A stretch of 64,000 bases of DNA, taken from Cenarchaeum sp. (GTDB taxonomy: Archaea; Thermoproteota; Nitrososphaeria; Nitrososphaerales; Nitrosopumilaceae). The number at the start of each line of letters is the position of its first letter. Within the stretch, counting starts at the first letter, position 1. Below the pieces are notes generated by a model. The model ran no database searches. It saw only the letters and a list, made by a program, of their open reading frames with translations, and was not told where the DNA came from. Both the position numbers and the translations under genes were made by a program. The stretch lies in NCBI GenBank assembly GCA_965242695.1, contig CBDESU010000001.1:1824001-1888000 (forward strand). The letters run 5' to 3'. This document shows, one piece after another, positions 1-64,000 of the stretch.

Positions 1-1623
1 CGGCTCGGTGTAGTTGATCACAGCGCGGCCGGGGCCCGTGATGGTCAGCGACTCTGCCTCGGGCGGTATGCCGTCGAGCAGGGGGATGTCAAAGCTGGCC
101 AGCGCGTTGCCGGCCAGGTCGGCGACACCTCCGCGCGAGGCGTTGTACGCCAGCCGGAGCCCGTCGGTGTCGGTGCCCGGCAGGCCGTCCCCGTCCAGTG
201 CGATATCCAGACCGGTCGTGCGAGGGGTGTCGACGGCCGAGACCGCGGTCGCGGCGTACCGCTCGCCGCCGGTTCCCGTGACGATCCAGCCCATCCCGTC
301 CGCCCTTGACGAGGTGACGTTGTCGTCAAAGGAGACCCTCACCGTACTATTCGATACGGCCACTGCCGCGGTCGCGCCCGGTGCGACGGTGTCGATCGCC
401 ACGCCCGAGGCGGCAAGCGACCTGCTCCCGCCCGGCGGGGGCAGTGCAAGCTCGGCATCGATGTCCACCCCGTCCTTGATCGATATCCCGTTGAGTTTCA
501 GGGAGTTGGGCCGGGCGTAGTCCAGGGCCGCGGTGTCGTCGCCGCTGCGCACCGTGTACAGGAACCGCAGGTTGGGCGTCGACGTGCCGTCGTCAGGGAC
601 GTACGTAGCGCGCGCCTGCGGGTGGCCCACCGCGAGCTCTAGGAGCGGGCTTCCGTCTACGCTGACCGGCTCGCTCATCGTGACTGTGATGTAGATTTGG
701 GTGCCGGCAGGGTGCGGGCCCGCCGTTGCGTCGGACGCGACGCGCAGTACGGTCGGGGCGACGCCGTCGACGACTACGGCGCCCTGCGCCGAGAGCGACC
801 CCGTATCGCCTGGCTCGGGCAGCAGGCAGTTGAATGCCCTTATGTCGGCCTTTGCGGTGGCGTTGTTGAGTAGGTTCTGCCTCTCCTCGCTGTTGTACCA
901 GTACAGCGAGCTGTTCCCCGCATAGTCCAGGTCGTCCGACGCATCACCACTCTCTACAGTGTAGACGTAGTCTATGTAGTGACCCCATCCGCCCCTGCCT
1001 TCCGGGCCGTTCTCGTGCGACAGATAGAGGGCAAACCGCTCGGGGCCGCCCACATCCAGCTTTAGGCTCGTCTGGTCCAGATCCTGCACGCCCTCGTTGT
1101 GCCCGAACGGATCTTCGCCCTCGACCCTGATCAAGATCTTCTTGCCCGGTCCGTACGTGTCGTCCGTCGAATTGAACGATATGCGCACCCCGGCGAGTCC
1201 CGAGGTGTCTTCGGGCAGGGTGCAGGCCTCGTAGATTATGCCGCCGCCCTCCTTGGGAACGCCGTCGCCATTGCCGTTGTCCTTGTCGTCCTTGTCGTCG
1301 GCCGCATGGGCCGCCGGCAGCAGAATGTAGGGGTGCGGCGATGCAGGGACGGCGGCGCCCTGCTGAGGGGCGTGCGGCTGCCACGGCCATTCGTCGTGCC
1401 AAGAGTCCGGAGGCAAAAGCGCCGCAGGCGCTAGCGCCAGGGAGGCCGCGAGGACGGCCACGCAGGCTGCAAGCGGGGCTGCCGCAGGGCGGCGGCGCAG
1501 AGAAGAGGTGGCGCCGCGTTCCGTCTGCTCGCCTGCGCAGCCGGCGGGAGGCGGATGCCGGCCCGCCTGCGCCGCGCGTCCGCGCGGTCCGGCCGCGGGG
1601 CAGGGTTCGCGTACGCGGCTCAT
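1..1623 (-). CDS. Large secreted/surface protein with Ig-like beta-sandwich repeats (3' end runs off the window)
   Basis: Not in the ORF track; translated by hand from ATG at 1623, open to position 1. Hydrophobic signal-like stretch (LAACVAVLAASLALAPAALL), then repeated motifs YVYTVESGDASDDLDY / LRFLYTVRSGDDTAALDY and DLAGN, typical of thaumarchaeal giant surface proteins. Confidence 0.8.
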   Translation of the reverse strand, partial: MSRVREPCPAAGPRGRAAQAGRHPPPAGCAGEQTERGATSSLRRRPAAAPLAACVAVLAASLALAPAALLPPDSWHDEWPWQPHAPQQGAAVPASPHPYILLPAAHAADDKDDKDNGNGDGVPKEGGGIIYEACTLPEDTSGLAGVRISFNSTDDTYGPGKKILIRVEGEDPFGHNEGVQDLDQTSLKLDVGGPERFALYLSHENGPEGRGGWGHYIDYVYTVESGDASDDLDYAGNSSLYWYNSEERQNLLNNATAKADIRAFNCLLPEPGDTGSLSAQGAVVVDGVAPTVLRVASDATAGPHPAGTQIYITVTMSEPVSVDGSPLLELAVGHPQARATYVPDDGTSTPNLRFLYTVRSGDDTAALDYARPNSLKLNGISIKDGVDIDAELALPPPGGSRSLAASGVAIDTVAPGATAAVAVSNSTVRVSFDDNVTSSRADGMGWIVTGTGGERYAATAVSAVDTPRTTGLDIALDGDGLPGTDTDGLRLAYNASRGGVADLAGNALASFDIPLLDGIPPEAESLTITGPGRAVINYTEP

Positions 1624-1634
1624 CTAGTCCCCCG

Positions 1635-1646
1635 CCCCCCCCCCCC
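1635..1646. repeat. C12 homopolymer just upstream of the surface-protein start (G12 on its coding strand)
   Basis: 12 consecutive C, 12-23 nt upstream of the minus-strand ATG at 1623. Confidence 0.85.
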
Positions 1647-1938
1647 ACCGATGCGCACAAGGCCCCCGTAGCATGCGTCGGGACAGTGCGCCTAGGTTCA
1701 TCTGGTCGGGGGCCGGTTTGGGGTGGCTCCCTTAAGCGTTGCGGATTGCGATCCGCGCCCGCGCGCAAAATGGCGGTAGATTCCGCCGCCCGCGCCCGGG
1801 GTGCGCGCCCGTCGAGCCGCTCCGCGCGCACAGGCTGCCTTTGCGGGCTCGCCCGCACCGGATACAGCGCCCCGCATGCGCGCCCCGCGCCGCAGCGCCG
1901 CCCGGCACGTATTTTAGGGCGGGTGGTGCGGCGCGGGC

Positions 1939-2373
1939 ATGGCAGGCGCGCCCATCAAGAGAATACTGGTGGCCCTTGACGGATCGCCCAACTCGAACAG
2001 GGCCCTCGACATGGCCGTGAGGGTGGCCGCGCCGGCAAGGGCGACCGTGGCCGGAATCGTCTCGGTGAGGATACGCCCGCGCGGCGAGGTCAGCCCCGGC
2101 AGGGCCGCCGACGAGTCCGACAGGGCGGCAGCCGAGGAGGTGCTCAAGAAGGCCGGCAAGAGGGCGTCAAAGGAGGGCGTCAAGTTCGTCCCGATTGTCC
2201 GCCAGGGCGACACGGGCTACAACATCATAAAGGCGGCCCACTCGAAGAGCGAGCCGTGCGACATGGTCGTAATCGGCTCGAGGGGCCACGGCTCGCTCAA
2301 GCAGGCGTTCTTTGGCAGCACGTCCAACCACGTCGTCCACTCGGCCGCCATACCCGTGCTGGTCGTAAAGTAG
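1939..2373 (+). CDS. uspA: Universal stress protein (UspA family)
   Basis: KRILVALDGS and DMVVIGSRGHG...FFGSTSNHVVHSAAIPVLVVK signature. Confidence 0.95.
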   Translation: MAGAPIKRILVALDGSPNSNRALDMAVRVAAPARATVAGIVSVRIRPRGEVSPGRAADESDRAAAEEVLKKAGKRASKEGVKFVPIVRQGDTGYNIIKAAHSKSEPCDMVVIGSRGHGSLKQAFFGSTSNHVVHSAAIPVLVVK

Positions 2374-2400
2374 GCAGGTTCCGCCGCAGGCGGCGCGCCG

Positions 2401-2859
2401 TCAGCACCGGACGCCGTTCTTTTCAAAGTACCTCTGGTGGTACTCTTCGGCCCTGTAGAACGCCGGCGCGTCTACTATCTGCGTCACGATCGGCGCCGAA
2501 AACCGGCCCGACTCGGCGGCCGCCCTGGCCGACTCGCGCGCGATCCTCTCCTGCTCGGCGCTGTGGCAGAATATGACGGACCGGTACTGCGTGCCGACGT
2601 CCGGCCCCTGGCGGTTCGGCGTCGTCGGGTCGTGGCCGCCCCAGAACACCTCTAGCAGCCTGCCGTACGAGACGCGCTCGGGGTCGTACTCGACCTGGAC
2701 GGCCTCTGCGTGGCCCGTCCTGTCCGTGCAGACCTGCTCGTACGTCGGGTCCTCGAGGGCCCCGCCCGCGTACCCGACGCTCGTGCCCGTCACGCCCGGC
2801 ACCCGGGCAAACATGGCCTCGACGTGCCAAAAGCACCCCGCCCCGAACGTGGCCTTCAC
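2401..2859 (-). CDS. msrA: Peptide methionine sulfoxide reductase A
   Basis: GAGCFW, TGHAEAVQ, RQGPDVGTQYRS, AEEYHQRY motifs; GTG start at 2859 with TATA-like ttata about 25 nt upstream. Confidence 0.95.
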   Translation of the reverse strand: MKATFGAGCFWHVEAMFARVPGVTGTSVGYAGGALEDPTYEQVCTDRTGHAEAVQVEYDPERVSYGRLLEVFWGGHDPTTPNRQGPDVGTQYRSVIFCHSAEQERIARESARAAAESGRFSAPIVTQIVDAPAFYRAEEYHQRYFEKNGVRC

Positions 2860-2991
2860 GGGCGGGCGGCGGCGGGGGGGCGGTATAACCGTTGGCGGCG
2901 GCGCCCCGACGGTGCGCGGGACGGCATGGGCAATGATCATATATGCAACAGCGGTGCGGCCGGCGTGATCTAACCCACGGATGGCAATACA

Positions 2992-4230
2992 ATGACATTC
3001 CTAGCAGGCCCAATCGTGTCCGACCGCACGACCCCTGCACCTGCCGAAAGAGAGGGAGGCGGCAAGGTGGGCGCTGCGCGGAAAGAGCGTGGCCGCGGCA
3101 TTGCCGACATGGCCATCCTGACCATATACGGCATCCTGCAGCACCAATACGGGAGGCACGACGACGCCCTCGAGTCGTGCAGTGCAGTGGCGCGGGCGTG
3201 CCCCGGGTACCCGCCGACGCATGCGGGGCGCGCCCGGGCGCTGGTCGGACTGGGACGGCCCGACGAGGCGCTCCACGCATTCTGCGATGCCATCGCATGC
3301 GATCCCGGCTGCGCGCCGGCGCATGCGGACTATGCACTAGCGGTGACGCGGATGGGATGCTACGAGGATGCCGTTGCCGCGTACGGCGAGGCGATCCGGC
3401 TGGCGCCTGACCGCGGGGACGTCCATGCGGGTCACGCCTTTGCGCTTGCCGGCGCAGGGCGCCTCGGGGACGCGCTGGCCGCATGCGAAAAGGCCGTCCG
3501 GCTGGAACCAGAGTCGGCCCTAGCGTATGCCGCGCACGGGAGGGTCTTGGCCGGCATGGGGCGCCCCTCCGATGCGCTGTCCGCCTTTGACCGCGCCGCC
3601 GGACTGGACGCAGGATCTGCATCGGCGCATGCGGGGCGCGGCCTGGCCCTCGAGTCCCTCGGCCGCCACGCAGAGGCGCTGTCCGCCTACGGGCGGGCCG
3701 TTCGGCTCGACCCCGCATCGGCATCGGCGCATGCGGGGCGCGGCCTGGCCCTCGAGTCCCTCGGCCGCCACGCAGAGGCGCTGTCCGCCTACGGGCGGGC
3801 GATCGACATCGACAGGTACCACGAGCTGGCCCTGGCTGGCAGGGATCGAACAGGGCGCCGGTGTGCCCGCGGCAAGCCTAGCAGTTCCGGCCAGCGGGGA
3901 TTGGAGGTGTCCAAGGGCCGCGCCGGCGATCAGGTTCCAGGTTTCGCCCCGCCCGGGCGGCGCAGTGCATGCGCTGCGGGCATCGACCGCGCAATGGATC
4001 CCGACCAGGCATCCGCGCGCGGCTACATAGAGTACTGCCTGTCGCACGCGCCGCGCGCCGGCGGGCGCACTGGCAGTCCGCGCCAGGCCCCACTGACGAA
4101 GGAAGAGGCGGACAGCATTAGCGAGTCCGCATCCGGAAGCAAGGCCGTCGAGATGGATGGATCCGAGTTCGTCGATATGATCAGAGGGTGGGCGGGAACC
4201 GCAGAACGTTCGAGGTGCGACGGAGCGTGA
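2992..4230 (+). CDS. TPR-repeat protein with an in-frame C-terminal antitoxin-like segment
   Basis: About 7 TPR units (AHAGRGLALESLGRHAEALSAYGRA). The segment from ATG 3994 (MDPDQ...LTKEEADSISES...EFVDMIRG) lies directly upstream of a RelE-like frame. Confidence 0.75.
   Translation: MTFLAGPIVSDRTTPAPAEREGGGKVGAARKERGRGIADMAILTIYGILQHQYGRHDDALESCSAVARACPGYPPTHAGRARALVGLGRPDEALHAFCDAIACDPGCAPAHADYALAVTRMGCYEDAVAAYGEAIRLAPDRGDVHAGHAFALAGAGRLGDALAACEKAVRLEPESALAYAAHGRVLAGMGRPSDALSAFDRAAGLDAGSASAHAGRGLALESLGRHAEALSAYGRAVRLDPASASAHAGRGLALESLGRHAEALSAYGRAIDIDRYHELALAGRDRTGRRCARGKPSSSGQRGLEVSKGRAGDQVPGFAPPGRRSACAAGIDRAMDPDQASARGYIEYCLSHAPRAGGRTGSPRQAPLTKEEADSISESASGSKAVEMDGSEFVDMIRGWAGTAERSRCDGA
3619..3800 (+). 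repeat. Near-exact tandem duplication of one TPR unit (102-bp period)
   Basis: gcatcggcgcatgcggggcgcggcctggccctcgagtcc... occurs at 3619 and 3721. Confidence 0.9.
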
Positions 4231-4245
4231 GGGGGCATTCGCGGT

Positions 4246-4545
4246 CTGCGCACCGGCGGCAAGAGGTGGAGGGCCGCATACGATCCAAGATTTGAGCGCC
4301 GGTACCGCAGGCTGGATGGAAAAGTGGCAGACCGCGTTAGCAAGGCAATCGACGGCTTGCTCGAGTCGGAAAACGTCAGGGATGCCAGGGACTGCAAGGG
4401 AAGACTGAACGTCGACGGCGTGCCAACCCAAGCCTATGCATGCAGGGTCGGCAGATCGTACAGGATCTTGTACTCCGTCAACGGCGGCGCATACGCTTTC
4501 TGCAGGTCGGCGATCGCAAGACGGTGTACGGCAGGGGGCGACATG
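4246..4545 (+). pseudogene. RelE/ParE-like toxin with a frameshift near the C-terminus
   Basis: WRAAYDPRFERRYRRLDGKVADRVSKAIDGL...AYACRVGRSYRILYSV in one frame, continuing as IRFLQVGDRKTVYG in another frame near 4490; RelE-type C-terminus; no canonical start before 4324; end approximate. Confidence 0.65.
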
Positions 4546-4986
4546 GCATCGCAAGCCAGGCAGGGGCGCCGCAGGCGGCGGCATTCCCACAAGCCACGCG
4601 CACCGGCCGCCGCCTGCGCGGGCACGCCCCCCCCCCCCCCGCCGGCCTCTGGTGCACAAGGCAGCCTTCGCCCCGCCGTGCGCCGGCATGCGCGGCATCC
4701 CTGCCTCCGGCCGCCGTTCGATACCCGCTCTGCGGCGCAGAGCATGCCATTCGCAGGCGCGCGCCAGATCAGGCGGCGCCCTTGCCGCCCATGCCCCTTC
4801 TGCGGCCCCAGGGCGCGATCGCTGCGCTAACCATGGCAGGATGGAAGTCGACGCGGGGGCGCGCGGCTGCGCCGGCCCAGACTGCCCGCGCCGCAGGTTT
4901 CGCCCGTTCCGCGCGCCGGGCAAAGCCGGCCGCGCCATGCCAGCCGTTCCCGGGTACGATCCCCCCTGCGGCGCCGGCCGGGAGGG

Positions 4987-6120
4987 CTACTCCACCACCC
5001 GCACTAGGTCCCTGAGGTTCCGGCGCGCCTTGGGCGGCCTGTACTTTGCAGGGTGCCCAATGCACAGTATCGACGAGGGCCGCAGGTCGGTGCCGAGTAT
5101 GTCCATGACCTTTTGCTCGTCTAGCATGCCTATCCAGATCGAGCTGAGTCCGAGGGCCGAGGCGGCCAGCTGCGAGTACGCCGCGGCCAGCGTGGCGTCC
5201 TGGAGCGAGAACTTTTCGAGTACGCGCGGCTCGAAGCGCATCTTGACGCGCGACGGCTCCATGCAGAAGACGAGGACTACGGGCGCGTTGACGTACGGCT
5301 GGTTGTTGGCCGCCTCGGCCAGGGCTGCCTTTGCCCGCCCGCTGCGGACGTAGTAGACGCGGAACCCCTGGAAGTTGCCCGCCGTGGGGGCCGTGTCGGC
5401 CGCGGCGAGTATCTTGTCGACCATCCACTCGTCGACCTTTGCATCTGCAAAGCGGCGCGTCGAGCGGCGCCTTGCCATCACGTGGAACAGGTCGCGCGCC
5501 GGATCGGCCGGCGGCCGGCCGGATGCGCCGCCCGCGGCGGCCTGGGCGGCGGCCGGCGGCGCGGCGCCGACCATCCCCGGCGAGGCCGACAGGATGGCCT
5601 GGTGCAGGGCCAGGTCGGCGCCCTTTCCCCGCTGCGGCTTTTCGCCGGGCGCCCCGGCCGGCCCGCCGCGGCCCGGGGCGGGGGGCGGGGGGCCGGCGCC
5701 GCCATCTCCCGCTGTACCCCCTGCTGCCGCATCCCCCGGACCGGCGCCGGCGTCCCACGACGGCGACGGGTAGAACTCCTTGGACCTCACGTCGAGGCGC
5801 ATCGGCTCGTGGTCGACCTTTGCGTACTCTAGCACGCTCCGGCGCAGCTCGGGCGTGCCGGCCTCGAAGAGGCCGTCGCGGAGGGTGAACTGCGTCACGT
5901 CCGAGTTGACGATAATCTTGCTGGCGTGGTCCTCGAGGTCGACGTCGCCGGCGGCATCCCTCCTGAGCAGGTCGACGAGGGCATCTAGCTCGTCCCCGCC
6001 GAGTACGACCGCCCGCTCGCCGTGCAGTCCGCCGGCGCCGGCCTCGGGGCTGCGCCAGACGAGCCGGCAGCCGTCCTTCGACGTGTACGCCGGCTCGGCC
6101 CTGTCGAATACCATCGTCAT
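4987..6120 (-). CDS. Nitroreductase family protein with an N-terminal thaumarchaeal domain and a G/A/P-rich linker
   Basis: RRRSTRRF, APTAGNFQ, LQDATLAAAYSQLAASALGLSSIWIG motifs. Confidence 0.9.
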   Translation of the reverse strand: MTMVFDRAEPAYTSKDGCRLVWRSPEAGAGGLHGERAVVLGGDELDALVDLLRRDAAGDVDLEDHASKIIVNSDVTQFTLRDGLFEAGTPELRRSVLEYAKVDHEPMRLDVRSKEFYPSPSWDAGAGPGDAAAGGTAGDGGAGPPPPAPGRGGPAGAPGEKPQRGKGADLALHQAILSASPGMVGAAPPAAAQAAAGGASGRPPADPARDLFHVMARRRSTRRFADAKVDEWMVDKILAAADTAPTAGNFQGFRVYYVRSGRAKAALAEAANNQPYVNAPVVLVFCMEPSRVKMRFEPRVLEKFSLQDATLAAAYSQLAASALGLSSIWIGMLDEQKVMDILGTDLRPSSILCIGHPAKYRPPKARRNLRDLVRVVE

Positions 6121-6212
6121 GCCGGCGGCCCCCGCCCCTGCGCAACCGCCGCAGCCTGAAGGCGCACGGGGCGGCCGCGGCCTAGGTGGTGATAAGTCTG
6201 CCGCAGGCGGCG

Positions 6213-6590
6213 CTACGACACGCCGGCGAACACGTCCACCACGGTGCTGGCCAGCTCCTCTATGTTAGACGACGGCTCGGCCGAGACGAGCAGCAGCACC
6301 CTTGTCAGCGGGAACGGAAAGCTCACCAGCACGGCCTTGTCGCGCCGCGCCGCCAGGTAGTTGATCGGGCCCAGGCTGTCGTCGTACTCGTTGCGTATGG
6401 ACACGCGCGAGACGAACTCCATGAACGACTTGAGGCGCGTCTCGTCGCCCTCTAGCGGCTCGATTCCGTCCCCAAAGCCGCCGGCAACCAGGCCGCCGTC
6501 GCCGTCGATGATTCCCGCAAACCGTATTCCATCAACGGCCAGCAGGCGCGCGCACCTGTCGGCGTATGCGGCGTCGGGGACTGCCTCCAC
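6213..6590 (-). CDS. Thaumarchaeal roadblock/DUF6659-like protein
   Basis: IRFAGIIDGDGGLVAGG...YDDSLGPINYLAARRDKAVLVSFP pattern. Confidence 0.8.
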   Translation of the reverse strand: MEAVPDAAYADRCARLLAVDGIRFAGIIDGDGGLVAGGFGDGIEPLEGDETRLKSFMEFVSRVSIRNEYDDSLGPINYLAARRDKAVLVSFPFPLTRVLLLVSAEPSSNIEELASTVVDVFAGVS

Positions 6591-6723
6591 GGCCCGGCCA
6601 CGGCCGCCCCTCTCAAAAGCGTTTCCCCGGCGCGGCGCGGGGCGGGCAGTGCCCGCCCGGATGAGGCCGGCAGGGGCCGCATGGGAGCGGAGCCCGCGCG
6701 CAGGGCTGGCCGGGGCGGCGGCG

Positions 6724-6903
6724 CTACCGGCCAAACATGTCCTCCCTGCAATGGGGGCACTTTAGCCCGTGCGTTGGGCGGCCGCAGGTCGGGCAGTTGC
6801 TGTTGGCCCTGACCGCATCGTACGGGTGCGAGGTGAGCAGCTTGCGGACCAGCACGATCACGATGATGACCCCGATTGCGATCCCAATCCACACCAGCAC
6901 CAT
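6724..6903 (-). CDS. Small membrane-anchored zinc-ribbon protein
   Basis: MVLVWIGIAIGVIIVIVLV transmembrane helix followed by CPTC...CPHC. Confidence 0.75.
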   Translation of the reverse strand: MVLVWIGIAIGVIIVIVLVRKLLTSHPYDAVRANSNCPTCGRPTHGLKCPHCREDMFGR

Positions 6904-7275
6904 GGCGCCGCGGGCATGCCGGCCCAATAATAAGATGTCCAGGGCCGCTCCCGGATATTGGTCAGTGCCTGGAGTCTCCCAAGTAGGCGGGCAAAGGCGG
7001 TTCGGCGGCCACCCTCCTCCCCGTGCCGGGTCCCCTCCGTGCACGACGGCGGGACGGCCGGAGCGCAGGCGGCGGTCAGAGATCAGGCGGCCGGACGGCA
7101 GGCTCGCCCGCTTCGGAGCCGCGGCCACGCCGCAGCGGCGGCAGGCGGCGCGCTGGAGGCGCCCAGTCGCGACGGGCTCGCGGGCCCCAGGCGGAGCTGG
7201 AGGCGGCATCTCCCCCCACGCTCGCGGCAAAAACAAGCGCGGCGCGCGCCACGCGGCGCGCCCGCGCATCGGCAA

Positions 7276-7410
7276 CTACGGCAGGACGTCGCCCGACTCG
7301 TCGACACAGTGCTTGTGAACCCACTTGTCGGACGTGTCGCGGGCGATCTCCTTGCCCTGCTTGATGACGTCGCCGCATGCAGAGCACTGCGACGAAAACC
7401 TCGCCTTCAT
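7276..7410 (-). CDS. Small zinc-binding protein (44 aa)
   Basis: MKARFSSQCSACGDVIKQGKEI...WVHKHC; TATA-like tttatc about 25 nt upstream. Confidence 0.75.
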   Translation of the reverse strand: MKARFSSQCSACGDVIKQGKEIARDTSDKWVHKHCVDESGDVLP

Positions 7411-7771
7411 TGCGCGGGGCGGGGGGCCGCCGCGATAAATTCCATCCGGTTGAAGGCGCGTTGACAACTTGTCAATGCGGGGCACACCAGGCAGGCGGCA
7501 TCCCAAGTCCGGCGGGGGCGCGGCGGCCCGGCATGCGGCCGGCCGACCAGCACGGGCGCATGCGTCGGCAGGGGCGCGGCGGCGGAGGCGCACCGGGAGG
7601 CGCCCGAACCCGCGCGCGCCGCCTCTGGCGCGCCCGGCTGGCGCGGCCCCCAGCGTCGACTGCGCCCCGGCCGCCCCGGACGCGCGCCTAGCCTGCCAGG
7701 GCCTGAGCGCGTACCCCCAAGCTGAACAATGTATAGGAACTGCTTATATCCACCGCGCAATCGGCCCCCCA

Positions 7772-9697
7772 ATGACAGCACAGACACGAACCGAGACGAC
7801 GCAAGGCAAGACTAGCACTACCACAACGACAGACCGCAGAGCGCGAGCCGGCGCTGCCCGGCGCCGCGGCCCGGCGCGGGCCTCCGGCTGGATGCAGGGC
7901 GAGACTGTCGTCCTGCGGCACAGGCGGGCCTTCGGGCCTCGCCCTCGCGGGGGCTCTGGCACCCTAGCGATCGGGGCGGCCGCGGCGGCGGTCCTCGTGG
8001 CGGCATTTGCCGTCGGGGCAGTTTCCGCGTACGCAGAGGGGCCCGAACCGGGCGCCGACGCCATGATGGCCGCTGCCGCGTCGATGTCGGCCGCAGCCGG
8101 CGGCGGCGACGGCGGCGAGGCGCACCCCGCCGGCGACGCAGCCGCCCCCTACGCGACCGCATGCGGCCCCATGTACGGCGGGCCGCCCGCGGGCGCGGCC
8201 AGAGGGCCGAGCCCAGAAGAGGCCGCCAACATGACATCCACCATGGACGCGCTGTACGCAGAGTACGACGCCATACTGGCCGGGTACGGGTTCGAGTACA
8301 GGGAGCCGGCCAACCTGACTGGCGCGCAGATGGACAGCATCGAGGCCGAGATGAGCGCATCGGCGGCAAAGTACGACGGCACGCTCGACAAGGTCGCCAG
8401 CCTGACCGAGCGGTCGGACGGAGCCCTGCAGGGGCCTCCGTTCGCCTACTTTGGGCCGCAGGCCACGCTGATGGCCGTCTACCAGCTGATCGCCGCCGAG
8501 CACGACGACATCCTGCGCAAGCACGGCTTTGTCGTGAGCACGCCGCGGCTGTCCGATGCCGACGAGCGGCGCCTCGCCGAGAGGCTCGACGAGGTCATGG
8601 ACAGGATGGACCGGGTGTTCGAAGAGCACTGCATGGTCGAGCCGTCCGCGCCCTCCGGCGCAGACGGCGCAGACGGCGGCTTTGCCGGCCACGGGTACGG
8701 CGCGTTCAGCGTCTCGCCCTACGGCATCGCGCACGCAGCCGACAATCTGCACGCAGAGCACAGGGCCATACTGGCCGAGTACGGGTTCGAGTACCGGGAG
8801 CCGTCCAACCTGACAGATGCGCAGCTGGATCAGCTTGACGCCAGGATGGGGCGCCTGTTCGAGCGCCACACCGATGCGGCCGAGGACCTGGCAGGGCGGC
8901 TTGCCCCCCTGCTTGCAGACGGCAGCATTGCGGTGACCGACGCGTTCGCCAAGGACGAGCGGCTGGCCGATCTGGCCAACGCCGAGCACAACTCCATACT
9001 CGCAGAGTTCGGCTACGTCATCGTCGTTCCCGAACTGTCCTCCAAGGACAGGGCGGCAATGAATGAGCGGCTGGCCGACGTCTACGCCCGGATGGACGCC
9101 GCGTTCGACGCGGCGTACCCCGCATACGGCGCGGGCGCGGGCGGCGGCGAGGGTGGCGGCCAGGCCGCGACCCGCGCTGCCGACACCGACCCGATCGAGT
9201 CCCCCGCCCCGCTGCCCAGCAACGGCAGCGCCGCGGTGTACGATGCGTTCGACGAGGACGATCGGCGCGCCGCGCAGGCGGGCGCCGAGCACGCCGCGCC
9301 TGCGGGCGAGTACGACTACCTCACCGTCACACCCGAACCGTCTTCAGAAAACGGGACGGTCGTGAACGAGGGGCTAGCCGACATCTACGACAGGATCGAA
9401 GCGGCGCTCGACGAGTGGCATGCGGCAACGCAGAGCCCCGCCTACGGCGACGAAGGCGATGTGCCGTACGAGCAGCGCGCGGCAACGCAGAGCCCCGCCT
9501 ACGGCGACGAAGGCGGCGGCGGCGGCGATGCGCCACTCGAGGAGTGGTACATGGCAACGCAGAGCCCCGCCCACGGCGACGGCTACGAAGGCGACGATGC
9601 GACGTACGACGACAGCTACTCGGTAACATACAGCTCCACCTCTGACGACAGCGGCAACGGCGACGAAGCCGCCACCGCTGACAACCGGACCTCGTAA
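7772..9697 (+). CDS. Secreted acidic protein with internal helical repeats, function unknown
   Basis: Signal-like LAIGAAAAAVLVAAFAVGAVSAYA; four AE(H/Y)xxILxx(Y/H/F)G(F/Y) repeats; three ATQSPA(Y/H)GD repeats; cttata about 25 nt upstream of ATG 7772. Confidence 0.75.
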   Translation: MTAQTRTETTQGKTSTTTTTDRRARAGAARRRGPARASGWMQGETVVLRHRRAFGPRPRGGSGTLAIGAAAAAVLVAAFAVGAVSAYAEGPEPGADAMMAAAASMSAAAGGGDGGEAHPAGDAAAPYATACGPMYGGPPAGAARGPSPEEAANMTSTMDALYAEYDAILAGYGFEYREPANLTGAQMDSIEAEMSASAAKYDGTLDKVASLTERSDGALQGPPFAYFGPQATLMAVYQLIAAEHDDILRKHGFVVSTPRLSDADERRLAERLDEVMDRMDRVFEEHCMVEPSAPSGADGADGGFAGHGYGAFSVSPYGIAHAADNLHAEHRAILAEYGFEYREPSNLTDAQLDQLDARMGRLFERHTDAAEDLAGRLAPLLADGSIAVTDAFAKDERLADLANAEHNSILAEFGYVIVVPELSSKDRAAMNERLADVYARMDAAFDAAYPAYGAGAGGGEGGGQAATRAADTDPIESPAPLPSNGSAAVYDAFDEDDRRAAQAGAEHAAPAGEYDYLTVTPEPSSENGTVVNEGLADIYDRIEAALDEWHAATQSPAYGDEGDVPYEQRAATQSPAYGDEGGGGGDAPLEEWYMATQSPAHGDGYEGDDATYDDSYSVTYSSTSDDSGNGDEAATADNRTS

Positions 9698-9888
9698 GGC
9701 GTGGTACCCGGCGGGCGCGAGCCCGCCACACCCCCTTTGTTTATTCCCCGCAACGCGGCTGCCCCGCGGATGCTGGGCGGGCGATCCCAGTTCGCCGGCG
9801 GGCGCGGCCGGCCGGGGCGGCGCGCGCTGCGGGGCGGGCCGGGAGGCAGCTGCAAACCGTTATGTAGGGGCGCCAGGGCGCCCGGCCG

Positions 9889-10188
9889 TTGGCCAAGAGG
9901 GTGCTGATCGACGAGGGGAAGAGCCAGATAGAGTCGAAGCATCACGACAAGATACACCGCGACTATGTAGAAGTGCTCCACATCGGGGGCGACGGAGCCC
10001 CCGCTGCGGGGAGCAGCGATGCGAAGATCGCGGACTTCTGCGAGGACAAGTGCTGCGACCTGCTGACGGGCGACAAGAGGGCGTACACAAAGCTGCTAGA
10101 GGTAGACCGCATCGAAGAGGTCCGCATCTCAAAGTACGTCGTCGACGGGGATTCGACCCAGCAGGTATACCGGATACGCATGCACTGA
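9889..10188 (+). CDS. PIN-like (DUF5615/Mut7-C type) protein
   Basis: RVLIDE...SDAKIADFC...LLTGDK acidic-residue pattern of DUF5615-type PIN domains. Confidence 0.65.
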   Translation: MAKRVLIDEGKSQIESKHHDKIHRDYVEVLHIGGDGAPAAGSSDAKIADFCEDKCCDLLTGDKRAYTKLLEVDRIEEVRISKYVVDGDSTQQVYRIRMH

Positions 10189-10249
10189 GGAGGGGCGGGC
10201 CGCCGCGGCGGCGGCAGGCGCGGTAAAAAAAGAAGCATGGTGATGAGCG

Positions 10250-10603
10250 TCACTTGAACGACTCGATCTTCTTGATGATCTTCCGGTGGTCGTAGTCGGC
10301 CATGCACGTGATGTAGAACAGGTGCTTGGCCCCTGCCGGCATCACGAGGCGCTTGACCAGCTCGTACTCGGCCAGCGTGTACTTGCACTTGCCGAGCTTG
10401 CGGGCCAGCTCCTTGCGCTCCTTCATGTTGCGGGCCGAACGCACCAGGGACTTTTGGCTCTCCGACGGCGTGAGGGCGTTCTTGACGGCGGGGCTGCGCG
10501 CGCTGTAGATCAGCTCGCCCTTCATGTCGCAGATGGTGACCACACGAACCTTGTCGCTCATGCGGAGTATCTTCTTGACGGCGTCTTGTACCTCGACTTC
10601 CAT
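10250..10603 (-). CDS. Thaumarchaeal roadblock/DUF6659-like protein
   Basis: ILRMSDKVRVVTICDMKG...LGKCKYTLAEYELVKRLVMP. Confidence 0.85.
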   Translation of the reverse strand: MEVEVQDAVKKILRMSDKVRVVTICDMKGELIYSARSPAVKNALTPSESQKSLVRSARNMKERKELARKLGKCKYTLAEYELVKRLVMPAGAKHLFYITCMADYDHRKIIKKIESFK

Positions 10604-10718
10604 TGGGCTGTACGCCCTACCAATATGTGATAAAGGTTTCCTTGCCGCTCCGCGGGACGAGCGGGGCCCGAGGGCCGGCGGGCGGCGCCAGCGGCGGGCC
10701 GGGCGGCGGCATGCCCAC

Positions 10719-10892
10719 GGCGGCGGCATGCCTTCGGCCCGGCTCGGCAGCCCGCCCCGAGGGCCGATCGGCGGATGCTCCCGAAGGGCCCGAAGGGCCC
10801 GCCTTGGCGGGCCGGGCGGCGGCATGCCTTCGGCCCGGCTCGGCAGCCCGCCCCGGGGGCCGATCGGCGGATGCCCCCGAAGGGCCCGAAGG
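10719..10892. repeat. Two GC-rich direct repeats of about 77 bp (96-bp period) with internal inverted ends
   Basis: ggcggcggcatgccttcggcccggctcggcagcccgcccc...gggcccgaagg at 10719 and 10815; ccttcgg/ccgaagg can pair. Confidence 0.85.
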
Positions 10893-11088
10893 CCCGCCCG
10901 CGGCCGGCCCCGCCCGGCGGGGCATGCGGGGCGGGGAGGGCGGCAGGAGCAGGGGTGGGCGGCGCGGGGCGCCAGGGCGGGCAGGGGCCAGCGTCCGGCG
11001 GCCAGCGGGCCTAGCTCAAAAAAACAGACCCGTGGGTCGCATAAAGCTAACCGACAGATCTATAAACCACCGTGTCGGGCGCCCGGCG

Positions 11089-11211
11089 ATGGCCGCAGGC
11101 GGCGTCGAGTGGTGGAAGGGCCTGGCGCAAGAGCTCCAGGACGACATCGAGGTCGATGCCGCGCCCGGCGGCGGCGCCGGGGCCGGCGGCCGCGTCGGGC
11201 CTGAGGCCTGA
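11089..11211 (+). CDS. Small hypothetical peptide (40 aa)
   Basis: MAAGGVEWWKGLAQELQDDIEVD...; tataaa about 25 nt upstream. Confidence 0.5.
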   Translation: MAAGGVEWWKGLAQELQDDIEVDAAPGGGAGAGGRVGPEA

Positions 11212-11243
11212 AAGTATATCTGCAAGCCCGTCCCCGCTTGGGC

Positions 11244-11609
11244 ATGGACCACAAGCACCTCTTGGAGAAGATCATGGGGCTCGACGAGAACCTCAGGTTC
11301 GGCACGATCTGCGACATGGACGCAAGGCCCGTCGCGACCGTCAGGAAGGAGGGCGTCGAGACGTTCCTGTCGCCCGAGGACACGCAGGACACGCTCGAGC
11401 ATGCCGTCGCCGCATGGAAGTCGAGGATGAAGCACTACGACAAGATCGGCACCGGGCTGTACACCATGGCGGTCTACGAGAAGCTCAGGCGCGTGACGTT
11501 CCCGCTCAGGGACGGCCACATGTTGCTCGTGACGATCGACAACATGGGCGGCATGCAGATAGTCAGCCGCATACTCAACGAGCTGTACGGCGACTACACG
11601 ATGGAGTAG
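11244..11609 (+). CDS. Thaumarchaeal roadblock/DUF6659-like protein
   Basis: IMGLDENLRFGTICDM...IGTGLYTMAVYEKLRRVTFP; paralog of 10250..10603. Confidence 0.85.
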   Translation: MDHKHLLEKIMGLDENLRFGTICDMDARPVATVRKEGVETFLSPEDTQDTLEHAVAAWKSRMKHYDKIGTGLYTMAVYEKLRRVTFPLRDGHMLLVTIDNMGGMQIVSRILNELYGDYTME

Positions 11610-11658
11610 GGGCCCGCCGGCGCCCCTGCCCACTCCCCCCATTTTCGGCCGCGCCGCG

Positions 11659-12579
11659 TCAGAGCGCCGCGCGGAACATGTCGACTAGGTTGCGGTCCCT
11701 CATGAACGACGGGTCGAGCCCCTCGAGGTTTACCTTGCGCGAGACCCGGCGCATCGCGAGCAGTCCGAGGCGGAATAGCAGCACCCACAGGTAGCTCTGC
11801 GGGCGGCTCCTGTACGCGCGCAGGAGCAGCGAGAACAGCCGCCTCGCGCGCGGGTACACCTCGGATACGTACCGGTCGATGTACTCGGCCGAGTTGTCGA
11901 CCTTGTACGCAAAGTGCTCGATCGTCTCGCGCGCCGTGGCGTACCCCGTCGACGACACGGACACCCTCCCGTGCCGGAGCGCGTGCAGCACGTCGTCGGC
12001 CGTGGCCTCGGCCTCTATGACGTTCGTGCACCTGCCGAGCGTCGAGAGGACGTGCGAGTCGCTGCCGGCCACCCCCGTCATGCCCCTCTCGGCGGCGAAC
12101 GCGGCGGCCCTGGCGTTGGCCACCACGTCTACGTTGTTGCTGTTGAACACCTCTACAAGGTCGCACGAGGCGGCCTTTTCGCGCAGCGCATCGAGCAGCG
12201 AGAACGGGTGGGGCGCAGACGAGACCGCATCCTGGCGGCGTATCTCGTCGAGCGTCTCGTCAAAGGGCAGGCCGGGGCGCACCTCCTCGCGGACGCCGTA
12301 CGCGATGACATGGGCCCCCTCGGCCGTAGTGATCTCCTCGGCCGGCAGGACGGCCAGGCCGGCGTAGCGCGGGTGGTCGGCCTGGAACTCGGCCATGCGC
12401 GAGTAGCCGTCGAGCGTGTTGTGGTTGGTGACGAACAGGCAGTCGAGGCCGAGGTCGAGCGACCTGCGCAGCTGCTCCGGGATCGTCACGCCGCAGTCGT
12501 ACGGCGTGTCGTTGCCGACATGGTGGAAGTTGGAGTGCACGTTGTGGCAGTGCATCTCGGCCCTGAGCGGGGACCCCAT
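11659..12579 (-). CDS. PHP-domain metallophosphoesterase
   Basis: EMHCHN, VTNHN, PAEEIT, APHPF, EVFNS, GSDSH metal-binding motifs. Confidence 0.9.
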   Translation of the reverse strand: MGSPLRAEMHCHNVHSNFHHVGNDTPYDCGVTIPEQLRRSLDLGLDCLFVTNHNTLDGYSRMAEFQADHPRYAGLAVLPAEEITTAEGAHVIAYGVREEVRPGLPFDETLDEIRRQDAVSSAPHPFSLLDALREKAASCDLVEVFNSNNVDVVANARAAAFAAERGMTGVAGSDSHVLSTLGRCTNVIEAEATADDVLHALRHGRVSVSSTGYATARETIEHFAYKVDNSAEYIDRYVSEVYPRARRLFSLLLRAYRSRPQSYLWVLLFRLGLLAMRRVSRKVNLEGLDPSFMRDRNLVDMFRAAL

Positions 12580-12841
12580 GCGCGGCGCGCCGCGCGCGAG
12601 CTCTGTTATCTGTTGCGCATGCGGGTGGGGGGCGCCCGTTGTACAAAAGGCAGCGGCCCTTCCGTCCGCGCCTGCGCCGCGCCGCAGGGATCGCCTGGAG
12701 GGGCGCCGCCTTTTGCTCAGGCAAGGCACCCGCGCTGGGGGGGGGCAGGGGCGCAGGGGCGAGCGAGGGGCCGCGGTGGCGCGGGCGGCCGGTGGCCGAG
12801 ACGGGGGCACGGGGGAGGGGCGACGCTCTGCCAGGAACCGC

Positions 12842-13642
12842 CTACCGGAACATGTCCTCGGCGGCGGGGCGCACAAGGGCGGCCGCGCCGTCCCCCGACG
12901 GGCGCCCCTCGCCCGGGCCGACAAGCCCGCGCATGCCGCGGCGCCGCACGACGGCCGCGGGCACCGATGCGGCCTTGCCCTTGACGAGCTCGGCCGCTGC
13001 GCACAGCTCGTCGGCCACCGCGATGGCGGTCACGCGCAGGCCTCGCCCCGACGCGTCGGCGCATCCGGCGTGGTCCCGCACGACGCCGATGCCCGCGGCC
13101 CCGACGGCGCAGTCCGTCTGCCCGATGCGGAACGGCCGCCCGAACGTGTCCGATATTACGACGGCCACGTCGCATCCAGACATCTCGGAGATGCGGCCGC
13201 GCAGCCGCCGGGCCGACCCGTCTGGATCCTCGGGCAGTAGGACGGCGTGGCCGTCGGGCGCGTTGCTCTCGTCGACGCCCGAGTTGGCGCACACCAGCCC
13301 GCCGCGCGTCTCGGTTATGATCGCGCCGCCGGCGCCGCCCATGCGGACTATGCGCCGCGCCTCGGACAGCACGAGCTCGACGACCCTCGGATCCTTGCCG
13401 TACGCCGAGGCCAGGCCGGCGGCCAGCTCGGACGGGGCGACCGACGAGAGGGGCACCGCGCGCCCCTCCTCCTTCGAGACGGCCTTGTGCGAGACGACGA
13501 TCACGTCGCCGTCGGCCAGGGGCGGGCATGCGGACGCGATCATCGCGGCCAGGTCGTCGCCGGGCGCAATCTCGCCGAGGCGCACGGGCGCGACCTCTAG
13601 CGCGCCCGACGGCAGATGCCCGCCCCCCCCTTCCGCGGTCAT
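12842..13642 (-). CDS. cofE: Coenzyme F420-0:L-glutamate ligase
   Basis: VVSHKAVSKEEGR, ANSGVDESN, LLPEDPDGSA, ISDTFGRPFRIGQ, AVADELCAAAELVKGK. Confidence 0.93.
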   Translation of the reverse strand: MTAEGGGGHLPSGALEVAPVRLGEIAPGDDLAAMIASACPPLADGDVIVVSHKAVSKEEGRAVPLSSVAPSELAAGLASAYGKDPRVVELVLSEARRIVRMGGAGGAIITETRGGLVCANSGVDESNAPDGHAVLLPEDPDGSARRLRGRISEMSGCDVAVVISDTFGRPFRIGQTDCAVGAAGIGVVRDHAGCADASGRGLRVTAIAVADELCAAAELVKGKAASVPAAVVRRRGMRGLVGPGEGRPSGDGAAALVRPAAEDMFR

Positions 13643-14289
13643 GCCGCCCCAGGGTCCCCGAGGCGCATGCCGTAGTGCCTGCCGATGATGCCGAGTATCT
13701 TTGAGAGATCCTTTTCGTCGAGTATCTCGTCGGCCATGTCCTTTACGCGGTCCTGCGCGCGGAACGCGATCCCCAGGCCGCAGATGTCGAACAGCTTCAG
13801 GTCGTTGGCCCCGTCGACGACTACGGCAATCTCCTCCCTTTGCTGCCCCCACTCGGTGATCTTCGACATGGCCGGCAGGGCCTTGTCGGCGCCGACGCTG
13901 ACCCGCACGCCGTCGAGCAGGCCGTCGCGGAAGAGCAGCTCGTTCGAGAAGACGTGGTCTAGCCCGAGCGCATCGCGCAGGCGGTCCGTCATTATCGTAA
14001 AGCCGCCCGAGACGGCCATGGTCCGAAAGCCGGCCGCCTTTAGGGCGCGGCACGCCTCCTCCGCGCCCGTCATAATCGGCAGGTCGTCGGCGACGCGGCG
14101 GCACGTGTCGTAGTCGATGCCGCGGAGGGCATCGACCCTCGTGCGCAGCCCCTCCTCCCAGTCTATGAGGCCCTGTATGCCCTTGCGCGTAATGTCCCAG
14201 ATCTCTTTTTCCTTTCCGAGCTTTTCTGCTAGCAGCGGCAGGTACTCGGCGTCGAACAGGACGCCCTCGACGTCGAAAATGACGAGCAA
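13639..14289 (-). CDS. serB: Phosphoserine phosphatase (HAD family)
   Basis: FDVEGVL, VSGGF, DGANDL HAD motifs; overlaps the cofE start. Confidence 0.9.
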   Translation of the reverse strand: MLVIFDVEGVLFDAEYLPLLAEKLGKEKEIWDITRKGIQGLIDWEEGLRTRVDALRGIDYDTCRRVADDLPIMTGAEEACRALKAAGFRTMAVSGGFTIMTDRLRDALGLDHVFSNELLFRDGLLDGVRVSVGADKALPAMSKITEWGQQREEIAVVVDGANDLKLFDICGLGIAFRAQDRVKDMADEILDEKDLSKILGIIGRHYGMRLGDPGAA

Positions 14290-14470
14290 CTTTGTGCGCG
14301 CGGCCGGCCGTAATTATTTTAACGTTGGGCACATGCGGCCCCGCGGCGGCGGCGCAGGGGCGGGCCTGGGAGGGGCGGGTCGGCAGGGCGGCTGCGGCGC
14401 AGGCGGCCGCGGGCAAGAGGGCCCCGTCAAACATAGGTAGTGTTAAATCGGCCGCGGGGGGCGGCGCGGC

Positions 14471-17400
14471 GTGGACGGCTACGTGCCAGATGCGGGCGAT
14501 GCCGAGCCCGGCTCCCAGGTGCGCGGAGGCGACGGGTCCCGCACGGACGGCGGCGGAGGCGACGGGTCCCGCACGGACGGCGGCGGAGGCGACGGGTCCC
14601 GCACGGACGGCGGCGGAGGCGACGGGTCCCGCACGGACGGCGGCGGAGGCGACGGGTCCCGCACGGACGGCGGCGGAGGCGACGGGGTCGTAGCGGCGGC
14701 AGTAGAGGCATCCATGGCGGCCGTAATCGGGCCCGGCGAGGAGGGTGCGGAGGGAGACGCGCCGCCGCCCCTGTCCGAGTCGGCCGCTGCCGCGGCGGCG
14801 GCCGCCGCGGCGGCGTCGATGCAGCCGGCCGGCATCGATGACGACGGCCACGAGACCCTCGCCGCCCCGAGCGTGCCCGGCTCTCCACCCGTTCCGACCG
14901 ACGGCGAGTTGCAGTACCGGTACGAGGTAAAGGTCCACACGTCGGACAAGCGGCTGAAGATACCAGAGTCGGTAAAGGCCGACCTGAGGGAGTCTGAGAT
15001 GATGGACAAGGACGGCAAGATCAAGGTCAAGGGTGTAAGCCCGAGGATGCTCAAGAGGATGAAGCGCGAGTACGTGAACTGCCCGATCCTCGGCGACGGC
15101 GTCCACTTCATCAGGTGCTTTGTGTGCAAGAACTTTCAGAGCAGGGTGAGCGGAATGGTGCTCTGCGAGGGCGTCGAGTCGAAGGCCGGCCGCTGGGAGC
15201 CCGACGCAAAGCCGCCCGAGTCCGAGCGGAAGGATCGCGGCGAAGGGGGAGCCGCGGAACCGCCTGGCGGAGAGGGCGGGGACGATGCCAAGGGTCCGGC
15301 GCCGCCCGGCAGGATGGAAGAGGCCGACAGGGCCGCAAGGGCCGCGGTCGAGAGGGCCGAGGCGGCCGAGCGCAAGGCCGCGGCCAGGGCCGAGGCGGCC
15401 GAGCGCAAGGCCGCGGCCAGGGCCGAGGCGGCCGAGCGCAAGGCCGCGGCCAGGGCCGAGGCGGCCGAGCGCAAGGCCGCGGCCAGGGCCGAGGCGGCCG
15501 ACAGGGCCGCAAGGGCCGCGGTCGAGAGGGCCGAGGCGGCCGAGCGCAAGGCCGCGGCCAGGGCCGAGGCGGCCGAGCGCAAGGCCGCGGCCAGGGCCGA
15601 GGCGGCCGAGCGCAAGGCCGCGGCCAGGGCCGAGGCGGCCGACAGGGCCGCATCGGCGAGGATTGCCGCGTCCGAGAAGAGGGCCAGGGATGCAGACGAC
15701 AAGCGCGCCGCGTCCGAGAAGAGGGCCAGGGATGCAGACGACAAGCGCGCCGCGTCCGAGAAGAGGGCCAGGGATGCAGACGACAAGCGCGCCGCGTCCG
15801 AGAAGAGGGCAAAGGAGGCCGTGTCGGGGGCAGATGCCGCATCCAGGGAGGCCGGCGCCAGGGAGGCCGCTGCCAAAGAGTCGCTTGAAAGGGCCGAAGG
15901 GCTGGAAAGGAGCGCCGCAGAGAGGGCGGCGGTGGCAGAGGAGCGCCTTGAAAAGGCCGTCTCGGCCGAGTCGACGGCCGAGGACGTGATCAACAAGGCG
16001 GGCGAGAGGGCCGAGGAGGCGAAAAGCATCGCGAGTGCCGCGATAGACAGGGCGGCCGAGTCGAACAGGATGGCAGAGGAGGCGCTCACCAGGGCGGCCG
16101 AGTCCGAGAGGGTCGCCAAGGCGGCCGAGGCGAGGGCGGCCGAGTCGGACAGGATGGCAGAGGATCGCACGGCGGCTGCCGAGAAGGTCGCCAAGGCGGC
16201 AGTCCAGAAGGCGGCGATGGACGAGAGCCGCGCTGTGGGCAGAAAGACGGCGGCCGAAAAGGCCGCCAAGGCCTCCGAGGCCAGGGCGGCAAAGGCGGCC
16301 AATGCGGCAAAGGCCGCGGAGGCAAAGGCGGCAAAGGCGGCCGAGGGCGCCAAGGCGTCGGCGGCAAGGGAGAGGGCCGCAAAGGCCGCGGAGGCAAAGG
16401 CGGCAAAGGCGCTGGCCGCCAAGGAGAGGGCCGCAAAGGCCGCGGAGGCAAAGGCGGCAAAGGCGCTGGCCGCCAAGGAGAGGGCCGCAAAGGCCGCGGA
16501 GGCAAAGGCGGCAAAGGCGCTGGCCGCCAAGGAGAGGGCCGCAAAGGCCGCGGAGGCAAAGGCGGCAAAGGCGCTGGCCGCCAAGGAGAGGGCCGCAAAG
16601 GCCGCGGAGGCAAAGGCCGAAAGGTCCACAAGGGCCGCGGAGGCAAAGGCGGCAAAGGCGGCCGAGGCTACAAGGGCCGCGGAGGCAAAGGCGGCAAAGG
16701 CGGCCGAGGGCGCCAAGGCGTCGGCGGCAAGGGAGAGGGCCGCAAAGGCCGCGGAGGCAAAGGCGGCAAAGGCGCTGGCCGCCAAGGAGAGGGCCGCAAA
16801 GGCCGCGGAGGCAAAGGCGGCAAAGGCGCTGGCCGCCAAGGAGAGGGCCGCAAAGGCCGCGGAGGCAAAGGCGGCAAAGGCGCTGGCCGCCAAGGAGAGG
16901 GCCGCAAAGGCCGCGGAGGCAAAGGCCGAAAGGTCCACAAGGGCCGCGGAGGCAAAGGCGGCAAAGGCGGCCGAGGCTACAAGGGCCGCGGAGGCAAAGG
17001 CGGCAAAGGCGGCCGAGGGCGCCAAGGCGTCGGTGGCAAATGAGAGGGCCGCAAAGGCCGCGGAGGCAAAGGCGGCAAAGGCGCTGGCCGCCAAGGAGAG
17101 GGCCGCAAAGGCCGCGGAGGCAAAGGCGGCAAAGGCGCTGGCCGCCAAGGAGAGGGCCGCAAAGGCCGCGGAGGCAAAGGCGGCAGGAGTATCCAAGGCG
17201 ACAAGGGTCAAGAAGACGGCGGCGGATCGTGCGGGCGCCGCAGAGGCTGAAGATGCGGCCGGCGGCGGGACCAAGCCGGCTCGGCAGGCCCAGGCTACCG
17301 GGAGCAGGCGCCGGCCAAGGCAGAGGGCGGCGGTTCGCGCAGGGGCCGAGGAGTCGGCGGCCGGGCAGCAGCAGGCGGCGGAAGGCGGCGAGCCGGCCGC

Positions 17401-17893
17401 TGCCGGGCAGGACGATCCGGCGGCGGCCGCCCCCGCCGCCAAGAGGAAGGGCAGGCGCCGGCCAAGGCAGAGGGCGGCGGTTCGCGCCGAGGCAGGGGCA
17501 GGATCCGAGGAGTCGGCGGCCGGGCAGGAGGCGTCGACGGGGGCTACAGGGCAAGAGGGTCCGGCGGCCGCCCCCGCCGCCAAGAGGAAGGGCAGGCGCC
17601 GGCCAAGGCAGAGGGCGGCGGTTCGCGCCGAGGCAGGGGCAGGATCCGAGGAGTCGGCGGCCGGGCAGGAGGTGGAAGGCGGCGAGCCGGCGGCCGAGGC
17701 TACTACAGGGCAGGTGGGTCCGGCGGCCGCCCCCGCCGCCAAGAGGAAGGGCAGGCGCCGGCCGAGGCAGAGGGCGGCGGTTCGCGCCGAGGCAGGGCAG
17801 CATCAGGAACAGCGGCAGGCGTCGGAAGGCGGCGAGCCGGCGGAGTCGTCCGGACAGGATGCGCCCGCCGCCGCGGACAGGCCCGACGCTTAG
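14471..17893 (+). CDS. 1140-aa protein: Cys4 thaumarchaeal domain, long Ala/Lys/Glu tandem-repeat helix and basic C-terminal repeats
   Basis: Globular core LQYRYEVKV...YVNCPIL...CFVCKNF...VLC; repeats RAEAAERKAAA, ASEKRARDADDKRA, KAAEAKAAKALAAKERAA and KRKGRRRPRQRAAVRA. Confidence 0.8.
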   Translation: MDGYVPDAGDAEPGSQVRGGDGSRTDGGGGDGSRTDGGGGDGSRTDGGGGDGSRTDGGGGDGSRTDGGGGDGVVAAAVEASMAAVIGPGEEGAEGDAPPPLSESAAAAAAAAAAASMQPAGIDDDGHETLAAPSVPGSPPVPTDGELQYRYEVKVHTSDKRLKIPESVKADLRESEMMDKDGKIKVKGVSPRMLKRMKREYVNCPILGDGVHFIRCFVCKNFQSRVSGMVLCEGVESKAGRWEPDAKPPESERKDRGEGGAAEPPGGEGGDDAKGPAPPGRMEEADRAARAAVERAEAAERKAAARAEAAERKAAARAEAAERKAAARAEAAERKAAARAEAADRAARAAVERAEAAERKAAARAEAAERKAAARAEAAERKAAARAEAADRAASARIAASEKRARDADDKRAASEKRARDADDKRAASEKRARDADDKRAASEKRAKEAVSGADAASREAGAREAAAKESLERAEGLERSAAERAAVAEERLEKAVSAESTAEDVINKAGERAEEAKSIASAAIDRAAESNRMAEEALTRAAESERVAKAAEARAAESDRMAEDRTAAAEKVAKAAVQKAAMDESRAVGRKTAAEKAAKASEARAAKAANAAKAAEAKAAKAAEGAKASAARERAAKAAEAKAAKALAAKERAAKAAEAKAAKALAAKERAAKAAEAKAAKALAAKERAAKAAEAKAAKALAAKERAAKAAEAKAERSTRAAEAKAAKAAEATRAAEAKAAKAAEGAKASAARERAAKAAEAKAAKALAAKERAAKAAEAKAAKALAAKERAAKAAEAKAAKALAAKERAAKAAEAKAERSTRAAEAKAAKAAEATRAAEAKAAKAAEGAKASVANERAAKAAEAKAAKALAAKERAAKAAEAKAAKALAAKERAAKAAEAKAAGVSKATRVKKTAADRAGAAEAEDAAGGGTKPARQAQATGSRRRPRQRAAVRAGAEESAAGQQQAAEGGEPAAAGQDDPAAAAPAAKRKGRRRPRQRAAVRAEAGAGSEESAAGQEASTGATGQEGPAAAPAAKRKGRRRPRQRAAVRAEAGAGSEESAAGQEVEGGEPAAEATTGQVGPAAAPAAKRKGRRRPRQRAAVRAEAGQHQEQRQASEGGEPAESSGQDAPAAADRPDA
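14524..14686 (+). repeat. 30-bp coding tandem repeat, about 5 copies (GGGGDGSRTD)
   Basis: ggaggcgacgggtcccgcacggacggcggc repeated head to tail. Confidence 0.9.
15350..17800 (+). repeat. Nested coding tandem repeats with 33-, 42-, 54- and about 126-bp units
   Basis: Near-identical units visible in both DNA and translation; boundaries approximate. Confidence 0.9.
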
Positions 17894-18040
17894 CGGCCCG
17901 CGCAACTAGCAGGCACCGCGGCGTTGGCGGACACTGGCCCAATATTCTTCCGAACCGCCCTGCGCGCGGGCGGCCCCGGAGGCGCGGCCGCGCAGGGCGC
18001 GGCAAAGGCTCATTAGGAAAAAACTTCACGGCCCCGGCGA

Positions 18041-19525
18041 ATGGGCCGCAAAAAGGGGGGCGCAGGCGGCAAGGGCAAGGGGGGCGTCGGCATCACGGCC
18101 TCGAAGAAGGGCGACTTTAGCGAGTGGTACACCCAGGTCGTCACAAAGGCCGAGCTTGCAGACTACGCCCCCGTCAAGGGCCTGATCGTGCTGCGCCCCG
18201 ACGGGTACTCGATATGGGAGTCCGTCAAGGCGTCGCTAGACGCAAAGTTTGCCGCCGCCGGCGTGCGCAACGGCTTTCTGCCAGTCCTCATTCCCGAGTC
18301 CCTCCTCGCAAGGGAGAGGGAGCACTTCGAGGGGTTCGACCCCGAGGTGTACTGGGTGACGCACTCGGGCGGCGCCGAGCTGGGGGACCGGCTGGCCCTG
18401 AGGCCGACGTCCGAGACCCTGGCGTACTCGCTCTACTCGAAGTGGATAAAGAGCTGGCGCGACCTGCCGCTGCGCATCAACTTTTGGAACACGGCCCTGC
18501 GCGCCGAGATAAAGGCGACCAAGCCGTTCCTGCGCACGTCCGAGTTCTTGTGGCAGGAGGGCCACACCGTCCACGCCGGGCAGGCCGAGGCCGAGTCCGA
18601 GGTGGCCCGCATGCTGGACATCTACAGGGCGACCGTAGAGGAGGAGCTCGCCATCCCCGTGATGGCCGGCCGCAAGACGGACACCGAAAAGTTCGTCGGC
18701 GCCGTCTACACGGATGCGATCGAGTCGATGATGCCCGACGGCAGGGCCCTGCAGATGGGGACGTCGCACTTTCTCGGGCGGAACTTTTCAAGGCCGTTCG
18801 ACGTAAAGTTCCTCGACTCGGAGAACCGCGAGCAGTTCGCGTGGCAGACGTCGTGGGGCGTCTCGTGGAGGCTCATAGGGGCCATGATCATGGTCCACGG
18901 CGACGACAGGGGGCTCGTGCTGCCGCCGCGGGTCGCCCCCGTGCAGGCCGTCGTCGTCCCCATCTACTACTCGGGCGACGAGGAGAGGGCCGTAATGGCC
19001 GAGGCCGAGAGGATCATGGCGGGGCTCGAGGAGGGGGGCGTAAGGGCCCACCTCGACCGCAGGCCCGAGCTGACGCCCGGCTTCAAGTTCCACGACTGGG
19101 AGATGCGCGGGATACCGATACGCATAGAGGTCGGGCCGAGGGACCTAAGGGAGGGGGCCGTTACGGTGGCGCGGCGGTTTGGCGGCGAAAAGGCCAGGGT
19201 GCCGGCCGGCGAGGCCGCCGCGGCCGTACCCGGAATGCTCGCCGAGATACAGTCGGGCATGCTCGAGGCGGCGCGCGCGGCGCAGCGCGGCATGACGCGG
19301 CGCGCGGGATCGTACGAGGAGCTCGAGGCGGCGATCGGCGGGGGCGGGTTCGTCCTGGCCCCGTGGTGCGGCGGCGCCGAGTGCGAGCAGGCCGTCAAGG
19401 ACAAGACTGGCGCGGACGTGCGCGTCGTGCCGTTTGGCGAGGATGGAAGGGCGTCCGAGGGCGAGGCGTGCGCCGTGTGCGGCAGGCCGGCCGCATCCAG
19501 GCCGGCCTTTGCGCGCGGGTACTAG
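18041..19525 (+). CDS. proS: Prolyl-tRNA synthetase (archaeal/eukaryotic type)
   Basis: FSEWY, LRPTSET, PFLRTSEFLWQEGHT, QTSWGVSWR, C-terminal FARGY. Confidence 0.98.
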   Translation: MGRKKGGAGGKGKGGVGITASKKGDFSEWYTQVVTKAELADYAPVKGLIVLRPDGYSIWESVKASLDAKFAAAGVRNGFLPVLIPESLLAREREHFEGFDPEVYWVTHSGGAELGDRLALRPTSETLAYSLYSKWIKSWRDLPLRINFWNTALRAEIKATKPFLRTSEFLWQEGHTVHAGQAEAESEVARMLDIYRATVEEELAIPVMAGRKTDTEKFVGAVYTDAIESMMPDGRALQMGTSHFLGRNFSRPFDVKFLDSENREQFAWQTSWGVSWRLIGAMIMVHGDDRGLVLPPRVAPVQAVVVPIYYSGDEERAVMAEAERIMAGLEEGGVRAHLDRRPELTPGFKFHDWEMRGIPIRIEVGPRDLREGAVTVARRFGGEKARVPAGEAAAAVPGMLAEIQSGMLEAARAAQRGMTRRAGSYEELEAAIGGGGFVLAPWCGGAECEQAVKDKTGADVRVVPFGEDGRASEGEACAVCGRPAASRPAFARGY

Positions 19526-19601
19526 ACAAAATGCGGGCAGGCGCACAGGCCCCGGGACGCCGCGGCGACTGTTGATATTGAACTGGCGGCGCCCGGGACG
19601 C

Positions 19602-20612
19602 ATGGGCGGCGAAGGCGACATACTGCGCATCGAGGGGCTGGCGTGCCGCTTTGCCAAGAGGGGCGTGTTCGGATCGAGGGGCGCCGGCGTAAGGGCGGTC
19701 GACGGCGTCTCGCTCCGCCTCGGGAGGGGCGGCGACACGCTCGTACTGGCAGGCGAGTCCGGATCGGGCAAGTCGACGGTGGCAAAGGCCGTCATGGGCG
19801 CGGTCGCGGCGGACGCGGGCAAGGTCTTCTTTGACGGCGAGCGGGTAGAGTACGGCAGGCCCTCTAGCCTGCGCAGGGTCAGGACTGGCTGCCAGATGAT
19901 CCACCAGGATCCGTACGACTCGGTCAACCCGCGCATGAGGGTAGGCCAGATCGTCGCCGAGCCGCTCGAGATACACGGGTGGGGCGGCGGGTCGGCGGAG
20001 GCCAGGGCCGAGAGGGTCGCAGAGGTACTCGGCGAGGTCAGGCTAGAGCCCGCATCCGACATCGCGGCAAGGCATCCGCACATGCTGTCCGGCGGGCAGA
20101 GGCAGCGGGTCGTCCTTGCAAGGGCCCTTGCCCTGAGGCCGTCCGTGATCATAGCGGACGAGCCGGTGTCGATGCTCGACGTGTCCGTCAGGGCCGAGAT
20201 GCTCGGCCTCATGGGCGAGCTTCAGCGCAGGCGCGGCGTGTCGTTCCTGTACATCACGCACGACCTGGCGACGGCGCGCTACTTTGGCAGGAGAATAGCC
20301 GTCATGTACAGGGGCAGGATAGTCGAGGAGGGGCCCATCGGAGACGTCCTGCTGCGGCCGAGGCATCCGTACACGCAGGCGCTCATGGATGCCATCCCCG
20401 AGCCCGACCCTGCCAACCTCGGCCGCGAGAGGGTCGTGAGGATTGTGGAGGGAGGGGACGGGAAGGCGCAGGCAGCGGCGGCAGGCGAGTGCAGGTTCAG
20501 GCCGCGCTGCCCGTACGCGATCGACGCGTGCGCCGACGAGCCGCCCCTCGCCGGCATCGGGGGCGGCAGGGGGGCGGCCTGCCACGTCGACATATGGGAC
20601 GTGGAAGGATGA
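19602..20612 (+). CDS. Oligopeptide/dipeptide ABC transporter ATP-binding protein
   Basis: GESGSGKST, LSGGQRQR, IADEPVSMLD, HPYTQAL, CRFRPRCP. Confidence 0.95.
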   Translation: MGGEGDILRIEGLACRFAKRGVFGSRGAGVRAVDGVSLRLGRGGDTLVLAGESGSGKSTVAKAVMGAVAADAGKVFFDGERVEYGRPSSLRRVRTGCQMIHQDPYDSVNPRMRVGQIVAEPLEIHGWGGGSAEARAERVAEVLGEVRLEPASDIAARHPHMLSGGQRQRVVLARALALRPSVIIADEPVSMLDVSVRAEMLGLMGELQRRRGVSFLYITHDLATARYFGRRIAVMYRGRIVEEGPIGDVLLRPRHPYTQALMDAIPEPDPANLGRERVVRIVEGGDGKAQAAAAGECRFRPRCPYAIDACADEPPLAGIGGGRGAACHVDIWDVEG

Positions 20613-20960
20613 GGGGCGTTGGGCCGGCAAGGCGGGGCCGCGCGCGCATCGCGTACCGCCGGGCGCCCGCGGCGGCCCGGCGGCGCGATGCCGGCAGCGT
20701 GCGGGGGCGGGCAGTTCCGGCCCGCGGTGCGGGCGCGCTGGCCTTCGCTATGCGCCCCCGCGCCGCAGGCCGCTGGCAGAACGGTCGGCGCGTACGGCGC
20801 CAGAGGCAGTCCGGCAGAACACGCCCGACGCGGCCGGCCGCCGCGCATGCGCGCCGCGGCGCGCCGCCACTCTCTGCCCCTACGCCCCTGTCGAGTGCGC
20901 CCCCGATGCCCGGCGCGGCCGGTTGCAAGCTTTATAGCGGTCCCCCTGCGGGCATCCCCG

Positions 20961-22316
20961 TTGGGCCGCCGCAGAATCGTCAGCATAACGCCGGCGCTGG
21001 CCGGCCAAGACATGGCCGCAATCCTTACCGACTTCTTTTCCGTCGTGCTCCTGCTCGCATTGAACAAAAAGTACGCACGCAGGGCCGTGGCCGTCACCCT
21101 CGTATCCGCCCTTGAGCAGTACTGCAGGATGGTCGTGGCCGAGATGCTGGCGCGCGGAAGGGGGCCGCTGCCGGACTATGTCGAGATGCCGCTTGCCGAC
21201 GCGGGCCGCATCGCATCCCTGCCCAAGGAGGTACTCGCCTCGTTCGCGCACAGCTTTCAGAGCGTGGAGGCGATCAGGAGGATGCCCGCGACTTCGGGCT
21301 GTGGGACGTGGTCAAGAACGATCCGACCCTGCTCGACGACCTTGCCGCGCTGTTCGCCGCCCGCAACGACTTTGTCCACACGTCCGTGCCGGTAAACTTC
21401 GACATGCAGGCTGCGTATGATGCGGTCCTCCGGCTCTTCATCGGGATCGCGCGTCTGGTTCCGGGGCTTGAGGCAGAGATCCGCCTCGTGCAGGGCGACG
21501 TATTCAAGGAGATGCGGATGCACGATCGCTCGCGCGGGGGTACGAAGAGGCCGTCCGGCTCTACGATGCGATCGTGCGCGCCGATCCCCGCAATGCAAAG
21601 GCGCATGCGCAGATGGGGCTGGCGCTTGCGGGCTTGGGCCGCTACGAGGAGGCGGTCGCAAGCTACGACAGGGCCGAGTCCATGGATGCAGGCCGCGCCG
21701 CCGCGCACCTTGGCAGGGGCCAGTCGCTTGCAATGATGGGCCGCTACGAGGAGGCGGTCGCAAGCTACGACAGGGCCATAGTACTCGATGCCGCCCTCGT
21801 CGATGCGTATCTCCTGCGGATGATCGCCCTTGCCGACGCCGGGCGCCGCGAGGAGGCCCTTGCCGCCTGCGAGAGGGTCGCATCCCTCGACGACCCGCCG
21901 CCGCGCGCGCACACATGCTCCGCGGAAAGACGCTTGCAAGGATGGGCCGCCGCGAGGAGGCGCTTGCGGCGTACGACAAGTCCATATCCATGGACGGGTA
22001 CGACGAAGCCGCGCACCTGCATCGGGCAGACCTGCTGGCCGAGGCGGGCCGCCGCGAGGAGGCGCTTGCGGCGTACGACGCGGCGATCGAGCTGGATCCG
22101 CAGTATGCAGAGGCGCATCTGAAGAAGGCCGACCTGCTCTACGACATGGACGAGTACGACGAATCCATATGCTCCTACAACAGGGCGATTCGCCTCGCAC
22201 CTGGCAGCGCCGGCGCGCTTGCCGGCAAGGGCCGCGTCCTTGAGCGCCTTGGCCGCGTCGACGATGCCGCAGAATACTGCGGGGCGGCGCACGGCCTGAA
22301 CCCTGCGCGCTACTAG
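20961..22316 (+). pseudogene. HEPN-domain/TPR-repeat fusion interrupted by three frameshifts
   Basis: TTG 20961 after tttata. VTLVSALEQYCR...SFQSVEAI, shift near 21285, LAALFAARNDFVH (Rx4H), shift near 21538, TPRs, shift near 21910, TPRs to TAG 22316. Confidence 0.7.
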
Positions 22317-22424
22317 TCCCTAGCGGTTCGCACTGCTACCGAGGCCCGCGCGGCTGCAGATGTGCATTCGTCACGCCAAGCGGAAGTGGCAGCACCGCCT
22401 GTTGTGTCCCCGGGGCGCTCCCTG

Positions 22425-22619
22425 CTAGTAGAGTCTCTCGAGCAGCTCCTTTGTCATGCGCTCATCGCTGTGCCTGCGGGACATCGCGAGGTACTCTTCC
22501 TTGGACATGGCGGTCATGCGCTTGTATAGCGCCCACCCCTCGGGCGAGACCTCGCCCTTGAGACTGTCCGGCACGCCGCCGTCCTCTTCAGCCTTGACAG
22601 CCTCATCTCCCCTGTCCAT
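22425..22619 (-). CDS. Small hypothetical protein, possibly antitoxin-like
   Basis: 64-aa charged ORF with tttata about 25 nt upstream. Confidence 0.5.
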   Translation of the reverse strand: MDRGDEAVKAEEDGGVPDSLKGEVSPEGWALYKRMTAMSKEEYLAMSRRHSDERMTKELLERLY

Positions 22620-22928
22620 ACAGGGACGGCACGAGCCGTTCCTATAAAGACAACGGAGGGCGGCAAGTCCGGGCCCGGTACGAGGCTATGCCCGCCCCGC
22701 TACTAATACCGGGCGCCCGCCGCCCCTCTCGCGCCGGCGCACATGCGTGGTGTGGGCCTGCAGGCAGAGCCGCGCCCCCGCCCTCCCTGCCGTCGCGTAT
22801 GCGGATCGATATCCACCAGACTGCGATCTGTCTCCGGCGCACGGGCGCACGGCAGGGGTTTGCGCGCCTGCATCATTTGCCTGGTCGGGCCGCCGCCCGG
22901 GCACCGCCAATATCGGGCGGCGCTCCTA

Positions 22929-23909
22929 CTACGGGGGCGGCGGCTCTGGTGCCGGTTCGGGCTCGGGCGCCGCAGCTGCGGGCGGGCCGGATGCCGCATC
23001 CGCATCTCCGCCGGCCTCGACGTCCAATTCATCATCGTCGCCGCCCAGTTCGATCTCGACCGACGAGGTCAGTACGGCGACGACCAGCAGTATTCCGACT
23101 AGCGCGGCCACTCCGGCCAGGACGGCCCGCCGGCTGCCGCCTCCGCCCTCGGCGCGCATGCCGCCTCCGGGCGGCGCCCGGCGCGAGCCGCGTCCCCCTC
23201 CCGGCGCGGCCGTGGCCGCGGCGCGCCTCTTCTCGATGTCGGGCGGCACCGAAGAGGCCGCATACTCTGCAGAGTCGGCCGAGGCGCGCGCGTTTCCCAC
23301 GTCGAACAAGAGCACGCCGCACCTCATGCAAAAGTTGGCCTTGAGCAGGTTCTTCTTGCCGCACTTCCAGCAGTGTATGACGGCCGGGCCGGCCGAGCCC
23401 CAGTCCATGCCGGCCCCAAAGTCCTCGGCATCGCTGGCGGCCGACTCGGGCGAGCCCGGCGGGGCCGGGGCGGTGGGAGGCGCCGGGTCGGGGGCCGCCG
23501 TCGGGTCTGGGACGGCATCGCTGGCGGCGGCGGCGGCGGCGGGCCCGGCGGGACGTAGATCGGCGCGGGGGGAAGGCGGGGGCGCATCAGGGGCGGGCGG
23601 GGCCTCGGCCGGCCGGCCCGCCGCGCCGCCGGGAGCCGCATCGGCGGCGGCCATCACGTCGCGGTCGTCGTCGACGGGCTCGCCCCGGCGCAGGTCGTCG
23701 ATGTACTTTTCCCTCATCCGCTCCAGGTACCTCCTGTCGCTCTCCCAGATGTTGCGGTTCTCTACGTACGCGAGCTTTATGTGCTCTAGGCGGTACTGGT
23801 CCCCGACGCCCAGGCGGAGCAGCGCGTTGATCTCGTCGATTATGTCGGGCGCGGCCCCTGCCCGGCCGCGCTCTCCGCCCGCCACGCCGGCCCGCCCAGG
23901 CCGGCCCAA
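22929..23909 (-). CDS. Zinc-ribbon membrane protein (thaumarchaeal type)
   Basis: IIDEINALLRLGVGDQYRLEHIK N-domain, CWKC...FCMRC ribbon, transmembrane AVLAGVAALVGILLVVAVL; start uncertain. Confidence 0.75.
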   Translation of the reverse strand: MGRPGRAGVAGGERGRAGAAPDIIDEINALLRLGVGDQYRLEHIKLAYVENRNIWESDRRYLERMREKYIDDLRRGEPVDDDRDVMAAADAAPGGAAGRPAEAPPAPDAPPPSPRADLRPAGPAAAAAASDAVPDPTAAPDPAPPTAPAPPGSPESAASDAEDFGAGMDWGSAGPAVIHCWKCGKKNLLKANFCMRCGVLLFDVGNARASADSAEYAASSVPPDIEKRRAAATAAPGGGRGSRRAPPGGGMRAEGGGGSRRAVLAGVAALVGILLVVAVLTSSVEIELGGDDDELDVEAGGDADAASGPPAAAAPEPEPAPEPPPP

Positions 23910-24161
23910 ATATCAGTTTCGCCGCGCCATGCCGGCCCGAGACCGGGGGCAGCGCGGGCCAAGCGCCGTCCCTGCAGGCTCGATGAGGAGGGGGCGCGGC
24001 GCGGCGCGGCAGGCCCCAAGAGGACGGGGCAATGTGCGAATCCATCCTAGGCAGCACGGCGCATGCGGGAGGCGCGAGGCCGGGCATGCGCCGCCGGACG
24101 GACCCGGGAAGAGGCGGCCGCGCGCGCCATGCCTATAAGCGGACGGCGCGGCGGCGCGCCG

Positions 24162-24878
24162 TTGATCCACATTGCGATCCACTTCACCACTGGCCAGTAC
24201 AGCGCAAGGCCGTGGGGCGTGAAAGAGGGATACGATCGCCACGAATGGCCCCCGTCGCCGTACAGGATTGTGCGGGCTACCGCAGCCGCATGGAAGTACA
24301 ACCTGCCGGACATCGCAGAGGACCGCTTCTACGCGGTCGTCCGGCGCCTGGCATCCGAGCTCCCGGTGTTCGGCCTGCCGAGGGCAGGGCGCATGGCAGG
24401 CGGCGGCGAAGGCGGGAGCGGGCGGCCCGCGCCGTGGCGGATCGACCCCGGCCAGGCCGTCCACATAGTCTGGCCGAGCGCCGCCCTTGCCGGCGGCGAG
24501 CGGCGCACGCTGTCGGACATCCTCGCCCATGTGCACTACCTGGGGCGGACCGAGTCGTGGTGCGAGATGCGGCTTGGCGGCGGCGGCCTCAACGGCGGAG
24601 TGCAGGACCATGGGATTGACAGCGGCGGTTGCGATCAGGCGGCGTCGCCGCCGTGCCGCATCAACTGCCGCCCGTACGATCACGAAAAAAGCCCGGGCCG
24701 CCGCGTCGTGCCCGCGCGCGTGATCGTCCCGAGGCCCGACATAACCATGGAGGACGTGTACAGGAAGGAGTTCCCGTCCGACAAGGAGGCCGCAACGGCG
24801 TGCCCCGACGGCGGAACGGCCGTGCCGTACCTGATCGACCGCGAGGCGGCCGGGCCGCGCCCTGCCGGCGAAGGGTAG
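24162..24878 (+). CDS. csb2: Orphan N-terminal (Cas5-like) half of type I-G/I-U CRISPR protein Csb2
   Basis: IAIHFTTGQYSARPWG...EWPPSPYRIVRA...LPVFGLP...VHIVWP...HYLGRTESWCEMRL matches the Csb2 motifs EWPPSPxR and YLGRxES as I recall them; TTG start with tataag about 25 nt upstream. Confidence 0.8.
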   Translation: MIHIAIHFTTGQYSARPWGVKEGYDRHEWPPSPYRIVRATAAAWKYNLPDIAEDRFYAVVRRLASELPVFGLPRAGRMAGGGEGGSGRPAPWRIDPGQAVHIVWPSAALAGGERRTLSDILAHVHYLGRTESWCEMRLGGGGLNGGVQDHGIDSGGCDQAASPPCRINCRPYDHEKSPGRRVVPARVIVPRPDITMEDVYRKEFPSDKEAATACPDGGTAVPYLIDREAAGPRPAGEG

Positions 24879-24908
24879 CGGCGCCGGCTCCAGCGGCCCG
24901 GGGGCGCG

Positions 24909-27900
24909 TCACTTTGCGGCCGGCGCCGTCGCCGCGGGGGCCGCCGGCACGCCGCGCCGGTTGTACCTGACGACGTGCGAGGCGCCGCCGGCCTTTGGGA
25001 ACACGCCGTACACCTGGTCTGCCTTTGAGATGAGCAGGTCCTTGTGCGAGACCATTATGAACTGGCTCGACTCGGACCTCTTCTTGAGTATGTCCGCGAG
25101 CCGCTGGGCGTTCGGGCCGTCGAGGCTCGCGTCGATCTCGTCGAATATGTAGAACGGCGACGGGCGCAGCTGCTGCAGCGCGAGCGCAAAGACGACGGCG
25201 GCGAGCGTCTTTTCGCCCCCGCTCGTCGACGTCGACTCGCGCTTGGCCTTGCCCGGGAACTGGAGCATGTACAGCACCCCCGAGCTGAATATGTCGTCCT
25301 CGTTCTCGAGCTCGAGCCACGCGTTGCCGCCGTCCATCATTCCCGAGAACGCGATGCGTATCTCCTTGTCGACCTTGTCGAACGCGTCAAGGAACGTCTG
25401 GCGCTTGTCCTTTTCGACGGACTCTATGAACTCTACGATCTTGTTGCGCTCGGCCTCTAGCTCGTTCCTGCGCGTCGACATGCTGCGGTACCCGTCCGAG
25501 ACCCGGGCGTACGACTCGGGCGCCTTTGCGTTCAGGTCGCCGAGCGAGCGCAGCTCGGCCTCTAGGTCGCGCACCGTCTGCAGCGCATCGCCTCCCCGGC
25601 CGCCCCCTCCCAGCTCCGCAGCCTCGGCCTCGGCGGCCGCGGCGGCCTCGCCGAACCCCGCGCGCTCGAGGACTGCTCGCAGGCGCACCTCCTCGGCGTC
25701 GAGGCCCTCCAGGTCGCGCCGCACAGAGTCCGACGAGCGCTCGGCCGTGCTGATCACGCGCGTCAGATCCTTGTCGCGGCCGTTCAGGTCGGACAGGGCC
25801 CCGTCGTAGTCCTTGATCGTAGAGGCCCACGCGCCGCCGCTCTCGATGACCTCCTGCTCGCGCTCGCGCAGCCCGTCAAGGCGCCGCCTCGCCCCGGCCC
25901 GCTCCTCAGCAAGCCCGCCGATCCTCGACTCGTGGCCGGCCCGCTCCGACGAGGCGGCCGCCTCGGCCCCGCGCAGCGCCTCGGCGTTGCGCCTGCCGGC
26001 CGTTGCCTCGGCCTCCAGGTCGGCGGCTCTCTTTGACGCCGCGGCGTACGCGTCGACCGCGTCCGTGCGCGCCTTTTCGGCACCCACGCGCACCGCATCG
26101 GCCGCATCGAGGTCGGACGCTATCGCATCCAGGTCGGCGCCGCCGTCGGCGGCCAGGGCCGCCTCGGACGCCTCGGACTCGAGCGAGGCCGCGGCCGACT
26201 CGTGCCGCTCGGCGTCGGCGATCAGGCCGGCCCGCTCGGCGGCGAGCTCCTCGAGGCGCCCGGCGAGGCGGCCTAGGGTCGAGCCGCGCTGGCCCGTCTG
26301 CCACTCGAGGTCCTCGAGGCCGCGGTCCGCATCGGCTAGCATGTCGCGCGAGACGTCGCGGCGCTCGGCCTGCCGCTCGATGTCGGCGTCGAGCCGGCGC
26401 AGGTCGGCCTTTTTCCTTTCCATGTGACGGCGCAGCAGGCCGATCGAGCGCAGCAGGCCGTCGACGGACGTGCTCATCGATATGATCTTTGTCAGCTTTG
26501 ATATGCGCGAGTTCACGTCGACTACGACGGCGGCCGCGTTGGACTCGAAGAACTCGCCGTCGACGGACACGGCGCGGTAGCCCCTCCTGGACAGGGCGTA
26601 CGCGTCGTCCTTTGTCCTCGCCACGACGATGCTGCCGAACAGGAACGACTTTAGGCGGGCGTGCCCCGGCCCGCACCTGACAAGGTCCGACAGGACGCCG
26701 ACCACGCCGGGCCCCTCCGGTGCGTCCATCGACACGTCTGGGAGCGCGTCGAGCGGTATTATCTTGAGCTTTGGGAGGCGCCGGTCGCGCACGTACTCGG
26801 CCAGCCCGACGAGCGTCGCAAAGTCGCGCACGACCGTCGCCTTGAGCCAGTCCGAGGCGGCCGCCAGGACGGCCCTCTCGTGCTCCCTGTCCCACTCGAT
26901 CAGCTCGTACGCGAGCCCGATCACCCCGAGCTTGCCGGCGTTGTCGCGCAGCCTTGCCGCCGAGTAGTCCTCGTGCATAATGTCCTTGACGAGCTTTATC
27001 TTGGCGTCGAACTTTGATCCGGCGCTAGTCGACTTGTCGAGCAGCAGCGACAGGTCGTCCATGTCCCGGACGGTCCGCTCGCGCCTGCCCTTGAGCCCCG
27101 ATATCCTGCCGTCGACCGTCTCGACCGAGGCGGCGTGGTTTGCGCGCACGGCCTCTAGGCGCCTGCGCAGGCCGAGCAGCTTTGCATGCTGCTCGCGGTA
27201 CGCGCCGTGCCTCTTGGCGTTCTCGCCCTCCTTGGCCTCGACGTCGGCGAGGCGCGCGCGGGCCCTCGAGGCGCCGAGGCGCGCCTCGCCGAGACGCCCG
27301 GCGATCTCGCTTGCCCTCTTGTCGGCCTCGGACTTTGCGCGAAGCGCATCGGACTGCCTTGCGAGCACGGCATCCCGCCTTGTGTTCGCCTCGGAGGCGC
27401 GCCCGTCGGCATCCGTCCTCGCCGACTCGGCGGCGGCAAGGTCGGCCGCCGCCGCGGCCGACTGCTCGGCCGCCGCCGCGGCCGACTGCTCGGCATCGGC
27501 GAGCTCGGAGCGCATGCGCGGCAGGCCCTCGTCGATGCGTTCGACGGCCCTGCGGGCCGCCGACAGGCGCGCATCGGACTCTTCGAACGCCCGCACGGCC
27601 TCGCTAAGCTCGGACTCTACAATGGCCTTTTTCCTGTTGTACTCGTCTACCTGGCCCATAAAGTCGGCCTTTTGCGCCTCGATCTCGCCTATCCGCCCCC
27701 GGACGGTGTCGCGCTCGTCGCGCGCCCTCCCCATGCGGGCCGCAAGGTCGTCGTCCTCGGCCGCCTTGGCGTCGCGCTCCGAGGCGATCTCGGCGAGGCG
27801 CCTCGACGCCGTGATCGCCTGGAGTCGGCGAATCTCCGAGTGGAGCATGTCGTGGCGGAGCTTCAGGTTGCGCTCCTCGTCGAGCTCGTCGATCTGCTTC

Positions 27901-28508
27901 TTTATCTCGTCCATCTTGGCTAGGGCCACCTCGAGCCGGCGGTCCGCATCGTCGAGCTCCTTGAGGGCCTTTTCCTTGCGCTCGTCGAACTCGGACAGGC
28001 CGATCAGGTCCTCTATGGACTTGCGCTTTTCCTCCGGCGTAAAGTCCGAGATGCGCGTTATCGTGTTCTGCTGGACGGCGTTGAGCTGGTGGAGGCGGGC
28101 GCTGGCCACGTCGAGCAGGTCGACGACGCTGCCGCGCGGCGTCCTCTTCTTGTTCAGGTAGTAGGCCGAGTCGCCGTTGGCATCGAGCTCGCGCGATATC
28201 TCGACGAGGTCCGAGTCTACGGGTATGCGCCTGTCCGCGTTGTCGAGGTGCACGCTGACGCGGGCCGGGTGCTTGCCGCGCCCCGACCCCTCCCCGTCGG
28301 GATCGTACAGGAGCTGGCCCATCCGGCCGACCCGCATCGTCCTCGGCTTGTTCTCGCCGGTGGCGAACGTGATCGCGTCGAGTATGTTGCTCTTTCCCGA
28401 CCCGTTGGCCCCCGCCAGCGATATCAGGCCCGGCTGGAAGTCGATGACCGTGTTCTTGTACCCGAACGACTTGAATCCGAATATCTCGACCTTGCGGATG
28501 TAGACCAC
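24909..28508 (-). CDS. smc: Chromosome segregation protein SMC
   Basis: GFKSF, GANGSGKSN, coiled coils, hinge region, SGGEKT, PFYIFDEIDASLD. Confidence 0.97.
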   Translation of the reverse strand: MVYIRKVEIFGFKSFGYKNTVIDFQPGLISLAGANGSGKSNILDAITFATGENKPRTMRVGRMGQLLYDPDGEGSGRGKHPARVSVHLDNADRRIPVDSDLVEISRELDANGDSAYYLNKKRTPRGSVVDLLDVASARLHQLNAVQQNTITRISDFTPEEKRKSIEDLIGLSEFDERKEKALKELDDADRRLEVALAKMDEIKKQIDELDEERNLKLRHDMLHSEIRRLQAITASRRLAEIASERDAKAAEDDDLAARMGRARDERDTVRGRIGEIEAQKADFMGQVDEYNRKKAIVESELSEAVRAFEESDARLSAARRAVERIDEGLPRMRSELADAEQSAAAAAEQSAAAAADLAAAESARTDADGRASEANTRRDAVLARQSDALRAKSEADKRASEIAGRLGEARLGASRARARLADVEAKEGENAKRHGAYREQHAKLLGLRRRLEAVRANHAASVETVDGRISGLKGRRERTVRDMDDLSLLLDKSTSAGSKFDAKIKLVKDIMHEDYSAARLRDNAGKLGVIGLAYELIEWDREHERAVLAAASDWLKATVVRDFATLVGLAEYVRDRRLPKLKIIPLDALPDVSMDAPEGPGVVGVLSDLVRCGPGHARLKSFLFGSIVVARTKDDAYALSRRGYRAVSVDGEFFESNAAAVVVDVNSRISKLTKIISMSTSVDGLLRSIGLLRRHMERKKADLRRLDADIERQAERRDVSRDMLADADRGLEDLEWQTGQRGSTLGRLAGRLEELAAERAGLIADAERHESAAASLESEASEAALAADGGADLDAIASDLDAADAVRVGAEKARTDAVDAYAAASKRAADLEAEATAGRRNAEALRGAEAAASSERAGHESRIGGLAEERAGARRRLDGLREREQEVIESGGAWASTIKDYDGALSDLNGRDKDLTRVISTAERSSDSVRRDLEGLDAEEVRLRAVLERAGFGEAAAAAEAEAAELGGGGRGGDALQTVRDLEAELRSLGDLNAKAPESYARVSDGYRSMSTRRNELEAERNKIVEFIESVEKDKRQTFLDAFDKVDKEIRIAFSGMMDGGNAWLELENEDDIFSSGVLYMLQFPGKAKRESTSTSGGEKTLAAVVFALALQQLRPSPFYIFDEIDASLDGPNAQRLADILKKRSESSQFIMVSHKDLLISKADQVYGVFPKAGGASHVVRYNRRGVPAAPAATAPAAK

Positions 28509-28722
28509 GATCGTGCCGCCCCAGCCTGCGTAATTAACGCTTGCGATCGCCAAAGATGCGGCGGGCGGGGCTGGCGGGGGAGGCGGGCGGCCGCGGCCCG
28601 GGGGAGCCGCGGCCTCGCATGCCCCTCCCGGCGCCGCCGCCGGCCAGAGGCGGGCACGCTCATCGCCGCGATCGCCCCACGGCGGGGCGCCCGGCGGGGC
28701 GCCCGGCGGCGGCCGCGGGCCC

Positions 28723-29781
28723 TCAGCGCCGGCCCACCTCGCATGCGAACAGGCGCTCGGCATGCCCGCCGTACGGGTCTGTCCTGCCGGCGGCAAACTC
28801 CCTGTGCCCCGTCTCGTGCACCCTCACCCGCCCGCGCCTCCCAAGGATCCTTGCGATCTCCGCGTCGCTGATGCGCGAGTTCGAGCGGACGTCCCGCCTG
28901 TCCGACGTGTTGTTGTACGACAGGAATATGTACCGGCAGTCGGCGTGCATGACCAGGTCCTCGAGGGCCGCGGCCGCATCCCGCAGGCAGTAGCGGCTCT
29001 TGAGGTGGCTTCGGTCCATCTTCTGGGCCTTGCCGCGCGTCTCTGGCTTTTTCCAGGCCGCGGCATTCTCGAGAAGGTGGTACGCATCGCAGTACTGGCG
29101 CGAGTTGTAGGGGGGATCCAGGTACAGGACGTCGACGCTCTCCCTGCGGACCAGGTCGTTGGCATCCATGTTGCAGACCAGGTTTCCGGCGTTGGCGCCG
29201 CCCTCCCCGGGGCAGGGCGCCAGCAGTTCGAGGGGCCGGGCCCGGCCCATCCGGCCCCGGTACGCGTCGTAGTGGCCCACGGTGTTTGCCAGTCGGTCCA
29301 TGGCGTAGAGCAGCGAGCATATCAGCGCGCACCTTTCGCCCTCGCCGGATGCGATCGCCTCGATCTCGTCCCGCACGGCGCCGATCTTTCGCGCCGTCTC
29401 CACGGTGAAGAACGTGCCGCCGTACCGCCTTGAAAAGTAGTTGTCGCCGCCGGCCGGCAGGGCGTTGAGGCGCCGTATCGACTCGGAGAGCCTCCCGCGG
29501 CTCGCCCCGCCGTCGGCCAGGAACGTGCGCAGCGCCACGTAGTTGCTGAACAGGAGGTCGTTGGACACGATGCGCGTGTGCCCGTCGTTGAGCGCCTGCG
29601 AGACGGCGCCCGTCCCCGCAAAGGGATCGCACACGGAGCCAAAGCGTCCGCACGTCTCGGCGATCACGCCGCGGATGAACCCCGTGATCCTCGCCTTGCA
29701 CCCCATGTAGCGGCGGCTCTTGAGCTCAAAGCAGCGCGGCGCGGGGGCGTCGCACTCCCAGAGGCCCTCGGCGGGGGTCAT
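28723..29781 (-). CDS. Solitary N6-adenine DNA methyltransferase (D12 class, FokI-like)
   Basis: RRYMGCK, DPFAGTGAVS, YLDPPYNSRQY, FLSYNN; no adjacent endonuclease. Confidence 0.9.
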   Translation of the reverse strand: MTPAEGLWECDAPAPRCFELKSRRYMGCKARITGFIRGVIAETCGRFGSVCDPFAGTGAVSQALNDGHTRIVSNDLLFSNYVALRTFLADGGASRGRLSESIRRLNALPAGGDNYFSRRYGGTFFTVETARKIGAVRDEIEAIASGEGERCALICSLLYAMDRLANTVGHYDAYRGRMGRARPLELLAPCPGEGGANAGNLVCNMDANDLVRRESVDVLYLDPPYNSRQYCDAYHLLENAAAWKKPETRGKAQKMDRSHLKSRYCLRDAAAALEDLVMHADCRYIFLSYNNTSDRRDVRSNSRISDAEIARILGRRGRVRVHETGHREFAAGRTDPYGGHAERLFACEVGRR

Positions 29782-30086
29782 CGGGGCGGCCTCCGCGGGG
29801 CGCCGCGGCCGCGGCGCGCGGCGCACTCCGATGCTCCGCGGGCTCCCGCAAGGGCGCGGCCGCGGCGCGCGGCGCGCGGGCGGGCAGGCGCGGCTGGCAT
29901 CCCCGCGGGCCGCGGCGCGCAGCCCCCCGCCCGCATGCGCGCGCGGGCGGGCAGCCGGCGCGCCGTCCCGAGCAGGGCCATGCCCGGCGCGGAGCGCCCC
30001 GATGTTAAAGCGTATTCGGGGGCCGCCTGCGCGCCGGTTCCGACCGGGATTCCACGAGCCGCGCACGCGAGTCTTGGGACGGCCCG

Positions 30087-31229
30087 CTATTCCGGCCGGC
30101 GCCCCTGCCGCCCCTCGACGAAATCCTCGCACGCCCTCTTTGCATCAGGATCGCTCATCTGCTCGGGCGGGTGCTTCATGAGGTACGCGCTGGCCGGGAC
30201 TATGGGGCCCCCAACGCCGTCGTCTAGCGCTATCCGGGCAAGGCGCACCGCGTCGATGACGATGCCGGCCGAGTTTGCCTTGTCGTCGACGTCCAGGCGC
30301 ACCTCCATGTTGTACGGCACGTTGGCCCACTGCCTGCCCTCTATCCTCATGAACATCAGCTTCGTGTTGCCCAGGAACGGGACAAAGTCTGACGGGCCCA
30401 CGTATATCTGGTCGTCCTCGAGCCTCTCGGAGAGCTGGCTCTGCACGCTCTCGGTCTTTGATATGCGCTTGCTGGCCAGGCGCTCCTGCTCCTTCATGTT
30501 CAGAAAGTCCGTGTTGCCGCCGACGTTGATCTGGTAGGTCCTCTCTATGCGGGTGCCCCGCTCGCTGCACAGGCGCGCGAGCGTCCGGTGCACGATCGTC
30601 GCGCCCACCTGGCCCTTTATGTCGTCGCCTACGACGGGTATCCCCTTCTCGGCGAACCGGCCGGCCCACCCGGGATCCGACGCTATGAACGACGGTATGC
30701 AGTTGACAAAGGCGGCGCCCGTGTCCAGGCAGACCTGCGCCCAGAAGCGCGTCGCCTCGTCCGAGCCGACAGGGAGGTACGAGACGATGATCTCGGCGCC
30801 CGTCTCGCGCACCACCCTGCGCACGTCCTCGGCCAGCTCCTCGTCCGTCCTGGTCTGCCTCACCGGATTCACCTTGTTCTGCACCCATATGCCGACGCCG
30901 TCTAGCTGCGGCGCCTCGTGGACCAGCGCGCCGGTCTTGGGCATCTGCTCGCGCGGCACCCAGTCGACCATGTTCGGCGACTCGTAGATGGCCTCGTTGA
31001 CCTCCTTGCCGACCTTGTTCTCGCCGACGTCGAACCCGCACACAAAGTCGATGTCGTGTATGGTGTAGCCGCGTAGCCGCTCGTGGATGATCCCGATCAC
31101 CGACTGCGACGGGTTCCTGCGGTAGTACTCTATCCCCTGTATGAGGCCCGAGAAGCAGTTGCCGACGCCGACCAGTCCGACCCTGATCCTCTCGCCGCGG
31201 CCCCCGCCTTGCCCGTCCCCGCCCGACAC
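30087..31229 (-). CDS. ino1: Myo-inositol-1-phosphate synthase
   Basis: VGVGNC, SYLPVGS, GDDIKGQVGAT, GGNTDFLNM, DKANSAG, YLMKHPP. Confidence 0.95.
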   Translation of the reverse strand: MSGGDGQGGGRGERIRVGLVGVGNCFSGLIQGIEYYRRNPSQSVIGIIHERLRGYTIHDIDFVCGFDVGENKVGKEVNEAIYESPNMVDWVPREQMPKTGALVHEAPQLDGVGIWVQNKVNPVRQTRTDEELAEDVRRVVRETGAEIIVSYLPVGSDEATRFWAQVCLDTGAAFVNCIPSFIASDPGWAGRFAEKGIPVVGDDIKGQVGATIVHRTLARLCSERGTRIERTYQINVGGNTDFLNMKEQERLASKRISKTESVQSQLSERLEDDQIYVGPSDFVPFLGNTKLMFMRIEGRQWANVPYNMEVRLDVDDKANSAGIVIDAVRLARIALDDGVGGPIVPASAYLMKHPPEQMSDPDAKRACEDFVEGRQGRRPE

Positions 31230-31313
31230 GGGCAGGGGGCGCGCCGCAATAACTTTAAAGGTTGCGTTGCCTGCCGCCCTTTGCGGCACCATGGCGCCGG
31301 GCGCCCCCGGCCG

Positions 31314-32207
31314 TCACTCGGCGGGCGAGGATCGCCGGCGCCGTCCCTCGACGTGCTCTAGTATCCCCGTGTAGTCTAGCCCCCCGAGGCCGGCCACGAC
31401 GGCCGCGTCGTACGCCTCCTCGGCCATCGACGCGAGCGGCAGGCGCAGCCCCGCCGAGCCGGCCGTCTCGTTGACGGCCCGCAGGTCCTTGCTCAGGTTG
31501 CTCAGCAGGAACGTCGGGTCGTAGACGCCATCGGCCATCTTGTACGCCTTGTTCCGGCTCATGCCGGTGCCAAAGTACGTCGAGTTGAGGACCTCTAGGA
31601 AGTCCTTCGGGTCGACCGAGGAGGCGCGCACCATTGCGATTCCCTCGGATATGGACATTGCAAGGGACGCGATCTGCAGGTTCATTGCGAGCTTTACCGT
31701 CAGGGCCGTCCCCGCCCCGCCGAGGAAGAAGATGCGGCTTGCGGTCTCGCCTAGCGCGCCGCGGTGCGCATCGAAGACGGCCCTCTCGCCGGACGCCATC
31801 ATTACCAGGTCCCCCTTGGCGGCCACGGCCGGGCCGCCCATCACGGGCGTGTCGAGCATTGCAATGCCGGCGGCGGCGCGCAGCCTGGCCGCGATGTCGC
31901 GCGAGTCGGCCGGCGTTATCGTGCTCATGTCGCACACGGCCGGAGTGGCCCCCGACGCGGCGATGCCGCGGGGCCCGAGCACGACGTCCCGGACGGCGGC
32001 CGCATCCTTGACGCATGTAATGACGAGGCGGCACCGCCCGGCGACGTCGGCCGGCGACTCGGCGACGGCGGCTCCGGCCCTTTCCAGGGCGGCCGCCTTT
32101 TCGGCCGTCCGGTTGTGCACGACGACCTTGCGGCCGCGCCCGATCAGGCGCGCCGCGACGGCGGCGCCGAGCATTCCGGTCCCCACCACTCCCACGGCCC
32201 CCTGCAC
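31314..32207 (-). CDS. NAD(P)-dependent beta-hydroxyacid dehydrogenase (3-hydroxyisobutyrate/6PGD family)
   Basis: VGTGMLG, HNRT, DMSTI, DTPVMGG, VKLAMN, KDL. Confidence 0.92.
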   Translation of the reverse strand: MQGAVGVVGTGMLGAAVAARLIGRGRKVVVHNRTAEKAAALERAGAAVAESPADVAGRCRLVITCVKDAAAVRDVVLGPRGIAASGATPAVCDMSTITPADSRDIAARLRAAAGIAMLDTPVMGGPAVAAKGDLVMMASGERAVFDAHRGALGETASRIFFLGGAGTALTVKLAMNLQIASLAMSISEGIAMVRASSVDPKDFLEVLNSTYFGTGMSRNKAYKMADGVYDPTFLLSNLSKDLRAVNETAGSAGLRLPLASMAEEAYDAAVVAGLGGLDYTGILEHVEGRRRRSSPAE

Positions 32208-32257
32208 GTGCGGGCGGCGGGGCGGCGGTATTTCATCCTTGGCGGGGCGGCCCGGCG

Positions 32258-32641
32258 CTACCTCCGCTCCTCGGACTTTACCCGCCACGTGCCGCCGAGC
32301 AGCGGCGCCTCGAGCTCCAGGTGGCCTATCACCCTGTCCCCCCGCCGGACCATCGCGTAGTCGAAGCGGCGCATGCGCAGCACCCGCTCCCTCGGCTTGT
32401 ACCCGCCCTCGATGACGCGCACGCCGAGCCTCTTGCTCGCCTTGACGACGAGCGAGCGGGCGTTCTTCACGTCGCCGACCCACGAGAACATCTCGAACGC
32501 CCCAAAGTTCTCCGTCTCGATGTCGTGCCCGTACAGGCGCGCCTCCAGCCTGTACCGGTGGCGCGCCGCCTGCCCGTTTATCCAGTCGACGACCTCGCGG
32601 CCGTGGCCCCTCTCGGCGCCGAAAGACTCCGAGTCCCTCAT
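32258..32641 (-). CDS. Conserved thaumarchaeal hypothetical protein
   Basis: Coherent 127-aa ORF (VVDWINGQA...ETENFGAFEMFSW...IEGGYKP...FDYAMV). Confidence 0.75.
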   Translation of the reverse strand: MRDSESFGAERGHGREVVDWINGQAARHRYRLEARLYGHDIETENFGAFEMFSWVGDVKNARSLVVKASKRLGVRVIEGGYKPRERVLRMRRFDYAMVRRGDRVIGHLELEAPLLGGTWRVKSEERR

Positions 32642-32728
32642 ACGGGGCCGGCCCCCGCGCCTTGCATGATAACGCTTTCGCGCCAGCACCGCGCTTGGCT
32701 AAAATACGGGGCCGCCGCCCCGCCCGCG

Positions 32729-33106
32729 ATGGGCGGCGTGATCACGGTCGACTGCAGGGACGTAGAGGCCATAAAGCACGAGCTGCTCGTGTACGTCTCG
32801 GACAACGTCGGCGCCATTCCGGCCCTGAAGCTGCACGAGTTTGCGCTCTCGCCGATCGGCGACGAGCCGATCGACGTCTCCGAGGTCGTCACGACCATCA
32901 GGGAGTACCTCGACTCGATAGGCGAGGCGCGCAACTTTGCCATACTGCCCGGCGGCGACACCGTCTCCATCAAGTCGGTCTCGGGCAGGCCCATGGAGCG
33001 GCCCGAGGCGGCCGCGCCGGCCGAGATGTTCTCGTGCCCCCACTGCGGGTTCGTCACGCAGTACGAGGTAGAGTACAACGCGCACAAGCGCATACACTAC
33101 CTGTGA
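32729..33106 (+). CDS. C2H2 zinc-finger protein
   Basis: C-terminal CPHCGF...AHKRIHY. Confidence 0.85.
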   Translation: MGGVITVDCRDVEAIKHELLVYVSDNVGAIPALKLHEFALSPIGDEPIDVSEVVTTIREYLDSIGEARNFAILPGGDTVSIKSVSGRPMERPEAAAPAEMFSCPHCGFVTQYEVEYNAHKRIHYL

Positions 33107-33176
33107 GCGGCGGAGATCCGCTCGCAGGGCGTCCGGCCCAGGCGATGCTTATAAGGAAGGGCTCCGCGCAGGGGCC

Positions 33177-33392
33177 GTGCTAGGGCAGGGCGTCGGCAGG
33201 GGCCGGAGCGGCGGCGCAAAGGTGTACTGCGAGAGGTGCGATGCCGTGTTCCCGTCGAGGTCAGAGTACGAGAGGCACCTTGGCAGGCATGGCGGCGGAG
33301 GGGCAGGCGGCGGCGGATGCGAAGAGTGCCCCCTCGACACGGCCATATCAAAGCTCGTCGGCCTGTTCAGGGGCATGGGCGGCGGCCGCTAG
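33177..33392 (+). CDS. Small C2H2 zinc-finger protein
   Basis: CERCDAVF...ERHLGRH and CEECPLDTAISKL; cttata upstream. Confidence 0.8.
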   Translation: MLGQGVGRGRSGGAKVYCERCDAVFPSRSEYERHLGRHGGGGAGGGGCEECPLDTAISKLVGLFRGMGGGR

Positions 33393-33445
33393 GCGCGCCA
33401 CACTTGGCAAAAATTATTTTAGTGGCGCCGCGGGCCGGCCGCCGT

Positions 33446-34123
33446 ATGGCCGGCAGGGGAGCCAAGATCGGCATCGTGGCGGGCGCCGCGGCGGCCGCAG
33501 TCGTGGCCGCCGCCGCGGCGGCTGCCATGCAGCCGGCCCCCGACTACGAGGGGGTCGACATGGACGCAATGACGGGGACCGTCTCGACGGCCCTGGCATC
33601 CCCCGTGCTGGGCGACCCCGACGCGCCCATCGCGATCGTCGAGTTTGGCGACTACCAGTGCCACCAGTGCTACAACTGGTTCCACAACACAAAGCCGGGC
33701 ATCGAGGCAGAGTACATCGAGACCGGCAGGGCCAGCCTGGTGTTCGTAGACATGGCGTTCCTCGGCAGGGACTCGCCGCGGGCCGCCGAGGCGTCGCACT
33801 GCGCCGGCGACCAGGGCATGTACTGGGAGTACCACGACACGCTGTACAGGCAGCAGGGGCAGAGGATCGACGACGGGTGGGCCGCGGCAGACAGGCTCAG
33901 GCTGTTCGCAGGCAGCATCGGGCTCGACGCGGACCAGTTCGCCGAGTGCCTCGACTCGGGCAAGCACCGCGACAGGGTAAAGTACAACACCGACGAGGCC
34001 CTCAGGCACGGCGTGAGCGGCACGCCTACGTTCATCATCGTCGGCCCCGGCGGGGGCGAGCAGACGATAGTCGGGGCGCAGCCGTACGCCGCGTTCCGCG
34101 ACGCGATAGAGTCGGTGGCGTGA
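33446..34123 (+). CDS. DsbA-family thiol-disulfide oxidoreductase
   Basis: Signal anchor, EFGDYQCHQC, GVSGTPTF, GAQPY. Confidence 0.92.
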   Translation: MAGRGAKIGIVAGAAAAAVVAAAAAAAMQPAPDYEGVDMDAMTGTVSTALASPVLGDPDAPIAIVEFGDYQCHQCYNWFHNTKPGIEAEYIETGRASLVFVDMAFLGRDSPRAAEASHCAGDQGMYWEYHDTLYRQQGQRIDDGWAAADRLRLFAGSIGLDADQFAECLDSGKHRDRVKYNTDEALRHGVSGTPTFIIVGPGGGEQTIVGAQPYAAFRDAIESVA

Positions 34124-34663
34124 TTGCGCGCCGAGCGGCTCGTCTTTGCCGACCCCAGGTACGCGGCGATGGGCGCGGCCGTCTTTGCCGGCATGGCCGT
34201 TCCCCTGCTCGCATTGTCCGGCTTCGTCTTCTTCGAGCCGCGCCTCGCATGGGTGGTGCACCCCGGCGAGGAGGCAAGGCTGGCCCTCGTGGTCGCCCTG
34301 TCGGCCCTGTCGGCCCTTGTAGTCCCGATGAGCGCGTACAGGGCGCTGTCCCTGGGAGGGCCGGGGCGGCGCGGCGGGGGCTCTGGCGGCAGGGCGGCCG
34401 CGGCCGGCTCTGCCGTCGGGGCGGCGGCCGGCGCGTGCGGGTGCGGTCCCGTCGGCCTTGCCCTCTTCTCGGCGTTCGGCGGGGCCGGCGCATCGCTTGC
34501 CGCCGCCCTGACCAACTACGAGGTCCACATACGCCTCGCGTCGATAGCCGTGCTGTGCGTTGCGTACTGGGCCGCGTCGCGGTCGATCGGCGCCGAGTGC
34601 GGCATCGGGCGGCCGGGCGGCGGCCGGGCGGCGGCGGCCAGAGGCGGCAGTCTACAAAGTTAG
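34124..34663 (+). CDS. Membrane protein with a CGC motif, next to the DsbA gene
   Basis: Four hydrophobic segments and GACGCGP; abuts the upstream gene. Confidence 0.75.
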   Translation: MRAERLVFADPRYAAMGAAVFAGMAVPLLALSGFVFFEPRLAWVVHPGEEARLALVVALSALSALVVPMSAYRALSLGGPGRRGGGSGGRAAAAGSAVGAAAGACGCGPVGLALFSAFGGAGASLAAALTNYEVHIRLASIAVLCVAYWAASRSIGAECGIGRPGGGRAAAARGGSLQS

Positions 34664-34808
34664 ACCGAGGTGTCATAATCCTTCAACACCCATCCTAATT
34701 AGCCGACGATCGGGCGGTTGGGCGTTGAAGATCTACATCCCGGTCCGACCGAGCCGAAGATCGTCCGATGCGGACGAGGAAGACGCAGAGCAGGACGGCA
34801 GGTAGCCC

Positions 34809-35786
34809 CTAGTGGCTGCGCGGTTGCGGCGCCCCGGGCGCGCCTAGCCGCGCGTACGAGCCGTCCGGAGCCGGCGGCAGGCCCGGGGCGCCCGGCCACA
34901 GCAGGGATGCGAGGATCTCTACGCCGGCGACCACCCGTATGCTAGGCTTGCTAAAGTAGCCGCCGGCGTCGACCGCGTACACGCGGCCGGACCGCGCGGC
35001 CAGCGTGCCGCGCCAGCGCGGGTCGGCGGCAAGTGGCGAGCCCGGTGCCGAGTACTCGGCGGCGGCCCGGTCCGCGCCAAAGCCGCACGGCATGACGACG
35101 GCCACGTCCGGCGCGCTTTCCGCAGCCTCCTTGACAGACATGGGGCGGGAGTGCTCGCCTGCCGAGCTGACCAGATTCACGCCGGCGGCGGCCTCTACCA
35201 TCTCGGGCACCCAGTGGCCTGCCGTGTACGGCGGGTCGATCCACTCTAGCGCCAGGGCGCGCGGCCTCTCCTTTCCGCTGGCGGCGGCCGCGGCGGCCGC
35301 GCGGGCCGCCCCCAGGCGCGACTCGAGCGATGCCCGCAGGCGCCGCCCCTCCCTGCCCCTGCCTAGCAGCGACGCGACCCCCGTTACGCTGTCGAGTATG
35401 CCGCGGATATCGTGCGGGTCGATCGACAGGAGCTCGGCCGAGCCGCCTGCCGCCTCCAAGGCCCTGTGCGCCTGCGCCGCATGCGGGGCGCACGCCTCGC
35501 ACGTGTCCTGGCATATGATCAGGTCCGGGTCGGCCCTGCGCACCGCATCCTCGTCGAGCTCGAACAGGTCGTGGCCGGCGCGGCGCGCGGCGCGCACGGC
35601 GGCATCGATCTCCGCGCCGTTCATGGCCGAAAAGTCTACCGCCGGGGAGATCACGCGCGGCACCGGCGGCAGGCCGGCCGGCAGCTCGCACTCGTGCGTG
35701 ATGCCGCGCAGCGACCCGGCGGCGCCGAGCTCGCAGATGAGATCCGTGGCGCTCGGCAGGAGCGAGACGACGCGCTTGAAGTGCAT
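34809..35786 (-). CDS. Cobalamin/iron-siderophore ABC substrate-binding protein (BtuF-like)
   Basis: RVVSLLPSAT, THEC, QDTCEAC, LEWIDP...GHWVPEMV, MPCGF. Confidence 0.88.
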   Translation of the reverse strand: MHFKRVVSLLPSATDLICELGAAGSLRGITHECELPAGLPPVPRVISPAVDFSAMNGAEIDAAVRAARRAGHDLFELDEDAVRRADPDLIICQDTCEACAPHAAQAHRALEAAGGSAELLSIDPHDIRGILDSVTGVASLLGRGREGRRLRASLESRLGAARAAAAAAASGKERPRALALEWIDPPYTAGHWVPEMVEAAAGVNLVSSAGEHSRPMSVKEAAESAPDVAVVMPCGFGADRAAAEYSAPGSPLAADPRWRGTLAARSGRVYAVDAGGYFSKPSIRVVAGVEILASLLWPGAPGLPPAPDGSYARLGAPGAPQPRSH

Positions 35787-35840
35787 GCCGCGGGGCCGGC
35801 GCGCGCAGAAATAAGCGTGCCGGGCCCCGCAGTCGGCGCG

Positions 35841-38800
35841 CTACCCGTCCCTGTTCTCGCCGGTGCGGTACGAGACGAGCGTCCCGAGCTGGTGCGCTAT
35901 CCTGGCCCGCTGCGGCACCGTAAATCCGAGGATGCCCAGCACCTCCCCATCCAGCCGCTCCCTGTCAAGGTCGCCGCAGTAGGCATTCCATGCGGCGCCG
36001 AGCCTGCCTACGTCGCGGGAGTCCATCCTGCCAAGGTCCGGCACCGGCGCCTCCGCCAGGTCGGCGATCAGCACCTGCAGGGCCCCGCCGCCTGCCACGT
36101 GCCCGCTCTTCTCCAAGTGCAGCGCAAACCAAGAGGATGCAAGGTACGCGAGGAGCGCGTCGGTGTGCTCGGGCCGGCTCGGCGTAAAGCCCGCAAAGTT
36201 GTCCCTCGCGTAGAAGCGGCCGTTGTTCCTGTACGCCTTGAGGCGCCTGTCGATGAAGCGGCCTAGGAAGACGGCCGGCGGGCCGTCCCGCAGGCCGAGC
36301 GAGTACCACAGGTCCCTCCCCCTGAGCGATGCAAGATCGGCAATGCCCCTCTCCTTGCGCGAGGATCCCTTCTTCGGCACGACGGCGGCCGCCTCGGCAT
36401 CCTCGATGTACCGCAGGACTCCGGCGCCGCCGACGGCCCTTGCGAGGCGGCCCTTTGGAAGATCGACGCTCAGTAGGTGCTCGCTCGCCCTCTGGCCCCC
36501 GAGGCAGCCGTCCGCAATGCCGTCGGACAGCACCGGCCGCCTGAACCGGGCCGGGATCGAGTACTCTCGAACAGCCTCGCGCGTGAGTACAAAGAACTTG
36601 TTGCGACCTGTCTTGATCCCGCTCTCTAGCTTACCGACCTTTCTCAACGGTACGGTCGGGACGCGTATATGCGAAGGGGGGGGGGGGCGCAAAGTGAGCA
36701 AACCAGTTGCCCGGCACGGTCGTCCTCTGGAGCTTCCTAGCCACCATATGCTGCGTCCAGTCGTCAAATGCGCGGATCCCTGGGATCGCCGCAAGGAGTA
36801 TCTGGTGGCCATCGCAGGACCTCGCTTTGGTGAGGAGCGTGACCACCGTCTTGATGTCGGCGTCGTCAAAGACGTTGAAGAGGGGACGCAACAGGGCGTC
36901 GATTCTACAGTTGTCAAGCATGGTGCGCTGCAGCTGCAACCCATAGTCATGATTGAGCCACCCGTCGCTTGCGATAAATCCCAGGCGGCCACCATTCGCT
37001 AGGCTTGCAAGCGAATGGTAGTAGAAGTAGCTGCTCAGGTCGCTTTTACGTGGTATCTCAAAGTCCGATGCAATCTCTAGCACCGAGCCACCTGGAAGCG
37101 CCAGCGAATTCTTGTCTGCAAGGCCTTCCTGCCGCACGTATGGTGGGTTTCCAATTATAATGTCGAATCCCTGTGCCGCCTGGAACGTGTACGGGAACAA
37201 TGAGGGCCATCCACCATCGGGGATGTCTTTGACGCTGTCCCGCACAACTATGTTCCGAGACAAGTCGGGCAGGCGCTCGAACAGTGACGCCGTCATCAGG
37301 CACAGCGACAGGCGCGTTATCTCAACCGACTGAGGGTTCACGTCTATTCCGTACAGGTTGTTGCGCACTATCTCGAGGGGGGAGGCGTCCGCAATGTCCG
37401 ATTCTAACGTGCCGCTTGCTAGCCCTCCGTGGGCGTTCCTGTGTGCTCGGATTTCTCTGTATATGTCAAGCAGGGTAGTAGCCGCTTCGATCAGAAATGC
37501 TCCCGATCCACACGCAGGATCAAGTATCCGGATGTTGCGCAGCCGCTCCTCAAGGCTTGCAATGTTATCTGCATACTCTGCCACAAGGGAGGCAGGATCC
37601 GCCGCGCTGCCCAACTTCGATAGCCATGGTATAATCGTGCTACGGCATATGTGACGCGTCACGTATGCAGGGGTGTAGAACACCCCCTCACGCTTACGCC
37701 GCGACGAGCCGATGCCAAGTAGGTGCTCGATTTCATGTATGGACTGTTCAAATATGTGGCCAAGTATAGTGACGCGTATCTGGCTCTTGAAGTCATATGA
37801 GGACATTGCGAGTAAGTTTTTGATGATTGGGTTGAGATCGTCGTGCCGCCGGACCGCTGCCTCTATCTTCACCTTGAACTCCCACGAACGACGCCGCTTT
37901 TCAGAGTTAAATTCGTCGAAGAATCCGGGAGGGCGCAGGTCCATTATCCGGGCTCCCCGGGGGAGTGGTTCTACAAATAGACCTCCATTGAACCCGAATA
38001 TTTGGGGCGAGCGTGATCCCTTGTCAAATCCTGGAAACAGTTCATCTGTCAGGTATGACCACACCCGTTTTGAACGGTCGCCTAGTCGCCCGTTCAGCAC
38101 GTCGATCACTCCGTCTGCAAACATATCCGAGTCGCGTACCAAGCCCGAATCTTGGGCGAAGAATATAAAGATAAGCCTGTTGAGCAGCGTCTGTGCTGCC
38201 GCGACGGCGGCACCTCGTTTCACTCCAGACGTTTCGAACTCCCGGATCAACATAAGGCGTGTCTTTCCATACAGATCGTAAAACTCGTCCGTGAGTGCCT
38301 TGTCTTCGTTTATCGACTTTGTGTGAGCACGCTCGACAAAGCCGGATCCAATGTTCGCCTTCCCGAACACGCCTATGAACTCTCGCAGTTTTTTAGGGTT
38401 GTTCCTTACACTCTCAAAGTCGAACTTATAATACTTTGAATAACCATGTTTTTTAGTTATTAAAATAAATTTGCGGTAGTTAGTACATATGCCGTATTCA
38501 AGGTCGATCTTTCCCATGTAGTCCCAAGCCTGCTTGATGGGGGTCGAATGTTCTCCTTCCTTGTGGTGTTGCCGGGCGAAAAGATCGCGCGTCTGTGTGC
38601 CTTTTACTTCAAAACATCCGAGCGGGCGGCGTTGTGAATCGTAAAATTGGAACTCGACGTTGTCCGATTCATATTTGATGTCATCCACCTTGTATCCGAG
38701 CAGTCTATCGAGTATGCACGACATGAAGATGGGGTAGTTGGACACCTCCTTTTGTAGACGGTCTTCTTTGAGCAACGTGAGCCACTCGGACGCCGCGTCG

Positions 38801-38874
38801 TGCTGGTCCCTTGTGATCTTCACGTCAGCGCACATGTTCTCGAGTGTCGCCGGTGAGAAGAGATCATCGGACAT
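35841..38874 (-). CDS. Type IIG (Eco57I-like) restriction-modification enzyme, copy 1, frameshifted at a C12 tract
   Basis: N-terminal nuclease motif CFEVKG, ILDPACGSGAFL, IIGNPPY. The frame stops at 36631; the specificity domain (GIKTGRNKFFVL...GGGALQ) continues in another frame to 35841. AT-richer than flanks. Confidence 0.88.
36676..36687. repeat. G12 (C12 on coding strand) homopolymer at the frameshift of RM copy 1
   Basis: gcgaa-G12-cgcaaa; a C11 tract would fuse the two frames. Confidence 0.9.
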
Positions 38875-39097
38875 ACAAGTCACCACGCCGTGGTGCCATA
38901 GATGGCCAAGGAAAGCCGCTGCCACATCCACCGCGCAACCCTCCACGGTGCAGGGGCCTGCAAGGCAGGGCGCCTTATCCAGGCGCGGTGGCGTCGGTAG
39001 GTGTACATAGCGATCACGGCGCCGCTGACGAGTAGCCCCGTTAAATCCCTTTCAAGGCAACGCGGCGTTTCTTATACGCCCCGCCCGGGAGGGGGCC

Positions 39098-40270
39098 GTG
39101 GAAGAGTCCGTTCGCATCCGCAGGGACATCGAGGCGAGGTGGAACGAGCACCTGTCCAGGCACGGCGCCCTGTTCTCGTCGGATGCGGTGAGCGGTACGA
39201 CCCCGCCGACCGTCTTCGTCGGCTCGCACGGCTACCCCCGCCTGCGCGTGGGCCCCATGGTGCCGCCCGTCCACGGCGACACGTCCATGATGGACAGCCC
39301 GGAGCGGTGGTCCGGCCGCACCCTGGCCGAGATCGTCTCGGACAGGCTTCGGATGGTGCGCGGCGTGCGCACGGTGCGGGCCGACGCGCCGGCGGACCGC
39401 TACGTCGAGGACCTGCAGGGGCTGGCCATGTCCGGCGGGCCGGCAGACTCTGACCTGCGGCTCGACGCGCCGGCGGCCCCGGTGGCCCTTGCCGACGGGT
39501 ACTCGGCGCCGTTCGGCCCCGTCGGCAGCGTCAAGAGCGCGTCGTACTCGGGGCTGTCGGCCCCGCCGAGGGCCGTCGAGCGGGCGTACTACGACACCGA
39601 CAGGGGCGCCGCCGGCGCCGTCATGGACCTGTACGAGGCGGGCATCGAGGTGTCTAGGATACACCGGCTCCTGTCCATCGGCATGCTCGGCCGGAAGAAG
39701 AGGAGGAGGCTCGTGCCGACCCGCTGGAGCATTGCGGCGACCGACTCTGCCATATCCGAGGCGCTGTCGCGGCGCATACTGGACTATCCGCTGATCGACT
39801 CGCATATGGTGTTCCACCACGAGCACCTGGGCAACCTCTTCTCGGTCGTGCTGTTCCCGAGCCGGTGGATGTTCGAGATGATCGAGGCGTGGTACGCCGC
39901 CGACGGGACGCCGGGGTTCGGGGCGGACCGCGAGGGTGCGCGCGGCATGGGCCACAGGCAGCCGGCCATTGCGGGGGCGTACTTTGCCGGCAGGCTCGCC
40001 GTCGCCGAGCACCTAGAGCGCATCCAGGCGCAGGCCGGCGCGCTAGTCCTGCGCGAGATAAGGCCCGAGTACGCGGTGCCCGTGGGCGTGTGGCAGGTGA
40101 GGGAGGGCGTGCGGGCCGCGATGGCCGGAGGGGGCGCGGCTGCGCCCTCCCTCGGCGAGGCCGTCGGGGCGGCGTGCTCCCCGATGAGCATCTCGAAGGG
40201 CGAGTGGCTCGCGCACGGGCAGGTGATGCAGATGGCCCGTCAGCGGACGCTTGCCGACTTTTTCGGCTAG
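39098..40270 (+). CDS. nreA: Archaeal DNA repair protein NreA
   Basis: PPTVFVGSHGYP, RRLVPTRWSIAATD, PVGVWQVRE, C-terminal PIP box QRTLADFF. Confidence 0.93.
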   Translation: MEESVRIRRDIEARWNEHLSRHGALFSSDAVSGTTPPTVFVGSHGYPRLRVGPMVPPVHGDTSMMDSPERWSGRTLAEIVSDRLRMVRGVRTVRADAPADRYVEDLQGLAMSGGPADSDLRLDAPAAPVALADGYSAPFGPVGSVKSASYSGLSAPPRAVERAYYDTDRGAAGAVMDLYEAGIEVSRIHRLLSIGMLGRKKRRRLVPTRWSIAATDSAISEALSRRILDYPLIDSHMVFHHEHLGNLFSVVLFPSRWMFEMIEAWYAADGTPGFGADREGARGMGHRQPAIAGAYFAGRLAVAEHLERIQAQAGALVLREIRPEYAVPVGVWQVREGVRAAMAGGGAAAPSLGEAVGAACSPMSISKGEWLAHGQVMQMARQRTLADFFG

Positions 40271-40404
40271 GCGGCAGAGGCGCGGCGGCCGGGCGCCCCG
40301 CCGCCGCAACCGGCAGTCCCGCCGGCAGGGGAAGGCGGCGGCCGCCGGCAAGTCCAGCCCCGCGCATCCCCGTTTGCATCCCGCTGTCGCGGCGCTCTCC
40401 GCAT

Positions 40405-40974
40405 CTACAGAATGACAAAGTTGAGGGATGCAAAGTCTGGATCGCTGGCCAAGGCGCTAAACTGCCGGTCCCGGGTGCAAAAATTTTTCACTCTGTAGTC
40501 CCGAGCCGCAAGCGCGTGCATCATGTCGAGGATGCCAAGGCTCCTGTAGATGATCCCCATTTTGCCGTGCGGCTCGAAGCGGCCCCCGTGCCTGATCAGC
40601 ATGCGCAGGGCCAGGGTTGCGTACTGTCCTGCATTATTCGAAGGGTTGCGAATTCGAACTTTGCCCATGTCAGACAAGAGCGAGAGCCGACGTAGAAAGA
40701 GTGCCACAGCCTTCTCCGCCACTGCCCATGCCGCCTGTAGGTCCGGCGCATTGCTGCCGCACACCCTAGCCAGATCTCTCGCCGTTTCGCGCCTAGTCAC
40801 TTGGATTACTTCGCTGATGACAAAATCGGACACGTCGACCGTCCTTTTTCCGTCATGCAGGTCGTCGAACAGGGGGCGGCAGGCATCGTAGTGCGGATCC
40901 TTCCTCCCCAGCGAGAATGCGGTCCACACATTGGAGTCCCAGTAGTCGTCGCTACGACCCTCTTCCGCGCACAG
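40405..40974 (-). CDS. PIN-domain (VapC-like) toxin
   Basis: YWDSNVW, SDFVISEV, LGILDMMHALAA, FCTRDRQF; frame open upstream to CTG 40974, preceded by GGAGATGATCC. Confidence 0.8.
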   Translation of the reverse strand: MCAEEGRSDDYWDSNVWTAFSLGRKDPHYDACRPLFDDLHDGKRTVDVSDFVISEVIQVTRRETARDLARVCGSNAPDLQAAWAVAEKAVALFLRRLSLLSDMGKVRIRNPSNNAGQYATLALRMLIRHGGRFEPHGKMGIIYRSLGILDMMHALAARDYRVKNFCTRDRQFSALASDPDFASLNFVIL

Positions 40975-41281
40975 ACCGGATCATCTCCAACGAGTCGCAG
41001 TCGGAACCAAAGTACTTGCTGAGGCAGCCATCAAACTCTGCCGGCTCTTTGAGATCCTCGGGGCCCATGCCCACCAAGGCGAGAAGGTACTCGCGCATGG
41101 CCTTGTTCTCCATCTCCACGTACGGCCGCTCCCACTCGCGCTGCGCCGCCACCAACCTTCTCAGCTCGTCCTTCGGTATCTCCGCGGAGCGGTCAATGAC
41201 CTCTCGGTTGAAGCGGGCGACCGAGTCGTGGTACTCTTGGGGCAGGGGGTCGATGTACACGGGCTCATTGCGTACTCCCAT
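40952..41281 (-). CDS. Putative antitoxin, copy A (overlaps the PIN gene)
   Basis: 109 aa ending DSLEMIRSVR (VapB-like tail); cttaata about 25 nt upstream. Confidence 0.7.
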   Translation of the reverse strand: MGVRNEPVYIDPLPQEYHDSVARFNREVIDRSAEIPKDELRRLVAAQREWERPYVEMENKAMREYLLALVGMGPEDLKEPAEFDGCLSKYFGSDCDSLEMIRSVRGRGS

Positions 41282-41394
41282 GAAAGGCCGGCGCATGGGC
41301 CTCATATTAAGATTCCACCGCTAGGCCGAAGTCTACAGGGGCGGCGGGGCATAGACAGTAGCGGAGGCGGCGCGCTGGCGTCCCCGGCGCACCG

Positions 41395-41724
41395 CTACGA
41401 CCCTCTTCCGCGCACAGCCCTGACCATCTCCACCGAGTCGCAATCGGAACCAAAGTACCTGCTGAGAAATCCTGGGCCATCGGGCGGCTTCTTGAACTCC
41501 TCGGGGTCTATGCCCACTAGGGCGGCAAGGTACTCGCGCATGGCCTTGTTCTCCATCTGCATGTACGGCCACCTCCGCTTGCGCTCCGCCTCCATCAGCC
41601 TTTCCAATTCGTCCTTTGGTATCTCCGCGGAGCGGTCAATGACCTCTCGGTTGAAGCGGGCGACCGAGTCGTGGTACTCTTGGGGCAGGGGGTCGATGTA
41701 CACGGGCTCATTGCGTACTCCCAT
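41395..41724 (-). CDS. Putative antitoxin, copy B
   Basis: Paralog of copy A at a 443-bp period, with its own cttaata box. Confidence 0.7.
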   Translation of the reverse strand: MGVRNEPVYIDPLPQEYHDSVARFNREVIDRSAEIPKDELERLMEAERKRRWPYMQMENKAMREYLAALVGIDPEEFKKPPDGPGFLSRYFGSDCDSVEMVRAVRGRGS

Positions 41725-41847
41725 GAAAGGCCGGCGCATGGGCCTCATATTAAGATTCCACCGCTAGGCCGAAGTCTACAGGGGCGGCGGGGCATAGACA
41801 GTAGCGGAGGCGGCGCGCTGGCGCCGGCAAGTGCCCCCGGCGCACCG

Positions 41848-42180
41848 CTACGGCCCTCTTCCGCGCACAGACCTGATCATCTCCAACGAGTCGCAGTCGG
41901 AACCAAAGTACTTGGCAAGGAACCCCGGGCCCCCGAGTGGTTTTTTGAACTCCTCGGGATCTATGCCCGCCAAGGCGGCAAGGTACTCGCGCATGGCCTT
42001 GTTCTCCATCTCCACGTACGGCCGCTCCCACTCGCGCTGCGCCGCCACCAGCCTTCTCAGCTCGTCCTTTGGTATCTCCGCGGAGCGGTCAATGACCTCT
42101 CGGTTGAAGCGGGCGACCGAGTCGTGATACTCTTGGGGCAGGGGGTCGACGTACACTGCCTTATCATTGCGTACTCCCAT
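41848..42180 (-). CDS. Putative antitoxin, copy C
   Basis: Third paralog; upstream box altered to cttgata. Confidence 0.7.
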   Translation of the reverse strand: MGVRNDKAVYVDPLPQEYHDSVARFNREVIDRSAEIPKDELRRLVAAQREWERPYVEMENKAMREYLAALAGIDPEEFKKPLGGPGFLAKYFGSDCDSLEMIRSVRGRGP

Positions 42181-42311
42181 GAAAGGCCGGCGCAGGGGGC
42201 CCCATATCAAGATTCCGTCGCCGGGCAAAAGCGTGGCACGGGGCGGCGCAGGACGGCGCCGTGGGCGCGGCCGTCGAGGCGGTCGCCAGTGGCCCCGTCT
42301 GCAGGCCGATG

Positions 42312-42962
42312 CTATCCGGCGCCGGCCGACAGGGCGGCCCGCGCAAAGTGCACCCCGAACGGCTGGCAGTACACGACGGCCGTGTCGTACCCGTCAACCC
42401 CGAGGCCCGTAATGTCGTAGTTCTGATCGCCCCTGCTCCCCTTTAGCTTTGCGACGTGCACGCCGCCGTCGACGTCGCCGCCCCTTGTCAGGTACACGCG
42501 CAGGTCGGGCCCGTTAGTGACCTCGAAATCCTCAAACCGCAGGTATACGGCCCCGCCGGCCAAGACCACCTTGGCCGTCCCCTCCGCGCGGTGGCCGGCC
42601 ACCCCCTCGAACTGCCCCGTCCTTGTGACGCGCGCCTCTTCTTCCGGCCCCGCAGCGCCGGAGCCGGGCATCCCCTCGCCCGGGGCGTCCGTCGCCGCGC
42701 GCGCGGCGGCCTCCATCACCATGGATACGGTCCGCGCCGGCATGCGCCCTGCCAGCGGCGCCCTCTCGCCGTCGGGCATCGACGAGAACTCTTCGAGCGT
42801 CAGCCCGGCGCGCACCTCGCCGAGTGCCGCTTCCAGGCCCGCAGCGCCTGCGGGCGGCGGCTCGTCGACGACCGTATCGTAGAACAGGGGCGATGCAAGC
42901 GCGGCCGCGGCAACGGCCGCAGCAGCGGCCGCCCCCGCCGCAGCCCACAGTGCGCGCCGCAT
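42312..42962 (-). CDS. DM13-domain secreted protein
   Basis: Signal peptide; GHRAEGTA, LRFEDFEVTNGPDLRVYL, LKGSRGDQNY, VVYCQPFGVHF. Confidence 0.9.
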   Translation of the reverse strand: MRRALWAAAGAAAAAAVAAAALASPLFYDTVVDEPPPAGAAGLEAALGEVRAGLTLEEFSSMPDGERAPLAGRMPARTVSMVMEAAARAATDAPGEGMPGSGAAGPEEEARVTRTGQFEGVAGHRAEGTAKVVLAGGAVYLRFEDFEVTNGPDLRVYLTRGGDVDGGVHVAKLKGSRGDQNYDITGLGVDGYDTAVVYCQPFGVHFARAALSAGAG

Positions 42963-43007
42963 GCGGCGCGACGCCGCTGCCCCCGATATAGACCGTCCGG
43001 CGGGGAT

Positions 43008-45338
43008 CTATACGCCCGGCCCCGAGAGGTAGGTCGGCTTGTCCTCCCTGTACCCCATCTCGTGCGCCTTTTCCCGCAGCCTGCTCGCCTCGTCCGGGCG
43101 GCCCGTCTGTGCCAGGCAAGCGGCCTTGATCTCGTACGTGTCGGGAAACCACGGGACAAACCGGATCGCATCGTCGCAGGCCTTTATGGCGTCGGCCAGC
43201 CGGCCCATCCCGACGAGTATGCGGGCCCTCCCGACGTACATGAACCCCATGTCCGGCTCGATCCGGTTGGCCGCATCGCACGACTCGAGTGCATCTTCGT
43301 TGCGTCCCATGTCGTGCAGCACGAGCGCCCTCATGTAGTGCATGTGCGCGTTTGACGAGTTGAGCGCGATCGCCCTGTCAAGCGACTCGACGGCCTCGAC
43401 ATGGCGGCCGAGCGCCTGCAGGACGGATCCCCTCGCATAGTGCGCGTGGGCGTACGACGGCTCGGCCTCGACGGCCTCGTCCGCGGCCCGGAGCGCATCG
43501 TCGTAGCGGCCTGCCGTCGTGAGCGACATTGCCTTCGATGCGAGTATGTCGCCGTCCGGCCCGACGAGCCGCGCCTCCTCGTCGCATTCTTCGGCCGACT
43601 CCTCAAGCCGGCCCAGCCCGAGCAGGGCATGCCTCCTTGCCGTATGCCCGTCGACGTAGGACGGATCGATCTCGATCGCCCTGTCGGCCGACCGGAGCGC
43701 ATCGCCGTGACTCTTCTCCCCGACGGCCAGCGCGTAGCCGCGCGAGGCGTGCGCGACGGCCGACTCGGGGTCGAGCTCGATCGCCCTGTCCGCCGATGCG
43801 ACGGCCTCTTCGTGGCGGTCGAGCGAGGCGAGCGACCTGGACCGCCAGGCGTGCGCATCCGCAAGGCTCGGGTCAAGCCGGATGGCATCGTCGAGCGCCG
43901 CAATGGCCTCTTCGTGGCGGTTCGACAGGGACAGCGAGGCGCCCGCCTGGCAGCGCAGCGCGGGGCGGTCAGAGGCCGCGGCAGAGGCCGAGTCAAAGGT
44001 CTTGGACAGGTGCCCGGGTGAGGATGCGGGCGCGCCCCCGCGGCCGAGCTTGGCGAGCATCCCGTCCCTCATTGCAGCGGCGCTTGCAAACCCCGGCTCT
44101 ATCTCGAGGGCCCTCTCGAACGCGCCGAGCGCATCCTCGTGGCGGCCGAGCGAGTCGAGTATCAGGCCCTTGAGGTGCCACCCCGACGAGCGCTCCGGCT
44201 CGCACCCAATGGCGCCGCCCACTGGCGCAAGCGCATCCTCGTGGCGGCCGAGCATGTGCAGGGAGGCGGCCTTTCCAAAGTGGGCAAGGTAGTCGCCGGC
44301 GTTTGCCGCTATCGCCTCGTCGAACGATGCGATCGCATCCTCGTGGCGCCCCATCCCCATGAGCGCATCGCCCCTCTCTCGCAGCGCGTTCGGCTCGCGG
44401 CAGCCGAGGCGGATCGCCCGGTCGAGCGACTCGAACGCCTCCCTGCCGCCGCGGCCGGCGCCGAGCAGTGCGTTGCCGAGCCTGTACAGGTGGTACGCCT
44501 CGGTGATGGTTCCGGCCGCCTCGTCGGCCGCGGCGGCCATGACGTCGCCCCCGCCCCCCTCTTTCCTTCCTGCCCGAGGCGCGGCGCTCCGGCGCCGCCC
44601 CGCCTCCCTGATCTCCCCTATGGCCTCGTCGTGGCGCCCCAGGCGGGACAGCGACGAGGCGCGCGCGTAGCGCGCGTGCAGGTTGCCAGGATACCCGCGA
44701 ATCGCCTTGCCGAGCGCCTCGGCCGCCTCGGCGTGCCGTCCCAGTTCGGCAAGGGCAGAGCCCATCCCCTGGTGGGCCAGGTGCGTGCCCGGGTCGAGCC
44801 GTATGGCTCGGCCGAACGACTTTATGGCGTCCCAGTGGCGCCCTAGGGCGAACAGCGCGTTGCCCCTCCCGCAGTAGACGTCGGCGCTTTTGCGGCCGAG
44901 CCGTATCGCGCGGGCAAACGCCCTCTGCGATGCGTCGTGCCGGCCCATTCCGTACAGCACAAACCCCCTTCCAAAGTGCGCCTCGTGCATGCCGGGGTCG
45001 ATCTTGATCGCCCTGCGGTACTCGGCCAGGGCGCCCCTCTGGTCCCCGAGCCCGATCATGATGCGGGCTAGCGAGCACCGCGACGCGTAGCCGCCTGGAT
45101 CGGCCCCCGCGCCCCTGGCGATCTCCTCGCGGGCCTCCCGCACGCGGCCGAGCGCGATCAGGGCGGCGCACCTTCCGCTGCGCGCATCCTTGTATTCCGG
45201 ATCGAGGCGGATCGCCTCGTCGAACGCCTCTAGCGCCTCGGCGTTCCGCCCGCCCTTCAGGAGGGCCCCGGCCCTCTTGCAGTGATCAGCAGCCGCGCCG
45301 CCGCCCTTCTCCGGCCCGCCGCTGCCGCGCCCCGCCAT
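43008..45338 (-). CDS. Long TPR-repeat protein
   Basis: Numerous 34-aa TPR units in blocks separated by Gly/Ala linkers. Confidence 0.9.
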   Translation of the reverse strand: MAGRGSGGPEKGGGAAADHCKRAGALLKGGRNAEALEAFDEAIRLDPEYKDARSGRCAALIALGRVREAREEIARGAGADPGGYASRCSLARIMIGLGDQRGALAEYRRAIKIDPGMHEAHFGRGFVLYGMGRHDASQRAFARAIRLGRKSADVYCGRGNALFALGRHWDAIKSFGRAIRLDPGTHLAHQGMGSALAELGRHAEAAEALGKAIRGYPGNLHARYARASSLSRLGRHDEAIGEIREAGRRRSAAPRAGRKEGGGGDVMAAAADEAAGTITEAYHLYRLGNALLGAGRGGREAFESLDRAIRLGCREPNALRERGDALMGMGRHEDAIASFDEAIAANAGDYLAHFGKAASLHMLGRHEDALAPVGGAIGCEPERSSGWHLKGLILDSLGRHEDALGAFERALEIEPGFASAAAMRDGMLAKLGRGGAPASSPGHLSKTFDSASAAASDRPALRCQAGASLSLSNRHEEAIAALDDAIRLDPSLADAHAWRSRSLASLDRHEEAVASADRAIELDPESAVAHASRGYALAVGEKSHGDALRSADRAIEIDPSYVDGHTARRHALLGLGRLEESAEECDEEARLVGPDGDILASKAMSLTTAGRYDDALRAADEAVEAEPSYAHAHYARGSVLQALGRHVEAVESLDRAIALNSSNAHMHYMRALVLHDMGRNEDALESCDAANRIEPDMGFMYVGRARILVGMGRLADAIKACDDAIRFVPWFPDTYEIKAACLAQTGRPDEASRLREKAHEMGYREDKPTYLSGPGV

Positions 45339-45419
45339 GCCGGCGCCCTGCACGGACGCTTTTTATCCGTGCCGCGCGGCCGATCGCATCCCGCGTGCCG
45401 GGCCTCCGCGATCCTGCGC

Positions 45420-47003
45420 CTAGGGCCGATCCGCCTCGCCGCCGCGTTGCAGTGCGCGGAGGATGCCGGCCCGAATGCTGCGGCTCTTCCCGTCCTCCGG
45501 CCTGAGTCTCAGCGCCTCGTCGACCGACTCGAGGGCGTCCGCATGGCGGCCGAGGCTGCGCAGTATCTGGGCCCTCATGCGGTGCGCCGCATGCCTGGAC
45601 GGATCGAGGCGGATCGACTCGTCGGCCGACTCGAGGGCGTCGGCGACGCGGCCGGCGTCGAGTAGGATTGCGGCGCGGAGGCCGTACGACGGGGCGTCGC
45701 TTGGTTTGAGGCGGATCGCCCTGTCGACGGCCTTGGCCGCATCGGCGCAGCGGCCGAGCATCTGGAGCGAGTACGCCCGGGTGTAGCGCGAGGCGTAGTT
45801 GGCCGGATCGAGGCGGATCGCCCTGTTGACGGATGCAAGGGCCGCCTTGTGCCGGCCCTTGTCCCCGAGTATCACGGCCCGCAGGTGGTGAAACTCCCCG
45901 CTGTCCGGAACGCGGAGGATCGCCTCGTCGATCGCTGCGAGCGCCGCCCTGTGGCGTCCAAGGGCGCGGAGGGCGCGCGCCCTTGCGGCAACGTAGTCGT
46001 GCGCCGAGGGATCGAGTCGGATCGCCCTGTCGATGGCCTGCAGGGCCCCCTTGTGGCGGCCAAGGCGGCCTAGTATCTCGGCCCTCGTGCTGTGGTGGTA
46101 GGGCCGGTCGGGATCGGCCCGGATCGCCTTGTTGGCCGCCTGCAGGGCCTTTCCGTACCGGCCGTTGTTGCACATGACCATCGCCAAGAGGTGGTGATCC
46201 CGCGCGGGGCTCGAGTCGGATATCCCGGACTTGTTGGCCGCCTGCAGCGCCCCCCTGTAGCTGCCAAGGGCGTTGAGCAGGGCGGCCCTTGTGCGGTGGG
46301 CGTGCGGGTTTGACGGGTCCAGGCGGATCGACCGGTTGATCGCACCGAGCGCCTCCTTGCGGCGGCCGAGCGACTCTAGGATCACGGACCGCAGGTGGTG
46401 GGCAGTCGGATCGGACGAGTAGATGCGGATCGACCTGTTGATCTCCGAGAGCGCCTCGTCGTGGCGGTGGAGATGGTGCAGCGACCTTGCCAGCTCGTCG
46501 TGCGGCCCGGCCGCGTCGGGGTCGAGACGGGCCGCCTCGTCGGCCGCCTCTAGCGAGTCCTCGATACGGCCGAGGTCGCGCAGAATGCGCGCCCTCGTCG
46601 AGTGCAGCGGCGCGTCGTACGGGCTGGCGCGCACGGCCCCCTCTACGACGGCGAGCGCCTCGTCGAGGCGGCCGAGGGTGCGCATGATGTCCGCCCGCAG
46701 GCTGTGCATCTTTGGGTCGTACGGGACGCTGCGCCGCGCCGCCTCGTCGGCCGCCCCGAGCGCCTCTTCGTCGCGGTTCATGAACCAGAGCGCCCTTGCC
46801 CTCGTGGCGTGGACGCCCGGGTACGACGGCTCGAGGCGGATCGACTCGTCGGCGGCGGCAAGGGCCTCTTCGTGGCGGCCAAGATCGTGGAGGGCATCGG
46901 CCCTTGCGTGGTGGAGGTAGGGGTTGGAGGCGTCAAGGCGGATCGCGGCATCAATGGCGGCAAGATCCGCCTCGCGTGGGCTGCCGCTGCCCCCGCCCGT
47001 CAT
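45420..47003 (-). CDS. TPR-repeat protein
   Basis: Repeated LGRHxxALxAxDxAIRLDP units. Confidence 0.9.
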   Translation of the reverse strand: MTGGGSGSPREADLAAIDAAIRLDASNPYLHHARADALHDLGRHEEALAAADESIRLEPSYPGVHATRARALWFMNRDEEALGAADEAARRSVPYDPKMHSLRADIMRTLGRLDEALAVVEGAVRASPYDAPLHSTRARILRDLGRIEDSLEAADEAARLDPDAAGPHDELARSLHHLHRHDEALSEINRSIRIYSSDPTAHHLRSVILESLGRRKEALGAINRSIRLDPSNPHAHRTRAALLNALGSYRGALQAANKSGISDSSPARDHHLLAMVMCNNGRYGKALQAANKAIRADPDRPYHHSTRAEILGRLGRHKGALQAIDRAIRLDPSAHDYVAARARALRALGRHRAALAAIDEAILRVPDSGEFHHLRAVILGDKGRHKAALASVNRAIRLDPANYASRYTRAYSLQMLGRCADAAKAVDRAIRLKPSDAPSYGLRAAILLDAGRVADALESADESIRLDPSRHAAHRMRAQILRSLGRHADALESVDEALRLRPEDGKSRSIRAGILRALQRGGEADRP

Positions 47004-47320
47004 GATCCCGCCTCCCCCTCCTCGGCGGCACGCGCGCTGTGCGGCGGACTGCGCCGCGATGCGAATCGTGACGCCGGCCGCCCGGCCGCGGCAGTCCTGC
47101 TCCGCCCCGCATTCACGCCGGCGCGTCCCGGACGGCCCCTTTATTCGTGCCGCGGCCGGCTGCGCGCATCTCCCGCGCGCCGCCGAACCGTTCGTGCGCC
47201 AAGGGCGAAGGCTCTGCCTGGTCGGCCCATGCGCAGGCGCGACGCTACGGCGGAGTGCATGCGATCGGGCAGGGACATAGATCGCCCTGGCGGTCGCCCC
47301 GCACGGCGGCCTCCTGCCGG

Positions 47321-47625
47321 CTAGGGCACGGCACACTGGGCGCTGTACGTGACGCTCTGGGTGATCGCATCTCCCTGCACCGCATCGTACGGAGTCAGGT
47401 TCAGCTTGAACCAGATATCCCTCAAGTCTCCGCCGCCGAGCCCCGCGGCCACAGCCGTCCCCCCGCCGACGGACGCGTAGGCGCCACCGGCGCTCTCCTC
47501 GCCCACCTCGGTCAGGCCGGCCGGCAGGGACGTGTCGATGCGCGCGACAAGGGCGCTTGATGCCGTGCCGTTGCCCGTTTCCGACACGCGGAAGGGCAGG
47601 GGCGAAGAAACACCCTGCTTCGAAT
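47321..47625 (-). pseudogene. Probable C-terminal remnant of a beta-rich surface protein
   Basis: PLPFRVSETGNG...DIWFKLNL...GDAITQSVTYSAQC; no convincing own start, abuts the neighbouring gene. Confidence 0.4.
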
Positions 47626-47627
47626 CA

Positions 47628-48218
47628 TTAATCCGATCGAAACATCCCTCGCTTTTGGATCTCGCTGAACGCATCGTCTACGACTTCGTCGCGGCACCAC
47701 ATCTGCTCCTTTATCGCACCCCTCATCCAGTCCAAGTCCTTCCTGTAGTCTATGTTCATGTCGAGCAGGGACAGTGCCGCGCACATCCACTCGGCGCTCC
47801 TGCCTGACGCAAGGTCAAGGAACTCGCCGGTGCGGAACGAGGCAGGCATGCTGGGCTGCGCGGCCTCGTACACGGCGCGGTCCTCGCCCGAGAGCCTGTA
47901 TATCCCATCGGCCATCTCGTCGGAGACGGGCCCGTTGCTGAACGAGGCGAACTCGAACCCCATGTCAAGTCCATGGTACAGGGCCAAAAAGGCGCACTGT
48001 TCGATCCTGTCGACCACGACGAGGCCCCCTTCGCCGGCGGGTAGCGGCCGCTGCCCGAACTCGACGATCCCGTTTGCCGCCAGGAACTTTGTGAACCTAG
48101 CAAGGGGCGGCAGCATCTCGGGACGCGCCCTCATGCCGATCATGGCAAGGCGCTGCTCGCGCGTCAGGGTCGTGCGTTGCTGGACGCGGGCAGGAAACAC
48201 CATCGTTGCGAGCGCCAT
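47628..48218 (-). CDS. SocA/Panacea (DUF4065/YwgA)-like protein
   Basis: RIEQCAFLALYHGLDMGFEFASFSNGPVSDEMADGIY resembles the LQKxxYL...GYxF...GPxS motif. Confidence 0.55.
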   Translation of the reverse strand: MALATMVFPARVQQRTTLTREQRLAMIGMRARPEMLPPLARFTKFLAANGIVEFGQRPLPAGEGGLVVVDRIEQCAFLALYHGLDMGFEFASFSNGPVSDEMADGIYRLSGEDRAVYEAAQPSMPASFRTGEFLDLASGRSAEWMCAALSLLDMNIDYRKDLDWMRGAIKEQMWCRDEVVDDAFSEIQKRGMFRSD

Positions 48219-48606
48219 GGCCGGCCCACGCCAGTCTGCCCATTAAGGCTTTGCGCCCGTCAGGTTCCGCCCGCGGCGCGCATTCGGGCCCCTTCGCACA
48301 CGTCGACGCAGGGTACAGCGCCGCATGCCGAGGGAGGGACGGATCGGGCAGGGGTGACACTGCCAGCGTCGGCGCGTGGCCGCCTGCACCACAGCCGGCA
48401 GGTGGGAGGATATGCAGGGAGGAGACCAGGGGCCGCGTGCATGTTGCGGCCGGCCGCCTGGTCCGCAGTTCGCCGCAGGCCACGCTCCAGGCGCGCGACG
48501 ATTCGGCAGCGCCAGCGGTCCCGGGCCGGCCGGCATGCGGCGCCGCACCTGCCCGACCGCCGCCGCCGCCATGCTATTTACCCCCGCGCGCCGCCGCTGG
48601 CCCCGA

Positions 48607-49566
48607 ATGCACCAGGATCGCTCCGTCCTTGCGGCCATCGCCGTGGCCGCCTCGCCGATCATATTTGCGCTCGCCGCGTACCCCGACTCGCTCGCCATGG
48701 GGTGGAACCAGGGGAGGGGCGGATTCCTGTTCGGCCTCGCGTTCATCGCCGCCGAGCTCGTCGGGCTGCGCGTCTCGGTGCCCCGCTCCCGCATACTCGC
48801 CGCCATCCCCCTCGCGGCGGCCGCCATCGCGTACATTGCCGCCGTCGAAGGGGGCCTGCGCGGCGCCATAGAGGCGGCAGCCCCGGACTACGGCGTAGAG
48901 CTCGTATTCTCGTGGGTGTGGCTGTGGGACTATGCCGTCATTACCGCCTTTGTCGTGGCCGCAATGTCGCTGTTCTTTGGGAGGCGGTGGATAAGGATCG
49001 CCCCCGCCGGCCCCATATTCCTCGGCGGCAGCGCCATCATACTCGCCCTCGACGCCTTCTTTCCGTACGACTCGCTTGGCCCCCTCCAGTTCTTCGTGCC
49101 GTACCTGGTCGACCTCAACGTGTGGCTCGTCCAGCTCTTCGACCTGGGCGTCGCGACGGCCCGCGACAACCTCATGTTCCTCAGGGGCGACCACGGCCCG
49201 TTCGCGCTGCAGGTGTTCTGGCCGTCTGCCGGCGTGCACAGCGTCGTTATATACTCGCTCGTAATGATGGCGTTCCTGCTCAAGATGAACATACCCCGCG
49301 GCCGCAAGTCCGCCTGGTTTGCGATCGGCATCGCCGGCACGATAGGCGTCAACGTCGTGCGCATATTCGCCCTGTCGTGGTACGCCCTAAAGGTGACGAC
49401 GGACACCGCAAAGTGGGAGGAGTTCCACTCGGTCGCCGGCGAGATCATGTTCCTGCCGTGGCTGTTCGCGTTCCTCCTCGTCGTAATGCTCGTCGAGGGC
49501 AGGCGCCTGCGCAGGTCCGGCGCCAGGGAGGCAGAGGCCGCCGCGGGCCCGCAGCGGCCCCCCTAG
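48607..49566 (+). CDS. Thaumarchaeosortase (exosortase/archaeosortase family)
   Basis: Multi-pass membrane protein; VFWPSAGVHS (Ser at the catalytic position), NVVRI, EEFHS. Confidence 0.9.
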   Translation: MHQDRSVLAAIAVAASPIIFALAAYPDSLAMGWNQGRGGFLFGLAFIAAELVGLRVSVPRSRILAAIPLAAAAIAYIAAVEGGLRGAIEAAAPDYGVELVFSWVWLWDYAVITAFVVAAMSLFFGRRWIRIAPAGPIFLGGSAIILALDAFFPYDSLGPLQFFVPYLVDLNVWLVQLFDLGVATARDNLMFLRGDHGPFALQVFWPSAGVHSVVIYSLVMMAFLLKMNIPRGRKSAWFAIGIAGTIGVNVVRIFALSWYALKVTTDTAKWEEFHSVAGEIMFLPWLFAFLLVVMLVEGRRLRRSGAREAEAAAGPQRPP

Positions 49567-50721
49567 TCACGTGAACATGTCCATGCTGCTCTGGCCGCGC
49601 ATGTCGGAGAGCTCGGATATCCTCACGCCGAGGCGCCGGACGGGCGCCTCCTCCGCGGCCCCGCCGACGAGCGCATCGCGCAGCAGCAGCTCGGCCACTC
49701 GAATCATCTCGGACTTGTCGGCCGTCGGGGCCCGCAGCATGCGCGAGCGCGTCCTCTGCGACATGTCGGCCAGGACTAGCTGCACGCCGACGGACCGGAA
49801 CAGCTTGCGGTCGGCCGAGACCGATCCGTGCAGGTCGGAACAGAGCGCGGGCAGCGATCCGGCCAGGAAGTCGTACTCGGCCGAGTCGCGCTTGAGCGTC
49901 ACTATCCGGCTGTACTGCACCCTCGGCTCGCGCTCGGCGACGGGATCGCCGCTGCGGCCGAACGCGGCCGCGTGGATGTGCGCGCCGATCTTTCGCCCGA
50001 ACTCGCGCTGCAGTTCAAAGACGTCGGCGGCGCGCAGGTCGCCTATCTTTTGCATGCCCATCTCGGCCAGCCGCCTCTCGGTCTTGCCGCCTATGCCCGG
50101 TATGTCGCGTATGCCAACCTTGTCGAGGAAGGCCTCTACCATCTCGGGCTTTACGACGGTCAGGCCGTCGGGCTTGTTGTAGTCTGACGCAATCTTCGAG
50201 AGGAGTTTGTTCGGCGTGACTCCGACCGAGCACGTCAGGCGCGTCCTCTCGCGCACCGCGTTCTTGACCTTTTGCGCCGTATGCGATGCCTTTTCCAGGT
50301 CGCCGCCCGAGCTGCTCGTGACGTCGAGGTACGCCTCGTCCCTGCCGACGTACTCGAACGCGTCGGCAAACCCGCGCATCGCGTCCATGGCGGCCTGCGA
50401 GACGTCCGAGTAGTGGTCAAAGTCGGTCGGCAGGAACGCCGCCCTCGGCTCGGCCGAGAGCCGCCTCCTCGCGAACGCGATCGGCATGCCCGACTTTACG
50501 CCGTACTTGCGCGCCTCGTAGTTTGCGGTGGCGACGGCGCCGCTGTCGCCGCCCCTGCCCGAGAAGACGCAGACGACGACGGGGCCGGTGCGCAGCTCTG
50601 GGCGCCTCACCTCCTCGCACTGGGCGTAAAAGTAGTCAAAGTCGACGTGCAGTATGGCCCTCTTGTCGCCGGCCGCCGGGCCCCCGTCCCCGGCCGCCGC
50701 GTCGACGATTCCGATCGACAC
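49567..50721 (-). CDS. dinB: Y-family DNA polymerase IV
   Basis: HVDFDYFYAQCEE, ATANYEARKYGVKSGMP, GRDEAYLD, KPDG, PGIGGKT. Confidence 0.96.
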   Translation of the reverse strand: MSIGIVDAAAGDGGPAAGDKRAILHVDFDYFYAQCEEVRRPELRTGPVVVCVFSGRGGDSGAVATANYEARKYGVKSGMPIAFARRRLSAEPRAAFLPTDFDHYSDVSQAAMDAMRGFADAFEYVGRDEAYLDVTSSSGGDLEKASHTAQKVKNAVRERTRLTCSVGVTPNKLLSKIASDYNKPDGLTVVKPEMVEAFLDKVGIRDIPGIGGKTERRLAEMGMQKIGDLRAADVFELQREFGRKIGAHIHAAAFGRSGDPVAEREPRVQYSRIVTLKRDSAEYDFLAGSLPALCSDLHGSVSADRKLFRSVGVQLVLADMSQRTRSRMLRAPTADKSEMIRVAELLLRDALVGGAAEEAPVRRLGVRISELSDMRGQSSMDMFT

Positions 50722-50817
50722 GCGCGCCGCAGGGCATGATCGATTATTACACTATCCGCCCGGGCGGGGCCCCGCCCGACGCACGCCGTATATAGGGAGC
50801 CGCGGAGGGCGCGGGCC

Positions 50818-52338
50818 GTGTCGTACCCGCTCACCGCCGATGCGGGCGGCATCAAGGTAAGGCCCGAGCGGATGGAGCGCGAGAGGCTGTACCACTGCGT
50901 GGCAGGCGACAAGGTGATGCTCGTGTACAGGGACAACCAGGACGTCCTGCACTGCTACGAGGTAGAGGAGAGCGAGCTCGTCAAGAGGGTCAGAAGCTGC
51001 CCCGACAGGGGCATGGTCGACGGGATACTTGCCCGGTATGCGGCCGAGATCGGCACGGGGGACGGGGCACACATAAATAAAAGCGCCGGCGATGCCGGCA
51101 ACGAGGAGCCGTTGAGCAGCGACAAGAAGCCTACCGACGCCGAGCAGATACTCTCCGAGTTCAGGGCCGGCGGCGGGCAGGGGCCGGAATTGGAGAGCGA
51201 AGAGGCGGCCGGCGGCAGGCCGGCGCGGGGCCAGGACGAACGGTCGGCGGCCGAGGGGCAAGCCGAGATTTCTGGCGCAGGCGACTTGGCGTTCATGCCG
51301 CCCAATGCGGAGCAGGGGCAGGCTAGTGCCGAGCCCGAGCGGCAGGCGGCCGGAGATGCGGCGGCCGAGCCCGAGCGGCAGGCGGCGGCGGCATCGGTCG
51401 AGGCCGAGCCAGAACCGGAGCGGCAGGCGGCGGCCGAGCCCGAGACCGAGAAGCAGGCGGCGGCTGCGGATGCCGCCGTAGATGCCGAGTACGAGAAGCA
51501 GGCGGCGGCTGCGGATGCCGCCGTAGATGCCGAGTACGAGAAGCAGGCGGCGGCTGCGGATGCCGCCGTAGATGCCGAGTACGAGAAGCAGGCGGCGGCT
51601 GCGGATGCCGCCGTAGATGCCGAGTACGAGAAGCAGGCGGCGGCTGCGGATGCCGCCGTAGATGCCGAGTACGAGAAGCAGGCGGCGGCTGCGGATGCCG
51701 CCGTAGATGCCGAGTACGAGAAGCAGGCGGCGGCTGCGGATGCCGCCGTAGATGCCGAGTACGAGAAGCAGGCGGCGGCTGCGGATGCCGCCGTAGATGC
51801 CGAGTACGAGAAGCAGGCGGCGGCCGAGACCGAGCCAGAACCGGCGGCATCAGCCGAGCCCGATCAGCCAGCTCCGGCGGAAGAGCCCCCGTTTGGAACC
51901 GCAACTGCCCCGCCCGAGGCAGGAGAGCCTCAGGCCGCGCAGGAAAAGCCCGCGGAAGGGGCCGAGGCGCAGCCAGCAGGAGGGCAGGAGGAGGGCGCCG
52001 GCGATGCAAAGCCCGAGCGCAACAACATCGTGTTCATCGGGCAAAAGTCGACGATGGACTACGTCCAGGCCACCCTCACGAGGCTCTCAAACTACCACTT
52101 TGTGACGATTACGGCAAGGGGCAAGAGGATAACGCTAGCCGTCGACGTCTCACAGATGATCGTAAAGAGGATGAACAAGGTAGGCTACGAGATCAGCGAG
52201 GTCAGGATAGGCTCTGACACGATGGAGTCCGAGGACGGCAAGATACGCAACGTCTCTACCATCGAGATCGACATCGTCGACGGGATGGATCCCGGGCAGG
52301 GCGGAGGAGGCGGCGACGCCGAGCAGCCGGCCGCCTAG
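50818..52338 (+). CDS. Fusion ORF: small conserved protein, acidic repeat linker and Alba domain
   Basis: C-terminal Alba (IVFIGQKSTMDYV...ITARGKRITLAVDV...VSTIEI); internal ataaataaaa box near 51073 and in-frame TTG at 51112. Confidence 0.8.
   Translation: MSYPLTADAGGIKVRPERMERERLYHCVAGDKVMLVYRDNQDVLHCYEVEESELVKRVRSCPDRGMVDGILARYAAEIGTGDGAHINKSAGDAGNEEPLSSDKKPTDAEQILSEFRAGGGQGPELESEEAAGGRPARGQDERSAAEGQAEISGAGDLAFMPPNAEQGQASAEPERQAAGDAAAEPERQAAAASVEAEPEPERQAAAEPETEKQAAAADAAVDAEYEKQAAAADAAVDAEYEKQAAAADAAVDAEYEKQAAAADAAVDAEYEKQAAAADAAVDAEYEKQAAAADAAVDAEYEKQAAAADAAVDAEYEKQAAAADAAVDAEYEKQAAAETEPEPAASAEPDQPAPAEEPPFGTATAPPEAGEPQAAQEKPAEGAEAQPAGGQEEGAGDAKPERNNIVFIGQKSTMDYVQATLTRLSNYHFVTITARGKRITLAVDVSQMIVKRMNKVGYEISEVRIGSDTMESEDGKIRNVSTIEIDIVDGMDPGQGGGGGDAEQPAA
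51448..51807 (+). repeat. 45-bp perfect coding tandem repeat, 8 copies (EKQAAAADAAVDAEY)
   Basis: gagaagcaggcggcggctgcggatgccgccgtagatgccgagtac x8. Confidence 0.95.
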
Positions 52339-53291
52339 CCGCCGGCCCCCCTCTCGGACAGCCTCTTGAGTAGGGCAGCGTACAGGAACGGCAGTGCCGT
52401 CGTCGCCTCGGCATGCAGCGTAGCCTGCCTGGCCTGCCGCGTCACCTTGCCCCACGATATGGCCTCCCTGACGAGCGCGCCGCTCAGGCTGCCGTCAAAC
52501 TCCTGCGCCGTCGTCAGGTACAGCGCGTAGTCTAGGCCCCCCCTGTACTGGTTCCACCACAGCGTGTGGTGCTTTGATATGCCGCCGCCGACCATGAGGG
52601 CCCCCGACCGCTCGGCGTTGAAGACGAGGCCGGAGAGCAGGTTTGCGTCGCCGAGCGGGTCGAGCGAAAAGTCGGGGTGCTTTTGCGAGAACATCCACAG
52701 CTGGCTGCCGACGGCTCCGTCCATTATCCCCGGCACGACGACGGGTATCGAGTTCTCCGAGGCCCTGTGCAGGAACGAGTCGCCGCCGAGCCGCCTGCCG
52801 ATCATCGCCGTCACGTCGGCCGACGTCATCGTCCGCGCGCCGGCGGCGTACTCGGCCTCGAGGTACTCCTGCATCTTTTCCTCGATGACGGGGCCGTAGC
52901 TGGCCATCGGGACGAGGACGTTGCCGAGGCGGTGGATGTCGCGGTCGGCGAGCTCCGAGTCGTCCATGGTGAACGAGCCCTCTAGGTAGTCTGCGTGCGA
53001 CCTTGCAAGGTCGTGGTCGAGGGCGCCGCAGGTCGTGACGGCCACGTCGAACATGCGCGCTCCGAGCATGTCGCGGATGACGCCGCGCAGGCCAGTCGAG
53101 ACGACGGCCCCGACGAACGAGACGAAGCGGAGGCAGCGCTCGTCAGAGACCATCGAGTCGAGTATGTCGAGGCCGGCCGACATGCTAGTCGACTCGAACC
53201 CCCCCGATGCGGCCATCTCGGAGAGTATGGAGGCCGGATCGCTGCCGGCCGTAATGCTCATGTCGCGGACGGGGCGGCCCGGCTCGATCAT
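52335..53291 (-). CDS. dys: Deoxyhypusine synthase
   Basis: STGLRG, IHRLGNVLVP, GGGISKHH, FDGSLSGA...EAISWGKV. Confidence 0.96.
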   Translation of the reverse strand: MIEPGRPVRDMSITAGSDPASILSEMAASGGFESTSMSAGLDILDSMVSDERCLRFVSFVGAVVSTGLRGVIRDMLGARMFDVAVTTCGALDHDLARSHADYLEGSFTMDDSELADRDIHRLGNVLVPMASYGPVIEEKMQEYLEAEYAAGARTMTSADVTAMIGRRLGGDSFLHRASENSIPVVVPGIMDGAVGSQLWMFSQKHPDFSLDPLGDANLLSGLVFNAERSGALMVGGGISKHHTLWWNQYRGGLDYALYLTTAQEFDGSLSGALVREAISWGKVTRQARQATLHAEATTALPFLYAALLKRLSERGAGG

Positions 53292-53322
53292 GCGCAGCGG
53301 CGGGGCGGGGCGGTATTAAACC

Positions 53323-53598
53323 GTGGCATGGAATCAGGGGGAAGGGGCGCATGCCGGGGCGCAGGGCCGCCCTGCCGGGGCCCGTCCCCGATGCGCGCCG
53401 CTCGCGGCCCTGTCTACATGCGAGGAGCTGGACGGGTACGATCCGTCCGGAAGGACCGCCTTCGGCATGCATCCCCCCGAGGCATGGGCGGGCTTGTGCG
53501 AAAGTGCCAAGTACAATGCAACAGTCCTCCAGGCAGTCCTCATAGGGGGCTTCACGATAGTCCCCGGCTACGCCATTGTGTCCATCCTGCGGTACTAG
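53323..53598 (+). CDS. Small hypothetical membrane protein
   Basis: C-terminal hydrophobic stretch VLQAVLIGGFTIVPGYAIVSIL; start uncertain. Confidence 0.35.
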   Translation: MAWNQGEGAHAGAQGRPAGARPRCAPLAALSTCEELDGYDPSGRTAFGMHPPEAWAGLCESAKYNATVLQAVLIGGFTIVPGYAIVSILRY

Positions 53599-53708
53599 GC
53601 GCGCCACCTCGCCGGGCCTCGCAATCCTGCGTGGCCGGACGTATAGGCGATCGGGTACGATCATACTAGGCAGCAGGCAGATCTTGGTGCCGCCGTCGCC
53701 TAGCATCC

Positions 53709-54479
53709 TTATGGCATCCTAGTGGCCAGTGCCGGAATGCCGGCCTGCGCGGCCGCGGCCCCCATGCCGCCGCCTGCGCCCTGCAGGCAGTGTTCCGCCA
53801 TCCGGCCAATCCTGCCCCCGATCCTGCCATCCGCCGCGCATGGCACGGCCGCGGCGGCATCCTCGATCGCCGACAGCATCCAGGCCGCATCGGCGGCAAT
53901 CCCGCCCCCTATGCGCGCGGCCGCCTCCTCGCTCATTCCGCACCTCACCATGATGTCGACAGCCGGCACGGAGCTTGTCCAGCAGTGCAGGGCGGCGGCG
54001 ATGCCCAAGGCCCTGCCGGCCAGGCCTGCAGCGCCGGCGCCGGCGCCCTCGAGGATGCCGCGCAGCCTCTCCACCTCCGGCGGCACCCGCACAGCCCCCT
54101 CCGCGCAGAGGCCCATGCCCTGCGCCGCCATCGCGACTCCCGCGGTCGCCAGGATGGCCAGATCCAAGTCCTCCCCGGACAGGCAGGCAGCGGCCACGGC
54201 CTCTAGGCAGGCCCTGACCAGCACGGACGACCGCGGCGAGAGCGCGGATGCCCCGGCCCTTGCCCCGTATGGTGTTGCAACGTAATTGCCGTCCCGATCC
54301 CTGGCGACAAGGCCCATGTCCGCAAGGCCGCCCATCTCCCTGCGCACCAGCGCGTCAAGGCCGTCCGCCGCCTGCCCGCCGGCCGGCGGCGGCCCCGGCG
54401 GCCCCGGCGGCCTCGCCCACGACGACCATATGCGATCGACCAACGAGCCGGCCGCAACGGCGGCGCCCTTGCCCGCCAC
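53709..54479 (-). CDS. Fragment resembling the winged-helix and ratchet domains of Hel308/Ski2-like helicases, without motor domains
   Basis: LADMGLV...YVATPYG...LSPRS; AAALHCW...DIMVRCG...AAWMLSAI. Confidence 0.5.
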   Translation of the reverse strand: MAGKGAAVAAGSLVDRIWSSWARPPGPPGPPPAGGQAADGLDALVRREMGGLADMGLVARDRDGNYVATPYGARAGASALSPRSSVLVRACLEAVAAACLSGEDLDLAILATAGVAMAAQGMGLCAEGAVRVPPEVERLRGILEGAGAGAAGLAGRALGIAAALHCWTSSVPAVDIMVRCGMSEEAAARIGGGIAADAAWMLSAIEDAAAAVPCAADGRIGGRIGRMAEHCLQGAGGGMGAAAAQAGIPALATRMP

Positions 54480-54583
54480 TACTCCAAGGAGCTGCGGCAG
54501 CGCGCTGCCGGCCGGACGACGCGCGCCGCGGCCGCGGCCGCGCCCCCCGCAACCAATTTAAGGCCGCACTTCGGCGCGCCGCC

Positions 54584-55348
54584 GTGAGGCTTCGCGACAA
54601 GGTGGCAGTCGTAACGGGCGCGTCAAGCGACATCGGCAGGAGCACCGTCGGGCGCTTCGTGCAGGAGGGCGCAAGGGTCGTCCTCGTCGGCCGCAACCTA
54701 GAGTCGCTGGAGGCGGCAAGGAAGGAGGCCGGCGGCGAACCCGACGCGACCGTATCCATGGTCTGCGACGTGACCGACGTCGGCCAGGTCGAGCAGGTCG
54801 CCAACCAGGTCGCCGGCAGGTACGGCCGCATAGACGTGCTCGTCAACGGGGCAGGCGCGCTCAACGATCCGGTCCACTTCCACGAGATGCGCACGGCCGA
54901 CATAAGGTCCATGATCCACTCTAACATGCTCGGAGTCCTCTTCCCGACGCGCGCCGTCCTCTCAAAGATGGTCGAGTCGGGGTCAGGCTCTATCGTCAAC
55001 GTGGCCTCGATAGCCGGCCAGAGGGCCATCCCGCGCGTGCACCTGGCCGCCTACTCGTCGACAAAGGCGGCCGTCATTATGTTCACCCGGTCGATCGCCG
55101 TAGAGTACGCGCGCAGGAACATTAGGTGCAACTGCATTAGCCCCGGCATCGTCAGGTCGGGCATGATAAAGCCGTTCCTCGACGACCCCGGCGCGAGGAA
55201 GACGCTCGAGAACAGCCTGCCGATCAACCGCATCGGCGAGCCGGCCGACGTGGCCAACGCCGTGCTCTTCATGGCGTCCGACGAGGCGTCGTGGATAACG
55301 GGGACCGTCCTAGAGGTCGACGGCGGCAAGTCCGCGTCAGAGTCCTAG
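54584..55348 (+). CDS. Short-chain dehydrogenase/reductase
   Basis: VTGASSDIG, LVNGAG, YSSTK, ITGTVLEVDGG. Confidence 0.95.
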   Translation: MRLRDKVAVVTGASSDIGRSTVGRFVQEGARVVLVGRNLESLEAARKEAGGEPDATVSMVCDVTDVGQVEQVANQVAGRYGRIDVLVNGAGALNDPVHFHEMRTADIRSMIHSNMLGVLFPTRAVLSKMVESGSGSIVNVASIAGQRAIPRVHLAAYSSTKAAVIMFTRSIAVEYARRNIRCNCISPGIVRSGMIKPFLDDPGARKTLENSLPINRIGEPADVANAVLFMASDEASWITGTVLEVDGGKSASES

Positions 55349-55950
55349 TACGGGCCGCGCGAATGCCGGCGGGCCGCCCGGGCAACAAGCCGCGCGATCC
55401 TGAACGGCTCTGGCACCGATCCCTGCACCGTCATCGAGTCGAGCAGGCGACCGGCCTGCTCCGGCCGGCAGCCCGCGCACCGGACGAACAGGTCGTGCGA
55501 GGTGCGCAGGCGGATGCGCGTTCGCGGGCCCTGCCTCGAGAATGCGGCGGCCCTTGCCTCTGGGCCCGCGCCCGATCCAATGGCTGCAAGCCTCCTGGCC
55601 AGGGCCGCGCCGCCGTCGGCCGGCTCTGCGTAGCTGACGGCGACGGCAGGAACGCCGGCGCGCTCGCGTATCATCTCCAGGTCGACGACGTTGTACGACG
55701 AGACGACGGCGCCCGAGACGGCGACGAGCCCGACGTCGTCGCGGCCGAGCCTGGCGTGCATCGAGGCGATCTGCTCGGCCGCGTCCATCCCGCCGATCGT
55801 CGCGGATCCGAGGACGAACCCGTCGATGGCCAGGTCGCGCCGCATGACGACGCCGGCGAGAGTCGACGTGCGGTCGGCGCCGGCCGCAAAGCTCTCGGCC
55901 ACGAACAGGCCCCTCGCGCCGGGCTTGTCCAGGTTTGGGCGCGGCGCCAA
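55345..55950 (-). CDS. DUF99 family (endonuclease V-like) protein
   Basis: AESF, LAGVVMRRDLAIDGF, GGMDA, YNVVD, VPEPFRIARLVA. Confidence 0.85.
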   Translation of the reverse strand: MAPRPNLDKPGARGLFVAESFAAGADRTSTLAGVVMRRDLAIDGFVLGSATIGGMDAAEQIASMHARLGRDDVGLVAVSGAVVSSYNVVDLEMIRERAGVPAVAVSYAEPADGGAALARRLAAIGSGAGPEARAAAFSRQGPRTRIRLRTSHDLFVRCAGCRPEQAGRLLDSMTVQGSVPEPFRIARLVARAARRHSRGPY

Positions 55951-55957
55951 GCCGGCC

Positions 55958-56137
55958 CTACCCCGCGCCGCTGCCGGCGGAGCCGCCCCCGCCGGCGCCT
56001 TCCAGGCCCGCCTCCTCCCTCGGATGCCGCCTCCGCCGCGCGCCGCAGTACGCGCGGTACGACAGCGCAGTGGCCATCATGAGGGCCGCCGCGGCCAGCG
56101 ACCAGCCCGCAAAAGCGCCGGCGTCGAACGCGGGCAT
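55958..56137 (-). CDS. Small membrane protein
   Basis: MPAFDAGAFAGWSLAAAALMMATALSY; tttat upstream. Confidence 0.5.
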   Translation of the reverse strand: MPAFDAGAFAGWSLAAAALMMATALSYRAYCGARRRRHPREEAGLEGAGGGGSAGSGAG

Positions 56138-56187
56138 GCCGGATCGGGCGCCCAAGCGCATAAATACGCTTGCGGGGCGGTGCGGCC

Positions 56188-56391
56188 GTGCCCGAGCTCT
56201 TGTGCGAGGCGTGCGGCAAGCGCATGTTCCACGAAAACGAGACGACCCTTGCGGTAGAGGCCAAGATACACAAAAAGTTCTGCCGCGAGGGCGGCGGCTA
56301 CCACAGCTACATGCACCGCGACGCGGCGCACCCGGCGCCGTTCGATGCAGAGCGCGCGGCCGACACGGACGGCGCCCCCGTCCTCAAGTAG
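56188..56391 (+). CDS. Small zinc-finger protein
   Basis: CEACG...HKKFC; ataaata about 25 nt upstream. Confidence 0.7.
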   Translation: MPELLCEACGKRMFHENETTLAVEAKIHKKFCREGGGYHSYMHRDAAHPAPFDAERAADTDGAPVLK

Positions 56392-56442
56392 CGCGCGGGC
56401 GCGGCAAGGTAGATTTACGCACGGGTGCGCCGACGGCCGTCC

Positions 56443-57732
56443 ATGGCAGCGGCCGGCTTTCCAGGGTCAGAGTACTACGATGTGGTCGTCGCCGGAGCCG
56501 GCCCCGCCGGCTCGTCGGCCGCGCGCGCGGCGGCAGAGGCCGGCGCGAGCGTGTGCCTGCTAGAAAAGGAGGGGGCGGTATCCGAGACGGTCCGCACGAG
56601 CGGCGTCACGTGGGAGTCCGACGCCGAGCGGCTCGGCATACCCCCCTACTGCTACAATACGGTCGGCAAATTCTCGTTCCGCTCGCCCGGCCGGACCGTG
56701 ACTGTCGGCGGGGGCGCAGGAGGCGGGCCGCGCGCGGCCGTCCTCAACGTGCGGCGCACGTACAGGTGGCTTGCAAGGCGGGCCGTCGAGGCCGGCGCCG
56801 AGCTGTACACGGGAACGGCCGCGGCAGGGGCGCTGACGGGGGAGGGCGGCAGGGTCACCGGCGTGAGGGTGCGCGGGCCCCGAGTAGGCGAGGCGGACAT
56901 ACGCGCCGGCGTCGTGGTCGACGCGACCGGCTTCCAGTCCGCGGTCGCCAGGTCGGCTGGGCTTGTCGGGCCGTGGCCGAGGTACGGCGTAGGGGCAGAG
57001 TACGAGGCGCGCGCCGAGCATGCGGACCAGGACGAGTGGTGGATAATGGTCGGCAGCATGTACTCGCCGGCGGGGTACGCGTGGATATTCCCGGCCGGCG
57101 GCGACCTCGTCAGGGTCGGCGTCGGGATTGGCAAGCCCGAGTCGGCAGAGGACCCCGCGCGCCTCCTCGACCGGCTCGTGCGGGACGGGACGGGGCCGAT
57201 AGCTGGGCTCGGGCGCCTGTCCGTGACGGAGTCGCACTTTGGCCTCATACCCAACGGCGGGCAGTCCAGGCCGACCGCATTCGACGGCCTGCTGCTCGCC
57301 GGCGACACTGCCGGGCAGGCCAACCCGCTCGTGCTAGAGGGCATACGGTACGCCGTCCGGTTCGGCGCCGAGGCCGGCGCGGTCGCCGCCGGGGCCGTCG
57401 CCGCCGGAGACGTGTCGGCCGCCTACCTGTCCAGGTACGAGAGGGGGTGGCGGGGCGCCGTCGGCTCGCGCCTCAGGGCGGCCGGCCGCGTGCAGGACAG
57501 GTGGATCGGAATGGACGATGCCGGGTGGGACGCCGAGATCGGCGTCATCGGCGAGCTCGGCACGGGCGACTTTGTCGACTTTATCCGCGCCGAGTTCGGC
57601 TCGGCCCGCATGGCCCGCATGGCCGTGCGGCACCCGAGGATGGCCGCGCGCCAGCTGCTCGGCATCGTCAGGGGGGCGGCCGGGCGGCGGCGGAGGGGAG
57701 GGGGGCCCGGGGAGGCCGGCGGCCCGCCCTAG
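56443..57732 (+). CDS. Geranylgeranyl reductase family FAD oxidoreductase
   Basis: DVVVAGAGPAGS, VDATG, PAGYAWIFP, AGDTAGQANPLVLEGI. Confidence 0.92.
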   Translation: MAAAGFPGSEYYDVVVAGAGPAGSSAARAAAEAGASVCLLEKEGAVSETVRTSGVTWESDAERLGIPPYCYNTVGKFSFRSPGRTVTVGGGAGGGPRAAVLNVRRTYRWLARRAVEAGAELYTGTAAAGALTGEGGRVTGVRVRGPRVGEADIRAGVVVDATGFQSAVARSAGLVGPWPRYGVGAEYEARAEHADQDEWWIMVGSMYSPAGYAWIFPAGGDLVRVGVGIGKPESAEDPARLLDRLVRDGTGPIAGLGRLSVTESHFGLIPNGGQSRPTAFDGLLLAGDTAGQANPLVLEGIRYAVRFGAEAGAVAAGAVAAGDVSAAYLSRYERGWRGAVGSRLRAAGRVQDRWIGMDDAGWDAEIGVIGELGTGDFVDFIRAEFGSARMARMAVRHPRMAARQLLGIVRGAAGRRRRGGGPGEAGGPP

Positions 57733-57763
57733 GATTTTATAATTGCGGGGCCGGGTGCGCTCC

Positions 57764-58876
57764 GTGCACTCGATACGGACGGAGTCGCTCGTCAAGGAGT
57801 ACGGCGGCGGGGTGCGCGCCGTCGACGGGATAACGTTCGACGTCGACGAGGGCGAGATATTCGGGTTCCTCGGCCCCAACGGCGCCGGCAAGAGCACTAC
57901 GATGATGATACTCACGACCCTGCTCAAGCCGACGTCGGGCAGGGCCCTCGTGTCTGGGATGGACGTGGCCGCCGACCCGGGCGGCGTGCGGAGGTGCATC
58001 GGCTACGTCCAGCAGGAGACGGCGTCCGACGAGTTCCTGACCGGCAGGGAGAACCTCCTGCTGCAGGCGCGCATGAACCGCATGCCGCGCGGCAGGGCAG
58101 CCTCGCGCATAGACGAGGTCGTCGGCATAATAGAGCTCGAGGACATGCAGGACGAGGCGGTCCTGACCTACTCGGGCGGCATGCGCAAGAGGCTCGACAT
58201 AGCCGGCGGCTTGCTCCACATGCCGCGCATACTGTTCCTCGACGAGCCGACCGTGGGGCTCGACATACAGACGCGCCGCAAGATATGGGAGTACATACGA
58301 AGGCTGCACGACGAGTACGGCATGTCGATATTCGTCTCGACGCACTACATGGAGGAGGCCGACCGCCTGTGCGACGAGGTCGCCATAATCGACCACGGGA
58401 AGATACAGGCCATCGACACGCCGTCGAACATGAAGGCGTCGCTCGGCGACGAGGCGGCCACGCTGACGATCGCGGGGTGGTGCGCAGGCGGCGGCGGGGG
58501 CGCCGCGGAGGGCGAGGTCGGCGGGGGCGCCGCGGCCGCCAGGGCGCGCCTGGCAGGGGCGGTCGAGTCGCTATCCGGCGTCAAGGGCGTCTCGCTACAC
58601 GGCGAGGGCGAAGGCGAGGTCGAGGAGAGCCGCATGACCGTGTTTGCATCCGATGCGGCGCGCACGCTCGCGCGCGTGTTCGAGGCGGCCGCCGCCGCAG
58701 GCGTGTCCATCGGGTCGGTCTCGCTGGCCAGGCCCACCCTAGACGACGTCTTCATATCGTACACGGGCCGCGACCTGCGCGACGGGACGCCGGGCGGCGG
58801 CGGGAAGAACCGCGACGGGCGGGGCACGTTCGGCGCGGGCACGCCGCCGCCGCGGCCGCGCGGCAGGGGATCGTAG
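57764..58876 (+). CDS. ABC-2 exporter ATP-binding protein (DrrA-like)
   Basis: GPNGAGKST, YSGGMRKR, LDEPTVGLD, THYMEEA, PTLDDVF. Confidence 0.95.
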   Translation: MHSIRTESLVKEYGGGVRAVDGITFDVDEGEIFGFLGPNGAGKSTTMMILTTLLKPTSGRALVSGMDVAADPGGVRRCIGYVQQETASDEFLTGRENLLLQARMNRMPRGRAASRIDEVVGIIELEDMQDEAVLTYSGGMRKRLDIAGGLLHMPRILFLDEPTVGLDIQTRRKIWEYIRRLHDEYGMSIFVSTHYMEEADRLCDEVAIIDHGKIQAIDTPSNMKASLGDEAATLTIAGWCAGGGGGAAEGEVGGGAAAARARLAGAVESLSGVKGVSLHGEGEGEVEESRMTVFASDAARTLARVFEAAAAAGVSIGSVSLARPTLDDVFISYTGRDLRDGTPGGGGKNRDGRGTFGAGTPPPRPRGRGS

Positions 58877-58878
58877 CG

Positions 58879-59658
58879 ATGCACTTTGCAGCGGACGCGT
58901 ACGCCGTGTTCTGGCGCGAGATGAAGAGGTACCGCAAGTCGCGCAGCGGCGTGCTCATCCGCCTCATACAGCCGGTGGTGTGGATGGTCGTCGTCGGCAA
59001 CATATTTGCCGGCACGCAGCCGCTCATAGAGTCGGTTGGGTTCGACGGCGAGTATATCGAGTTCATGACGCCGGGCGTCATCATACTCACGGCCATATTC
59101 ACGAGCATTTTCGGCGGCGTCAACACGCTGTGGGACCGGCGGTACGGGTTCATGAACAGGGTCCTGGCCTCGCCCATGTCCAGGCCGGCGATCGCCGCCG
59201 GCAAGATGGGCGCCATCTCGCTCATATCGGCCCTGCAGGCGTCGCTGATCATCGGCATTGCGATGGCCATCGGCGTGAGGTTCGCCGACCCGCTGGCCAT
59301 AGCCCCGATACTCGCCACCGTCGTCCTGTTCTCGCTCGGGTTTTCCGGCATATCGGTGACGGTCGCGGCGACCGCAAAGTCGCAGGAGACGTTCTGGGGC
59401 GCGATCAACTTTCTCGGGATGCCGCTGTTCATGCTCAGCCCCGCCCTGTTCCCGCTCGAGCTTCTGCCCGAGTGGCTGTCGGTAGTCGCCCAGCTCAACC
59501 CCGTCACGTACACCGTGCTCCTCGTGAGGGACCTCATGGGAGGGACGGCGTCGTGGTCGCTTGCGGCCATCAACCTGGCCGTGATCGGCGCATTCGTCGC
59601 CGCCACGGCGGCCGTCGCCAGCTACGTGTTTACGCGCGAGGTCAACAAGCCGTTTTAG
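58879..59658 (+). CDS. ABC-2 exporter permease
   Basis: Six transmembrane segments; DRRYGF, LSPALFP, LNPVTY. Confidence 0.93.
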   Translation: MHFAADAYAVFWREMKRYRKSRSGVLIRLIQPVVWMVVVGNIFAGTQPLIESVGFDGEYIEFMTPGVIILTAIFTSIFGGVNTLWDRRYGFMNRVLASPMSRPAIAAGKMGAISLISALQASLIIGIAMAIGVRFADPLAIAPILATVVLFSLGFSGISVTVAATAKSQETFWGAINFLGMPLFMLSPALFPLELLPEWLSVVAQLNPVTYTVLLVRDLMGGTASWSLAAINLAVIGAFVAATAAVASYVFTREVNKPF

Positions 59659-59687
59659 CGCGCCGCATGCTGTCTGCAGACACGGTG

Positions 59688-62600
59688 TTAGGTGCCGCCG
59701 CCCGCACCCTGTTTTGACGCGCGCATGCGCCTCTCTGTGAGGCGGCCGAGTTCGGCCCTGACAGCTCCCATCTGCCGCGCCATGCCTAGCGCCGCAAAGA
59801 CGGCTCTGTCGAGCCTTTTTCGATCCAACGTATCGCAGTATTCCGACCACGCGCCCTCCATCTTTTGCATCGCCTTCTGTGGAAGCTTGTCAAAGTCGGG
59901 CACCCGAGTCTTTGCCAGCACGTGGTTGTCTATGCGCAGGGCACCCCCGCCGAGGGGCGCAGCATTTTTTTCCATGTCTAGGGCAAAGAGTGAGGATGTA
60001 AAGTAGGCAAGGAATCCGTTCGTATGCGTTTTGACATCAGGAGTAAAATGGAGGTAAGTGTCAAGGGCTAGGTACGATCCACGCCCTTGTCCGCCCGCTC
60101 CATTCTCATACACCCTGATCGTTCGGTCGTTGATTCTGCTTATGAAGATCGGGGGCGGGGGAGGGGCCGGCAGAGAGTACCACGGATTTCTGTTTGCAAT
60201 AGTCGGCAGTTTGGGCAACAGGACACGGGTAGAACGTCCCCTCTTTTTTGGCAGAACTGTCATCCCTTCTCCGCGCTCAATATACTTTTTTACAAGGCGT
60301 CCGTGCGTAGTTTTTGCTAGCACACCTTTGCTATCCTGGACGACAAGGATGTATCGTACGGCATGCCTCACCTCAAGGCGTGGCAGCTCGCCGCCCGTCA
60401 CTACCGGTCGCAAATAGTCCGAATGTATCTTGTGATCTCTAGCGGCGTCTCGCGTCATGACAAAAAAGTCGTTACAGCCAGTCCCTATTCCACGCTTCAA
60501 GTGCCCTGTTGCATCAAGGCGTGTTGTGGGAAAAGGGGGGGGGGCGGTGGTCGGCCCATCAAAATATAGAGACCAGTCCTTCCCTACAAGGTTTGTCCCG
60601 GAGACGCGGGCGGCAATATCCAAGGATGGCGCCGCAAAATCCAAGTCGGATCCAACGTTGGCAAACAGGATGTCCCTATTTTCATCAGGAGATGTTCTCA
60701 TGAGTAATACTATTACGGTGGTTATGAGGGCATCGGAGAACACCTTGAATCTCGGAGATACCAATTCTTCTATTTGAGAATTGGAAAGAAGCATCTGCCT
60801 CAATGGTTCGCCGTATTTGGCGCGGAGCCAATTGTCGCTGGAGATAAACCCGAGCAGCCCTCCCTTGCACAAACGTCCCAGCGAGTGGTAGTAGAAATAT
60901 GTGCTCAGGTCGGCTGTTTTTGGAATGGCAAAGTCGCCCGGAAGTGTAAGCGGCATCATGTCCGGCAGTGTGGCCATCGCACGTTTAGTCGGGCCAGTTA
61001 GCAACTCCTGGCGCACGAACGGCGGATTGCCAATGATGACTGAAAACCCCGGGTTTTCACCTGCGAATACTGTAGGAAATGTCCGCTCCCAGTCTAGCCC
61101 ACCTTGATCAGTGTCCACCACAACGCTGTTGCCAACCACAATGTTGTTTGACAAGTCAGGAAGTTTTTCGCCATCGGCCGCTGTCAAGAGAAACAGGGAG
61201 AGGCGCGCAATGTCGACTGACTGAGGGTTTATGTCTATTCCGTATATACAGTTGCGAACAATCTCAGAAATACGCCCTGCATCTATAGACTGATCGAGGC
61301 CGTTGTCTTTTTCGTCGCCATTGTATTTATGGCGTACAATTTCTTCGTGGATCTTGATCAGTGTCCTAGCCGCACGTATCAGAAATGCACCCGACCCGCA
61401 TGCAGGATCAAGTATTCTTATGCGGTTCATGCGGTCATGAAGTCCATCAAGGTCACCGTTATACTCTTTTACAAGTCCAGCAGGATCCAGTGCATTCCCG
61501 CTCGGTGAAAGATATCTTATGATCGTGCGACTGCAAATGTACTCGGTCACATACTCTGGTGTGTAGAATATGCCCTCCCGCTTACGCGTCACGGCACTTC
61601 CATCTAGCAAAATATCCAGATCTGTTACTGAATTTTCGAATATATGGCCCAGTATATCGACACGTATTTGACTTTGAAAGTCGTACGAGGATATCTTTAG
61701 GAGATTGCCAATCACAGGGTTCAGGTTATTCACGCTACGCACCGCCTCTGCGATACGTGGTTTATACTCCCAAGAGTCGGCACCGTGACGGCTAGGATCT
61801 GGGCCCAGTTCGTCAAAAAATTCTTTTTTTCTTTTGTCGGGGAAGAATGCGAGCTTTTGTAATGACTTATCAAAGAGGCCACCGTTGAACGCAGTTATGT
61901 AAGGATCTGCTTGCCCAGTCTCGAATGCGGTGAACAGCTCTTCGACAATGTAGTTCCACACGCGTCGCGTGTTGGTCTTGACGTTGCCTTTTAGTATGCC
62001 CACAACGTCGTCGTCAAACATTCCGTCTTTCACCAAATTTGCATCTTCTGCGAAGAATACAAACATAAGGCGGTTAAGAAAAGTCTGCGCTGTAGAAACT
62101 GCATCGTTGTTTACAAGTCCCTTGTCCTTGAATTCATGTATAAGCATTAAGCGCGTCCTACTGTACAACTTGTAAAACTCGTCGGTGAGGCCCCGATCAG
62201 CGTCGGCGGACCTAGACTGTGCGACATATGGAAAGCCAGCTGCTAGTGATTGTATAGAGAATATCCCCAAAAATTCACGCAGTGCCTCAGAATTGTGCCG
62301 GATGGATTGGAAGTCAAAAATGTGATATTTTGTTAGTGCAAATTTTTTGGTAATCAGTACAAAATCCCTGTAGTTGGTGCATATGCCATATTCGGCGTTT
62401 GTACTCCCCATGTAATTCCATGTCTGCTTGACGGGAGTCTCATGTTCTTTTTTTTCTTTGTGCTGCGGCGTAAAGAGGTTTTTTGTAGACGTGCCTTTTA
62501 CCTCGATGCAGGCCACCGTCTTGCCCTTTTCAGCATAGGTAAAATCAACAAAATTCTCTTCGTGCTTTATCTGATCCTCATTATAACCAAGCAAGTCTAC

Positions 62601-62765
62601 GAGTATGATCTTAAAAAAGTTTATGTAGTTTTTCTTTTCGTTTTCTAATAGACCCTCGTCAAGCATTTTTAGCCATTTTTCGGCAGCGGAACGCTGCCGA
62701 GAGTTGACCACTGTGTTAGCACACATTTCCTTGACGGTGTGCGGATCCAACAGTCTCTCAATCAC
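59688..62765 (-). CDS. Type IIG (Eco57I-like) restriction-modification enzyme, copy 2, intact
   Basis: VDF...CIEVKG nuclease, ILDPACGSGAFL, IIGNPPF, specificity domain GIGTGCNDFFV...GGGALR; colinear paralog of copy 1; clearly AT-richer. Confidence 0.92.
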   Translation of the reverse strand: MIERLLDPHTVKEMCANTVVNSRQRSAAEKWLKMLDEGLLENEKKNYINFFKIILVDLLGYNEDQIKHEENFVDFTYAEKGKTVACIEVKGTSTKNLFTPQHKEKKEHETPVKQTWNYMGSTNAEYGICTNYRDFVLITKKFALTKYHIFDFQSIRHNSEALREFLGIFSIQSLAAGFPYVAQSRSADADRGLTDEFYKLYSRTRLMLIHEFKDKGLVNNDAVSTAQTFLNRLMFVFFAEDANLVKDGMFDDDVVGILKGNVKTNTRRVWNYIVEELFTAFETGQADPYITAFNGGLFDKSLQKLAFFPDKRKKEFFDELGPDPSRHGADSWEYKPRIAEAVRSVNNLNPVIGNLLKISSYDFQSQIRVDILGHIFENSVTDLDILLDGSAVTRKREGIFYTPEYVTEYICSRTIIRYLSPSGNALDPAGLVKEYNGDLDGLHDRMNRIRILDPACGSGAFLIRAARTLIKIHEEIVRHKYNGDEKDNGLDQSIDAGRISEIVRNCIYGIDINPQSVDIARLSLFLLTAADGEKLPDLSNNIVVGNSVVVDTDQGGLDWERTFPTVFAGENPGFSVIIGNPPFVRQELLTGPTKRAMATLPDMMPLTLPGDFAIPKTADLSTYFYYHSLGRLCKGGLLGFISSDNWLRAKYGEPLRQMLLSNSQIEELVSPRFKVFSDALITTVIVLLMRTSPDENRDILFANVGSDLDFAAPSLDIAARVSGTNLVGKDWSLYFDGPTTAPPPFPTTRLDATGHLKRGIGTGCNDFFVMTRDAARDHKIHSDYLRPVVTGGELPRLEVRHAVRYILVVQDSKGVLAKTTHGRLVKKYIERGEGMTVLPKKRGRSTRVLLPKLPTIANRNPWYSLPAPPPPPIFISRINDRTIRVYENGAGGQGRGSYLALDTYLHFTPDVKTHTNGFLAYFTSSLFALDMEKNAAPLGGGALRIDNHVLAKTRVPDFDKLPQKAMQKMEGAWSEYCDTLDRKRLDRAVFAALGMARQMGAVRAELGRLTERRMRASKQGAGGGT
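60535..60544. repeat. G10 (C10 on coding strand) homopolymer in RM copy 2, in frame
   Basis: aaaa-G10-cggtgg encodes APPPF at the same domain junction as the copy 1 tract. Confidence 0.9.
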
Positions 62766-62770
62766 TTTAG

Positions 62771-62778
62771 TCACCTCC
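62771..62778 (-). promoter_or_regulatory. Shine-Dalgarno GGAGGTGA for RM copy 2
   Basis: Minus strand reads aaGGAGGTGActaaaGTG; 5-nt spacer to GTG 62765. Confidence 0.75.
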
Positions 62779-62937
62779 TTTCATGAATAGATCGCCTTCC
62801 AAATGCCCACGATCCCGTACCGCGTGTGCCGTGCGCTACTAACCCGCGCCCAACGGGATCCTGGGCCGCGCCTGCCTGAAACGACGTGCTGTGCACGCTG
62901 TCTAGGCATGTCACTGGCGCCGCTACCAACATTGGCA

Positions 62938-63999
62938 TCATCGCTCCCCACCAACGATGAAAAAGTCCGTCGTCGTCAGGTCGTGGTAGTGCAGCTCGAC
63001 GACGTATATCCCGGGCGGCAGCGCTACCGCGGCGGCCTCGCTAAAGTGTCCCGACGCAGAGTCGCGCAGCGCGATCTCGTGGACGCGCGCGCCCGACTGG
63101 CCGTACACGTCGACGAACAGGTCCTCGCTCACGTCGAGCGTCTTTAGGACGGCTCCGGACACGACGAGCTGCCCCATCGAGTACTGCGCGTCGATTACGG
63201 CGGCGCGCGAGCGCTCGGGCAGGTACCGGTCTATGGCGGCGCGCAGCTCGCCGAGCTTGCCGGCGGCCCGCCCCGCCCCGCCCGACTCGAGCGCGGCCCG
63301 TATGTCCGACATTATCGGGTCTACGCGGGACATCGAGGCGGCGCTGCCGAACCGGTCGGCGAACGCCTCTAGCTCGGCAAACTCGCGCGCCACGTCGGAC
63401 GCGTCGGCGTCCGCCGCCGAGTACTCGAAGGACGGCTCGTCGGCCACGTACAGCAGGCGCGATGCGCTCGATCCCGACCACTCGAGCATCACGACGTACA
63501 GGCCCGGCTCGGCCGGCGCGTGCCACTGCGTGTAGAACGCCCCCTCGCGCGTGTCCGTGAACCGCAGGCCGCTGTGGACCGTAGAGTCGCCCCTGTACAC
63601 CGTGACGGTGATCTTTTCGCGCAGCGGCGAGGACTTGTCGAGGTGCCCCGACAGCACCCAGGTGTCGTGCCCCCCGTCGTAGTCTATGTCGTATATGATG
63701 CGCGGGTCGGTCGTGGCCAGGCGAGCCTCTAGGAACGCGCCGAGCTCGGCGAGCTTTTCCTCGGCGTCGACAAAGTTGCCATAGTCGGCCGCTTCGTACG
63801 CCTCGTCGCGCAGGCGCTCGTACTCGGCCGCATGCGGCGCAAAGTCGGCGCTGTAAAAGTTTGATGCGGCCGAGGCGAGCGCCTCGAGCCGCTTGCGCAC
63901 GTCGGCCTTCTTGAGCGACTCGATGCTGTGCCCCTCGCCGCCCGTGCCGCCTGCATCGGGGTCGGCCGCGTACGCCCCCGATACGGTCTGCCACTCGTC
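62938..63999 (-). CDS. Large thaumarchaeal hypothetical protein, 5' end outside the window
   Basis: Open frame to the window edge; two repeats of a helical bundle plus beta domain (PGLYVVMLEW / PGIYVVELHY). Confidence 0.75.
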   Translation of the reverse strand, partial: DEWQTVSGAYAADPDAGGTGGEGHSIESLKKADVRKRLEALASAASNFYSADFAPHAAEYERLRDEAYEAADYGNFVDAEEKLAELGAFLEARLATTDPRIIYDIDYDGGHDTWVLSGHLDKSSPLREKITVTVYRGDSTVHSGLRFTDTREGAFYTQWHAPAEPGLYVVMLEWSGSSASRLLYVADEPSFEYSAADADASDVAREFAELEAFADRFGSAASMSRVDPIMSDIRAALESGGAGRAAGKLGELRAAIDRYLPERSRAAVIDAQYSMGQLVVSGAVLKTLDVSEDLFVDVYGQSGARVHEIALRDSASGHFSEAAAVALPPGIYVVELHYHDLTTTDFFIVGGER

Positions 64000-64000
64000 G

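Follow-up and report, generated by a model that had tools for sequence, protein, structure and literature searches.

A predicted Cas5-only relative of Csb2 encoded away from the type I-G CRISPR–Cas loci of a Cenarchaeum genome

Why should a gene that resembles only the Cas5-like part of Csb2, the Cas5–Cas6 fusion protein of type I-G CRISPR–Cas systems, stand by itself beside smc? We examined this question for an open reading frame (ORF) in a 64-kb stretch of Cenarchaeum DNA (hereafter the window, meaning the whole stretch analysed), which corresponds to C1:1824001-1888000 of a 3.89-Mb genome (G000) and carries the ORF at C1:1848129. By its small-subunit rRNA, the genome is archaeal, with 1450 bits for the archaeal SSU model and 1086 bits for the bacterial one. 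The earlier note on this DNA had described a 238-aa ORF with EWPPSPxR and YLGRxESW motifs, its own TATA-like box, a host-like GC content and an orientation convergent with smc, and all of these features are present. The motifs read EWPPSPYR at residues 39-46 and YLGRTESW at residues 137-144 (249-aa numbering). The open frame spans window positions 24063-24878 on the plus strand and encodes 249 aa plus a stop from ATG 24129 or 238 aa from TTG 24162. The elements of the gene, in window positions, are as follows.

24133-24138, plus strand: TATA-like box CTATAA, about 26 nt upstream of TTG 24162, read from the sequence
24129-24878, plus strand: longest plausible coding sequence from ATG (protein P0001), 249 aa plus stop, GC3 0.86
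24162-24878, plus strand: probable true coding sequence from TTG, 238 aa

The true start is probably TTG 24162, giving a protein of 238 rather than 249 aa, for four reasons. First, the TATA-like box is suitably placed for this codon, as archaeal TATA boxes sit near -26. Second, the stretch containing the box, CCATGCCTATAAGC, is identical in the orthologue from a related genome (G004) and everything downstream of it is kept, whereas the DNA further upstream has diverged and contains indels. Third, the equivalent 'MI.I' position is where many members of the short family described below begin in an alignment of 27 sequences. Fourth, residues 1-8 of the AlphaFold2 model are disordered (pLDDT <50), with the first strand starting at residue 13.

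The composition of the gene is that of its host: GC1, GC2 and GC3 are 0.69, 0.57 and 0.86, with a GC3 of 0.90 for smc and a GC of about 0.70 for the window. The smc gene (24909-28796, minus strand) converges on it with 30 nt between the two stops; since the stop at 24876-24878 is followed so closely by smc, no continuation in another frame is possible. The neighbours in the window are housekeeping genes, encoding ProRS, an ABC ATPase, a TPR protein, a Zn-ribbon protein, SMC, a D12 methyltransferase and inositol-1-phosphate synthase. We considered whether the 256-aa antisense ORF at 23913-24683 (minus strand) could be the real gene and rejected it: with a GC3 of 0.71 (versus 0.86 on the sense strand) and a GC1 of 0.82, it is probably a spurious frame of high-GC DNA. 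We likewise rejected an origin as a piece of a degraded cas locus, as the flanks are housekeeping genes and, in another genome of the genus (G003), smc and the Zn-ribbon gene are direct neighbours with an empty gap of 79 nt. A search of the window with Rfam at gathering thresholds returned nothing. Elsewhere in the window, GC falls from the background of about 0.70 to 0.60-0.64 at 36001-42000 and to 0.50-0.58 at 60001-64000; these low-GC stretches may be islands of foreign DNA.

Comparison with Cas profile models bore out the homology to Csb2, in the N-terminal part only. The protein scored 48 bits against the NCBIfam Csb2 model TIGR02165 (cut-off 45), matching in two stretches at profile positions 3-40 and about 101-151 of 492, and it matched PADLOC Cas56g (PDLC01778) at 4.4e-28, again by the N-terminal part. 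On the protein, the Csb2 model matches cover residues 13-86 and 104-153. Pfam gave no family for the short protein at E<=1, Cas5 families included, and a PDB sequence search with the family profile and the genome's own Csb2 as queries yielded no matches. When the family profile was run against 1.84 billion representative proteins, 1396 matched at E<=0.001; among the best 150 of these, most were 430-577 aa long and matched by their first 150-230 residues. The ORF had been said to end near the domain boundary of Csb2, and it does: short proteins stop 10-20 residues past the 'P.GS..V.Y' strand, the last of the Cas5 domain, at the point where the Cas6 domain begins in full-length Csb2 (alignment A2).

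We then compared the AlphaFold2 model of the short protein (pLDDT 79.3, pTM 0.79) with known structures. Foldseek returned five matches at E<=0.001, all of them CRISPR entries. The best match by VIA-align was 7tr6_P, a Cascade chain (Z 10.1, 186 residues aligned, model residues 11-249), followed by 4mjk_A (Z 9.5), the Cas5-HNH chain 8zlu_B (Z 8.3) and 4qyz_J (Z 7.2). The three top matches to Cascade chains (Z 10.1, 9.5 and 8.3) span model residues 9-249. We take the matched Cascade chains to be Cas5 subunits, for example 4qyz_J to be Escherichia coli Cas5e. Because the predicted fold matches these chains over its full length, the model indicates a whole Cas5 module rather than half of a fold, with an RRM palm and a second subdomain and without the Cas6 domain. 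Thus, the description of the ORF as a 'Cas5-like half' of Csb2 was right about the part of Csb2 to which it corresponds, but the wording understated what is predicted to be a complete Cas5 module. The predicted parts of the module, in window positions, are as follows.

24162-24578, plus strand: Cas5-like RRM core with EWPPSPYR, WKYN and YLGRTESWC (residues 12-150), from Csb2 model matches, invariant columns and secondary structure
24390-24431, plus strand: Gly-rich variable loop replacing the H.RH[YF].P loop of full-length Csb2 (residues 88-101; alignment A2)
24585-24650, plus strand: second Gly-rich low-complexity insert, in the closest relatives only (residues 153-174; alignment A1 columns ~190-220; pLDDT <50)
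24660-24839, plus strand: C-terminal subdomain of the Cas5 module with NCRP, MEDVY and AVPY (residues 178-237)

Within the Gly-rich variable loop, pLDDT drops below 50 at residues 92-95. The C-terminal subdomain aligns to positions ~170-225 of full-length Csb2 and lies inside the structural matches to Cas5 chains; strands were modelled at residues 180-182, 193-201 and 229-237, in a block with pLDDT 75-93.

A homologue search revealed that the window protein is one of a set of short proteins; it returned 26 clusters, none of them named, with lengths of 173-281 aa and identities of 96-37%. Thirty-one columns are invariant among 27 aligned short sequences; P0029, P0031, P0032, P0037 and P0085 are more distant members. 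The motif EWPPSP is shared by 32 of 32 short proteins and 92 of 109 full-length Csb2 representatives, and Y[LF]G[RK]..S[WL] by 31 of 32 and 89 of 109, respectively. By contrast, WKYN is found in 31 of 32 short proteins and 0 of 109 full-length representatives, whereas the H.RH[YF].P loop, present in 69 of 109 full-length representatives, is found in none of the 32 short proteins, in agreement with the earlier observation of a Gly-rich linker in place of an internal loop. The window protein fits the resulting definition of the short family: about 190-280 aa, WKYN, no H.RH[YF].P loop and an end after the P.GS..V.Y strand. We rejected the idea that family members are fragments at contig edges, as they occur on contigs of up to 3.3 Mb and have consistent lengths. 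The largest metagenomic sub-group of the family is the P0023 cluster, with 96 members. A back-translated EWPPSP[YF]R-x8-WKYN pattern had no matches in metagenome contigs and none in viral contigs.

We built a quick IQ-TREE tree of 95 rows, comprising 17 short forms and 78 full-length N-domains (70 of the 109 representatives plus eight from loci). One branch, with an SH-aLRT of 96, separated 76 typical Csb2 N-domains from all 17 short forms; the two long-branch csb2 genes of the window genome fell on the short-form side. The starred branches of the tree force just one change of the 'short' label. Judging from the alignments and the tree, the short form is a separate, old clade and did not arise by recent truncation of the genome's own csb2 genes. 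One 229-aa protein in the typical clade, P0106, is likely a fragment, because it shares a 90% cluster with a 514-aa Csb2.

For nine clusters looked up in source databases (eight distinct proteins), no name was attached to the short-family proteins. A full-text literature search, judged by the beginnings of abstracts, turned up no paper describing such a short Cas5-only gene. By these comparisons, the short Cas5-only, Csb2-like family, as defined here, is conserved and unnamed.

To place the gene in its genome, we searched all of G000 for I-G genes and repeats. The window genome holds a complete type I-G system with a 330-repeat array, arranged as follows on contig C1.

1049207-1055665: locus A, with cas8g, cas3g, csb2 (470 aa) and cas7g
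1065868-1072420: locus B, with csb2 (812 aa), cas7g, cas8g and cas3g
1072688-1096369: CRISPR array, 330 repeats in 23.7 kb, flanked by locus B and cas2/cas4-cas1
1096642-1098658: adaptation genes cas2 and cas4-cas1

The two effector modules, the array and the adaptation genes lie 750-800 kb from the window ORF. The standard I-G gene set used for comparison is that of the Makarova classification. Across the whole genome, tblastn with 21 distinct cas queries, together with the repeat search, found nothing outside C1:1.049-1.099 Mb other than the window ORF. The statement in the earlier note that the 64-kb window contains no cas gene or array is therefore accurate, although its title, 'without a CRISPR-Cas locus', does not hold for the genome.

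We examined whether the host's own csb2 could be the source of the short gene and rejected this idea, as the two are too diverged: a tblastn search of the host genome for a paralogue of the short protein gave nothing beyond a 22-residue match, and hhalign of alignment A1 with the locus A Csb2 aligned 40 columns at a probability of 54. Locus A lies about 10 kb from locus B, and the 20-kb stretch examined around locus A (L009) contained no array. The csb2 gene of locus B (C1:1065868-1068306; L010:5868-8306, minus strand) is a single open frame of 812 aa in which one Cas5-like region precedes two consecutive stretches that match the Cas6 half of TIGR02165 (profile positions 302-491 and 252-491); because of these two matches, it appears to encode a Csb2 with a tandem Cas6-like duplication.

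Loci in related archaea linked the short gene to I-G cas genes. Among the 64 loci taken from genome contigs, 60 hold a Csb2 frame of 443-693 aa; other frames included a closed frame of 200 aa (L060) and a frame of 310 aa (L087). In four related genomes of the same GTDB family (loci L027, L100, L124 and L125), the short gene adjoins I-G cas genes. L027, from a metagenome-assembled genome (MAG) titled Nitrosopumilus sp., carries both forms in the order array, cas4-cas1, cas2, array, short gene (10001-10651), cas3g, cas8g, cas7g and csb2, so that the short gene stands directly upstream of cas3g-cas8g-cas7g-csb2. In L100, the short gene is directly upstream of cas4-cas1 and cas2. The order is csb2, an IS4/5 transposase, a 237-aa ORF and the short gene in L124, and csb2, a 92-aa ORF and the short gene in L125. 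The 237-aa ORF of L124 (11372-12085, plus strand; genome G767) lies directly upstream of the short gene with a 10-nt gap; its only matches, to PolB-type 3'-5' exonuclease domains, stay below threshold (E 0.003-0.005).

To evaluate how often the two forms occur together, we searched 401 genomes of the family with alignment A4. Matches were found in 19 genomes, with short frames in seven and long frames only in the other 12. A full-length csb2 accompanies the short gene in six of the seven short-bearing genomes; in the seventh, the short gene has cas4-cas1 as its neighbour. I-G genes were thus present in 7 of 7 short-bearing genomes, compared with 12 of the 394 others, a co-occurrence drawn from a small number of related genomes. 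The same family sample includes a low-GC MAG titled Nitrosopumilus sp. At the level of the order, a search of 301 genomes with alignment A1 revealed no further short form and only two other genomes, both with long frames; this search missed the full-length csb2 of G000 itself, so its sensitivity is limited.

Within the genus of the window, G000, G002 and G004 have the short gene and a full-length csb2, and G001 and G003 have neither. The first three genomes are 3.2-3.9 Mb in size, with a GC of about 0.70 in sampled stretches and I-G systems; the other two are 1.8-2.0 Mb, with a GC of 0.54-0.57 in sampled stretches and no csb2. Synteny between the window and G004 covers the genes for ProRS, the ABC ATPase and the Zn-ribbon protein, the short gene, smc and the methyltransferase gene. 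In G004, an extra 420-aa ORF encoding an ATPase of the AAA_21/AAA_15 type (AbiEii/OLD-like families), absent from the window, lies between the Zn-ribbon gene and the short gene (L017:7407-8669, plus strand). The copy in G002 shares 31-40% identity and sits in an unrelated neighbourhood. The orphan short gene therefore occupies two different chromosomal sites in the genus, and its frame is intact in three species. The I-G variants of these species differ, with the locus-A type in G004, two loci of the Csx17 type in G002 and both types A and B in G000. With different I-G variants in the three orphan-bearing species, no single partner system is obvious.

The earlier note had left three options for the ORF: a domesticated RAMP (RNA-binding) protein, a subunit or regulator that acts in trans for a distant I-G system, or an intact-looking relic. 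The presence of a distant I-G system in the same genome, the homologues inside I-G loci in four genomes and, within the genus, the restriction of orphans to species with I-G systems favour the trans-acting option. We put the probability at roughly one in two that the protein acts in trans with the I-G effector, as an accessory Cas5-like component or as a modulator, from a gene outside the cas loci. Counting against this reading are the absence of cas genes from the 64-kb window, the housekeeping neighbours, the fast evolution of the gene, its Gly-rich inserts, the missing loop motif, the differing I-G variants of the orphan-bearing species, the small set of related genomes behind the co-occurrence and the failure of the isolated Csb2 N-domain of Thioalkalivibrio sulfidiphilus to bind repeat, hairpin or 5'-handle RNA (PMC9638904).

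The housekeeping neighbours could instead point to a function outside CRISPR, such as RNA or nucleic-acid binding tied to the neighbourhood by smc. In favour of such a domesticated RAMP, the gene has a promoter-like element of its own and its neighbourhood is conserved between G000 and G004. The orphan-bearing species are also the three large, high-GC genomes of the genus, so that the co-occurrence with I-G systems may be phylogenetic and reflect only the shared ancestry of large-genome species. However, the G002 copy at a non-syntenic site means that there is no conserved non-cas partner gene, and both the distribution of I-G genes across the 401 genomes and the four relatives that keep the short gene inside cas loci speak against this explanation, which we consider unlikely.

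Comparison with the syntenic orthologue in G004 allowed us to assess selection. For the short gene, dN/dS was 0.49 (dS 0.47), with 0.35 over the first 150 codons, which make up the Cas5 core, and 0.76 over the remaining 95 codons; five neighbouring genes had dN/dS values of 0.11-0.42. Identity to G004 was 67-69% for the short gene, 85-93% for four neighbours and 70% for the methyltransferase. That gene, encoding a D12-class N6-adenine DNA methyltransferase by smc (28723-30132, minus strand), had a dN/dS of 0.42 and evolves faster than its neighbours. These values indicate that the short gene is constrained, though less than most of its neighbours.

The higher ratio over the last 95 codons, the low-complexity inserts and an evolution faster than that of most neighbours would suit an intact-looking relic, a leftover piece of Cas5 that drifts towards loss and has no present function. 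The dN/dS of the Cas5 core, a frame kept intact in three species at two independent chromosomal sites and a GC3 like that of a translated gene all argue against drift, as does the position of the short form in an old clade separate from host csb2. Conserved length across the 26 clusters, the 31 invariant columns and the overall dN/dS further weaken this option, leaving it improbable.

We next set the family against known systems. The N-terminal module of Csb2 (TIGR02165; Pfam PF09609 Cas_GSU0054; PADLOC Cas56g; type I-G, formerly I-U) is homologous to the short protein over about 215 residues, with the shared EWPPSP and Y[LF]G[RK]..S[WL] motifs, and in relatives the short gene lies within the same loci. 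The short protein differs in lacking the C-terminal Cas6 domain, which carries crRNA hairpin binding and the catalytic His, so that it would have no pre-crRNA nuclease or hairpin-binding part. The H.RH[YF].P loop is missing too, and the short protein bears a WKYN signature of its own and falls in a separate clade. Whereas csb2 is part of the I-G cas operon, the short gene of the window is outside any such operon, with the nearest cas genes about 750 kb away, although its homologues in L027, L100, L124 and L125 do adjoin cas genes. The stand-alone Cas5 proteins of I-A, I-B, I-C and I-E Cascades are of similar size and match the predicted fold over its whole length (Z 6.6-10.1), but sequence identity is only 6-16% and no Pfam Cas5 family matches. 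What defines Cas5 is that it binds the crRNA 5' handle; as a subunit of class 1 effectors it also caps the filament of Cas7 and touches the large subunit.

The closest experimental counterpart is the isolated N-terminal domain of Thioalkalivibrio sulfidiphilus Csb2 (residues 1-260), a laboratory-made construct that represents the same module (PMC9638904). It is an engineered fragment of a fusion protein, whereas the short protein belongs to a natural, separately evolving gene family. The Csb2 N-domain is reported to fold stably alone and to be needed for effector assembly, in a role called 'elusive'; the isolated T. sulfidiphilus domain did not bind repeat, hairpin or 5'-handle RNA, and the solved structure of the I-G effector lacks a Cas5 at the 5' handle (PMC9638904).

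On this background, we propose that the gene encodes a Cas5-only paralogue of type I-G Csb2. Family members stand at the edge of I-G cas loci in related archaea; in the genus of the window, the gene has moved to housekeeping neighbourhoods and is kept only in species with I-G systems. From the locus linkage and the co-occurrence, we infer that the short protein may still work in trans with the I-G machinery 750-800 kb away. It could act as an auxiliary Cas5-like component or as a modulator of effector assembly, contacting the Cas7g–crRNA backbone, Cas8g or both. One possibility is that it occupies the 5'-handle position, which is left without Cas5 in the solved I-G effector. A complex prediction for Cas7g of locus A (A5) and the short protein (A4) gave scores of 0.00 and 0.00, which count neither for nor against binding.

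The stronger form of this last idea is that the short protein is the 'missing' Cas5 of the archaeal type I-G Cascade. It would cap the crRNA 5' handle next to Cas7.1 and Cas8g, with full-length Csb2 at the 3' hairpin, and in this genus it would act in trans, encoded 750 kb away, on I-G modules that belong to more than one variant. We regard this specific assignment as rather unlikely.

An opposite effect on the same machinery is also conceivable, in which the short protein is a negative regulator or decoy that mimics the Csb2 N-domain, competes for docking on the Cas7g–crRNA backbone and so holds back effector assembly or sets its timing. The domain of which it is a paralogue is reported to be needed for complex assembly (PMC9638904), and the short protein lacks the loop conserved in 69 of 109 full-length Csb2 representatives. 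An intact full-length Csb2 is encoded alongside it in six of seven genomes, and within the genus the short gene has its own locus, apart from the cas operons. On the other side, in four genomes the gene is on the same strand as the cas genes that it adjoins, as would be expected of a subunit, and conserved motifs peculiar to the family, WKYN among them, speak for an independent function over plain mimicry. Nor was the family found on viral contigs: a search of these contigs with alignment A4 gave 16 pattern matches, none of which was confirmed, so there is no sign of a virus-borne copy in that collection. We find a decoy role quite unlikely, and a trans-acting accessory component or modulator of the I-G effector remains the reading that we favour.

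Type I-G is the type I effector reported to be without Cas5 at the crRNA 5' handle (PMC9638904), and a separately encoded Cas5-only paralogue offers a concrete protein to test. Within one archaeal family, the Cas5-only gene turns up repeatedly in I-G loci, and where it has left them it persists as an orphan. The paralogue might serve as an additional subunit, help the effector to assemble or act as a brake on it. Cas-derived genes can thus persist far from cas loci, where locus-based annotation leaves them unnamed.

Follow-up and report, generated by a model that had tools for sequence, protein, structure and literature searches.

The window, which is the whole stretch of 64,000 nt that was analysed, carries on its reverse strand two paralogous genes for putative Type IIG restriction-modification enzymes, from now on referred to as copy 1 and copy 2, and both contain a poly-C tract within the coding sequence. 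The features are as follows:

35841..38874, (-): whole putative Type IIG restriction-modification gene, copy 1 (frames, alignment to paralogs, homolog starts)
36631..38874, (-): upstream frame of copy 1, putative nuclease, candidate helical spacer and gamma-class N6-adenine methylase (sequence, Pfam)
38599..38661, (-): putative PD-(D/E)XK nuclease motif, NVEF...CFEVKG = E-X14-E-X-K (sequence, homolog alignment)
37495..37521, (-): methylase motif I, DPACGSGAF, SAM binding (sequence, homolog alignment)
37135..37152, (-): methylase motif IV, GNPPYV, catalytic NPPY (sequence, homolog alignment)
36676..36687, (-): poly-C tract of copy 1, C12 on the coding strand, G12 on the forward strand
35841..36674, (-): downstream (+1) frame of copy 1, target-recognition domain and C-terminal helices (alignment to paralogs)
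59688..62774, (-): intact paralog, copy 2, open for 1028 aa, 49% identical to copy 1
60535..60544, (-): poly-C tract of copy 2, C10, in frame, G10 on the forward strand
1635-1646, 4627-4640 and 12737-12745: the other G/C runs of at least 9 nt in the window (C12, C14 and G9)

Copy 1 is 3034 nt long as assembled and its start was placed, by comparison with homologs (MSDDLFSPATL), at the ATG at 38874. The open frame 36631..38946(-) reads ...GNWFAHFAPPPP and reaches a stop 14 codons on, giving an upstream product of 747 aa which ends in a 14-codon out-of-frame tail and the stop. The downstream open frame 35841..36995(-), reading ...PPPPSHIRVPTVPL..., corresponds to the +1 frame, and in the alignment it matches the specificity part of the paralogs; the downstream part of the gene consists of 277 aa and a stop, with no internal stops. 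The initial annotation had placed the loss of the specificity domain exactly at a C12 run and had proposed that C11 would restore a protein of about 1010 aa, and both statements hold. Twelve G were counted at 36676-36687, the tract begins 72% along the gene, at nt 2188, and shifts copy 1 by +1 at the linker joining the methylase to the specificity domain, and by simple arithmetic one C fewer fuses 38874..35841 into a single frame of 3033 nt, or 1010 aa. A change of one unit in the tract would convert a full-length into a truncated product or the reverse, both sides being otherwise intact.

By domain content and fold, copy 1 is a predicted single-chain MmeI/Eco57I-like (MmeI/BpuSI-type) Type IIG enzyme. 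The Pfam profile Eco57I scored 97.2 bits (copy 1) and 104.4 bits against a cut-off of 25.3, with N6_Mtase (60) and MmeI_Mtase (54) also matching copy 1, and the helical spacer MmeI_hel reached 30.0 bits in copy 2 and 22.6 bits in copy 1 at a cut-off of 27; in the predicted model of copy 2 long helices are found at 181-286. The motifs DPACGSGAF and GNPPYV/GNPPFV are present in both copies and invariant across 47 aligned sequences. At the sequence level the nuclease motif reads E-X14-E-V-K in copy 1 and D-X13-E-V-K in copy 2, which we take to agree with the definition of the PD-(D/E)XK motif, and its residues E91 and K93 (P0003 numbering) are nearly invariant among the same 47 sequences.

Structural comparison using Foldseek retrieved BpuSI (E 1.7e-20) and MmeI (E 2.1e-19 over 905 columns, TM 0.51/0.68), the alignments to the two covering 905-1115 columns, and phmmer matched MmeI at no better than E 7e-5. 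The enzymes MmeI, BpuSI and DrdV (PDB 5hr4, 3s1s, 7lo5) have the domain order that is also predicted for copy 1, with a nuclease, a helical spacer, a gamma-class methylase, a specificity domain and C-terminal helices, but the sequence identity to structures of this family is only 11-16% (Foldseek), and we know of no homopolymer switch in any of the three. PglX/BrxX is also among the Foldseek matches. The pglX gene of the Pgl (BREX-like) system in Streptomyces coelicolor reportedly varies via a G tract and resembles copy 1 in being a large defence methylase gene of the same fold class with a G/C run in a high-GC organism; it differs in belonging to a multi-gene BREX-type system and to a bacterium. 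When searching the 277-aa downstream piece of copy 1 with hmmscan, no Pfam family was found; full-length homologs bear a precomputed PF22837 or PF12950, and the fold matches to CamA, BseCI and MmeI extend over the specificity region. The fused C-terminal specificity domain is present in copy 2 and in the C11 allele of copy 1 and is out of frame in the assembled C12 allele.

The paralog had been described as having an in-frame C10 run at the homologous junction, and this agrees with the open frame of copy 2 and the G10 at 60535-60544. The tract encodes A-PPP-F (PPP 745-747), aligns at the same position as the tract of copy 1 and in the predicted model of copy 2 codes for a coil (740-749, 10 residues) which is flanked by a helix and a strand and joins the methylase to the specificity domain. 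Since it is a coil, the linker is predicted to tolerate a varying number of prolines.

By sequence comparison, both halves of copy 1 are intact and look functional. The downstream frame is identical at 261 of 273 positions (96%) to the C-terminus of P0015, a full-length protein of 1010 aa, and a comparison of copy 1 with its ortholog from the sister species G004 gave a dN/dS of 0.09 in the N-terminal part and of 0.26 in the specificity part. In a collection of 5.8 billion proteins a full-length protein identical to copy 1 was absent, the nearest being 80% identical. One member of the P0015 cluster, P0137 (748 aa), was considered as an OFF variant and rejected: it diverges after ...GVPT, has no proline run and probably reflects a contig end or join.

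The tract itself is, as far as the homologs indicate, young and patchy. Further paralogs and relatives had been suggested as a place to look for it, and the result is divided: in this genome the tract is found in copies 1 and 2 and is lacking in four of the six paralogs, and it is likewise lacking in the G004 orthologs of both copies. In these orthologs the linker is written in mixed codons, which the initial annotation had named as part of what would refute switching. In P0066, at 88% identity to copy 2, TPSSF replaces APPPF. Among the shorter paralogs (C1:241k, C1:43k and the G004 counterparts) no nuclease N-terminus was detectable; in L032 a C10 run is situated 220 nt upstream of the matched region. 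A search for related loci over genome contigs with copy 2 gave 24 pattern matches, none of them confirmed.

Tract length was compared over 20 kb around the locus in contigs from four sequencing runs (X1, X2, X4 and X5; Logan k-mer contigs), a comparison at the contig level only, in which minor variants are dropped. In X1 a contig covering 33658-36877 at depth 93 contains no other letters and no gaps, giving a tract length of 12 as in the reference. In X2, which comes from the same study as X1, a contig of depth 477 omits one G, giving a length of 11, and its eight listed pieces (16.5 kb) contain no other letters. In X5, from a different study and a different host, a contig covering 35333-37098 at a depth of just 7.5 contains no other letters and a single gap, at the tract, again giving 11, the ON length. 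Both lengths therefore occur, rather than the uniform C11 that had been named as refuting a switch, and the populations of X1, X2 and X5 differ by tract length alone in the listed pieces. In the fourth run, X4, one contig crosses the tract site with no deletion listed; its depth works out at about 17.5 (254.7 minus 237.2), and the depth columns suggest X4 as a second sample with length 12. The strain that dominates X4 is ~89% identical, with 129 other letters in 1156, and is shorter by a net 4 nt around the tract, with the frame restored; it is not G004, whose specificity part shows a nucleotide identity of 78.5%. Exact-flank pattern scans of metagenome contigs for the two tracts gave 0 matches each.

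Taken as a whole, copy 1 is probably a hypermutable contingency switch like Cj0031 of Campylobacter, this being the most likely of the readings considered. Both copies have within the reading frame a G/C tract of at least 8-9 nt, a length known to slip (C12 in copy 1, C10 in copy 2), and for copy 1 the ON and OFF lengths are both seen, at contig level, in populations otherwise identical in the listed pieces. According to this proposal, strand slippage during replication would reversibly alter the poly-C run by one base. With C11 (or C8 or C14) the ribosome would read through and produce a 1010-aa enzyme able to recognise, methylate and cut DNA, and with C12 or C10 translation would stop just past the methylase, leaving a protein devoid of the DNA-recognition domain. 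In the OFF state restriction and methylation would be lost together, and switching OFF would for that reason be safe. The assembled genome and X1 would then represent the OFF state, the populations of X2 and X5 the ON state, and copy 2 the same device, now ON at C10. Candidate benefits are bet-hedging against viruses, relief from the cost of self-restriction and altered methylation. The proposal of a slippage-prone Type IIG switch with copy 1 OFF at C12 thereby gains from the frames, the domains, the intact halves and the occurrence of C11 elsewhere; the accompanying argument for selection, drawn from the presence of a tract in each copy, did not fare as well.

Both copies do have a tract, but that argument is undercut by the tract-free G004 orthologs and paralogs and weakened by the abundance of such tracts in the genome. 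In the window, runs of ten G/C gave 12 overlapping matches (4 tracts) against 0.48 expected, and none of 100 dinucleotide shuffles reached 12 matches. The whole genome (GC 68%) contains 252 G/C runs of at least 9 nt, and the counts by length (7:265, 8:46, 9:29, 10:53, 11:54, 12:47, 13:30) reveal a second mode at 10-12. When analysing their location, 177 of the 252 were found to be intergenic and most of the other 75 to lie in doubtful filler ORFs, these being rough counts since the home-made gene caller missed copy 2 (atypical codon use) and fills intergenic DNA with filler ORFs. Orientation is set by the chromosome arm (211 of 252) and not by the gene, the sense strand of the nearest gene having C in 81 cases and G in 77. 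A general process that makes tracts, combined with the tolerance of the coil, could be enough to explain their position, with no need for selection on switching.

This leads to the best surviving rival, which we regard as unlikely, namely a non-adaptive frameshift in which the extra C is an ordinary inactivating mutation in a dispensable defence gene, now an early pseudogene, and the runs come from a general process that makes and keeps them, one having arisen in a proline coil that tolerates it. The arm-wise orientation of the tracts and the tract-free G004 orthologs fit such a process, and the six paralogs mean redundancy. Several metagenomic homologs are also permanently cut off at the methylase/specificity junction and have degenerate catalytic motifs (P0076, in 6/6 members, and P0093/P0118 end at the same junction and have lost NPPY), so an OFF state can be simply the first step of decay. 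Copy 1, however, shows no visible decay, with 0 stops in 277 codons, 96% identity to the full-length homolog and all motifs kept, and both states are found in populations whose listed pieces are otherwise identical, so that the change must be very recent or recurrent. Against an ordinary mutation also stand the tract of the second paralog at the same 10-residue coil and the orientation of both tracts, which is opposite to that prevailing in their arm.

Long-read platforms are prone to errors in long G/C runs, and the true length could be C11 everywhere, with the gene intact and the C12 of the assembly and of X1 an artefact of sequencing or consensus. This we consider quite unlikely. X1 may be the sample behind the genome assembly, 11 is the length in each of the two runs, X2 and X5, whose listed contigs directly show the tract and depart from the reference, and a platform-specific homopolymer bias could mimic a difference of 12 versus 11, the library types of X1, X2 and X5 being unrecorded. 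On the other hand, the Logan k-mer contigs of X1 were built independently of the assembler and show 12 at a depth of 93, no alternative being listed, the 11 of X2 at depth 477 would require the bias to vary within one study, and the contig in X4 suggests a second sample with 12. A programmed recoding, in which RNA polymerase slippage or ribosomal frameshifting on C12 would yield the full-length enzyme and keep it constitutively or leakily ON, is very improbable given that C11 alleles exist at the DNA level, even though transcription in bacteria is known to slip on long homopolymers and a run of 12 nt is long enough; for archaeal polymerases we know of nothing on slippage at C runs.

Phase variation through slippage at repeats is commonly viewed as a hallmark of bacteria adapted to a host. 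The switch proposed for copy 1 may be compared with Cj0031 (cj0031/cj0032) of C. jejuni NCTC11168, a phase-variable Type IIG enzyme in which a G9 at nt 2573 of 3732 divides the gene in two and other homologues are without the tract (Anjum et al. 2016, PMC4889913). Cj0031 is, as predicted for copy 1, a single-chain nuclease-methylase with the homopolymer at roughly 70% of the gene length (nt 2573 of 3732 versus nt 2188 of 3033), N- and C-terminal frames, a tract in some alleles only and a specificity region which varies between alleles. It differs in being bacterial and in its run of 9 nt against 11-12 nt in the archaeal gene, and for Cj0031 ON/OFF methylation and phenotypes were demonstrated. 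Phasevarions comprise phase-variable Type III mod and Type I hsd genes of Haemophilus, Neisseria and Helicobacter (PMC12707154, PMC11868660). They share with the proposal for copy 1 a slipped-strand change of repeats in a methylase gene that toggles methylation in part of a population, and differ in being multi-subunit Type I/III systems of host-adapted bacteria with a demonstrated regulon, copy 1 being a predicted Type IIG enzyme.

The initial annotation knew of no described thaumarchaeal case, and in agreement with this our literature searches found no archaeal case of such switching in print. On archaea they yielded only a statistical survey of short homopolymers, covering 18 archaeal genomes (PMC2831843), and a note from 1987 about simple repeats, and a 2025 review refers the spread of phase variation across archaeal phylogenies to future work (PMC11868660). 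Here an uncultured, ammonia-oxidising archaeon living as a sponge symbiont has a defence enzyme with an ON and an OFF allele, which in the listed pieces are set apart by a homopolymer alone. If switching is true, bet-hedging in the defence against viruses, and possibly in methylation patterns, reaches Archaea and animal symbionts, with a concrete set of loci at hand consisting of the two restriction-modification tracts and about 250 others. In annotating genomes of this kind it is well to remember that a methylase gene which looks 'split' may be a live switch.

Ten tracts lie deep inside well-scored coding sequence, three of them out of frame, and besides copy 1 these include an Mrr-nuclease/helicase gene, an AAA_23 ATPase gene and a helicase-like gene. 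It is possible, though doubtful, that large-genome, sponge-associated members of the genus possess in their ~250 hypermutable, replication-oriented poly-G/C tracts a contingency repertoire, situated mostly in promoter regions but also in defence genes (the two Type IIG genes, the Mrr-helicase and the AAA_23 ATPase) and at the heads of giant adhesin genes, and that the restriction-modification tracts double as joints for the exchange of specificity domains. Such a repertoire would be about ten times that of Campylobacter, in a domain of life for which none has been described; C. jejuni has 12-29 G/C runs per genome according to PMC4889913, against about 250 in this genome. A profile search of the genome, which is 96% complete, did not find MutS_V, and NucS_C gave a marginal match of 23.3 bits within a frame of 515 aa.

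Inspection of the Type IIG restriction-modification gene at 35841..38874 on the minus strand (copy 1) revealed exactly twelve G at 36676-36687 of the plus strand, giving C12 on the coding strand, where two frames meet as the initial annotation had accurately described:

36631..38946, minus strand: upstream frame, reading ...PGNWFAHFA-PPPP, followed out of frame by 14 codons and a stop
35841..36995, minus strand: downstream frame, one base further, reading ...PPPPSHIRVPTVPLRKVGKLESGIKTGRNKFFVL...

With the start placed at 38874 from the N-terminus of the homologues (MSDDLFSPATL) the product is 747 aa, and removal of one C (C11) joins 38874..35841 into 3033 nt encoding 1010 aa, with the tract at nt 2188. 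In all five full-length paralogues, the stretch that follows the junction aligns with the downstream frame. We regard as most likely, and as reasonably probable, that the poly-C tract is hypermutable and serves this archaeal Type IIG enzyme as a contingency switch, which would stand OFF in the assembled genome and ON elsewhere.

The Pfam domains Eco57I, N6_Mtase and MmeI_Mtase score well over their cut-offs in copy 1 and in the intact paralogue (copy 2), and the MmeI helical spacer does so in copy 2 only. Motif I (DPACGSGAF), motif IV (GNPPY/FV) and the nuclease motif (E/D)-X13-14-E-V-K are retained in both, and the methylase and nuclease motif positions are invariant or nearly invariant across 47 aligned homologues. 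A Foldseek search with an AlphaFold model of copy 2 (pLDDT 84.5, pTM 0.75) matched the methylase-plus-specificity enzymes CamA (E 1.5e-22) and BseCI, the Type IIG/IIL enzymes BpuSI (1.7e-20), MmeI (2.1e-19, 905 columns, TM 0.51/0.68) and DrdV, and also BREX PglX. Since the flanking genes are housekeeping genes (DsbA-like thioredoxin, a binding protein, archaeal Nre and an ABC transporter) both copies are solitary single-gene systems, an organisation that is usual for Type IIG.

The paralogue carries a run at the same alignment position as the junction of copy 1, in frame, in agreement with what had been read from the sequence:

59688..62774, minus strand: copy 2, open over 1028 aa
60535-60544, minus strand: C10 tract of copy 2, encoding A-PPP-F

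In the model the tract-coded prolines 745-747 lie within a 10-residue coil (740-749) that joins the last methylase helix to the first strand of the specificity domain. The two copies, only 49% identical, both carry a tract in this coil.

Long G/C runs are a property of the whole genome (3.89 Mb, 68% GC, two contigs). In the window, 10-nt runs give 12 overlapping matches against 0.48 expected from dinucleotide shuffles, with 0 of 100 shuffles reaching 12; further runs of at least 9 nt are:

1635-1646: C12
4627-4640: C14
12737-12745: G9

The first of these falls in the divergent gap between a gene at 1939 on the plus strand and a giant gene that starts at 1461 on the minus strand (about 13.5 kb by a rough call, extending about 12 kb past the window start), about 175 nt upstream of the latter. 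Genome-wide, run counts drop steeply to length 8 (6: 1914, 7: 265, 8: 46) and then form a second mode (9: 29, 10: 53, 11: 54, 12: 47, 13: 30, 14: 13, with a tail to 34), so that the 252 runs of at least 9 nt belong to a bimodal distribution with a trough at 8-9 and a mode at 10-12. A rough gene call puts 177 of the 252 in intergenic DNA, 72 of these between divergent genes; most of the 75 "coding" tracts fall in doubtful filler ORFs. The locus G000:C2:1024211-1024286, in an open frame that matches no Pfam family, contains two tandem copies of a 64-nt unit with near-identical flanks, one having C10 and the other C12 (sense).

The strand of the tract follows the chromosome arm (211/252 overall, 156/177 intergenic) and is independent of the nearest gene (81 C vs 77 G on the sense strand), with switch points near the GC-skew turning points at about 1.0 Mb of contig C1 and 0.67 Mb of contig C2, which looks like a replication-linked asymmetry; in tract orientation the two contigs behave as one two-armed circle. 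Overlapping 11-mer matches number 464 and 552 in the other large genomes of the genus, G002 and the sister species G004, and 33, 12 and 28 in the smaller relatives G001, G003 and G017, which lack the excess. The tract number, arm orientation and excess in relatives therefore point to a genome-wide process that makes or keeps tracts, and this system is a more novel lead than the switch in copy 1 itself. Post-replicative repair of slippage may be weak, because no MutS_V domain was found in this genome (96% complete) and NucS_C gave a marginal match only, inside a 515-aa frame.

The tracts in both copies, which had been taken to suggest selection, are indeed there, but with 252 in the genome they are no proof of it by themselves, and a non-adaptive frameshift at a genome-typical tract is the strongest of the alternatives, though an unlikely one. 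A functional switch is favoured by the shared coil in such divergent paralogues, by the orientation of both tracts against the prevailing strand of their arm, and by the few tracts that lie deep in coding sequence scoring well on both sides. Only ten were found, copy 1 included, in a screen that missed copy 2 for its atypical codon use. Besides a TPR gene, a methyltransferase/glycosyltransferase gene and unknowns, they include three in defence-like genes:

G000:C1:632221-632231 (L014): 11-nt run, in frame, in a Mrr_cat_2 nuclease plus ResIII helicase gene
C1:1497099-1497110 (L017): 12-nt run, breaking the frame of an AAA_23 ATPase gene near codon 90
C1:391906-391914 (L013): 9-nt run, out of frame in a helicase-like gene

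Stops, homologue identity and dN/dS gave no sign of decay in copy 1. The downstream frame has 0 stops in 277 codons and is identical at 261/273 positions (96%) to the C-terminus of P0015, a homologue of 1010 aa from other assemblies, and dN/dS against the G004 orthologue is low both in the N-terminal 729 codons (0.09) and in the 277 specificity codons (0.26).

A homopolymer miscall of the C12 is somewhat less probable still. Thirteen public sequencing runs, all available as Logan contigs, matched the locus, five with half or more of its words, and the contigs of four were compared over 26700-46699, a contig-level comparison in which minor length variants are hidden:

X1: one contig, 33658-36877, depth 93, 0 other letters, 0 gaps; tract 12
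X2 (same study as X1, different sample): one contig, depth 477, one G missing at 36676; tract 11
X5 (different study and host): contig 35333-37098, depth 7.5, 0 other letters, 1 gap at the tract; tract 11
X4: main strain about 89% identical, net 4 nt fewer around the tract; frame restored, tract letters unreadable

A second X2 contig stops at the first G of the tract, and the 8 listed X2 pieces (16.5 kb) contain 0 other letters. A further X4 contig (depth about 17.5) crosses the tract with no listed deletion, which we infer from the depth columns to be a second sample with 12. Among populations that do not otherwise differ in the listed pieces, some therefore have the OFF length and others the ON length, and the uniform C11 that the initial annotation had named as grounds against switching is not what the contigs show. 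On the side of a miscall, X1 may be the source of the assembly itself, and X1 and X2 may come from different sequencing platforms. Recoding at the RNA or ribosome level, by which the C12 frames would be joined in expression, is very improbable.

The closest known case to the proposed switch is Cj0031 of C. jejuni NCTC11168, a Type IIG enzyme described in PMC4889913 as split by G9 into cj0031 and cj0032, with ON/OFF methylation demonstrated; its tract lies at nt 2573 of 3732, that of copy 1 at nt 2188 of 3033. A literature search found no archaeal phase-variable restriction-modification gene, in keeping with the earlier remark that no thaumarchaeal case is described. In the passages concerned, a review (PMC11868660) leaves archaeal distributions to future work, PMC2831843 gives only short-tract statistics for 18 archaeal genomes, and a preprint (bioRxiv 10.1101/2025.10.21.683753) calls contingency loci known in archaea, its support being a 1987 simple-repeat paper. 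By term occurrence, none of 15 sponge-Thaumarchaeota genome papers contains both "restriction-modification" and "homopolymer".

Within copy 1 the nuclease-methylase part has 53% GC (GC3 63%) and the specificity part 67% (GC3 84.5%), the sliding profile climbing across the junction region (break near 36676-36900), and P0015 is 96% identical in the specificity part and only 67% in the N-terminal part. With this GC shift and identity contrast the junction looks like a recombination joint for the exchange of specificity domains; copy 1 is a mosaic, probably through domain exchange at the linker.

Beyond copies 1 and 2 the tract, which the initial annotation had proposed to seek in further paralogues and relatives, is patchy. 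The linker has mixed codons in four of the six paralogues of the genome, and no run is present in the G004 orthologues of copy 1 (78% identical, intact 1098-aa frame, linker NWFSHFAGPAPRLAVPTVPL) and copy 2 (76%, linker NWSLYFDAPMIKAQFPTT); close homologues of copy 2 read SAPPPFP (P0060, 80%) and TPSSFP (P0066, 88%). Such patchiness in sequence counts against an old, conserved switch; alleles of Cj0031 show the same (PMC4889913). The metagenomic clusters P0076 (6/6 members) and P0093/P0118 terminate exactly at the methylase/specificity junction and have RPPY, RSPY or SPPR in place of NPPY, so that they look like decayed relics, and P0052 ends after QPPP (...NWNALFQPPPLNRPRP). The junction is therefore a recurrent breaking point, with permanent loss as one outcome. 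Two members of the P0076 cluster have 8 residues in a glycine run that numbers only 5 in the other four, as could result if a G tract had changed length in frame.

Shorter paralogues (G000:C1:241639-244158, C1:43717-46164 and the G004 loci L030, L032 and L034) match only from about residue 190, with no nuclease N-terminus detectable; L030 has a weak N-terminal match in another frame, and in L032 the match is preceded, about 220 nt upstream, by a C10 run. Beside the copy 1 orthologue in G004, an open frame (L022, 27-902, plus strand) consists largely of GRAG repeats from a 12-nt tandem repeat.
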